Shown: positions 1 through 50,208 of the stretch, piece after piece
How the letters are laid out: every line of letters starts with the position of its first letter
How positions within the stretch are numbered: position 1 is the first letter of the stretch
Assembly: GCA_032718475.1 (NCBI GenBank)
Contig: JAUCBJ010000198.1
Coordinates: 1-50,208, forward strand
From: Nemertoderma westbladi
Lineage: Eukaryota > Animalia > Xenacoelomorpha
DNA: 50,208 nucleotides
Reading direction: 5' to 3'
Program-made: the position numbers and the translations under genes
Notes under the pieces: model-generated
The model's database searches: none
Told to the model about the DNA's origin: nothing
What the model saw: only the letters and a program-made list of their open reading frames with translations

Positions 1-743
1 TGGCCTCCAATCGGCAGAACTTAATCCTAAGTTTATGTTCTATCTATTCTTGATAAAAGCAAAGCAAGTAATTTTTGTAAAAAGTTGGTTCTAAAAAGCT
101 GTTTGGGCTAAATCTGTCTGGTATAATAAATTAATTATGACTAGGCTCATTGTGCATTTCATTGTAATGTTGTGATAGACATAAGAGCATATTGCTTAGG
201 AGAACTATAGAGAAACCCACCACACAGCACAAATATCAGTTAAAAATTATAAAAATTATAAAAGAGAGTTAAGTACAGAAGAGGCGATGTAGATTAATTA
301 GCATATGCTGCATATGACGTTCCTATCCCGTCTGGCCTTATGGCAGCCCAGCACCATCTTCCAGTCCAAGCCCATTTGATGCGTGACCCACGAACGCAAT
401 GGGATGCGCCTCGGATAAGGGCAAACTGTACTCGTGTCCTACTCTTACTGTCTTACTCGGGTAAATTGGTTAGCGTAAATTTGCGGGATTTCCGGCCTCG
501 GGACCGGGATTATCACTCTCGGGATCCCGTCTGCGTAAAACTTAACTATAAATAAACTACAGTAAACACTATATTACGTACAGTAACTAACGGTCCACAG
601 TCAAATTATTCATAAACCACAATAATTACATACAAAATAATAAACTATCTTAATTCAATTTAATACGATGCAGAGAGGTTCTAACCACGAAGACTATAAC
701 AGTCTACGAAACCAAGACTTCTCCATTTGGCTCAATATACAAT

Positions 744-919
744 ATATGCATTGCCTGTTTTGTCAAGTATATAAATATACCTTGCCTGTTTTGGCAAGTT
801 TGTAAATATACCTTGCCTGTTTTGGCAAGTTTGTAAATATACCTTGCCTGTTTTGGCAAGTATATAAATATAACTTGCCTGTTTTGGCAAGTTTGTAAGT
901 ATACCTTGCCTGTTGCCTG
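744..919. repeat. 31-bp minisatellite, left part of array 1
   Basis: Unit aaatataccttgcctgttttggcaagt(ttgt/atat). The array is split by the LTR insertion at 920. Confidence 0.95.
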
Positions 920-1453
920 TGTGACGGGATCTACGGATCCCGGTTTATCCGTTGGGTTTTCTATCCACGCGTCCCCGCCGTGTGTGAAAGGTAAAAGAGT
1001 TCTGGTGTTCGGTTATATGTATAAGGTATAATAGTCTGATATATGATATAGTATAGTATGACACAACAGGTAATATAAGTATGATGGCGGTAGCGGACGG
1101 TGACAGAAGTCCCCGTTCCACCCTACTGATCTGACTGAGTAAACTGAATGAATGATTACAGGTTACTGGTTATATTGCACGGTGGCCTTATTGCTACTCA
1201 ATCGATGCCTTTCCCCCCTCTGATTGGTTGATACCCTTGTTGGCACCCTTTGGAGTGTTTCCCGTTCACTCCCTGCTGTTCTCTCTCGGTTAGGGGTTTG
1301 GCCCCTGACCCTTATTGTGTGTGTCTCCTTTGGGGCCTATTGTCCCCGTTTACTGGGCTGACACGAGGTTGATTGGTAATCAACCTCGTGCTCCCAATAT
1401 TGCTTTATGGCTCACTCTATGGGTTTGTGTTAGCGGAATTGGATAAGCTAACA
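920..1453 (-). repeat. 3' LTR of element 1
   Basis: tgtgacggga...gctaaca, near-identical to 7345-7878 with a few substitutions and indels. Confidence 0.95.
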
Positions 1454-2039
1454 CTCCCCCCCATGCTATCTTCCCGGTGAGAAGATAGCATCCAACTAAA
1501 GTGCGCTACAATTCCGCTGGATCCCGATCTAGCATCGGGTGTGGGGTGGGTATATTTTTTCGGAGTCGGCTTTCCAGGCCGCTCCCTATGGGTATGATAT
1601 TGCTACCCTCTGGCGTTTCGTGTCGGGCCGATCGTGCGCTTCTCTCACACAATTTTTGTTTCCCCAACACTCTCACCACTCTACTCCAACTCTCGCATAC
1701 TCCCGGACCTCCTCGTCCCACACTCTTCCTCTCACTTCTCCTCCCCCACACTTGAATTGCGCCCACGCTCTCTTCGCACTCCGCACTATTACTCCATCCC
1801 TCCTTGACTACCTTATCCCTTCTGACGAATCTCACCCCCCCTCCGTGCCGTCGCACTCAGGAAATGTGAAATCGTCTGGCGTCTTGTCCCTAGTGCCATA
1901 GTCACTTAGCCCCCCAGTCCCAGTAGCTAATTGAGAAAGGTTGTATGACTATAGTACTTACACCACTATCTCCGCACCCGCACTATCACCTCTCCACTCT
2001 CTTGTCACTCCCTAAGGCTTTAATCTCTAATGCTACCCC

Positions 2040-3370
2040 TGTGCTATCATACTATCTACCTACTGCTTACTAACTCTAACTATCTAACTAACTCTGCTAA
2101 CTACTAACTCTTACTACTTCTAGCTCTAACTGAGAGCCTCTAACTTTCTACTGACTCTAACTCTCTACTAAGTCTAACTAACTCCTACTAACTTTCTACT
2201 TCTACTAACTCTACTTGACTCCTCTGAGTCTACCAACTCTGCTAACTAGCTCTACTAACTCTACTCCACTAGCTCTGCTAACTCTACTCCACTAGCTCTG
2301 CTAACTCTACTAACTAGCTCTACTAACTCTACTCCACTCTTCTAACTACGTGGCGCTTGCGGTGCCCACAACCACTCTACTATCTGGCACCCTATGTGCC
2401 CTTCTACTACTCAACTACCTCTCTAGCTCTACTACCTGGCACCCTATGTGCCCTCTCTGCTCTACTCTACTACCTGGCACCCTATGTGCCCTCTCTACTA
2501 CCTCTAACTCTCTAACTCTACTACCTGGCACCCTATGTGCCCTCTCTACTACTCTCTACTCTCTACTCTACTACCTGGCACCCTATGTGCCCTCTCTACC
2601 ACTCCTCTACTCCCCCTTTACGTCCATCGCCTACACGTGACGCTCTGAATGCCGGCAGAGTGGGTACGTTAATTATGTGAACTACTACTAACTCTAACTA
2701 ACTCTACTAACTCTCTACGTGGCGCTAACGGTGCCCACAACCACAACCGGTACTACGTACCCTCTTACTAACTCTACCTCTATCTACGTGGCGCTAACGG
2801 TGCCCACAACCACAACCGGTACTACGTACCCTCTTACTAACCTCTAACTCCCACTAACTCTAATTAACATACCCTGCTCTTACATCAAACACATCATCAC
2901 GCCCGTGCCCCACTAAGTTCAGCCCATTCCCTACTAACTCTAACTACGTGGCGCTTACGGTGCCCACAACCCTCTACTGCTACTACTTTCTATGTGGCGC
3001 TTACGGTGCCCACAACCATTCTACTACTAACTCTACTCTAACTAGCGGTACTACGTACCCTCTAACTCTTACTCTAACTATCGGTACTACGTACCCTCTA
3101 ACTCTAACTACCTAGCGGTACTTACGTACCCTCTAACTCTAACTAACTAGCGGTACTTACGTACCCTCTAACTCTCTTCTACTAACGGTACTACACGTAC
3201 TCTCCTACTAACTCTTCTACTAACGGTACTACACGTAGCCTCCTACTAACTCTTCTACTAACGGTACTACGTACCACCCTTTAACTAACTCTTCTACTAA
3301 CGGTACTACACGTACCCTCTTCTAACTAACTAACTAACTAACTAACTCTTACTACCTAACTTCTACCTAC
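2040..3370. repeat. Low-complexity modular repeat tract in the 3' region of element 1
   Basis: ctaact/ctact-rich background with recurring modules (gtggcgct..cggtgcccacaacc, cctggcaccctatgtgccct, cggtactacgtaccctct). Confidence 0.85.
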
Positions 3371-3392
3371 TCTATTATTTAATTATTTTTAA

Positions 3393-5498
3393 TTAAATAA
3401 TTATTTTATATTTTGTGCGTGGGAAGGGCGTCTCGCCCTCATTCCCACCCCCCTCAGTCCAAAACTTTGGACGACTAAAAACTCTCAGGTGCCCCTTCTT
3501 CCAGTAGGCACTCTCCTGCTGCCCTCCTATACGTCCTCTAACTCTTCGCCGCACTCTCTTCGGTGCCACCTTTGCTGGCCTCCCCCTTCGTGTGTGCGCT
3601 GGCATTAGAGCCCTCGACGACCCCCGCTCGTCCCTCGGTATACGCGGTGTCTGCTCATGTAATGCCCCCTCGCACTGTGTCCGTCCTGCGTGTGTATGCA
3701 ACACGCCTCCTTCTACTTTCCCGACTCCCTTATGTTTGCTAATGGGCTTCTCTGCCCCTGGTTTAGTCCTTTCATATCCTCTCTCTTTCCAACACTCTCC
3801 GGATCTGTGTCCTTTTACCACACATCGATGACATAGTCCGTTTGCGTCTGTGTAGGCTACACGATCTCGTTTGGGCAACGCTTGCCAGTACTTGCAACTC
3901 CTGGTCTTATGGGTTCCGTCCCGATGTAATTGACATTGGAATCCTGGATTATAGCGTTTCCTGTATAGTCCTTCACGTATCGCGCTTAGGTTTATATGTA
4001 CCGATTTAATGTTTCGATTGTCTAGACTCGGCCTACTGGGTATATTGGGATTGTGTTTATTATATATGGTGTTATTTTCTTTCTGTCCCTGCCACGGTGT
4101 GGCCCTGCTACCAGCTAACTGTGGACTAGCAGTCCCCTGTACGGCCGCGTGTGGTATTGACTGTCCGCACGACCTGTTCTCGTCCAAGGGGTTCGATGTT
4201 CTCGCTCCTATTGGGGTATATTGTCGATATTGTGATGGGGGAATGTCACCCTGTCCCCCCCCGGCCGGTATGTTTGGTACTGGGGTTGATGTTAATACAT
4301 TGGGGCCCATACGTCTATCTCCAATAACTCCCCCCTCCCCTGGATATATGTTATGTCCCTGTGTATTATAGTCATGCTGCTGTACCGATATAGGCCTACC
4401 TACCTCTCGCCTACCTACCGGTATGTACTCCGCGACTTCCGGGTTTAATCCCGTCATTCGCGCTACCCCATCGCCTACTCTATCTCTCCCAGCATGGCCT
4501 ATAATAGTATGTGCAGTAAGGCCTACAGTATGTCCTGCAGTCTGCATGTGCCCTTCCGAACCGAAGTTTATTCTTCGCGAATCTCGAATCTCCCCGCGAC
4601 TACTGCACTCTCGATCGGCAGCTATATCCCGTCGGGAAGCTTCTCTTCGATCCCCTATCCTGCTCTCGTCTTCGTATCGGTACGTCCTGTACCCCTCTCT
4701 TGGCGTGCGGTGCGTTTCTCCGGGGCGACGGCAATCTCCCGAAGTTCGACCCCACTGGCTCCCTGACTCCATCTCTACTGTCGACGGTCCGTTATCCGTC
4801 CTCGCACTGCTATCGTTCGTGGCGACACTTCTTCTACTATCTTCTCTTCTTCTCTTTTCTGTGTAGTATTCCGGCTCGTGAGGTCTCTCGTCGACCTCCC
4901 GGTTAAACTCCACTGTTCTTCTTCCCTCTTCTGATCGGGCTCGACGCTTCGTCTGCCCTCTCGCGACGTCAACCTGCCTCTCTCTGCTCGATCGCACGCC
5001 GCTGGGGATACTCGCAATCCCCTTATTACTCTCCGTCGCCGGGTGTTGCGGTTTACCTGATTCGGCCCGCGCATTATCCGCTGACGGCTGTGGGACACTC
5101 TCTGCCCCCCCTCTCTCTCTACTAATCTCTCGCGGTGGGGTGCCCGTAGCCCCCCCCCACCCGCCACTTCTAACTTCACTATTTCTTACTATACTTCTAC
5201 ACCCCTCTTGTGGGGCATTCTCTGCCCCCCCTCTTTCGCCACTAATCTTATTTGGTGGGGCGCCCGTAGCCCCCCCCCCCCACTCGCCACATCTAACTTC
5301 ACTATCTCTTACTTCGTCTCTACACCCCTCTCTAGTCGACGCACTGTCTTTACTACGGCTGGGTCTATTCACCCCCGCCTCTCTCTCTACTACTGCGTGG
5401 CCCACCAGGCCCACTTCGGGTTGGCTCAACCCCGCTACCTCCTGCCTACCAACTTCGTGGCCTACCAGGCCGCCATCGGGTTGGCTCAACCCTGCCAC
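3393..5498 (-). CDS. Gag-like ORF2 of element 1 with CCHC zinc knuckles
   Basis: 701-aa open frame. CQLHRDGTHKTRSC...LCHRCVVKGHRSGEC matches the BEL/Pao Gag knuckle arrangement. No ATG at the annotated start; lies in the -1 frame relative to ORF1. Confidence 0.7.
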   Translation of the reverse strand: MAGLSQPDGGLVGHEVGRQEVAGLSQPEVGLVGHAVVEREAGVNRPSRSKDSASTREGCRDEVRDSEVRCGEWGGGATGAPPNKISGERGGAENAPQEGCRSIVRNSEVRSGGWGGATGTPPREISRERGGAESVPQPSADNARAESGKPQHPATESNKGIASIPSGVRSSRERQVDVARGQTKRRARSEEGRRTVEFNREVDERPHEPEYYTEKRRREDSRRSVATNDSSARTDNGPSTVEMESGSQWGRTSGDCRRPGETHRTPREGYRTYRYEDESRIGDRREASRRDIAADRECSSRGEIRDSRRINFGSEGHMQTAGHTVGLTAHTIIGHAGRDRVGDGVARMTGLNPEVAEYIPVGRREVGRPISVQQHDYNTQGHNIYPGEGGVIGDRRMGPNVLTSTPVPNIPAGGGQGDIPPSQYRQYTPIGARTSNPLDENRSCGQSIPHAAVQGTASPQLAGSRATPWQGQKENNTIYNKHNPNIPSRPSLDNRNIKSVHINLSAIREGLYRKRYNPGFQCQLHRDGTHKTRSCKYWQALPKRDRVAYTDANGLCHRCVVKGHRSGECWKERGYERTKPGAEKPISKHKGVGKVEGGVLHTHAGRTQCEGALHEQTPRIPRDERGSSRALMPAHTRRGRPAKVAPKRVRRRVRGRIGGQQESAYWKKGHLRVFSRPKFWTEGGGNEGETPFPRTKYKIII

Positions 5499-7255
5499 CT
5501 CCTGCCTACCAAGTACGGACGTACATAGCCCGGCAGACGGGGGTCTGCCGGGCTATGTACGTCCGACACGCTCATATTAATAGCACCATTCCCAATATTA
5601 TTTGTTAAATCAATTAAATTATTAGAATTTGAAACGAGATTTAAATTAATTAAATTAGAGTTATTATTATTTTCAAAATTTAAATTGCTATTCGAATTAT
5701 TTGAATTATTTTGATTATTCCGAATATTTGAATTAATATTATTATTTGAATTTAAACTTAAATTACTACTACCGGGTAAAATATTATTTGCTGCAATAAA
5801 GGGATTAGGATTATCTACTACGGTACTATTAATGTTAACATTTCCTAACGTACTACTACTACCCCCCCCGCCCGTACGGCTACACCAGTTCTGGTTCTCC
5901 CGCCCGGTGTCTGTAAGTGGGGTCTCACCCTCCGACAGCTCCAACCGCGCCAGTTCTAGTCGGCGCTGATTCAGTTTGGCTTGATGTTGCATAATCCCCC
6001 TTAGTAGGGCATGCAAATCATCCCGCCTGCGCTTACACTCTATCCCTCTCTGTCGCATATTCTGCTCGGCCAACTCTGCCTCTCTCGCAATCATCTCAAG
6101 CCGCCTCGCCGGCTCGCTCTCTACTCCCATCTCTCGCTCTCTACACTCCTTGGCTCTCTCTCTAAACTCCTCGGCTTTCTCTCTATACTCCCTTTCCGAC
6201 TCTCCTAACTCCTCTGAGAATGCGGTTTCCTCTCTCAATTGTCTCTCTAACCCATTCTGCTCTGTCGCAACCATTTCTAATTTATACGCCATGCGTTCAC
6301 TCTCTCGCACCCGTCTTTCTTTTGCGGAGGATGTAGCAGACTTATCGGTTGCGACGGACTCCCGCCGCTCCTCCGTCCTACTAACTTTCCCCCGCCTCCC
6401 GGAACTTCCTCCGACCGACGAGACCGAATCCTCGGAGTTAACCTCGGATTCGCCCTCCCGCGGTCTCCTCCAACCCACTAATTTTACTCCCCGGGCATCG
6501 ACTAAGTATGGCCCTATGTACACTACATTAGGCTGCATACCCCTACACTCCCATAGTTCAACCAGTTCGTTGATAACTCCCCTCGCCCTCTCCTCGGCTA
6601 GTTCTCTCTGCCCAAAACGCATTAGGTAATCAAAGTGTCTATTCGACTCACCTAGTCGTTTCCTCAATCTCACCTCATCTATCTTCGCCCTTCCTTTGGC
6701 CTCTCTCAGTTGCTTCCGGGTCGCGAGGTAGGCTCGTCGGAGCCGGTCGCCGACTCCGACGTCCTCGTCGCCGACATCTCCTCTATCCTTCCATGTCCGG
6801 AGTCGTACCGTCGGCCCCACCGTCGCCCCTCCGGTGGACCGTTCGTCGTCCTCGGCCTGTGGCTGGCCGGCGACATCGGTACCGACATCTCCCTCATCTC
6901 TCCGGGTCCGGCGTTGTACCGGCGGCCCCACCGTCGCCGTTCCGGTGGACCGTCCGTCGTCCTCGGTCTGTGGCTGACCGGTGACATCGGTATGTCGACC
7001 CTCGCTCCGCGTCGACTCGTCTTTCTCTTCTCCTCCCTTCTCGTCTCCTTCCCTCGACTCGCTCTCCGGTTGTAGACGACCCCCCACATCTTGGTTCGCC
7101 GGGTTGCTCGTTATCGACGTGGCGTCAACCTGCGTCGACGTGGTCGGCGTAGCATCGACCGGCGTCGTGGGTTCGTATCGTCTCGCCGTGGCCTCGCGGA
7201 TCGTTAGATCGTCGTCTGGGGTCCGCGGCGGTGTCGTTCCTCTATCTCGACTCAT
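5486..7255 (-). CDS. ORF1 of element 1: coiled-coil/disordered, probable Gag N-terminal part
   Basis: 589 aa from an ATG ~90 nt after the 5' LTR. E/R-rich helical segment, 120-bp internal duplication, Asn-rich tract. Confidence 0.65.
   Translation of the reverse strand: MSRDRGTTPPRTPDDDLTIREATARRYEPTTPVDATPTTSTQVDATSITSNPANQDVGGRLQPESESREGDEKGGEEKDESTRSEGRHTDVTGQPQTEDDGRSTGTATVGPPVQRRTRRDEGDVGTDVAGQPQAEDDERSTGGATVGPTVRLRTWKDRGDVGDEDVGVGDRLRRAYLATRKQLREAKGRAKIDEVRLRKRLGESNRHFDYLMRFGQRELAEERARGVINELVELWECRGMQPNVVYIGPYLVDARGVKLVGWRRPREGESEVNSEDSVSSVGGSSGRRGKVSRTEERRESVATDKSATSSAKERRVRESERMAYKLEMVATEQNGLERQLREETAFSEELGESEREYREKAEEFRERAKECREREMGVESEPARRLEMIAREAELAEQNMRQRGIECKRRRDDLHALLRGIMQHQAKLNQRRLELARLELSEGETPLTDTGRENQNWCSRTGGGGSSSTLGNVNINSTVVDNPNPFIAANNILPGSSNLSLNSNNNINSNIRNNQNNSNNSNSNLNFENNNNSNLINLNLVSNSNNLIDLTNNIGNGAINMSVSDVHSPADPRLPGYVRPYLVGRRWQG
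5516..5565. other. Perfect 23-bp hairpin at the ORF1/ORF2 junction
   Basis: cggacgtacatagcccggcagac-gggg-gtctgccgggctatgtacgtccg. Confidence 0.95.
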
Positions 7256-7333
7256 CTTCGTCTTTAGAGGCTGGTCGTCGCTAGCTAGGACGGTAGCTCT
7301 ATTCTATCTCTGTCAGGGCAGCTGGGCGGATCT

Positions 7334-7344
7334 AGTTCTGTCAC
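7334..7344 (-). promoter_or_regulatory. Non-tRNA primer-binding site of element 1 (putative self-priming)
   Basis: Sense GTGACAGAACT directly after the LTR CA; complementary at 10/11 positions to sense ACTTCTGTCAC inside the LTR (7527-7537, 1100-1110). Confidence 0.6.
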
Positions 7345-7878
7345 TGTGACGGGATCTACGGATCCCGGTTTATCCGTTGGGTTTTCTATCCACGCGTCCC
7401 CACCGTGTGTGAAAGGTAAAAGAGTTCTGGTGTTCGGTTATATGTATAAGGTATAATAGTCTGATATATAGATATAGATATAGTATGACACAACAGGTAA
7501 TATAAGTATGATGGCGGTAGCGGACGGTGACAGAAGTCCCCGTTCCACCCTACTGATCTGACTGAGTAAACTGAATGAATGATTACAGGTTACTGGTTAT
7601 ATTGCACGGTGGCCTTATTGCTACTCAATCGATGCCTTTCCCCCCTCTGATTGGTTGATATCCCTGTTGGCACCCTTTGGAGTGTTTCCCTTCACTCCCT
7701 GTGTTCTCTCTCGGTTAGGGGTTTGGCCCCTGACCCTTATTGTGCGTGTCTCCTTTGGGGCCTATTGTCCCCGTTTACTGGGCTGACACGAGGTTGATTG
7801 GTAATCAACCTCGTGCTCCCAATATTGCTTTATGGCTCACTCTATGGGTTTGTGTTAGCGGAATTGGATAAGCTAACA
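7345..7878 (-). repeat. 5' LTR of element 1
   Basis: Direct repeat of 920-1453. Sense strand has CCAATCAGAG (~7646-7655), AATATAA (~7597-7603) and TCAGT Inr-like motifs (~7561-7575). Confidence 0.95.
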
Positions 7879-9070
7879 GCCTGTTTTGGCAAGTTTGTAA
7901 ATATACCTTGCCTGTTTTGGCAAGTATATAAATATACCTTGCCTGTTTTGGCAAGTTTGTAAATATAACTTGCCTGTTTTGGCAAGTATATAAATATACC
8001 TTGCCTGTTTTGGTAAGTTTGTAAATATACCTTGCCTGTTTTGGCAAGTATGTAAATATTCCTTGGCTGTTTTGGCAAGTATATAAATATACCTTGCCTG
8101 TTTTGGCAAGTATATAAATATACCTTGCCTGTTTTGGCAAGTATATAAATATACCTTGCCTGTTTTGGCAAGTTTGTAAATATACCTTGCCTGTTTTGGC
8201 AAGTATATAAATATACCTTGAGTGTTTTGGCAAGTTTGTAAATATACCTTGCCTGTTGCCTGTTTTGGCAAGTTTGTAAATATACCTTGCCTGTTGCCTG
8301 TTTTGGCAAGTTTGTAAATATACCTTGCCTGTTTTGGCAAGTATATAAATATACCTTGCCTGTTTTGGCAAGTTTGTAAATATACCTTGTCTGTTGCCTG
8401 TTTTGGCAAGTTTGTAAATATACCTTGCCTGTTGCCTGTTTTGGCAAGTTTGTAAATATACCTTGCCTGTTTTGGCAAGTATGTAAATATACCTTGCCTG
8501 TTTTGGCAAGTTTGTAAATATACCTTGCCTGTTGCCTGTTTTGGCAAGTTTGTAAATATACCTTGCCTGTTTTGGCAAGTATATAAATATACCTTGCCTG
8601 TTTTGGCAAGTATATAAATATACCTTGCCTGTTTTGGCAAGTTTGTAAATATACCTTGCCTGTTTTGGCAAGTATGTAAATATTCATTGGCTGTTTTGGC
8701 AAGTATATAAATATACCTTGCCTGTTTTGGCAAGTATGTAAATATTCCTTGCCTGTTTTGGCTAGTATATAAATATACCTTGCCTGTTTTGGCAAGTTTG
8801 AAAATATAGCTTGCCTGTTTTGGCAAGTATGTAAATATTCCTTGCCTGTTTTGGCTAGTATATAAATATACCTTGCCTGTTTTGGCAAGTTTGTAAATAT
8901 ACCTTGCCTGTTTTGGCAAGTATGTAACTATTCCTTGCCTGTTTTGGCTAGTATATAAATATACCTTGCCTGTTTTGGCAAGTTTGTAAATATACCTTGT
9001 ATGTTTTGGCAAGTATATAAATACACCTTGCCTGTTTTGGCAAGTATATAAATATGCATTGCCTGTTCTG
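7879..9070. repeat. 31-bp minisatellite, right part of array 1
   Basis: Same unit; some 38-bp variants carry an extra gcctgtt. Confidence 0.95.
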
Positions 9071-9086
9071 TATAGCTAACTAATAT

Positions 9087-9326
9087 AACTATATAGTAAG
9101 AATTGCTATGATGTTATTAATATTTTCACTTTTTTTAAATAACAAAATTATTTTGAAAAGAGCTACCCAATTCACCTTCACATAAATCGCTATAACTTTT
9201 TTTTGGAAATAGATATTGAGATCCCGTTTTTTTGTTAAAATCTCTGGAAAATTCTACATCTCATAGGCCTAATAACTCAAAATCGACATCCGGTGACATA
9301 AGGACCCTTTCTCGTGGCCACCCACA
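9087..9326. mobile_element. Right-end fragment of the TIR DNA element
   Basis: Matches ~22888-23128 including the right TIR. Left part absent in this copy; a short filler joins it to the minisatellite. Confidence 0.8.
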
Positions 9327-9439
9327 TATCTCGAAACAGGAAATGTCTACAAGGTAGGTCTACATCCTAAATTTGCATAGAGGATAAAACAAGCAGGAAA
9401 CGAGCTGTATCAACAAATCAGGCTGATAATATAACAAGT

Positions 9440-9662
9440 ATTATCAAGTCAAGTCAAGTTTGTCAAGTCAAGTGATGTCAATTCAGTATGTCAAGTCGTA
9501 TGGCGCCAAGTCAAACTACTATCAAGTCATGTGATGTCAATCAAGGCATTAATTATTAAGTGATGTCGAGTCCAATGATGTCAAGTCAAGTGTCATAAAA
9601 CCAAGTGATATCAAGTCAAATAATTTCAATTGATAAAAAGTGTTGTAAAGTCAAGTGATGTC
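9440..9662. repeat. Degenerate (GTCAA)n-rich tract
   Basis: caagtcaagtcaagt repeats; paralog at ~23240-23455. Confidence 0.7.
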
Positions 9663-9800
9663 ATATATCATCATGATAAATGACCATGATGTCTGTCACG
9701 GTTTTCTAATTATTGAAATTGCTTCCGTCAATTCGTTTTACCCACTGCATCGTACCCATCTTGTGAAATTCCACAATAAGAGGCAGGCAAAGAATCGCAA

Positions 9801-12460
9801 GAACTCAACAAAGATAACAGCCAGATGCCTGTCCTTCTTTTTTGATAATTCTTCAATTATCCTTATAAGTGCCAAAATGGGCTCCATGGTCCCACGACCT
9901 TTACGGAACCCATTCTGATTTCCACGGAGCAGTCTCTCAATGGGATCCCTGATGCGATTTAATATAATCCTATTGTATATCTTTGCAGCAATCGAGATCA
10001 ATGAGATTCCCCGAAAAGAACCATAGAGTGTTAGGTTGCCCTTCTTGGGAACTGGCACCAACTTATTTGTTTTCATTTCTTGTGGGACTCTTGTTGTTCG
10101 GTACATGATGGGATAGATGAGCTTTAAACACTCAGGTATTTTAAAGACCTCTGTTCGCGCTTTCAGACCTTTGGCAGTTTAACCCGCCAAATTAACCTCA
10201 GGGGGAACACCATCTACTCCACTGGCACGATTGGTCTTAATGCTCTTTGCAGCAGCCTTCACTTCTGCAAAGGAGATATCGCCAATGGGAATATCTGGGA
10301 GTACAGACTCAGACACTTTTACTTCTATAAAGTTATCAGGCAATACCCTGTCATTATTGAGGAGCTTTTCAAAGTGGGCTTTCCAACCATTGAGGCGATC
10401 GGCTGGTGATTCAGCCTTAACCTTGGTGGTTGGTTGGCTTTTCCGCCCAGTAAGCAAATTGATCGATTTCCATGCCTGGGATGATTGCCTGTTGTCGTCA
10501 GCATCATTGATAGCATCAACCTGTTGGTTTATTAGCTCCTGTATATTAACAGAGTACTGCCTGTTCAGGGACCTAGATGCAGCCTTAACTGCATTCTTGG
10601 CCGCTGTAGTCTGTTTGAGTCGGGACTCTTTCTGCGCCTTATGAAGGTCATTTCGGCACTTCTGAATTTTGTTGTCAGTCCAGGGGGCCCTTTTCCTGTT
10701 TCGAGGGTATACAGGAACTGTTTCTGCAGCTGCTAACTTAACTGCTTCTGTAAAGGCAGTATAGCCCTCACAGTGATCTGCCGCCTCAGAGGCAAGAGCC
10801 TCATACCTGTTGCTCAGCTGTAGTGTGAAGCTGGATCTCACACTTGGCTGTTGCAACAGAGAGGACCAGTCATGCCGCGGCAAGGCAGATTTCGTTGTTC
10901 TGCTAGCTCGCAGACTAAGTCTTACCTTGGACACAATAAGGCGGTGATCACTGGAGAAGGGTCGAAGTGTAAATGCATTACAGTCTTGTATAGAGCTCCT
11001 GTATTTCCTACGAAACAGAATATGGTCTATCTGAGACTTGTGACCACTGGGTCCACTATGAGTCCATAGCTTTCCAGTTCGCTTCTTGAACTGGGTTCCA
11101 GCCGAAAATAATCCATTTCCAGAGATAAAATCCTGAAGATGGACAGAATTTCGGTTAACACTATTGCTATAGACCCAGGGCGATGTAGGTAATTGATGCA
11201 GACTTGCATTAAAGTCTCCTAGGAATGTTAAGAATGTATGCTGATCCACTCCATCAGTAGCTGCTTGTAGATTGTGGTAGAAATTTTCCACCTCCTCTAC
11301 AGGGGCAACACTAGTTGGAGAGTAGCACACAATCAGAACCACTTTAGGAAACTTCTTAGCCAGTCTTCCAGAACATGAGAAGTGGCAACGGATGATGCGG
11401 TTAGAGATTTGGTCTATTTTGTCCAATGCTGCATGTACAGTTGGATTCATCAATAGACCAATTCCTCCATTGCCACTATCATCTGCTGACGCGAGGGCGA
11501 GTCGCCAAACGCCCCCATGTCCTTAATCAGAACCTCATCAGTCTGTCCAGTCTGCATTCGGTGCTCTTGAACACCCACTGCGCTAAGAGAAAGCTTATCT
11601 GCCAAGGCAGTCAGCTCACCTTGTCGCATTGGGGACCCGAGTGTTAGGGTGTTTACTGAGGCTAGTCTAGTGACTTGCCTCAGATTCACCAATGGCTTTG
11701 TTGGTCGGGGTGGAACATGAGAGTAGACTCCAACTCCAGAATCCCTCTCCCCATCACAATCTGGCCTCCCTGGTGACCCAGGGTTTGGGCCAGAAAGGTC
11801 ATCAGGAAAGGGACTCAAAGAATTGTTGGCTGCTCTCTCTCCAGTAGGGGGTGAGACAGGCAGCCGGTCAGGAGGTAACTGACGCCTGTGAGGCCGATTG
11901 TGTCCGGTAATTCCACTGGCCTCTAGTGGCCGGACCTCCGCATTGCTAATGTAATCCATAGTGGGGGTTGGGGGGTGCTTTTTTGCCGAGTCAGCTCTCG
12001 GGGCAAATACCACACCCTGGTTTGTCATTCCACAGGGTGGGTGTCGCAATATAGTCAGATATGAGGCCCATCACCCATATCTACTCTGGCGCACATGACC
12101 CACCATTGGCTGTTGCAGCTCATCTGCTGGGTCATGCCCTACACCCTTGCTGCCAGGTGCAGGTCGCAGTGAAGTGCTCTCAGAGTGGACATGAGAACAC
12201 TCTACTCCTGACCAGCCATTGGTAGATCACCATCTGCCTGGTCAGGCCATATACCCCTGCAGCCAAGTATATGGGTCCTTAATCCAGGACCAAGGGCGTC
12301 CTTATCCCAGAACGAAGGGGGTCCTAGTTACAGGACCAGATTTGCCCCAGTAAGAGGGAGGGTCTATGCAGCTACAGGTGGCACCTCCTTTATGCTGCAT
12401 GGAGGTGGCAAGTTATCTTGATCAATGACCTAGAATACCTGACCTGACCTGGACCTATAA
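9801..12460 (-). pseudogene. RTE-type LINE A, copy 1 (APE endonuclease plus RT start; 3'-truncated, disrupted)
   Basis: VQEHR, CYSPT, GDFNA, QIDHIL, SDHR endonuclease motifs; RGISLISIAAKIYN, QNGFR RT motifs; ends at VIFVEF. Frameshift near 11512, 43-bp insertion at 10152, 9-bp deletion near 10107. 5' boundary approximate. Confidence 0.9.
10152..10194 (-). mobile_element. 43-bp insertion equal to the terminal 43 nt of the element-2 LTR, with 5-bp TSD
   Basis: Reverse complement matches 24996-25038 at 42/43. Flanked by ACCTC (10147-10151, 10195-10199). Empty site aaagacctcagggg at 36121. Confidence 0.92.
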
Positions 12461-12731
12461 TACCTGCCTGTGAACAATCCTCAGTGTACCTTTGGGTTGG
12501 GGTGCAGATTAAGGGGGGGGGAGGGGATTGAAAGCGAGTGACTTTCCCCTCTTATGATTTATTTGCGGTTTGGTTAATTTCTTAAATACAGATTTTGTGT
12601 TAGAATTGCTCAATTTTAATTTGTATCTCATAACTGAGCCTCGTGCTGCGCGAAGGCCCCACGAACGTGTCTTTACTGTTCAAGTGTTTTCATTTTCCTA
12701 GTCAGTTTTCAGGTTGAGTCATTCTATAAAC

Positions 12732-12885
12732 ATAAATATTAATTACCAAAAGAAACAGAGTTAGGGTAAGTGTTGGGGTCTAAGTTAGACCCAAACACTA
12801 GAAACAGAGTTAGGGTAAGTGTTGGGGTCTGAGTTAGACCCAACCACTTACCCTAACTCTGTTTGTTTTGGTAATTAATATTTAT
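12732..12885. repeat. Long palindrome (foldback) with internal ~50-bp duplication upstream of the gene
   Basis: ataaatattaattaccaaaagaaacagagttagggtaagtg...cacttaccctaactctgtttgttttggtaattaatatttat. Confidence 0.9.
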
Positions 12886-12975
12886 ACAATGGTACCGCTG
12901 GTAATCGCTTACCGAATTATCTCTAATTTATTATATAAACAAACTACAGTAGAGCCATCTGTATCAACATTCAAC

Positions 12976-14424
12976 ATGAAAAAATACTTTAAATTATTTT
13001 TGATACTATATTTGATATTTATCTTATATGCCGTGGCCAATTTCGGCCTTGGGTCAGTCAGAGATCGCTATTCAATATCTCCAGATTCAAGCGAAAACAG
13101 GGGCAGGAGCGATATATACAACTTTGTTAAAAGGTACCCGACCATTCTCATGTGTCCATCCTCGGTCTTTTCCGAGCTGAGGAAAAACTACAAAGACGAA
13201 ACAAATCTCGAGTCTATTGACTACTCTCAACCGGCATCCAATAACACTCATTCAGCTCGTATGACCCGTGCCATTCTGTTCTACTTACCACTGGAACTAG
13301 CCGACACTTATATATATCATTTCAAATGGGTTTATCGCAGCTGGATCGAAATGCAGAAAACAGAACCAGCACTCTGGCGTACTGACTTGATAATCTTTAT
13401 CAGTATGGCACACCCAGACGCGTTTCAGCGCAATGGCAGTGCTGAGTTCCTCACGAAAATGAACTGTTCATTCAAGAACTTACGTCTCTCGAAGGAGGAG
13501 AAGCCCATGTGTACGCTAATCGCGCATGAAAACCTATCATCACGTAAACTGTTGAGGCCAGGAAGGGAATTCCAGAGCAATAATCGTACCGAGAAGTACA
13601 AGTTTCTGCTCGATGGCCGTGTTGACATACTGTTGGATGATCCCGACAATTTGGCACCATTCTATAACTTCGTCAAAAAACATATTCAATCTTACAGGTT
13701 CTTGCACTCAGTATTGGTGGCATTTGAAGGCTATGCGTACTTGAAGAGAGCCGGATATGACTTCGTCATACGCAGTGACATGGACATCTTTTTGACGCCA
13801 TTGTGTGGCCGGTGGTTGCCTGCTAAATGTGACGACTTCTATGTGGGACATGGTGGATATTCCGATAAGTTTAATGTTCGTCGGTTGGATAGAATTGCAC
13901 ACAATATTGGGTGGGAGACATCATCCCTGGAGAATATTGGCTCGACTTGGTACTCTACAGTAGACCAATTTCGGTTGGTTTCATACTTGACCTTGTTTAG
14001 CATGGCCTATTTATCGGCCGAAGAGTTCACTGAGCCCGAGAAGTTAGAGAAACTTGGCACACAATTATGGCCCTACTGGCACTATGGGGTTTTATCAATG
14101 TACGGTCAAAGTTTGGCCATTAATCACTTGATCGCCACGAAGCAACTCAACATTGTTCACTTAAAAGATCAACTCGATGTTCCATCATCAACCAATATCT
14201 CTATACATAAAATCATTCATGTGCACTCATATCACAACGCTGAAATATTTTCTAAGTTCGCTTTCAGTTTAGGCGAGTATGATGAAATTGATTTGGACTC
14301 GAAGACACTCAAGAAAGAGGAAGATGTACCCATTTATGCATTGAAAATGGCAATGGAAGGAAAACGAATGAAATACAAAGAGTTAACCAATTTGTTGGAT
14401 CAAGTGATCTCGAATAAGCTCTAG
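12976..14424 (+). CDS. Intronless ~482-aa type II membrane protein, DxD-containing, glycosyltransferase-like (recalls DUF7164-type proteins)
   Basis: ATG in caacATG context. N-terminal signal anchor MKKYFKLFLILYLIFILYAVANFGL; YDFVIRSDMDIFL hydrophobic strand plus DxD; NIGSTWY and WPYWHYGVLSMY motifs. Intact in both copies. Family name is from memory and unverified. Confidence 0.85.
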   Translation: MKKYFKLFLILYLIFILYAVANFGLGSVRDRYSISPDSSENRGRSDIYNFVKRYPTILMCPSSVFSELRKNYKDETNLESIDYSQPASNNTHSARMTRAILFYLPLELADTYIYHFKWVYRSWIEMQKTEPALWRTDLIIFISMAHPDAFQRNGSAEFLTKMNCSFKNLRLSKEEKPMCTLIAHENLSSRKLLRPGREFQSNNRTEKYKFLLDGRVDILLDDPDNLAPFYNFVKKHIQSYRFLHSVLVAFEGYAYLKRAGYDFVIRSDMDIFLTPLCGRWLPAKCDDFYVGHGGYSDKFNVRRLDRIAHNIGWETSSLENIGSTWYSTVDQFRLVSYLTLFSMAYLSAEEFTEPEKLEKLGTQLWPYWHYGVLSMYGQSLAINHLIATKQLNIVHLKDQLDVPSSTNISIHKIIHVHSYHNAEIFSKFAFSLGEYDEIDLDSKTLKKEEDVPIYALKMAMEGKRMKYKELTNLLDQVISNKL

Positions 14425-14528
14425 CAGTAGATTTTAGTACATTTTATTTTATTCTTTGTAAAATATGCCTAAAGCATTACTGACTGAATGTATTTCAAAA
14501 TTATGTATATATTGACACAAAATATAGT

Positions 14529-14659
14529 ATACATACATACATACATACATACATACATACATACATACATACATACATACATACATACATACATACATAC
14601 ATACATACATACATACATACATACATACATACATACATACATACATACATACACATACA
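14529..14659. repeat. (TACA)n microsatellite
   Basis: Near-perfect tetranucleotide run. Confidence 0.98.
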
Positions 14660-15287
14660 TTGATTGACATCGTTTAACTAAATTATTAGTAATAAATACA
14701 GGATCAACATCGTAAGTCGATATTGTAATCGAATGATGCTTCACTACACCTCTAACAATATCGCCTAGAGGCCTCTTATCTCATTCATACTTTTATTAAT
14801 AATTTAATAATAAATAATTGTGAAGACCTTCCTAATATTATACAACTGAAACTTAATTGTCTTAAGATGTAATCTTCTTTTAATTTACGGTGCGTTAATA
14901 TTAATCAAATTTATATAAATTCCTATTCAAATATTCTCATATTTTTCACCAATGCGTCGCAGAATAGTCTATTTAATGTGTCTTTATCAATTAATTATTT
15001 ATTACCTTGTCGTTATTCTACGTTATTCGCGCACAATTTTAAATTTTCTGCATTAATTTCATTCTGGTGCATTCGTGTTTGGTAATTATAGGCCTACACT
15101 AAAAACAATACAAGAATACATATGTACAGTGAATAACCAACACTTCACTAATTATTGTGAATTGGAGTTATTTACATTTATTAATTATGTCGATAATTGT
15201 TCTTTATGTGTTAGCGCATTTGATCGTAAATGGTTGTATCCATAAATTCAATGTTATAAGATTATTATTCCCAATCATAAGTCCAGA

Positions 15288-15522
15288 TAGGTGGGGTCAG
15301 AGTAAAACGCGGATCCGGATCCGGATTCTACATTTAACATTGTCGCTACTGAAGTCGATTTTTTTTACATTTTTATAACTTCAAAAAATAAAACTATAAC
15401 CTGTTCTATTGACTTTAGTTTATTGTTTTGGTTAAAATAACGTGCCACTGTAACCTGTTCCTTTCCCTTAATTGATAATTTTGGAATCCGGATCCGGATC
15501 CGCGTTTTACACCTACCCACAT
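15288..15522. mobile_element. MITE with gtaaaacgcggatccggatccggattc inverted repeats
   Basis: Perfect inverted repeat 15302-15328 / 15484-15510; paralog ~41688-41921. Confidence 0.75.
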
Positions 15523-15523
15523 A

Positions 15524-15760
15524 GGTGGGGAAACTGGACGCAATAAAAATCCACCCCTCTCCAAGGGAAATTCCACGCAAATAACCACTGATTACTCTCA
15601 AAAATAAAACTGTAACCTGTTCTATTGTGTTTAGTTTATTGTTTCGCCACGTTTGTCACGTGGCCACTGTAAACTGCTCCTTTCCCTAAATTGAGAATTT
15701 AACATTGAGGCGGGATATTAATTCGCCAAGGCGGGTTTTGCGTCCAGTTTCCCCCCCCCC
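15524..15760. mobile_element. MITE with ggggaaactggacgcaa inverted repeats
   Basis: Inverted ends ggggaaactggacgcaa / ttgcgtccagtttcccc; paralogs ~41923-42156 and ~44650-44895. Confidence 0.7.
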
Positions 15761-16235
15761 CTGTCTCGCTTGTGATACGATATGGGAACCACTATCTTGC
15801 TTGTTTTTAAGACCACTTGAAGCATAGATTTTAATAAATTAATAAACATCTCGTCATGAAAATCGACTAAATTCGCTTTTACAGAACTTTATCTTTAACA
15901 TTAACGTTACCAAGATAATAAATAACATCTTGAAAAAATCTGTACATCTGTGACGCTCCATAGAAGGTAAGAAGATTAGAAACCCTAAAGAGGAACTTCC
16001 TTGGATAAGAATAAATGCTTTATGAAATATTTTATTAAAATTATTGATATGCCGGCTGTGAAATTTTTTTCCCATTATAAACAATTCTTGTCAACTCATC
16101 AATTCATTCAATTCGTGTTCTATTCCGAATTCGAATAAATTTTTCGTGCAGTTTTTTTTTAATCTCTAAATAATTATAATAATATAAATAATCTAATCTG
16201 AGTGATTATTAAATAGGAAGATCAACTTGGCCGCC

Positions 16236-16355
16236 CAGTAGTGGCGGTTCTAGGGGGGGGGGGGGGGGGGGATAGAATACTGGTGGTTCCAAGTTTACCC
16301 CCCCCCCCCCCCCAAAAAAAAAAAAAATACTAGCAAAATCCTAGAACCGCCCCTG
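16236..16355. mobile_element. Small hAT-like MITE with G/C homopolymers
   Basis: Ends cagt..ggcggttctag / ctagaaccgcccctg; 8-bp TSD tggccgcc/tggcctcc (7/8); paralog ~42632-42742. Confidence 0.7.
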
Positions 16356-17093
16356 TGGCCTCCAATCGGCAGAACTTAATCCTAAGTTTATGTTCTATCT
16401 ATTCTTGATAAAAGCAAAGCAAGTAATTTTTGTAAAAAGTTGGTTCTAAAAGGCTGTTTGGGCTAAATCTGTCTGGTATAATAAATTAATTATGACTAGG
16501 CTCATTGTGCATTTCATTGTAATGTTGTGATAGACATAAGAGCATATTGCTTAAGAGAACTATAGAGAAACCCACCACACAGCACAAATATCAGTTAAAA
16601 ATTATAAAAATTATAAAAGAGAGTTAAGTACAGAAGAGGCGATGTAGATTAATTAGCATATGCTGCATATGACGTTCCTATCCCGTCTGGCCTTATGGCA
16701 GCCCAGCACCATCTTCCAGTCCAAGCCCATTTGATGCGTGACCCACGAACGCAATGGGATGCGCCTCGGATAAGGGCAAACTGGACTCGTGTCCTACTCT
16801 TACTGTCTTACTCGGGTAAATTGGTTAGCGTAAATTTGCGGGATTTCCGGCCTCGGGACCGGGATTATCACTCTCGGGATCCCGTCTGCGTAAAACTTAA
16901 CTATAAATAAACTACAGTAAACACTATATTACGTAACTAACGGTCCACAGTCAAATTATTCATAAACCACAATAATTACATACAAAATAATAAACTATCT
17001 TAATTCAATTTAATACGATGCAGAGAGGTTCTAACCACGAAGACTATAACAGTCTACGAAACCAAGACTTCTCCATTTGGCTCAATATACAGT

Positions 17094-18277
17094 ATATGCA
17101 TTGCCTGTTTTGTCAAGTATATAAATATAACTTGCCTGTTTTGGCAAGTTTGTAAATATACCTTGCCTGTTTTGGCAAGTTTGTAAATATACCTTGCCTG
17201 TTTTGGCAAGTATATAAATATAACTTGCCTGTTTTGGCAAGTTTGTAAGTATACCTTGCCTGTTGCCTGTTTTGGCAAGTTTGTAAATATACCTTGCCTG
17301 TTTTGGCAAGTATATAAATATACCTTGCCTGTTTTGGCAAGTTTGTAAATATAACTTGCCTGTTTTGGCAAGTATATAAATATACCTTGCCTGTTTTGGC
17401 AAGTTTGTAAATATACCTTGCCTGTTTTGGCAAGTATGTAAATATTCCTTGGCTGTTTTGGCAAGTATATAAATATACCTTGCCTGTTTTGGCAAGTATA
17501 TAAATATACCTTGCCTGTTTTGGCAAGTATATAAATATACCTTGCCTGTTTTGGCAAGTTTGTAAATATACCTTGGCTGTTTTGGCAAGTTTGTAAATAT
17601 ACCTTGCCTGTTTTGGCAAGTATATAAATATACCTTGAGTGTTTTGGCAAGTATATAAATATACCTTGCCTGTTTTGGCAAGTTTGTAAATATACCTTGC
17701 CTGTTTTGGCAAGTATATAAATATACCTTGCCTGTTTTGGCAAGTTTGTAAATATACCTTGCCTGTTGCCTGTTTTGGCAAGTTTGTAAATATACCTTGC
17801 CTGTTTTGGCAAGTATATAAATATACCTTGCCTGTTTTGGCAAGTATATAAATATACCTTGCCTGTTTTGGCAAGTTTGTAAATATACCTTGCCTATTTT
17901 GGCAAGTATGTAAATATTCATTGGCTGTTTTGGCAAGTATATAAATATACCTTGCCTGTTTTGGCAAGTATGTAAATATTCCTTGCCTGTTTTGGCTAGT
18001 ATATAAATATACCTTGCCTGTTTTGGCAAGTTTGAAAATATACCTTGCCTGTTTTGGCAAGTATGTAAATATTCCTTGCCTGTTTTGGCTAGTATATAAA
18101 TATACCTTGCCTGTTTTGGCAAGTTTGTAAATATTCCTTGCCTGTTTTGGCTAGTATATAAATATACCTTGCCTGTTTTGGCAAGTTTGTAAATATACCT
18201 TGTATGTTTTGGCAAGTATATAAATACACCTTGCCTGTTTTGGCAAGTATATAAATATGCATTGCCTGTTCTGGTAA
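17094..18277. repeat. 31-bp minisatellite array 2
   Basis: About 38 units, uninterrupted. Confidence 0.95.
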
Positions 18278-18629
18278 GTATTTGAATTTGATAGAGTATA
18301 TTATAAATATGATGGAAACTTCCTGTAAGTTTCACGTGTAAGACAAATGTTGAATAAATTATAAAACAAAATATTATTTTATGGCTTTTCCCCTGGAGCA
18401 AAAAGAAGTAACGCAGGAGGAGTAAACGAAATGTAATATGTCCTCTACTTAAAGTAATTTAATTGCCGTACTACTGTAATGAGAATTTCAAGGATTTTTT
18501 GAGTCAAATTTTAATAATATGTGGCTGGCCACGAGAAAAGGGACCTTATGTCGCAAAACCTGATTCTGAGATAATCGCGTTTAAAGTCTCCCTCTATTTT
18601 TGAACAAATTTAATTGGATTGTCAATTTA

Positions 18630-21600
18630 CTACTACTACTACTACTACTAGGTCGAGCGAACTCGGACAGTGGAAATGAGATCCTTCCAGGCTTCCCGAT
18701 TCTCCATAGTTGTCGCAATTTCGTTTCTCCCAAGTTCAGTATCCCTTTCAAGTTGATCTATATATGTTATGGCCGGTCGTCCACGACTACGCTTTCCATG
18801 AGTTGGTTGCCAGAGAAGTAGATCTGGTATGACCTCGTCTTTACTTCGCCAGCAGTGCCCACTGAATCTTAATCTGCGTTCACGGAGGGTGGTTGATACA
18901 GGTGGTATTGTACCATAAAGCTCGGCGTTTGTCATGTGTTGTCTCCAGCTGATGTTTAGGGCTGCCCTTAGTAGTCTTGTGTAGCAACCATCTATTCGTT
19001 GTTCAAGTGATTTAGTCAGTGTCCAGGTCTCACCCCCGTATAAAAATAACTTTCCACTGTGGCTCGAAAGAACTTAGTCTTCAGGTGCCTGGAGAGATCT
19101 GATTTCCAGATGGTATCCATTTTTGATAGAGCTACCCAAGCCTTTGCTTTCCTAACTTCTATGTCCTTTTTGCTACTCTCTATCCATGATCCAAGGTACT
19201 GGAAGTCATCAACCTTCCTTAGTTGATCATTACCAATGGTTGTCAAGTTCCCATCAACATTAAAGGTCATGAATTCGGTCTTTGTAGAATTTATATGCAA
19301 TCCAACCTCCTTAGCAGCCCTCTCCACTTTATTTAGTAGAAGCTGTGCATCTGCTAGCGTATTAGAGAGCAGGGCGATGTCATCCGCAAAGTCGGTGTCT
19401 GTGACTGTAGTTGCCGGATATCTACTACTTCTGCGTTCTTGAAGTGTGAATCCCAGATCTTCACCCTTTGTGGCCGTCCTCATTGCGTAATCCAGCACAA
19501 TTACAAATAGTAATGGTGCTAATGTGTCACCTTGCAGTACGCCAGCCAGGATTGAGAAAAACTCAGTTTCACCATCTGGTGAGAGTACCTGCGCTTCTGT
19601 GTCACAATATAACATTCCAATGCCAGCAACAATTACTTCTGGTATTCCATAAGCTCTTAGGATTTCAAGAATTTTACCTCTATGGATGGAGTCGAATGTC
19701 TTCTTGAAGTCCACAAAAGTCATGACTGCGGGGAGATTCTTTGACTTAATTCCTTCAATCAGTCTTCGTAGTGCAAGTATCTGAGCTATTGTTGATCTAC
19801 TTGGTCGAAATCCGTTTTGGCTCTTACGCAGTAGTTTCTCTATGTGAGGCCTAATCCTATATAGAATCATTTTATTGTATATTTTGGCAGCTACCACAAG
19901 CAGACAGATCCCACAATAGTTTGTTGGTGATACCAAGACCATCTTCTATCAACTCCGTCATATCTGCTATATATGAGTTTATCCATATTATAATGAGTTT
20001 ATATTTAGGCGAGTGGGCGTCGCTGCCTACCCCAATCAACCCCCGGACAGTACGAGATCCTCAGCGCCGATGTGTCGTCGCCGCTGTACTTTCGCCAACG
20101 ACGTAGCCGCACAACGACAACGACAACCGGCACAAGTCACTCGACTGTCCGTCCCAAAGGCTTAGATGTACTTCAGGTTTTCCTTGGAGTTAGGTTACTT
20201 TTACGATTGCGACTAGCTACTGTAAACACACCTTAGCAGTAACATTCACCTATAAACTCACAAATACCACACACACAACTTGTCACAAATTACACACATT
20301 CGGGCCATTTGTCCGTTAGTCAATGCCTTCCGGAATGTCACTGTATTATTATGTATCCTTGGATACTAGTAGTGCGCTATTTATTCCCTATGCTATTCAA
20401 TGGGACAAGCGTTGTCAGAGTTTTGCCATGGCACATACTGTTTTCGTTTGGGTTTCTGGGAGATATGCCTCTTAGCTGATTCCTTGTGGGCTGTTATTAT
20501 ATTCTGGTATATTGAATCGGTGGATTGGTCTTCATCCATTGACTGAAGTGCTTCAAAGCGGTTTTGAACTTCTACTGTATAAGCATCCTTTACAGCATTG
20601 TCAGTTCTGAGTTTCTCCCAGTCATAGTTGACTTGCTTGCTTGTCCTGGGTTTGCTGGCTCTCAAACTGAGTCTTATCTCTGCAGTCACAATTCTGTGGT
20701 CCGAACCAATTAGGTTGAACGAGCTGTAGGCCTCGCAGTTGATCATGCTGTTTCTCCACTTTTTGTTTATAAGGATGTAATCCAGTTGTGCTTTGGTTCC
20801 ATTAGGGTATTGAAAGGTCCATAGCTTCCCCTTACTCTTTTCGAATGTGTTGTTTGTTGGTATCAATTCACATTCTTCCATTAGGTCTAAAAGTAAGTAC
20901 CCATTTCTGGTGTTATAGGTGTAACCCTTGATGTCTTCTGGGCCAATTTGCGCATTCAGGTCACCAGCAATGACTTTAACATTGTGTCTCGGTATGTCCT
21001 TTATAAGTCCAGTCAGTTCTTCATAAAACTTGACTGCTTGTTCTGGCTCTGATGCATTGGTTGGACTGTAGCAACATATAACTGTTGCCTTGGGATTCCC
21101 ATCAAATGTTGCGATCATAACCCTGGAATTTATAGATTCGATGTTGTTTAGGGTCTTAAGTGCAAATGCGCTTAGCAGAATTCCTACTCCACCAATTGAT
21201 GCAATGGCCGAGTTTCTTACTGCTGAGCTTGTTACTAACGTCCATCCATTTCCAATGTCATTGTACTTCATGGCAGTGTCTTCATGACAAATCCGATGTT
21301 CTTGGATGCAGATGATGTCGATGTTATAATCCATTGCCAGAGCGACCATGTCACCCTGTTTGGTATGTGCTTTCAGCGTGCGTGCGTTCATTGTAGCAAT
21401 CTTTAGTGTCTTTTTACATTTCAACAGGTTGGTTCTTCTTTCTTCGCTGTCTTCTGTTCCAGTAGCCAATTTATCGACCCCGGCCTGGTGTACCACTGAG
21501 GGACGCGGTCCTTGTTGACCCGGGCGACGACCGAGCCGGTATTTCTCCTGGAGGGTTCTCATACTCATATCTTTCAGTTGCGGGAGTAAACCGCTTGTGG

Positions 21601-22084
21601 TCGCAACTCCTACAAGCGTCTTCGCAGTAGGTCGCCGTTGGTTGATTACCTTCCGCCGACCTTGTCAGCATGGCTAGCCGTTGGTTGATTACCTTCCGCC
21701 TATCCATGGCCTACAGCCCTGCTGCCGACTGTAGGGGTCCTTTTGTTACACCCTGAACCAAGTGTGCCTCCTGGGTTAGGTTACCTAACACTAGTAGAGG
21801 AGCATCCAGTATAGACAGGGCGGGGCGTGTATCATCTCTAATGCAGATGCGTATCAAGCCTTTGCCTTCAATGGTGCCGTAGGCGCTATAGCCCTCAATG
21901 ACTTATTTAGTTGACGGGGCTAAACCAACCCACTCTTGATCAACTAAATAATGAATAGGCTATGCTTATCGGGCCTGCCCTACTGGGCTGACAGCTACAG
22001 GTAGTACCACATTACTGCCATATAGTGGTAGCAGGATCTGGGGACCTGAACTGACCACACCATCAATCTACACATCTACATTTA
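18630..22084 (-). pseudogene. RTE-type LINE B, near full length, with internal deletion and frameshift
   Basis: APE domain (IQEHR, GDLNA, QLDYIL, SDHR); RT (GVLQGDTLAPLLF, DFADDIALL); RTE-type C-terminus (RRLRFSGHCWR...RGRP); (TAG)n 3' tail; candidate TSD TCAATTTA (18622-18629, 22085-22092). Confidence 0.9.
19929..20408 (-). mobile_element. Captured internal fragment of the LTR element 2 family inside RTE-B
   Basis: Reverse complement aligns to ~32978-33456 with scattered differences; sits where the EN-RT linker is missing. Confidence 0.9.
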
Positions 22085-22399
22085 TCAATTTAGAAATGTA
22101 TAAAACGATGAGGGAAATTTAAATTGGTTCTGATCTTCAATATACCTAGGAAATAACTAATTATAGGAAGCAATATAAGATGTTGCAGTATTGTATATCC
22201 CACTGTTTTAGATTTTTCATGTCTAAATTTAGGACTGTAATAAAATTTTACTAATATGTAGGTACAATAGGCCTACTGTACAGATATTTTTTAAATGCAA
22301 TATGGCTGGCTGTCATTTTGTTAATTTCTGTTCGTTAGTTCTGATATTTTGTAAGCACCTATTGCGATATTAAGTGACACTGAAGAATGAATCACAGAC

Positions 22400-22577
22400 T
22401 GCAATATTCAATAGTCTACCACTAGGGGGCGATAATGTTCTAGAATGTAAATTGCTTGTCATTTTCTTAATTCCTGTCTGTTTGTTTTGAAATTTTGTAG
22501 ACACCTTATACAATATAAAATTATCCTGGAGAATGAATCCTAGACTGTAATATTCAACTGTCTGCCGTTAGGGGGCG
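22400..22577 (+). promoter_or_regulatory. Two CTCF-like motifs in a tandem repeat of the TIR element
   Basis: ccactagggggcg (22419-22431) and ccgttagggggcg (22565-22577), each preceded 19 nt earlier by tg(c/t)aatattc. Confidence 0.45.
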
Positions 22578-23592
22578 ATAATGTTTTAGAATGTAAATTG
22601 CTTGTCATTTTGTTAATTCCTGTACGTTCTAGACACTTTCTAGAATATGCGTGGGACAAGGTGGACAAACATCTACAACACTCCCAATAATGAATTAAAA
22701 ATACGAATAATTTTAAGTTTTGTAAAAAAAATTTTTGAAAAAAATTAAAATTAAAAAAAAAAATTTTTTGGCTACATGTTTTTTTTTAATTTTGCAAAAT
22801 TTTTTTTTAAATAATTCATTAACAATATTAATAGTTTCAAAGTGTTAAAAGCTGTATAAAAAGCCGAATAACAACATTGAGCTGCCTAACTATATAGTAA
22901 GAATTGCTATGATGTTATTAATATTTTCAATTTTTTTAAATAACAAAATTATTTTGAAAAGAGCTACCCGATTCACCTTCACATAAATCGCTATAACTTT
23001 TTTTTGGAAATAGATATTGAGATCCCGTTTTTTTGTTAAAATCTCTGGAAAATTCTACATCTCATAGGCCTAATAACTCAAAATCGACATCCGGTGACAT
23101 AAGGACCCTTTTCTCGTGGCCACCCACATATCTCGAAACAGGAAATGTCTACAAGGTAGGTCTACATCCTAAATTTGCATAGAGGATAAAACAAGCAGGA
23201 AACGAGCTGTATCAACAAATCAGGCTGATAATATAACAAGTATTATCAAGTCAAGTCAAGTTTGTCAAGTCAAGTGATGTCAATTCAGTATGTCAAGTCG
23301 TATGGCGCCAAGTCAAACTACTATCAAGTCACGTGATGTCAATCAAGGCATTAATTATTAAGTGATGTCGAGTCCAATGATGTCAAGTCAAGTGTCATAA
23401 AACCAAATGATATCAAGTCAAATAATTTCAATTGATAAAAAGTCAAGTGATGTCATTTATCATTATGATAAATGACCATGATGTCTGTCACGGTTTTCTA
23501 ATTATTGAAATTGCTTCCGTCAATTCGTTTTACCCACTGCATCGTACCCATCTTGTGAAATTCCACAATAAGAGGCAGGCAAAGAATCGCAA

Positions 23593-23826
23593 GAACTCAA
23601 CAAAGATAACAGCCAGATGCCTGTCCTTCTTTTTTGATAATTCTTCAATTATCCTTATAAGTGCCAAAATGGGCTCCATGGTCCCACGACCTTTACGGAA
23701 CCCATTCTGATTTCCACGGAGCAGTCTCTCAATGGGATCCCTGATGCGATTTAATAGAATCCTATTGTATAGCTGTGCAGCAATCGAGATCAATGAGATT
23801 CCCCGAAAAGAACCATAGAGTGTTAG
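23593..23826 (-). pseudogene. RTE-type LINE A, copy 2, 3' piece
   Basis: Paralog of 9801-10034; separated from the rest by LTR element 2. Confidence 0.9.
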
Positions 23827-25038
23827 TGTAAAAGCTTTTGCTGAATTGTCCGGTTATTTTTCCTTATTTTTCCCGTAAAATACTCTGTAGTTGGTTTACC
23901 AGGCATAAAAGGGCCGTGTCCTTGCTGTACTGGTGTTTTAGCGGACATAAAAGCTATTTCTTCTGTATTTGTACTTTAGAGGACATAATCCGTAATTCCG
24001 TGACGTAAAAGCTCGATACTCTTGAAAACAGTGTCGCTACCATGACGACGGCTAGCAGCTGATATTGCCACGTCGACGTTTCTTTGTTTCTTTGTTCTCT
24101 CGTTGTTCAGGTTGACCAATCAGAGCGTTTGTTGTCTCTGTGTTGGAGGTGTATACAGAAACTCAGTAGTTCAGTGTTATGTTTTTGCCCAGAGCCTAAG
24201 AACCGGCTTTTGGCACCTCCGTGTTTTCAGTTTTTAGTCTTACACTAGTAGGCTTAATTATAAGGACATATATCCGTTATCTGCATACTGATGTCTGCAT
24301 ACTGCATACTGCATACTGCAGTACTGCATACACTGCATACTGTGTAACACTGTGCATACTTTTATATTGTTATACTGCTATTTACTGTCAGTTCTTCATA
24401 ATATGGTTGATGAATTATTATATTTGGAATAACGACAAATAACCCCGAAAACCCAATATTCTTGATATACCTAAGGTAAGAGAGAAAGGTTACAGATAAA
24501 TGATTGCGACCTATGTTGAGTGGTTTGAAGTGAATCTAATGTTATTTGATAGACCCTACATGATTCGGTCCGTGTTCCTTTTATATGTGACTAAAATCAG
24601 TGAAGATCGGCAGATCAGTGTGCAGTATTGTGCAGCATTGTGTATGAGTGAGACTGATAACGAAGCATTTCCTAAAGAATGCGCCATATATGTGAATTGT
24701 AACTAAGCCATATCGTTGTGAGTAGTTTAAGTCATAACTCTGTTTGTATAGATAGAGCGCCACGTCCTAAAGGAACTGTTAATATTTCCCGAAGGTGAAT
24801 AATATTGTCAGAGATTATATAATACTGTCAGTCGAATAATACATTAGGCTTACATAGCAAAAAAATTAAGCCGTCGAACCCAATCTCCCGGGTATATCCA
24901 GCGGGTGAATGATCGCGCACAGATTGGTTTCGACTAGTGTAGTGAATTAAATACTTGTCATAGACTAAAGGTGATTTATTATCTAGAAGACATCCTAATT
25001 TGGCGGGTTAAACTGCCAAAGGTCTAAAAGCGCGAACA
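23827..25038 (+). repeat. 5' LTR of element 2
   Basis: Direct repeat of 34787-35998; only two substitutions noticed by eye. Contains CCAATCAGAG, TCAGT motifs and ctgcata repeats. Confidence 0.97.
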
Positions 25039-25049
25039 ATAACGGATAT
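25039..25049 (+). promoter_or_regulatory. Non-tRNA primer-binding site of element 2 (putative self-priming)
   Basis: ATAACGGATAT directly after the LTR CA is the exact reverse complement of ATATCCGTTAT at 24270-24280 (and 35230-35240). Confidence 0.7.
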
Positions 25050-25344
25050 TGCTTCTTTATTGCAGTAAGCAATAAAGTCGAAAGTACCGGTCGACCGGTA
25101 ACCAGTAGGCCTGACTGCCTGATCATCCGGACCGGTACCTACAGCAGTATTTTTCGATTTTGATTATTATATACCAGTAGGCCTTAATAATTAATCAGGG
25201 ACTGCAGCCCTGGTTTTTTATTGAGATTTTTACTTATTTCTGTCAAGTTTTATTTATTTGTAGGCCAGTATTGAACAGAAGGCGTGTAAGCCTGATCATA
25301 TTGTACAGACAAGTTGTAGGCTGAGCTGTTGTCTGATTGCTGTT

Positions 25345-25880
25345 AAGTCTGAACGGATTGCAGTGTGTGTAGGTCACCTGTCCGATAAAGAACGGTTGGG
25401 AAGTAGGGGTAGCCATTGCTGTAAAGTAAACCCCCAATTAAAGAATAAGTCGTACTACTGGGTTAGAACGCATACTACCTAACTATTTCGGAGTCTGCAT
25501 GTCCTGTAGTTTATTTAGGCTTGAGAGTAGTCTGCCATCGTTTGGTCTGTACTTTGTTTGTGTAGTCTGTACAGGTAGCGTATAAAATTTATTTAGATAA
25601 TTTGTAGGCTGGATAGTTGTCTGGCTGTTATTAGGTCTGAACGGATTGCAGTGTGTGTAGACTGTAGAGCCCTTGTCCGATAAAGAACGGTTGGGAAGTA
25701 GGGGTAGCCATTGCTGTAAAGTAAACCCCCAATTAAAGAATAAGTCGTACTACTGGGTTAGAACGCATACTACCTAATCATTTCGGAGTCTGCATGTCCT
25801 GTAGTTTATTTAAGCTTGATAGTAGTCTGTCAGTATTTAGTCTGCATTTTGTTTGAGTGGTTTGTACGTGTAGCGTAATA
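25345..25880 (+). repeat. ~295-bp tandem duplication in the 5' leader of element 2
   Basis: gtctgaacggattgcagtgtgtgtag...tccgataaagaacggttgggaag occurs twice. Confidence 0.9.
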
Positions 25881-27331
25881 TTTATTATTCAGAGTTTATG
25901 CGATTATTCGCAACATTCATTCCCCAAGTTTGTTCCTACAATAATTGTGTTTGTTATACATACCGCTATAGTTAAATTAACCCCGGTACTACACGGGCTG
26001 CTTGGCGTAGGTAAAGACTGGTGATTTTGTGCACCGGTTACTCCAGCAGATGCCGTGGTTCTTTTAGCTGTTCAAGTATATTTAACTACTGATTATATGT
26101 TATACAAGTACTTGTACCTAATTTAGGGTTTAGTGTACAGTACTTTCCGAAAGTAATTAGTGTAGGCATTATATTTGTGTTGTAAAGTGGTTGATAGGCA
26201 CGTTCGATTAGCTCTATTAACTTCTAGGTAGGGACACTCCGTGATACATAACGTAGTACCTATAGCGATACGGCTATAGGTCGTCAGGCGGTGGTATTTT
26301 CCTATCTGGACAACGCAGTGTATTTACTACTACGTATTATTTTCAAATACCGCAGTACCCTGTCCGTTGTAATAACCAGAATTCTAACCCTTTGTTAGGC
26401 TGGTTTGTAGACTTCTTGTAAAATTACCCTAAAAATTCGTATTTTGTGTTTTTTGTAAATTTTTATGTTTATTTAGAGATTGTAATCTCACCCGAATTGT
26501 ACGTAATTTGTAGTATTAAGTAACTTAGGTAAATTAGAATTATTTGTTTTAGTGTCCTATAAGTAACACTTCACTGAAAGCGCACCGCTTTGTGTAGTGA
26601 TTACTCCCCAGAAATAATAACATTTATTTCAAACATCGACAAAACCCATTAAAACGGGTATATATATATTATAAATCAACTCAAACGATTTATAAATAGT
26701 AGGCCTACCATATAACAATTAGGTCTCAATATCAGTTGGACTACTGCTTAACTAACGGCAATAAAGTAAGTTAAAGTAACCAAGTAACCCTTGAAATTCA
26801 GAAATTCAGTTATTTAAAATAATTGATATACCGGTATTTACAGTAGGCTTATTATATTTATTTCTATAAATTTTAGGTTGAAATCATACCGGTATTCTGT
26901 AATTAATTCTAGTTTGTAATTATACTTATATATATACACTATAAGTGTAAACTGCATACCGGTATTTACGATAGGTCTATTATCTTTATTTCTATAAATT
27001 TAGGCTGAAATTATACCGGTACTTGTAATTAATTCTAGTCCAGAATTATATATACTACAAACTGTAAGCTGTATACCAGTATTTCCGTTAGGCCTATTAT
27101 ATATTTATATATATTTGTGCTAAAATTATATGCCGGTTTCTGTAAAAAACCTAGTCTGTAATAATACTTATATATACTATAAGCATACCGGTATTCTAAT
27201 ATATTATATATATATCACGCTACACTGAGTAGCAGTATCGGTAATTAATTACTAGGCTAGCAGTTAATGCTGAATTACTAGACTTGCTTAGACTGTAATA
27301 TAGCAGTAGGCATTCAACTGTACAATCAAAC

Positions 27332-30300
27332 ATGTCTGACTCACCACAAACATTGTCAGATAGCCTCTTAGAAAGTGCTAGAATGAGTGTTAGACAGGGT
27401 CTTAAAAAGATCTGGGACTCAGCTAAGAGTATAGAGCGTCTGAGATCAAAGTCCAAGTCCCCTCCTACTGTAAGCAAGGCCATCCCTACAGTATTAATAA
27501 CAGAACCGAGGCTGGTCCAACATCGTAGGTCTATCATAGGCACTCGACCTCAAGTCAAGCGAGACCAAGAAGCAGCGGAACAGCAACAACCCGCGAGCCA
27601 GGAACTTGTTTCTCAGCGGTCCGACAGCTCCAGTAGTTCGGATACTGTTGAGCGGACGCCCGAGCGCGGAGCGAAGATGGCGGATAAGGTTTATGATGAG
27701 TGGACAACCTATGAAGAATCAACCGACGCCACTTCTTCTCAAGAAGAAAGCGAAGCGACGGCAGAGAAACAGCATAAGAGGGATGCCATTGACATCTATC
27801 TGTCAGACTATCAACGTTTTTTAGGTGATGACGAGTTGAGGAGAAGGTTAGAGGGACTTAGCCCTAATAGTGAAGGAACCAAGCTTGTGTTGGATGCCAT
27901 CGATGCGGAAATGTTAGCGGCGAACCAAGCTAAATTCGATGAACAACTCCGCATCGCTAGAGAACAAGAAGAACAAGTAAAGAAAAAACGTATAGAAGAT
28001 AGAAAGACAGCGGCAGTGGCAGCAGCAGTGGCAGCGGCAGAAGCCGAAAGAAAAGCGGCACTGGCAATAGCAGAGGCAGCGGCAGAAACCGAAAGAAAAG
28101 CGGCACTGGCAAAAGCAGAGGCAGCGGCAGAAACCGAAAGAAAAGCGGCACTGGCAATAGCAGAGGCAGTGGTAGAAGCAGAACGGAGGGCATCTGAAGA
28201 GGCAACCCAACTAGAGTTGGAAATTCTTCAAGAGAAGCAAGACAACTTCAATAAACAGTTAACAGCGAGCAATATGCAGATGATGAGTCGATCTACTCCC
28301 AAGAGACAGGGGTATACATCATCTGAGGAAGGCGATACCACCGACACTGAAGGCGGAGGAAATCGATCTCGCCTAAGCAGACGTAAAAGAACATTCCACC
28401 GTCAGAAATTGCCTGATTTGCCTCCAGCTGTTAGAAGGCAACTAAATAACACCAAAGTAGGTAGTACAGAACCCACAGACCAAATAATTACAATAGAGAG
28501 ACTCCCTACTATAGTAGATGAGCCTGAAATAATTAGGCCTGTTCCCGAAGCTACCCTTTCGGTCGTAGAGACACCTGTACTCCCTGAACCTACTTCTCAA
28601 TTCCCTTTGCACAGCACTAAGCTACCTGTGCCCAGCAGAACAGTCCATGAGACAGTGCATACCCTGGACTCCGAGCGAAATATTACAGATTTGTCGCCCG
28701 TTGTCCCTCGTCCGCCCGCTACAACGTTGGCGACTCCCGCTTCGGCGGTCGAATGGGTGGACGAGAGACGACGGGGGATGGATCTCCTGCTCGGGCAGAT
28801 GCAGGAGACTGTCCAACAATTCAAGGGCACAGTAAGGGAAAGTAGACTAGAGTTGCAAGAAGTGCAGCAAAATATCGCGCTAGAACGTGATAAATTAGTA
28901 AATTTACAAAAGGGTATACCACCACCCCTTGTAACAATGTGTCAACCTGTTAGGTCTGAAGCATCTCATGCGCAAGGTGTGGAGCCTACCCGCATCTATA
29001 CTGCTAGCGAAGTAGAAACTCCTATAGTGAACCCTATTAAGGGTAATTATAAACCTGTTGATAATGATATTCCCTATAGACCGGATCATAATCCGAGAAA
29101 TTTATATACCGATAACTCGATATTAAATAACACGATGGCCCAAGAAAGTTTTACGCGTCAAATGGCTAGAACCGAAGCCCGGCAAGCGGTAAAGGTGGGA
29201 GAGATCGTCAAGTTCAATGGAGATGAGATGAAATGGTTACCTTTTAATGAATATTACAAAGATAACATACAGAACTTTGTACTATCTAATGGAGAAAAAC
29301 TTAGATACCTCATCGAGTGCTTGGAAGGATCTCCCAAGTTAATGGTGTTAAAATTTATTGGACATCCAGATGGATTAAGACAAGTTTGGGATACACTAAA
29401 CATCAGGTATGGTAATAGGACTAACATAGCTAGGTATTTATATGCGAAATTAATGGCGCCCCGAAAGTTTCTTAGCAGCGGGATTATAGAGTTTTCCGAC
29501 GAGATTCAGGAGATCTGTAGACAACTAGATTGGTTAGGTAAGTCTCATGAATACCAGAATTCTATGGTTGTAGGAGCCCTAGCATCTACTTTGCCCAAGG
29601 GTGGAGTAGGTACACGCTGGGACAAGAAAGTGTTATATATGATGGAACAACAACGACGAGACCCTACCATGGCTGATCTCATGTCATTCTTAGATAGAGA
29701 AGTGAAATTACAGCTCCTAAGGCAGTCCAGAGAGAAGACACTGGAAAACAAGGTAAGTGAGAAACCCGTTTCTAGGAGAAGGGTAACACCAGTGTGTTAT
29801 ACAGACGACGGCGAAAGCCAGACTTCTCAAGGAGAGGATAGCGGGAAAGACACTGAGAGATCTTACTACGACAACAAAACGCCTAAAGACCAGGTAAGTA
29901 AATTCAAGTCTCGACCCAATGACAGAAGGGAACCGGTACAAAAAACCCCTCCTACGTCTCCTAAAAGAATTCAGGTGAGAAAGCCCGAGGAAAGAACAAG
30001 TGTGCACCACATAGCACAGGTTAAAGTAAGTAACATCAAGCCGAAATGTGTGCTGTGCGACGGGCCCCACCGTTTAAATGCGTGTGATAAATTCCTGGGG
30101 AAATCACTAAAGGATAGACGTGAAGTCATGTGGGATAAGCGGTTGTGTTATAATTGCCTCAGACGAGGACACCAACGGCGAACCTGTTACTCCGACGCAA
30201 GGTGTGCAAAGTGCGGCGCAAAACATCATATCTTGTTGCATACGGAATTCGAACGAAACAGCCCGAGTCAGGTAAGTGAGTCCGAACTACATGTCCAATT

Positions 30301-31831
30301 CAGTGATGTGAACGACACTGATCAATCTGAGATGGAAGGATTCTATACGGACGAATTCTCCGACCAAAGTTCTGAAATGGAAGGATTCTATACGGACGAA
30401 TTCTCCGACCAAAACGAAACCTGTTACATAATAAACACCACCGCAGTGTATCGAGCACTCGTGCATGAGAAAGACACAGACAGCGACCTTACCTTAACTT
30501 CTCCCGATCAACAACCATCTTGGAAAGAGCCAACTTCCAATATAGGAATCCGAGAATTTCCTGTAGTCCAGTTACGGGTCCACGGACCTCAGAAGAGCTA
30601 TATAGTGAACGCCCTCCTGGACTCCGGCAGCACAGGAACATTCATCGATAAAGAACTAGCCGAAGACATCTTTGCTGGACAACCCAAGTTCCGAACCAAG
30701 CTAAACATGTCAGGGATCATGCAGGTTTGGAAATCTGCTGTGGCTGCCGACTATTATATAGGTGAGTTGTCCACTCCACAGGATAAACTAGGAGAACACA
30801 GTATAAGGTCAGTCAAAATGGTGGCAATAAAGAACTTCGCTACTACTCAAGCAGATCTTTATAATTGGGACGAGGATGAGAGCATCCAACATCTTAAGAT
30901 ACCTCGATTCCAGACTGATTATCCTGGAGTGCAAATACTCATCGGCCAAAACGCGCATGAGGCGCTGGAGACATTAGAGAAACGACCTACTCAACCGCAA
31001 CCACTTCAGACCTATGCGATAAGAACTAGAGTAGGTTGGTACCTTACTGGACCTTCCCGTAGAACGCTCAGGGAAAGACTGCTTCAAGATCGCGTCTGCC
31101 AGGTGAGTGAATGGGAAGACGATACTAGTGAGGGAGACGACCCAACTGAGGGAACACCACACTCCTCAGATAATGACAATCTTAACTCCAATGTAGATCA
31201 ATGGAGATATTGCCCCAAGACGATGAATACAACTGACATCGCTTCCAGAGGAGCAACTCCTCAAGAACTGACAGATACTACAGACCGGTTAGGTGAACCC
31301 GACTTCCTGAGTAAGGAGGATGAATGGCCTCCCCATCTTACTCCGACTGAGATTAGACCAGCCAAGGGAGCGGAGAAAGTCAAACCAAAAACCCGGACGG
31401 GTGGAGCGGAGTTATTTGAACCCGGGATAGATCTGTCGGTATTACATATTGCCAGGGACGACGCCGTGGATCTGGACCTCCCCACCGCGAGTGGATCCTT
31501 CATGAAGATCAAAGAGAGCGATTGGAGCTCTGGAACATCAGACGTCTCGCAGGGACTCTCACCTCTCCTGCAGGGAGCGACGGACCACTATAGCTCCTGG
31601 AATCGGCTTTGTAAGGCCGTCGTGTACCTAGAGCGATGTTTCTATCGTCACTATTCCAGGACGAAGAGGAAACCTGGAACTGTATTCGGGATGCAGCGAC
31701 TCAATCACCCAGTCGGTCGTTTGTGTTTACCGGAAGGGAATAGAGGACTCTCCGGAAACTGTGGAAGGCAAGATTCTCTTCCCACGACCACCTCCCTAAT
31801 CCTTCAAACATCTAGGGACTCCATAACGTAA
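27332..31831 (+). CDS. BEL/Pao Gag-protease polyprotein (1499 aa) lacking RT, most of RNase H, and integrase
   Basis: DUF1759-like Gag (KFNGDEMKW...KLRYLIECLEG...LNIRYG); three knuckles (CVLCDGPHRLNAC, CYNCLRRGHQRRTC, CAKCGAKHHILLH); protease ALLDSGS; pol remnants QWRYCP...DIASRG and YSSWNRL; no YxDD-type RT motif. Confidence 0.92.
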   Translation: MSDSPQTLSDSLLESARMSVRQGLKKIWDSAKSIERLRSKSKSPPTVSKAIPTVLITEPRLVQHRRSIIGTRPQVKRDQEAAEQQQPASQELVSQRSDSSSSSDTVERTPERGAKMADKVYDEWTTYEESTDATSSQEESEATAEKQHKRDAIDIYLSDYQRFLGDDELRRRLEGLSPNSEGTKLVLDAIDAEMLAANQAKFDEQLRIAREQEEQVKKKRIEDRKTAAVAAAVAAAEAERKAALAIAEAAAETERKAALAKAEAAAETERKAALAIAEAVVEAERRASEEATQLELEILQEKQDNFNKQLTASNMQMMSRSTPKRQGYTSSEEGDTTDTEGGGNRSRLSRRKRTFHRQKLPDLPPAVRRQLNNTKVGSTEPTDQIITIERLPTIVDEPEIIRPVPEATLSVVETPVLPEPTSQFPLHSTKLPVPSRTVHETVHTLDSERNITDLSPVVPRPPATTLATPASAVEWVDERRRGMDLLLGQMQETVQQFKGTVRESRLELQEVQQNIALERDKLVNLQKGIPPPLVTMCQPVRSEASHAQGVEPTRIYTASEVETPIVNPIKGNYKPVDNDIPYRPDHNPRNLYTDNSILNNTMAQESFTRQMARTEARQAVKVGEIVKFNGDEMKWLPFNEYYKDNIQNFVLSNGEKLRYLIECLEGSPKLMVLKFIGHPDGLRQVWDTLNIRYGNRTNIARYLYAKLMAPRKFLSSGIIEFSDEIQEICRQLDWLGKSHEYQNSMVVGALASTLPKGGVGTRWDKKVLYMMEQQRRDPTMADLMSFLDREVKLQLLRQSREKTLENKVSEKPVSRRRVTPVCYTDDGESQTSQGEDSGKDTERSYYDNKTPKDQVSKFKSRPNDRREPVQKTPPTSPKRIQVRKPEERTSVHHIAQVKVSNIKPKCVLCDGPHRLNACDKFLGKSLKDRREVMWDKRLCYNCLRRGHQRRTCYSDARCAKCGAKHHILLHTEFERNSPSQVSESELHVQFSDVNDTDQSEMEGFYTDEFSDQSSEMEGFYTDEFSDQNETCYIINTTAVYRALVHEKDTDSDLTLTSPDQQPSWKEPTSNIGIREFPVVQLRVHGPQKSYIVNALLDSGSTGTFIDKELAEDIFAGQPKFRTKLNMSGIMQVWKSAVAADYYIGELSTPQDKLGEHSIRSVKMVAIKNFATTQADLYNWDEDESIQHLKIPRFQTDYPGVQILIGQNAHEALETLEKRPTQPQPLQTYAIRTRVGWYLTGPSRRTLRERLLQDRVCQVSEWEDDTSEGDDPTEGTPHSSDNDNLNSNVDQWRYCPKTMNTTDIASRGATPQELTDTTDRLGEPDFLSKEDEWPPHLTPTEIRPAKGAEKVKPKTRTGGAELFEPGIDLSVLHIARDDAVDLDLPTASGSFMKIKESDWSSGTSDVSQGLSPLLQGATDHYSSWNRLCKAVVYLERCFYRHYSRTKRKPGTVFGMQRLNHPVGRLCLPEGNRGLSGNCGRQDSLPTTTSLILQTSRDSIT

Positions 31832-33423
31832 CAACATATGGAGTGGGTGTGTGACTCTATTATTTTATATTATTTTATTATTTTTATATTTCTGTATGTA
31901 TTACTATGTAATTTTATTATAATCGTTTTCTTTAATTTTATTCAGTAGAATGTTATTTTAGCGATTATTTAGTAGATTAGTGCAATATATATTCGCGTTT
32001 ATTACTTAATTACGTATATATTATATTTAATGCGACGGCAAGAAATAATTTTTTTCCTCTTTCCTTACTGTCCGTATCATATTATAAATACGTGACTACA
32101 GTAAGATGAAATGTCCGTACTTATTAAAGTACAATAAAGCCACTACTATATTTAAGTATTATTGGTAGGCAGAGTATTAGGAATGCAAAGTTCAGATCCT
32201 CGTGTCTCGGCTAAACCAAGCTCTGGGTAGACCTTGGAAACGACTTGCCTCTTCACACTGACATTGCTTCGTGCGATATTGCTCTCATACCGTATATTAA
32301 ATAATACATATAGTAGCGTGATGTCCCTTTAACAGTAGCGTATAACGCAAAATAAATCTGTTAAACCCTTTGACCATCTGTAATTCTAGTCGATTAAGAT
32401 ATCGTGGCACCCACCGATATACTTGAAAGACAAATTATAGAATCAGTGGTTAACGTCCCCAGACAAGTTCTGGAATAAATCGGTGCCCATCTCAAATATT
32501 AATTATTTAATATTTGCAAATCTAATAAATCAAAATCTGTAAAATTCAGATCCTTCAACAATTCTAGTCAATTAAGATATCGTAGCATTTACCGATATTC
32601 TTAAAAAAGACAATTGTCATAGAATTAAGGATCTTGTGTCCCTAGACATGTTCTAGAATCAAAATATGTCCATTTAATTATCAAATAATAAAATTTCAGG
32701 GAATAAATTTAAATTCATGTCTTTTAATGAATTTAATAAATTGCCATTTTTACGCAATTTATAAAGTTCCCAAAATTCCATTAATTAATAGATCAAGGGA
32801 GCGGAGATTTATCTTATTATGCGTACGAGTGTGTGAAAGTCTCCCAAACATAGTCAATAGCCGATAAAATTCATAAAGTCATGTATAAAACAGAACATTG
32901 ACTATTAAAGAATACTATTAAATAACATCCCAGATCTGTATGCATTGGAATTACTCTAATTCTACCTATTCTACCTATTGTCCCATTGAATAGCATAGGG
33001 AATAAATAGCGCACTACTAGTATCCAAGGATACATAATAATACAGTGACATTCTGGAAGGCATTGACTAACGGACAAATGGCCCGAATGTGTAATTTGTG
33101 ACAAGTTGTGTGTGTGGTATTTGTGAGTTTATAGGCGAATGTTACTACTAAGGTGTGTTTACAGTAGCTAGTCGCAATCGTGAAAGTAACCTAATTCTCC
33201 AAGGAAAACCTGAAGTACATCTAAGCCTTTGGGACGGACAGTCGAGTGACTTGTGCCGGTTGTCGTTGTCGTTGTGCGGCTACGTCGTTGGCGAAAGTAC
33301 AGCGGCGACGACACATCGGCGCTGAGGATCTCGTACTGTCCGGGGGTTGATTGGGTAGGCAGCGACGCCCGCTCGCCTAAATATAAACTCATTATAATAT
33401 GGATAAACTCATATATAGCAGAT

Positions 33424-34729
33424 ATGACGGAGTTGATAGAAGATGTTCTTGGTATCGGGGAGCGATATACTCTACTTTTACAAGCGTTTGTTGATAGCTT
33501 AATACGTGGCGACGTTAGTCCAACTGCTGCGGAGGACGATGGTCGTTATATCGAACCGCCAATGTCCCAAGAGCAGCTCGCGCGCGAGTTGGACTATAGA
33601 AAATTCGCTGCTCGATATACGCAGCGTAATGGTACGTATATGGCCTTCTTAACTACTGGTCATCCTATCGATTTACACAATACGGACTATGTCGACTATA
33701 TATCCTGCCCAGCGGAGTCGGAACCATAAACTGAAATTCGAATGCGAAAATTCTATTCGAAATCGACTCGAAAGAAAAGACACTAAAGAAACAAATGGAC
33801 GCGGTAACTCCAACGTATATTTGGAATTCTTGATAGAAGCATTGTAACAACAAATAAATATCACCCGCGTTTACCCTACCAGACGTGCGTCTTTGGTATT
33901 ATTACGATAAATGCCCTAGACCCAACTAATAAACAGAAAGACATAAACATCCACGTAAACCGAAACTTGTTGACGTATCACCTATGCTCACTCGGCTCGA
34001 ACGATCCTGGAGTAAACCTACGATCAGAGTCCCGGAATACTCGGTCAAACCTCCTCATTCCTTAGTTGGACCTCAGACCTGCGATCCTGGTGGTGTCGCG
34101 GATCCTCGCGGACTGTATTCACTGTACAAAGATCTAGTGCTACCCTAACAATTAATCGGTAACACTCCGACAGTGATTTCTAGCTAGCCGCCCATCTTAT
34201 CTAGCCGGATTGTGACGCGGACACCTAATATCACTATCCAACCGTATGGTCGTCCACGTTTAACGCGATACAACACCTCATCAAGGTGAAGGAGAGCGTT
34301 GTACGAAACGAGTTAAACGCTATTCTATAAAGATCAAAAGGGAAACCTGCGTTTGTTCAGATAAACGTAAGTTATAACAGTAAGTCCAATCGATAAACGA
34401 ATTGGCCTTATCTCAATTCGATTGGGAAATCCAGAATCTCTAAGAAGTTATCGAACTTGGACGATCCTATTCTCTGCGAGAGTTTTGGATGAACGTATCC
34501 AGCTACGAGCGGAGGAAAATCAGCTCGAGGAGAAGCATATCGAAACGGCAGATACCTCGACCACAATCCTACACCTTCTGATGCAATCATATTGCACCCT
34601 TCACCCAGGAGTTATGGCCCTCCTAGTAAAGTGGCTCCCCCCAAAGAGAAAAAGACTCTTGCTAGCCTCAAAAAACTGCGTAAACGCCGTCTGCGTAAGA
34701 AAGACTAACTGTTTAGAGTATCTTTATGT
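33424..34729 (+). pseudogene. Possible decayed accessory ORF in the 3' region of element 2
   Basis: Protein-like open segments (MTELIEDVLG..., ...KKLRKRRLRKKD stop) in shifting frames; higher GC than the upstream spacer. Confidence 0.35.
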
Positions 34730-34786
34730 TTTAGAAACTGTGATTTTTATATTTTATAGACTGAAAATCCCATTTTCTGGGAGCGG

Positions 34787-35998
34787 TGTAAAAGCTTTTG
34801 CTGAATTGTCCGGTTATTTTTCCTTATTTTTCCCGTAAAATACTCTGTAGTTGGTTTACCAGGCATAAAAGGGCCGTGTCCTTGCTGTACTGGTGTTTTA
34901 GCGGACATAAAAGCTATTTCTTCTGTATTTGTACTTTAGAGGACATAATCCGTAATTCCGTGACGTAAAAGCTCGATACTCTTGAAAACAGTGTCGCTAC
35001 CATGACGACGGCTAGCAGCTGATATTGCCACGTCGACGTTTCTTTGTTTCTTTGTTCTCTCGTTGTTCAGGTTGACCAATCAGAGCGTTTGTTGTCTCTG
35101 TGTTGGAGGTGTATACAGAAACTCAGTAGTTCAGTGTTATGTTTTTGCCCAGAGCCTAAGAACCGGCTTTTGGCACCTCCGTGTTTTCAGTTTTTAGTCT
35201 TACACTAGTAGGCTTAATTATAAGGACATATATCCGTTATCTGCATACTGATGTCTGCATACTGCATACTGCATACTGCAGTACTGCATACACTGCATAC
35301 TGTGTAACACTGTGCATACTTTTATATTGTTATACTGCTATTTACTGTCAGTTCTTCATAATATGGTTGATGAATTATTATATTTGGAATAACGACAAAT
35401 AACCCCGAAAACCCAATATTCTTGATATACCTAAGATAAGAGAGAAAGGTTACAGATAAATGATTGCGACCTATGTTGAGTGGTTTGAAGTGAATCTAAT
35501 GTTATTTGATAGACCCTACATGATTCGGTCCGTGTTCCTTTTATATGTGACTAAAATCAGTGAAGATCGGCAGATCAGTGTGCAGTATTGTGCAGCATTG
35601 TGTATGAGTGAGACTGATAACGAAGCATTTCCTAAAGAATGCGCCATATATGTGAATTGTAACTAAGCCATATCGTTGTGAGTAGTTTAAGTCATAACTC
35701 TGTTTGTATAGATAGAGCGCCACGTCCTAAAGGAACTGTTAATATTTCCCGAAGGTGAATAATATTGTCAGAGATTATATAATACTGTCAGTCGAATAAT
35801 ACATTAGGCTTACATAGCAATAAAATTAAGCCGTCGAACCCAATCTCCCGGGTATATCCAGCGGGTGAATGATCGCGCACAGATTGGTTTCGACTAGTGT
35901 AGTGAATTAAATACTTGTCATAGACTAAAGGTGATTTATTATCTAGAAGACATCCTAATTTGGCGGGTTAAACTGCCAAAGGTCTAAAAGCGCGAACA
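34787..35998 (+). repeat. 3' LTR of element 2
   Basis: tgtaaaagc...cgcgaaca. Confidence 0.97.
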
Positions 35999-36003
35999 GT
36001 TAG

Positions 36004-38391
36004 GTTGCCCTTCTTGGGAACTGGCACCAACTTATTTGTTTTCATTTCTTGTGGGACTCTTGTTGTTCGGTACATGTCTACTATGATGGGATAGATGAGC
36101 TTTAAACACTCAGGTATTTTAAAGACCTCAGGGGGAACACCATCTACTCCACTGGCACGATTGGTCTTAATGCTCTTTGCAGCAGCCTTCACTTCTGTAA
36201 AGGAGATATCGCCAATGGGAATATCTGGGAGTACAGACTCAGACACTTTTACTTCTATAAAGTTATCAGGCAATACCCTGTCATTATTGAGGAGCTTTTC
36301 AAAGTGGGCTTTCCAACCATTGAGGCGATCGGCTGGTGATTCAGCCTTAACCTTGGTGGTTGGTTGGCTTTACCGCCCAGTAAGCAAATTGATCGATTTC
36401 CATGCCTGGGATGATTGCCTGTTGTCGTCAGCATCATTGATAGCATCAACCTGTTGGTTTATTAGCTCCTGTAGATTAACAGAGTACTGCCTGTTCAGGG
36501 ACCTAGATGCAGCCTTAACTGCATTCTTGGCCGCTGTAGTCTGTTTGAGTCGGGACTCTTTCTGCGCCTTATGAAGGTCATTTCGGCACTTCTGAATTTT
36601 GTTGTCAGTCCAGGGGGCCCTTTTCCTGTTTCGAGGGTATACAGGAACTGTTTCTGCAGCTGCTAACTTAACTGCTTCTGTAAAGGCAGTATAGCCCTCA
36701 CAGTGATCTGCCGCCTCAGAGGCAAGAGCCTCATACCTGTTGCTCAGCTGTAGTGTGAAGCTGGATCTCACACTTGGCTGTTGCAACAGAGAGGACCAGC
36801 CATGCCGCGGCAAGGCAGATTTCGTTGTTCTGCTAGCTCGCAGACTAAGTCTTACCTTGGACACAATAAGGCGGTGATCACTGGAGAAGGGTCGAAGTGT
36901 AAATGCATTAAAGTCTTGTATAGAGCTCCTGTATTTCCTACGAAACAGAATATGGTCTATCTGAGACTTGTGACCACTGGGTCCACTATGAGTCCATAGC
37001 TTTCCAGTTCGCTTCTTGAACTGGGTTCCAGCCGAAAATAATCCATTTCCAGAGATAAAATCCTGAAGATGGACAGAATTTCGGTTAACACTATTGCTAT
37101 ATACCCAGGGCGATGTAGGTAATTGATGCAGACTTGCATTAAAATCTCCCAGGAATGTTAAGAATGTATGCTGATCCACTCCATCAGTAGCTGCTTGTAG
37201 ATTGTGGTAGAAATTTTCCACCTCCTCTACAGGGGCAACACTAGTTGGAGAGTAGCACACAAGCAGAACCACTTTAGGAAACTTCTTAGCCAGTCTTCCA
37301 GAACATGAGAAGTGGCAACGGATGATGCGGTTAGAGATTTGGTCTATTTTGTCCAATGCTGCATGTACAGTTGGATTCATCAATAGACCAATTCCTCCAT
37401 TGCCACTATCATCTGCTGACGCGAGGGCGAGTCGCCAAACGCCCCCCATGTCCTTAATCAGAACCTCATCAGTCTGTCCAGTCTGCATTCGGTGCTCTTG
37501 AACACCCACTGCGCTAAGAGAAAGCTTATCTGCCAAGGCAGTCAGCTCACCTTGTCGCATTGGGGACCCGAGTGTTAGGGTGTTTACTGAGGCTAGTCTA
37601 GTTTCTTGCCTCAGATTCACCAATGGCTTTGTTGGTCGGGGTGGAACATGAGAGTAGACTCCAACTCCAGAATCCCTCTCCCCATCACAATCTGGCCTCC
37701 CTGGTGACCCAGGGTTTGGGCCAGAAAGGTCATCAGGAAAGGGACTCAAAGAATTGTTGGCTGCTCTCTCTCCAGTAGGGGGTGAGACAGGCAGCCGGTC
37801 AGGAGGTAACTGACGCCTGTGAGGCCGATTGTGTCCGGTAATTCCACTGGCCTCTAGTGGCCGGACCTCCGCATTGCTAATGTAATCCATAGTGGGGGTT
37901 GGGGGGTGCTTTTTTGCCGAGTCAGCTCTCGGGGCAAATACCACACCCTGGTTTGTCATTCCACAGGGTGGGTGTCGCAATGGAGTCAGATATGAGGCCC
38001 ATCACCCATATCTACTCTGGCGCACATGACCCACCATTGGCTGTTGCAGCTCATCTGCTGGGTCATGCCCTATACCCTTGCTGCCAGGTGCAGGTCGCAG
38101 TGAAGTGCTCTCAGAGTAGACATGAGAACACTCTACTCCTGACCAGCCATTGGTAGATCACCATCTGCCTGGTCAGGCCATATACCCCTGCAGCCAAGTA
38201 TATGGGTCCTTAATCTAGGACCAAGGGCGTCCTTATCCCAGAACGAAGGGGGTCCTAGTTACAGGACCAGATTTGCCCTAGTAAGAGGGAGGGTCTATGC
38301 AGCTACAGGTGGCACCTCCTTTATGCTGCATGGAGGTGGCAAGTTTTCTTGATCAATGACCTAGAATACCTGACCTGACCTGGACCTATAA
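36004..38391 (-). pseudogene. RTE-type LINE A, copy 2, 5' piece
   Basis: 536-aa endonuclease-containing ORF ends at a private nonsense change (AAA>TAA, 36370-36372); lacks the copy-1 lesions. Confidence 0.9.
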
Positions 38392-38664
38392 TACCTGCCT
38401 GTGAACAATCCTCAGTGTACCTTTGGGTTGGGGTGCAGATTAAGGGGGGGGGGGAGGGGATTGAAAGCGAGTGACTTTCCCCTCTTATGATTTATTTGGG
38501 GTTCGGTTAATTTCTTAAATACAGATTTTGTGTTAGAATTGCTCAATTTTAATTTGTATCTCATAAGTGAGCCTCGTGCTGCGCGAAGGCCCCACGAACG
38601 TGTCTTTACTGTTCAAATGTTTTCATTTTCCTAGTCAGTTTTCAGGTTGAGTCATTCTATAAGC

Positions 38665-38818
38665 ATAAATATTAATTACCAAAAGAAACAGAGTTAGGGT
38701 AAGTGTTGGGGTCTAAGTTAGACCCAAACACTAGAAACAGAGTTAGGGTAAGTGTTGGGGTCTGAGTTAGACCCAACCACTTACCCTAACTCTGTTTGTT
38801 TTGGTAATTAATATTTAT
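38665..38818. repeat. Long palindrome upstream of gene copy 2
   Basis: Paralog of 12732-12885. Confidence 0.9.
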
Positions 38819-38908
38819 ACAATGTTACCGCTGGTAATCGCTTACCGAATTATCTCTAATTTATTCTATAAACAAACTACAGTAGAGCCATCTGTATCAA
38901 CATTCAAC

Positions 38909-40357
38909 ATGAAAAAATACTTTAAATTATTTTTGATACTATATTTGATATTTATCTTATATGCCGTGGCCAATTTCGGCCTTGGGTCAGTCAGAGATCG
39001 CTATTCAATATCTCCAGATTCAAGCGAAAACAGGGGCAGGAGCGATATATACAACTTTGTTAAAAGGTACCCGACCATTCTCATGTGTCCATCCTCGGTC
39101 TTTTCCGAGCTGAGGAAAAACTACAAAGACGAAACAAATCTTGAGTCTATTGACTACTCTCAACCGGCATCCAATAACACTCATTCAGCTCGTATGACCC
39201 GTGCCATTCTGTTCTACTTACCACTGGAACTAGCCGACACTTATATATATCATTTCAAATGGGTTTATCGCAGCTGGATCGAAATGCAGAAAACAGAACC
39301 AGCACTCTGGCGTACTGACTTGATAATCTTTATCAGTATGGCACACCCAGAGGCGTTTCAGCGCAATGGCAGTGCTGAGTTCCTCACGAAAATGAACTGT
39401 TCATTCAAGAACTTACGTCTCTCGAAGGAGGAGAAGCCCATGTGTACGCTAATCGCGCATGAAAACCTATCATCACGTAAACTGTTGAGGCCAGGAAGGG
39501 AATTCCAGAGCAATAATCGTACCGAGAAGTACAAGTTTCTGCTCGATGGCCGTGTTGACATACTGTTGGATGATCCCGACAATTTGGCACCATTCTATAA
39601 CTTCGTCAAAAAACATATTCAATCTTACAGGTTCTTGCACTCAGTATTGGTGGCATTTGAAGGCTATGCGTACTTGAAGAGAGCCGGATATGACTTCGTC
39701 ATACGCAGTGACATGGACATCTTTTTGACGCCATTGTGTGGCCGGTGGTTGCCTGCTAAATGTGACGACTTCTATGTGGGACATGGTGGATATTCCGATA
39801 AGTTTAATGTTCGTCGGTTGGATAGAATTGCACACAATATTGGGTGGGAGACATCATCCCTGGAGAATATTGGCTCGACTTGGTACTCTACAGTAGACCA
39901 ATTTCGGTTGGTTTCATACTTGACCTTGTTTAGCATGGCCTATTTATCGGCCGAAGAGTTCACTGAGCCCGAGAAGTTAGAGAAACTTGGCACACAATTA
40001 TGGCCCTACTGGCACTATGGGGTTTTATCAATGTACGGTCAAAGTTTGGCCATTAATCACTTGATCGCCACGAAGCAACTCAACATTGTTCACTTAAAAG
40101 ATCAACTCGATGTTCCATCATCAACCAATATCTCTATACATAAAATCATTCATGTGCACTCATATCACAACGCTGAAATATTTTCTAAGTTCGCTTTCAG
40201 TTTAGGCGAGTATGATGAAATTGATTTGGACTCGAAGACACTCAAGAAAGAGGAAGATGTACCCATTTATGCATTGAAAATGGCAATGGAAGGAAAACGA
40301 ATGAAATACAAAGAGTTAACCAATTTGTTGGATCAAGTGATCTCGAATAAGCTCTAG
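38909..40357 (+). CDS. Second copy of the intronless DxD type II membrane protein
   Basis: Same as 12976-14424 apart from HPDAF>HPEAF and a synonymous change noticed by eye. Confidence 0.85.
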   Translation: MKKYFKLFLILYLIFILYAVANFGLGSVRDRYSISPDSSENRGRSDIYNFVKRYPTILMCPSSVFSELRKNYKDETNLESIDYSQPASNNTHSARMTRAILFYLPLELADTYIYHFKWVYRSWIEMQKTEPALWRTDLIIFISMAHPEAFQRNGSAEFLTKMNCSFKNLRLSKEEKPMCTLIAHENLSSRKLLRPGREFQSNNRTEKYKFLLDGRVDILLDDPDNLAPFYNFVKKHIQSYRFLHSVLVAFEGYAYLKRAGYDFVIRSDMDIFLTPLCGRWLPAKCDDFYVGHGGYSDKFNVRRLDRIAHNIGWETSSLENIGSTWYSTVDQFRLVSYLTLFSMAYLSAEEFTEPEKLEKLGTQLWPYWHYGVLSMYGQSLAINHLIATKQLNIVHLKDQLDVPSSTNISIHKIIHVHSYHNAEIFSKFAFSLGEYDEIDLDSKTLKKEEDVPIYALKMAMEGKRMKYKELTNLLDQVISNKL

Positions 40358-40363
40358 CAGTAG

Positions 40364-41010
40364 AGTGGCTGGTTGCGAGAAAAGGGACCTGGGGAAAAAA
40401 TGTTCATTCTGAGAAAAACGCGTTTAAAGTTTGGCTCTTAAAATGGACTGTTTTCATTGGTTTATTGGTCGTTATTGGGGTGTTTGCATTGGTTTATTGG
40501 TCGTTATTGGGTTTTATTAGAGCGAAATTCAAACTGCATTATACTATTAATAGTACTACGCACCGTATACACTTGTTTTTTTAGATTATCTTAGAATATC
40601 TGTAGCCTATTCGGTTAGTTATTGTACAAAAAATTAATACACTAAAAATTTAGAATTTATTATAGAAACTGAAGCAGAGTGGCTGAACCTATTAAATAAT
40701 AGGGTTTTCTAGGTCGCTGATCACGATAAAACTTGTTAAAAATATTTTATGGAAAAGCAACCATTATTTTTTGTGCTATTTTGGTCCCCCAGTATGAAAA
40801 GTACAAGTAAAAAAATGTCAAAATAAAAAAATTTGTGTTTGGTTTGATAATTCTGAACGTACGTGTTTTCGAGGTCGCTGATTACGATGAAACTAGTTAT
40901 AAATATTTCTGGTAATGCAAACCCAATTTTGGTGCTATTCTAGTGCCCCAGAACGAAAATTACAAGTAGCACAAACTTATAAACTGTCAAATTATGCCTT
41001 TGGTTTGGTG
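40364..41010. mobile_element. Left part of a diverged relative of the TIR element, right after the stop codon
   Basis: gtggctggttgcgagaaaagggacct...ttctgaga..a.cgcgtttaaagt resembles 18521-18588; no right TIR seen. Confidence 0.65.
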
Positions 41011-42742
41011 CGTTTAACTAAATTATTAGTAATAAATACAGGATCAACATACATAAGTCGATATTGTAATCGAATTTATTGGTGATTATTTGGAGTTATC
41101 AATGATCTACAGTCAGTTAACTAGAGACGGGCCTAGCGGCCCGTGAAGCATGTCGTAGGAGACAGTACGAGTCAAGTAAAAGCTTTTGTTCTGTCTGATA
41201 ATCAATTAGTGTGAGGGTAGTCCCGGTGGTGTACGATAAATTTTCTAGACAACTTAAAACTATAATTATTATGTTGTAATCATCTAATGAATTATAAAAG
41301 CTGTTGTGATTATAGAAGATAGAGAGAGCAGTTAGCGAAATGATTATTTTATTCTATCGGATAGAGTAGTCGGAGTCTCAGAGAGGAGTCGAGGTAGGTG
41401 TCAATTGATTAATAATAATAACAGCCGTTGTCATGAATTCAATACAATCGCGCACAAGAAGTGATAAGACAAATTCGTTCTTATTTGGTAATTACACACT
41501 AAAAACAATACAAGAATACATATGCACAGTGAATAACCAACACTTCACTAATTATTGTGAATTGGAGTTATTTACATGTATTGATTAGGTCAATAATTGT
41601 TCTTTATGTGTTAGCGCATTTGATCGTAAATGTTTGTATCCATAAATTCAATGTTATAAGATTATTATTCCCAATCATAAGTCCAGATAGGTGGGGTCAG
41701 AGTAAAACGCGGATCCGGATCCGGATTCTACATTTAACATTGTCGCTACGGAAGTCGATTTTTTTTACATTTGTATAACTCCTAAAAATAAAACTATAAC
41801 CTGTTCTATTGACTTTAGTTTATTGTTTTGGTTAAAATAACGTGCCACTGTAACCTGTTCCTTTCCCTTAATTGATAATTTGGAATCCGGATCCGGATCC
41901 GCGTTTTACACCTACCCACATAGGTGGGGAAACTGGACGCAATAAAAATCCACCCCTCTCCAAGGGAAATTCCACGCAAATAACCACTGATTACTCTCAA
42001 AAATAAAACTGTAACCTGTTCTATTGTGTTTAGTTTATTGTTTCGCCACGTTTGTCACGTGGCCACTGTAAACTGCTCCTTTCCCTAAATTGAGAATTTA
42101 ACATTGAGGCGGGATATTAATTCGCCAAGGCGGGTTTTGCGTCCAGTTTCCCCCCCTGTCTCGCTTGTGATACGATATGGGAACCACTATCTTGCTTGTT
42201 TTTAAGACCACTTGAAGCATAGATTTTAATAAATTAATAAACATCTCGTCATGAAAATCGACTAAATTCGCTTTTACAGAACTTTATCTTTAACATTAAC
42301 GTTACCAAGATAATAAATAACATCTTGAAAAAATCTGTACATCTGTGACGCTCCATAGAAGGTAAGAAGATTAGAAACCCTAAAGAGGAACTTCCTTGGA
42401 TAAGAATAAATGCTTTATGAAATATTTTATTAAAATTATTGATATGCCGGCTGTGAAATTTTTTTCCCATTATAAACAATTCTTGTCAACTCATCAATTC
42501 ATTCAATTCGTGTTCTATTCCGAATTCGAATAAATTTTTCGTGCAGTTTTTTTTTTAATCTCTAAATAATTATAATAATATAAATAATCTAATCTGAGTG
42601 ATTATTAAATAGGAAGATCAACTTGGCCGCCCAGTAGTGGCGGTTCTAGGGGGGGGGGGGGGGGGGGATAGAATACTGGTGGTTCCAAGTTTACCCCCCC
42701 CCCCCCCCCCAAAAAAAAAAAAAAATACTAGAACCGCCCCTG

Positions 42743-44577
42743 TGGCCTCCAATCGGCAGAACTTAATCCTAAGTTTATGTTCTATCTATTCTTGATAAAA
42801 GCAAAGCAAGTAATTTTTGTAAAAAGTTGGTTCTAAAAGGCTGTTTGGGCTAAATCTGTCTGGTATAATAAATTAATTATGACTAGGCTCATTGTGCATT
42901 TCATTGTAATGTTGTGATAGACATAAGAGCATATTGCTTAAGAGAACTATAGAGAAACCCACCACACAGCACAAATATCAGTTAAAAATTATAAAAATTA
43001 TAAAAGAGAGTTAAGTACAGAAGAGGCGATGTAGATTAATTAGCATATGCTGCATATGACGTTCCTATCCCGTCTGGCCTTATGGCAGCCCAGCACCATC
43101 TTCCAGTCCAAGCCCATTTGATGCGTGACCCACGAACGCAATGGGATGCGCATCGGATAAGGGCAAACTGTACTCGTGTCCTACTCTTACTGTCTTACTC
43201 GGGTAAATTGGTTAGCGTAAATTTGCGGGATTTCCGGCCTCGGGACCGGGATTATCACTCTCGGGATCCCGTCTGCGTAAAACTTAACTATAAATAAACT
43301 ACAGTAAACACTATATTACGTAACTAACGGTCCACAGTCAAATTATTCATAAACCACAATAATTACATACAAAATAATAAACTATCTTAATTCAATTTAA
43401 TACGATGCAGAGAGGTTCTAACCACGAAGACTATAACAGTCTACGAAACCAAGACTTCTCCATTTGGCTCAATATACAGTATATGCATTGCCTGTTTTGT
43501 CAAGTATATAAATATACCTTGCCTGTTTTGGCAAGTTTGTAAATATACCTTGCCTGTTTTGGCAAGTATGTAAATATTCATTGGCTGTTTTGGCAAGTAT
43601 ATAAATATACCTTGCCTGTTTTGGCAAGTATGTAAATATTCCTTGCCTGTTTTGGCTAGTATATAAATATACCTTGCCTGTTTTGGCAAGTTTGAAAATA
43701 TACCTTGCCTGTTTTGGCAAGTATGTAAATATTCCTTGCCTGTTTTGGCTAGTATATAAATATACCTTGCCTGTTTTGGCAAGTTTGTAAATATACCTTG
43801 CCTGTTTTGGCAAGTATGTAAATATTCCTTGCCTGCTTTGGGTAGTATATAAATATACCTTGCCTGTTTTGGCAAGTATGTAAATATTCCTTGCCTGCTT
43901 TGGGTAGTATATAAATATACCTTGCCTGTTTTGGCAAGTTTGAAAATATACCTTGCCTGTTTTGGCAAGTATGTAAATATTCCTTGCCTGTTTTGGCTAG
44001 TATATAAATATACCTTGCCTGTTTTGGCAAGTTTGTAAATATACCTTGCCTGTTTTGGCAAGTATGTAAATATTCCTTGCCTGCTTTGGGTAGTATATAA
44101 ATATACCTTGCCTGTTTTGGCAAGTATGTAAATATTCCTTGCCTGTTTTGGCTAGTATATAAATATACCTTGCCTGTTTTGGCAAGTTTGTAAATATACC
44201 TTGTATGTTTTGGCAAGTATATAAATACACCTTGCCTGTTTTGGCAAGTATATAAATATGCATTGCCTGTTCTGGTAAGTATTTGAATTTGATAGAGTAT
44301 ATTATAAATATGATGGAAACTTCCTGTAAGTTTCACGTGTAAGACAAATGTTGAATAAATTATAAAACAAAATATTATTTTATGGCTTTTCCCCTGGAGC
44401 AAAAAGAAGTAATGCAGGAGGAGTAAACGAAATTTAATATTGTCCTCTACTTAAAGTAATTTAATTGCCGTACTACTGTAATGAGAATTTCAAGGATTTT
44501 TTGAGTCAAGTTTTAATAATATGTGGCTGGCCACGAGAAAAGGGACCTTATGTCGCAAAACCTGATTCTGAGATAAT
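42743..44577. repeat. Tandem duplication unit, copy 3 (truncated)
   Basis: Collinear with 16356-18574; breaks ~57 nt into the TIR element. Confidence 0.92.
43481..44278. repeat. 31-bp minisatellite array 3
   Basis: About 26 units, with private ctgctttgggtagt variants. Confidence 0.95.
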
Positions 44578-45552
44578 TTGATCGTAAATGGTTGTATCCA
44601 TAAATTCAATGTTATAAGATTATTATTCCCAATCATAAGTCCAGATATAGGTGTGGAAACTGGACGCTATAAAAATTCACCCCTCTCCAAGGGAAATTCC
44701 ACACAAATAACCACTGATTACTCTCAAAAATAAAACTGTAACCTGTTCTATTGTGTTTAGTTTATTGTTTCGCCACGTTTGTCACGTGGCCACTGTAAAC
44801 TGCTCCTTTCCCTAAATTGAGAATTTAACATTGAGGCGGGGTATTAATTCGCTAGGATGGGATTGCGTCCAGCCCCCCCCCCCCCCCCCCCCCCCGTCTC
44901 CATTAAGTCACGTGTAAATCCTCCGGTCTGGCACAGACAATCGCAAAGAGCGCTCGGTTACCTTCAAAATGAAGGGCGCTTGAATGTATTGGTTTTATAT
45001 TCCCGTTTTTCCCTCCCAGTCTCAATCCGCTCATCTGTCTGCTTATTTCGTGACGACAATTTATCACTTATGTAATTCACTGGTGTAAACCGTCCCACGA
45101 GAATATGTTGTGTTTTCCTTTAGGAGAAACGTATTTTTACTTTATAATATTAAATATATGCCAATACTAAATCATGATACTATTAATATTATTAAAGGCT
45201 TCGCTTGAATCATTAGTTAGAAATATCGCCATACGGTAATTTTTTAATGGGTTAGGTAGGTTGTGAGCCGGCACACACGGGTCTAATTCTCAATAATGTT
45301 CAATTGTAGAGACCGATCTGGGTTTGGTGTCATTAAAAGCATTTCCAGTCGGCATATCAGCGATATTATTAATTCTAAATTCATTGATAATGTATGTATG
45401 TATGTATGACCCATACACATATAATCTTATAATCGCAATATATAATCTTGCCTATCAGCTATCACCTGACTGACTGCCTGGGCGCAGCTAAGTGTAGAGT
45501 GCTGTAGCATACAGAACAAGAACGGCATTGTTTACTTAGTGCAGTTGTTTAC

Positions 45553-46650
45553 TTAGCAGCCCTCCACATCCATCTCGAGGGTAAACTTGAGATTGGGATG
45601 GAGGTCATTGACCTCTCTCAGCTTCTCAGTGGGGTTGTTACTGCCAACGCTAAATACGTCATCGACATACCTATCACTAAGCTTAGTGCCCGCAGCGATC
45701 CTCTCATCGAACTTTGACAGAAAGATGTTGGCGAGTATGGGGCCCAAAGGAGACCCCATAGCGACACCATCTTTCTGTCTGGCAGACGTAGTTGCCATGG
45801 TGATCCAGGAATACGACTTCCTTGGTAGCCAACAGCATAAGACCAATAAATTGGTCCTTGCTGATTGGCTGGCCGTCAGGATGCCGCTCATACAGTAGAT
45901 CCGCAGCGAGCTGCACCGCCTCCCTCAGAGGGTCGTTAATGAATAAACTCACGACGTCCAGGGAGTAGAGGCGGTCCGTGGGTTCTACCTCAAGTTGGGC
46001 GAGACGATCGGCTGACCCAGTGCTGTTTGTAGATATCTTACCCTCGGGCAGCACATCCAACATATCTCTGAGAAATCCAGTAATAGGATGGTATATGCTG
46101 CCAGGCTAGGACGTAGCGGGACACCAGCCTTGTGGACTTTGGCGAGGCCATAAAGTCTAGGAGGAGTGGTATCCTTGCGAGGTAGTAACCTCGCTAAGAG
46201 TTCCTCATTATCCTTGCCCACAATGCTCCTGACCTCATCACGAATAACCTCTGACCTTTGTCGGCAAACATCTATCTTTACAGCACTGGACGACTGGGAG
46301 GGGGACCAAACTTAGTTGGGTCGGCGATGATCGCATCGGCCTTGGTGAGGTAAGACTCCTTCCTCATAATACAGTACCTGTTCCCTTTGTCGAACGGTAC
46401 AGCAATCAAACCCTGCTGCTTCAGATAACGTGCCGTTGTAGCAACAGCATCAGACTGCATCTGAAGACGCATTAACCGAGCGTAGTTCTGAGCATGGTGG
46501 GACACACTTACTTTGTCAGCCTCGGTGGTGTAGTGAAATAGTCGACCTGGGAGTAAAAGAGTGCGGTGTCAAACTTGGTTTTGACCGGATTCTTGGCCCC
46601 AGTCTGAGCACCGACTCAACAGTCTCAGGTAGGACTATTCCATCCTCACA
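45553..46650 (-). pseudogene. Penelope-like retroelement RT, frameshifted fragment
   Basis: VPFDKGN, PRLYGLAKVHKAGVPLRP, SLDVVSLF, GVAMGSPLGPILANIF, RYVDD, LHPNLKFTLE across several frames. Confidence 0.88.
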
Positions 46651-46972
46651 CCGAACTGTAGTTACCTACAGACCCTCACTCTTCATTCAATACTCGTTCT
46701 GTCTCCCTTGGTGAATTTCACTCTACATTTCCTGGCTTGGCCTCCTGAGAATGCCTTCAGCTGCGGGGCGAAACCTACCGATCAGCTGGCTGCTGTCAGC
46801 TGATCACTGATTGCATGCAACGTCTAGGTCCTGTTGCTTTTTAGTTTTATTACCTACTTTGGTACTAACACACCTACCGGTAAGGTTTTTTACTTCAGGT
46901 GCTTGATAGATAATAAATAAATATGATTATTAATTGATTGTAAACCAGAATCGCTAATTTACCCAACCAATG

Positions 46973-47279
46973 CTTACCTCTTATGATACAAATAACTACG
47001 GTGGCTGATCTTTACCAATTAATTAATTTTTTTTTACTTTTTTTTTCAGAAGTTCTCCATGACGTCATAATTTATGGTCGACCAAAAATTAATTTATGGT
47101 CGACCAAATATTAATTTACGGTCGCCAAAAATTAATTTTTGGTCGACCATAAATTTTTTCCGGTTATTTTAACCCGAGGAACAGGAACTAGCCGAGGCGT
47201 AGCCGAGGCTTTCCTGTTCCCAGGGTTAAGTCTTTTGTCTTACCTCTTATTTGTCTTACCTCTTATGATACAAATAACA
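46973..47279. mobile_element. Small Crypton-like non-autonomous element
   Basis: 24-bp direct repeat cttacctcttatgatacaaataac at both ends; hairpin around ccgaggcgtagccgagg; repeated tggtcgacca palindromes. Confidence 0.4.
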
Positions 47280-47405
47280 CTCAGTTAAGGTGCAATCGTT
47301 AATAATTCAGCGATGTCTCTATTTATCATAACAAATATTTACATAAGTTAATCGGCAAATATTACAGTATATACAAATACAGCAACAATAATCAGGTCCG
47401 GCCAT

Positions 47406-47556
47406 TGCAGTCAGCAGAGTGCAGACAGCTCCGTGCAGACAGCTCCATGCAGACAACTCCGTGCAGACATACAGTGCAAACGGCACAGTGCAGACAGCAC
47501 AGTGCAAACAGCACAGTGCAGACAGCACAGTGCAGACAGCACAGTGCAGACAGCTC
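47406..47556. repeat. 14-bp minisatellite (gtgcagacagcaca)n
   Basis: About 10 degenerate tandem units. Confidence 0.9.
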
Positions 47557-48659
47557 CCATAATATACTGTACTTTGATTCTACGCATTCGGCCAAGATGT
47601 TATTAGGCTAAAGTCCGCCTTGCTGCTATTAGCAAAAACAGAACAATAAGATTTCGACAAAGCTGAGCCTAAAATAGTGAGAAATCATGACGGCATGGTT
47701 GCTCAGCAACTTCCAATAGAAAACTGCTGTGCGTCATTGTTGATACTCCAACAGAGAAAAGCTGAGCCAAGAAAATGAAAAGTAGATTTATTGGCTGTTT
47801 ATCTTTAGGTATGTACCGGAATCGAACACGACGGCGGGGCCTATGGATCTGACATTTGATCTGACTAGCTTATCGATACTAAAATGTGAATTTTAGGTCG
47901 CATAAGCTCTTACAAAATTACCTACCAGAATTCAGATACACATCAATGTATGGACCTTTAGTGAAAATTTTTGCTATTGGGGGTTTTATTTGCCGATCAT
48001 TTCAATTACGACGTCGGTTAGGCTATTGACTGCCTATTTACTATTTGTATGTCTGTCTGTCTGTTAAAATTCAAGAAAGTTAAAATTCACGAAATCTAAA
48101 CAGTCTGTCTGTTGGTCTGTCTGTCTGTCAAAAATTGAGAAATTATCCAAATTAACAAAATAATTCAATTCATGGGTTTTATTGGTCAGTGATTTCCTTT
48201 ACGATTTCTATTTCCATGTTTGATTGATTCTTTAAGTAATAATGTCATATTTTGAAAGATAAACAGACAGACATAGAGACGGACATACATACATACTAAC
48301 CAGGGGCGGATCCAGGGGGGGGGGGGGGTGCTTTTTTGAACTATGACTGTAAGCACTAGCGTATCGAGGGTGGTGGCCATGTGGCTATAGCCACCCCCTA
48401 GTAATATGGAAATATCCCTTGGCAGTATTATATCAGTTGTAGCCTTCTGGCTGGCCACAAATGGGAAATACATTGCTCTCTTGTAAGGAGAAGTAATTGA
48501 TTCGAGTCACAACTAATTATGTAATAGGGCATACAGGAGTCAGTGGGCTCTGTGCCATTTGCTGTACATTAGCTTGGGGTGCCTTGTATTCCGACAGCGA
48601 CAGACCACTAACAAAGTAAAGGTATACAATACATAGCTATACAATAATACATATACAAT

Positions 48660-50208
48660 AATTTTACAAGCTTTATGTGCCTGTTGTTTACAGTATGAGT
48701 CAAACTTGAGATCGGAACATATCATCAGACCCAAATCCTTGCATTCCTTTTCCTCTTTACGCGATTTCTCTCACAACTTGTATGACGCTTTCTGGTTATT
48801 CTTACCAACATATACCACGGAGCATTTGTGAGCAGCGACCGAGAGTTGCCAGTCGGCTACCCAGTCACCCAACTTTGACAGCGAACACTGTAATAAATGA
48901 CTCTCCTTTGACGGCGCATACAGTTTGACGTCATCTGCAAACAGTTTGCATGTAATAATATCAACTAGTTGTGGCAGGTCATTAATAAATATTAAGAACA
49001 GAACTGGCCCCAACACACTTCCTTGAGGTACTGGAAATGACGTCACATACCTTCGAGAAACAGGCACCAACCACGAATCTCTGTGTTCGGCCTGACAAGA
49101 ACGCTGCGATCCAAGCCAGTAGATTACCCCCGATTCCATAACTTGTAAGTTTAGAAATCAGTTTTGAATGGACTACGGAGTCAAACGCCTTTGCGTATGC
49201 TTTTATGTATATTATGTCAAGATTGTTCTTGTCATCAATTAGTTTAAGCCAATCAGCTGTGCATTCGAGTAGTTGGGTACATGTGGAACGTTTCTCTAAG
49301 AAGCCGTGTTGGGACCTTGATATTAATTTGTGCAGAAGCAAATAGCGACATATCTCATCCTTGATGCACATCTCCATGACTTTGCAGGCAATGCACGTCA
49401 GGGAAATTGGTCTGTAGTTGTATGCATTTAGAGGATCACCCTTCTTAAAGGAAGGAATAACGACGGCAGTCAACCAGACTAGTGGAAGAGAGTGAGATTC
49501 AAATGACGCTTTAAATATGGCCGAGAGCGGAGCGGCTAGGTTACATGCTAGGTTAGAGAATAATAAGCACGGGAATCCGTCCAGGGTGCGACTAGATTTT
49601 GGTTTCAGTTTTTTGAGCATTTTCAGCACAGTTACCGGATCGAATGGGACTTTATCGAGTTTCACATTTATAGGAACTTTTCGCGGCAATGGGTGTATTG
49701 TATTGTTATCAGATGTAAAGTTCTCAGAAAGAACATCAGCAAATATTCTAGCCTTTACAGCGTCATCAAGTATAATATCTCCATTATATTTCAGAGGTCT
49801 GATTCCTGAGTTTGTTTTTCGTTTCGAATTAACAAATTTGAACATGGAGCTACGGTCGCCCGACGTAAGTATTTTCGTTTCCCGGACACAAGCAGCGCGG
49901 AACACCGCCTTAGAGACTTCATCTGCGGCATATTTATACGCTTCTTTTCCACCAGGCAAATTTCTTCTTCTCCAGAGCAATTTCTTTGTGCGCTGCAGCT
50001 GATGTACATAAGCCGGATAATATTTTTTCTTTCCTGGGTTCGCGAATTTCTTAAATGGGATACAAAGATCAATACCTTTCTTCAATGTTGTACTGAATAT
50101 TTCCCAAAGCTCTGTTACTGAGCTACATGATGAAAATATATCCTTACAGTTAACAGTTCAAAGAAATAATCCAAACTGATTGTAAAAGCTTTTGTGGGAT
50201 AACTGATA
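48660..50208 (-). pseudogene. CR1-like LINE RT region, frameshifted
   Basis: YRPISLTCIACKVME, SQHGF, AKAFDSV, VPQGSVLGPVLFLIFINDL, KLFADDVKLY; runs off the window end. Confidence 0.9.

Follow-up and report, generated by a model that had tools for sequence, protein, structure and literature searches.

How does a retrotransposon of the BEL/Pao type start its minus-strand DNA when the sequence behind its 5' LTR resembles no tRNA-directed PBS? This question is raised by a locus of Nemertoderma westbladi, for which we analyzed a window of 50,208 nt (the whole of the examined stretch of contig JAUCBJ010000198.1). The region is animal-like and repeat-rich, and it harbors a 12,172-bp (12.2 kb) LTR retrotransposon at positions 23827-35998, referred to here as the main element. 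An unrelated BEL-like element is present in the same window, and the features of both are collected in Table 1.

The two LTRs of the main element differ at only two positions (24476 and 24861), and the site into which it inserted can also be seen in its empty state. In the paralogous LINE copy, GTTAG occurs once (10030-10034), and loose contig ends matching this empty site were present in runs X1, X4, and X5 (described below). To place the element, we compared it with a BEL profile made from 31 proteins of 1650-2060 amino acids, which were taken out of 155 relatives fetched. Its 1510-codon frame matches this profile over Gag and protease (E 2.3e-83) and contains DUF1759 (PF03564; E 4.4e-13), but behind the protease the match jumps from profile position 678 to 1223 (about 545 positions). 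As judged by the BEL profile, which matched none of the remaining frames, the main element possesses neither RT nor integrase and lacks most of RNase H. All five proteins listed in a search for relatives contained PF05380, PF03564, and PF18701; the protein relatives share only 24-38% identity with the element and are known as proteins without their DNA. DNA relatives were found by LTR-end pattern neither in metagenome contigs nor in viral contigs, and protein queries confirmed none in viral contigs (out of 1 and out of 19 stretches) and none in metagenome contigs (out of 15). A reading of the bare sequence that preceded our study, referred to here as the sequence-only reading, had assigned the element to BEL/Pao; DUF1759, the protease and the profile matches agree with this assignment. 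The BEL/Pao traits found are a BEL-type Gag (DUF1759, triple zinc knuckle) with protease, TG...CA LTR ends, and a short (5 bp) target site duplication; the placement rests on Gag and protease, RT and integrase being absent from this copy. The Tf1/sushi lineage, with its Ty3/gypsy chromovirus pol, is ruled out by the BEL-type proteins. The main element is a young, non-autonomous member of BEL/Pao. Two short open frames (33401-33727 and 34371-34838) are found in the 3 kb that separate gag-pro from the 3' LTR; neither matches the BEL profile, and the latter has no Pfam match.

Table 1. Features of the main element and of the second BEL-like element, in window coordinates.
Feature	Position	Strand	Remarks
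Target site duplication GTTAG, 5 bp	23822..23826	+	second copy at 35999-36003
5' LTR	23827..25038	+	1212 bp, TG...CA ends
Promoter-like motifs	24116..24231	+	CCAAT 24116; Inr-like TCAGT 24163, 24171, 24227
Candidate self-primer	24269..24280	+	24270-24280 pairs with the PBS in the window copy
Poly(A)-signal hexamer position	24859..24864	+	AATAAA in the 3' LTR (35819) and in most family depth
Predicted 8-bp U5 hairpin	24999..25020	+	18 nt upstream of the PBS; free of variants listed for X1, X3
PBS position	25039..25050	+	flush with LTR end; no TGG; at least 3 letter types in the family
Predicted 9-bp hairpin	25055..25077	+	directly behind the PBS
Single 1510-codon frame	27299..31831	+	BEL gag (DUF1759, zinc knuckles), protease, post-RNase H region
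Candidate PPT	34779..34786	+	short purine-rich tract directly before the 3' LTR
3' LTR	34787..35998	+	second 11-mer copy at 35230-35240
Second, unrelated BEL-like LTR element	920..7878	-	LTRs 7345-7878 and 920-1453; TSD GCCTG
Second element PBS position	7336..7344	-	9 nt, exactly complementary to LTR bases 344-352 (window 7527-7535); no gap to the LTR end

The surroundings of the main element contain a block of about 9 kb (LINE, a 528-codon DUF7164 frame, and a 31-bp satellite) twice, at 9086-18575 and at 22887-23826 plus 35999-44577, with 95-99% identity; the main element interrupts only the second copy. Pieces of its family lie elsewhere in the window. A 480-bp segment of the 3' region (19929-20408, corresponding to 32978-33456, 98% identical) sits inside a LINE, with the endonuclease frame on one side and the RT frame on the other, and a target duplication is not evident there. 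The last 43 bases of the family LTR stand alone in the LINE copy (10152-10194, minus strand); this piece begins just before the U5 hairpin and is flanked by a 5-bp duplication, ACCTC, of which the paralogous site near 36119-36123 has just one copy. It is the product either of a very short cDNA that integrated aberrantly or of a deletion in a solo LTR that began almost exactly at the first base.

The first 11 internal bases of the main element (25039-25049) are the exact complement of LTR positions 24270-24280, with no spacing to the LTR end, and within the window the complement of this 11-mer occurs only at 24270 and at the equivalent place of the 3' LTR (35230). The first TGG of the internal region stands at 25211, 172 bases in. 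We found an 11-nt complement at offset 0 in two of 5000 dinucleotide shuffles of the LTR and at offsets 0-5 in eight of 5000; among 9718 internal positions, four have an LTR complement of at least 11 nt, the PBS being counted among them. The sequence-only reading had described this 11-nt match with the same coordinates, noted that a TGG-type tRNA PBS is missing behind the 5' LTR, and put the chance of the match at about 3e-4. Our analysis reproduces the first two observations, and the shuffles bear out that the match is improbable by chance.

Other sources of a primer were considered. A tRNA 3' end is ruled out by the missing TGG. Half-tRNA primers derive from an anticodon loop with the pattern YU-NNN-R, and such a primer is ruled out for the main element, whose PBS complement lacks this pattern. 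A search with bacterial settings detected no tRNA genes in the window, and an Rfam search over 23800-36000 gave two weak matches far under the gathering score, which we take as chance. No GT-AG join within the LTR of either element yields a complement longer than 8 nt; because no such join improves the match, a primer built by splicing need not be invoked.

To assess variation in the family, we aligned assembled contigs from four of seven listed runs to the LTR. Two of these are deep DNA runs (X1 and X3), and two are shallow (X4 and X5; X5 may, at a guess, be RNA). The family is abundant, with 14676 contigs aligned in X1 and 3093 in X3. LTR-side variants were drawn from 40 of 195 substitutions, among which those of the PBS did not figure; PBS-side variants were taken from the same runs over 24985-25125, with all 11 substitutions at hand. 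Expressed as summed contig depth, which is a crude measure, two changes in the LTR 11-mer stand out among the substitutions listed: 24276 G>T (36% in X1, 38% in X3) and 24280 T>A (39 and 46%). Their expected PBS partners, 25043 C>A and 25039 A>T, were written down before the PBS-side data were examined. Both are present in the two deep runs, the former with 22% of depth in X1 (32 contigs) and 40% in X3 (11 contigs), the latter with 26% (44 contigs) and 29% (21 contigs). X1 and X3 consequently hold two reciprocal pairs: 24276 G>T is matched by 25043 C>A, and 24280 T>A by 25039 A>T. The chance of finding both named partner changes is about 0.012 given a variable PBS and about 8e-4 at the LTR-wide rate. 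A further PBS-side change, 25050 T>A (86% in X1, 78% in X3), adds a twelfth pair with 24269 T in the family copies that carry it; this extension is absent from the window copy.

The shallow runs did not follow the forecast. X4 carries both LTR changes on its single 11-mer contig, yet the depth for the two PBS changes was 0 of 383.9 and 0 of 20.9; X5 has neither LTR change on its single contig, but both PBS changes are present and share one contig. Sharing of a contig, for the PBS changes in X5 as for the LTR changes in X4, was judged from equal depth and matching contig-end distances. Each of these misses rests on one or two contigs, and the deepest PBS-side contig of X4 fits only from 25051. 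A third PBS type, with 25044 G>A (18% in X1, 14% in X3) and 25046 A>T (8% in both), would lose two pairs if 24275 and 24273 did not change as well; neither change is among the 40 of 195 LTR substitutions listed, and this type may be a counter-example. Yet another PBS type, with one extra base, is suggested in X1 by a loose end made up of 11 contigs. No contig carries both LTR and PBS variants, which are separated by 760 nt and hence unphased, and the two reciprocal changes may reflect one subfamily split rather than two events. The compensatory covariation that the sequence-only reading had named as a check is therefore seen as two reciprocal changes in X1 and X3, with variants that are unphased, whereas the forecasts missed in X4 and X5.

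In X1 and X3, four of the seven variable sites within 141 nt fall in the 11-nt PBS (hypergeometric 6.5e-4); for a 12-base PBS, a window picked afterwards, the figure is five of seven (3.5e-5). The PBS is thus more variable in the family than its flanks, and the stems of both predicted flanking hairpins are free of listed substitutions. Around the hairpin behind the PBS, the listed substitutions and insertions lie in the loop or outside, except that a single X5 contig of shallow depth has a gap of one base at 25056. A PBS recopied from a host tRNA should, by inference, be the least variable part.

We also looked at the probable ends of the transcript. The CCAAT and Inr-like motifs reported in the sequence-only reading are present in the LTR (Table 1); in both elements, we presume that such motifs mark promoters. 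The TCAGT at 24227 precedes the candidate primer by 43 nt and the others by about 100 nt, and from these motifs transcription may start 40-100 nt upstream of the 11-mer. A TATAA at 24259 was set aside because it matches a TATA box poorly and stands just 11 nt ahead of the segment. The 5' LTR hexamer is one letter off AATAAA, and the candidate primer, which precedes AATAAA by about 590 nt, would lie in R or at the U3/R border. CTGCATA-type short tandem repeats follow the candidate primer directly (24281-24350); they show partial complementarity to another stretch of the LTR (24610-24660) and are swapped for other letters in some family contigs. A strong splice-donor-like motif is found at 24473-24481 in the 5' LTR, upstream of the PBS, and is altered in the 3' LTR; if used for splicing, it would yield a translated RNA devoid of the PBS. 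The leader downstream of the PBS measures 2.3 kb, and the stretch from 24270 to the start of gag contains 20 ATGs.

Folding of 24270-25130 yields the PBS/LTR duplex in both the minimum-energy and the centroid structure. Of 16 combinations of start and end, three (starts 24260-24270, end 25130) give it a probability near 1, and the remaining 13 do not exceed 0.03, values to be read with the unreliability of equilibrium folding over 900 nt in mind. Folding would weakly favor a primer at the RNA 5' end, contrary to the promoter motifs. Flanking duplexes of the Tf1 type (the pretzel) were not detected, since in all six tests the best duplexes were matched by 65 to 108 of 200 shuffles.

The second BEL-like element has LTRs of 534 bp. 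Its zinc-knuckle region matches the BEL profile (E 5.7e-8), and its two long low-complexity frames (605 and 719 codons) have no Pfam match; it is non-autonomous. No TGG occurs in the first 258 bases of its internal region. A flush 9-nt complement such as the one at its PBS was obtained in six of 5000 shuffles, and the PBS complement contains one YU-NNN-R pattern. CCAAT, TATAA, and TCAGT stand at LTR positions 225, 278, and 305; read as promoter motifs, they would place the start site about 40 nt before the primer segment. The predicted duplex has a probability of 0.75 if the RNA starts at the segment and of less than 0.1 for four upstream starts.

What was observed in the main element and its family is the lack of a TGG, a flush complement of 11-12 nt, and reciprocal changes among family contigs; the second element has the flush self-complementarity as well. 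We consider it probable that this BEL/Pao family primes its minus-strand DNA from its own RNA, in the manner of Tf1, instead of from a host tRNA. The LTR segment 24269/70-24280 of the transcript would anneal to the PBS, and a cut after 24280, by analogy with Tf1 made by the RNase H of a helper element's RT, would free a 3'-OH. Since the main element copy has no RT, an RT supplied in trans would copy from 25038 back to 24281 and then jump to the 3' R; the strand transfer would pass through an R region reaching the AATAAA about 590 nt on (35819 in the 3' LTR). Plus-strand synthesis would recopy the primer into the PBS, which would explain both that the PBS drifts alongside the LTR segment and that it varies more than its flanks. 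The self-priming proposed in the sequence-only reading is in this way supported by covariation, the missing TGG and the flush match, and priming itself is what we infer from them. The non-autonomous nature of both elements counts against it.

A primer of element sequence could instead act in trans, with neither a fold-back nor a cleavage in cis. It might be a short sense RNA made by any of the numerous LTR copies (an abortive transcript or a small-RNA product ending at 24280), or an LTR segment of a second packaged genome or of the RNA 3' repeat. Such a primer would suit the loss of the 760-nt fold-back in 13 of 16 folding settings, the missing pretzel duplexes, and the great abundance of the family in the DNA runs. 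A mixed pool would, however, tend to mismatch LTR and PBS types, whereas the main and the second element each match their own LTR, and we regard priming in trans as unlikely. Slightly less likely still is a duplex that is real and selected but structural (in packaging, dimer formation, or a translation switch), the primer being something else, for example an unrecognised host RNA fragment. Covariation demonstrates pairing and not priming, and long-range 5' pairings occur in tRNA-primed elements. Against a structural role, the pairing ends exactly at the minus-strand start point in two unrelated elements, no TGG occurs within 172 (main) and 258 (second) bases, the complement of the main element is without the YU-NNN-R pattern, and one host RNA could not fit three PBS types. 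That a defective element lost its tRNA PBS and that the variants merely coincide is very improbable: the main element is indeed internally deleted, windows were screened for oddities, so that a 4e-4 match could be selection, and the shallow-run forecasts failed, but near-identical LTRs and an intact target site duplication speak for recent copying with the current PBS, the forecast partner changes were found in two of four runs (both deep ones), and the second element is an independent 1e-3 event.

Self-priming from the element's own RNA, the reading we prefer, has known counterparts. The primer of Tf1 consists of the 11 bases at its start, which RNase H cuts off (PMC7175516). Tf1 forms a three-duplex structure with the primer at the transcription start site (bioRxiv 10.1101/2022.12.06.519325), and retains the reverse-transcribed PBS in its cDNA (PMC11042837). 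The main element shares with Tf1/Tf2 of Schizosaccharomyces pombe, and with Tf1/sushi at large, an 11-nt LTR/PBS complement in place of the tRNA site (PMC7175516). Its PBS begins with ATAAC, as does that of Tf1 (PMC11042837); this may be coincidence, and one family type alters these letters. Tf1/sushi elements are Ty3/gypsy chromoviruses, whereas the main element is BEL/Pao and the pretzel was not found. In plants, Tcn1 (gypsy) and TAR (copia: Houba, Osr-1) are described as predicted self-primers with a complement of at least 10 bp located 0-5 bp past the 5' LTR (PMC6317226). By the same measure the main element, a metazoan BEL/Pao member unlike these plant gypsy and copia elements, has 11 nt at offset 0, and the second element, with 9 bp, is one short.

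Belpaoviridae are described in the ICTV profile (PMC8742986) with a PBS of 18 nt that complements the 3' end of either tRNA-Arg or tRNA-Gly, and the BEL element Achilles has a tRNA-Tyr PBS (PMC4580426). The main element shares Gag DUF1759, zinc knuckles, protease, and TG...CA LTRs (1.2 kb here) with this family but has no PBS complementary to a host tRNA 3' end. The fungal copia element GalEa and bivalve TRIMs likewise have no tRNA site and carry a hairpin near the expected PBS (PMC5445492, PMC6934838). The authors of the GalEa study (PMC5445492) did not find an LTR complement, whereas the main element has a covarying one. In half-tRNA-primed elements (copia, Osser, Bianca, FunCo1) the PBS complements the anticodon stem-loop, a pattern that the main element lacks. 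In the literature searched, with supplements, Repbase and GyDB entries, and most subscription papers outside its scope, we found no report of a self-priming BEL/Pao element, and self-priming was described only for retrotransposon groups other than BEL/Pao. PBS or tRNA terms do not occur in the main text of the BEL surveys PMC3118150, PMC554778, PMC6238403, and PMC8556966.

A more far-reaching scenario is possible, and we put it forward only tentatively. Self-priming may have arisen in the BEL/Pao lineages of this animal independently of Tf1; the primer would be cut inside R, 40-100 nt behind the cap, without a pretzel. The PBS would drift freely because it is recopied from the element's own primer in each cycle, and the elements would escape both silencing by tRNA fragments and their dependence on tRNA. 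An internal primer that needs no pretzel would imply a cleavage step different from that of Tf1. PBS-based annotation misses families with a self-complementary PBS. A covarying PBS of this kind in BEL/Pao would extend self-priming to a third LTR superfamily, and this extension would imply repeated loss of the tRNA primer.
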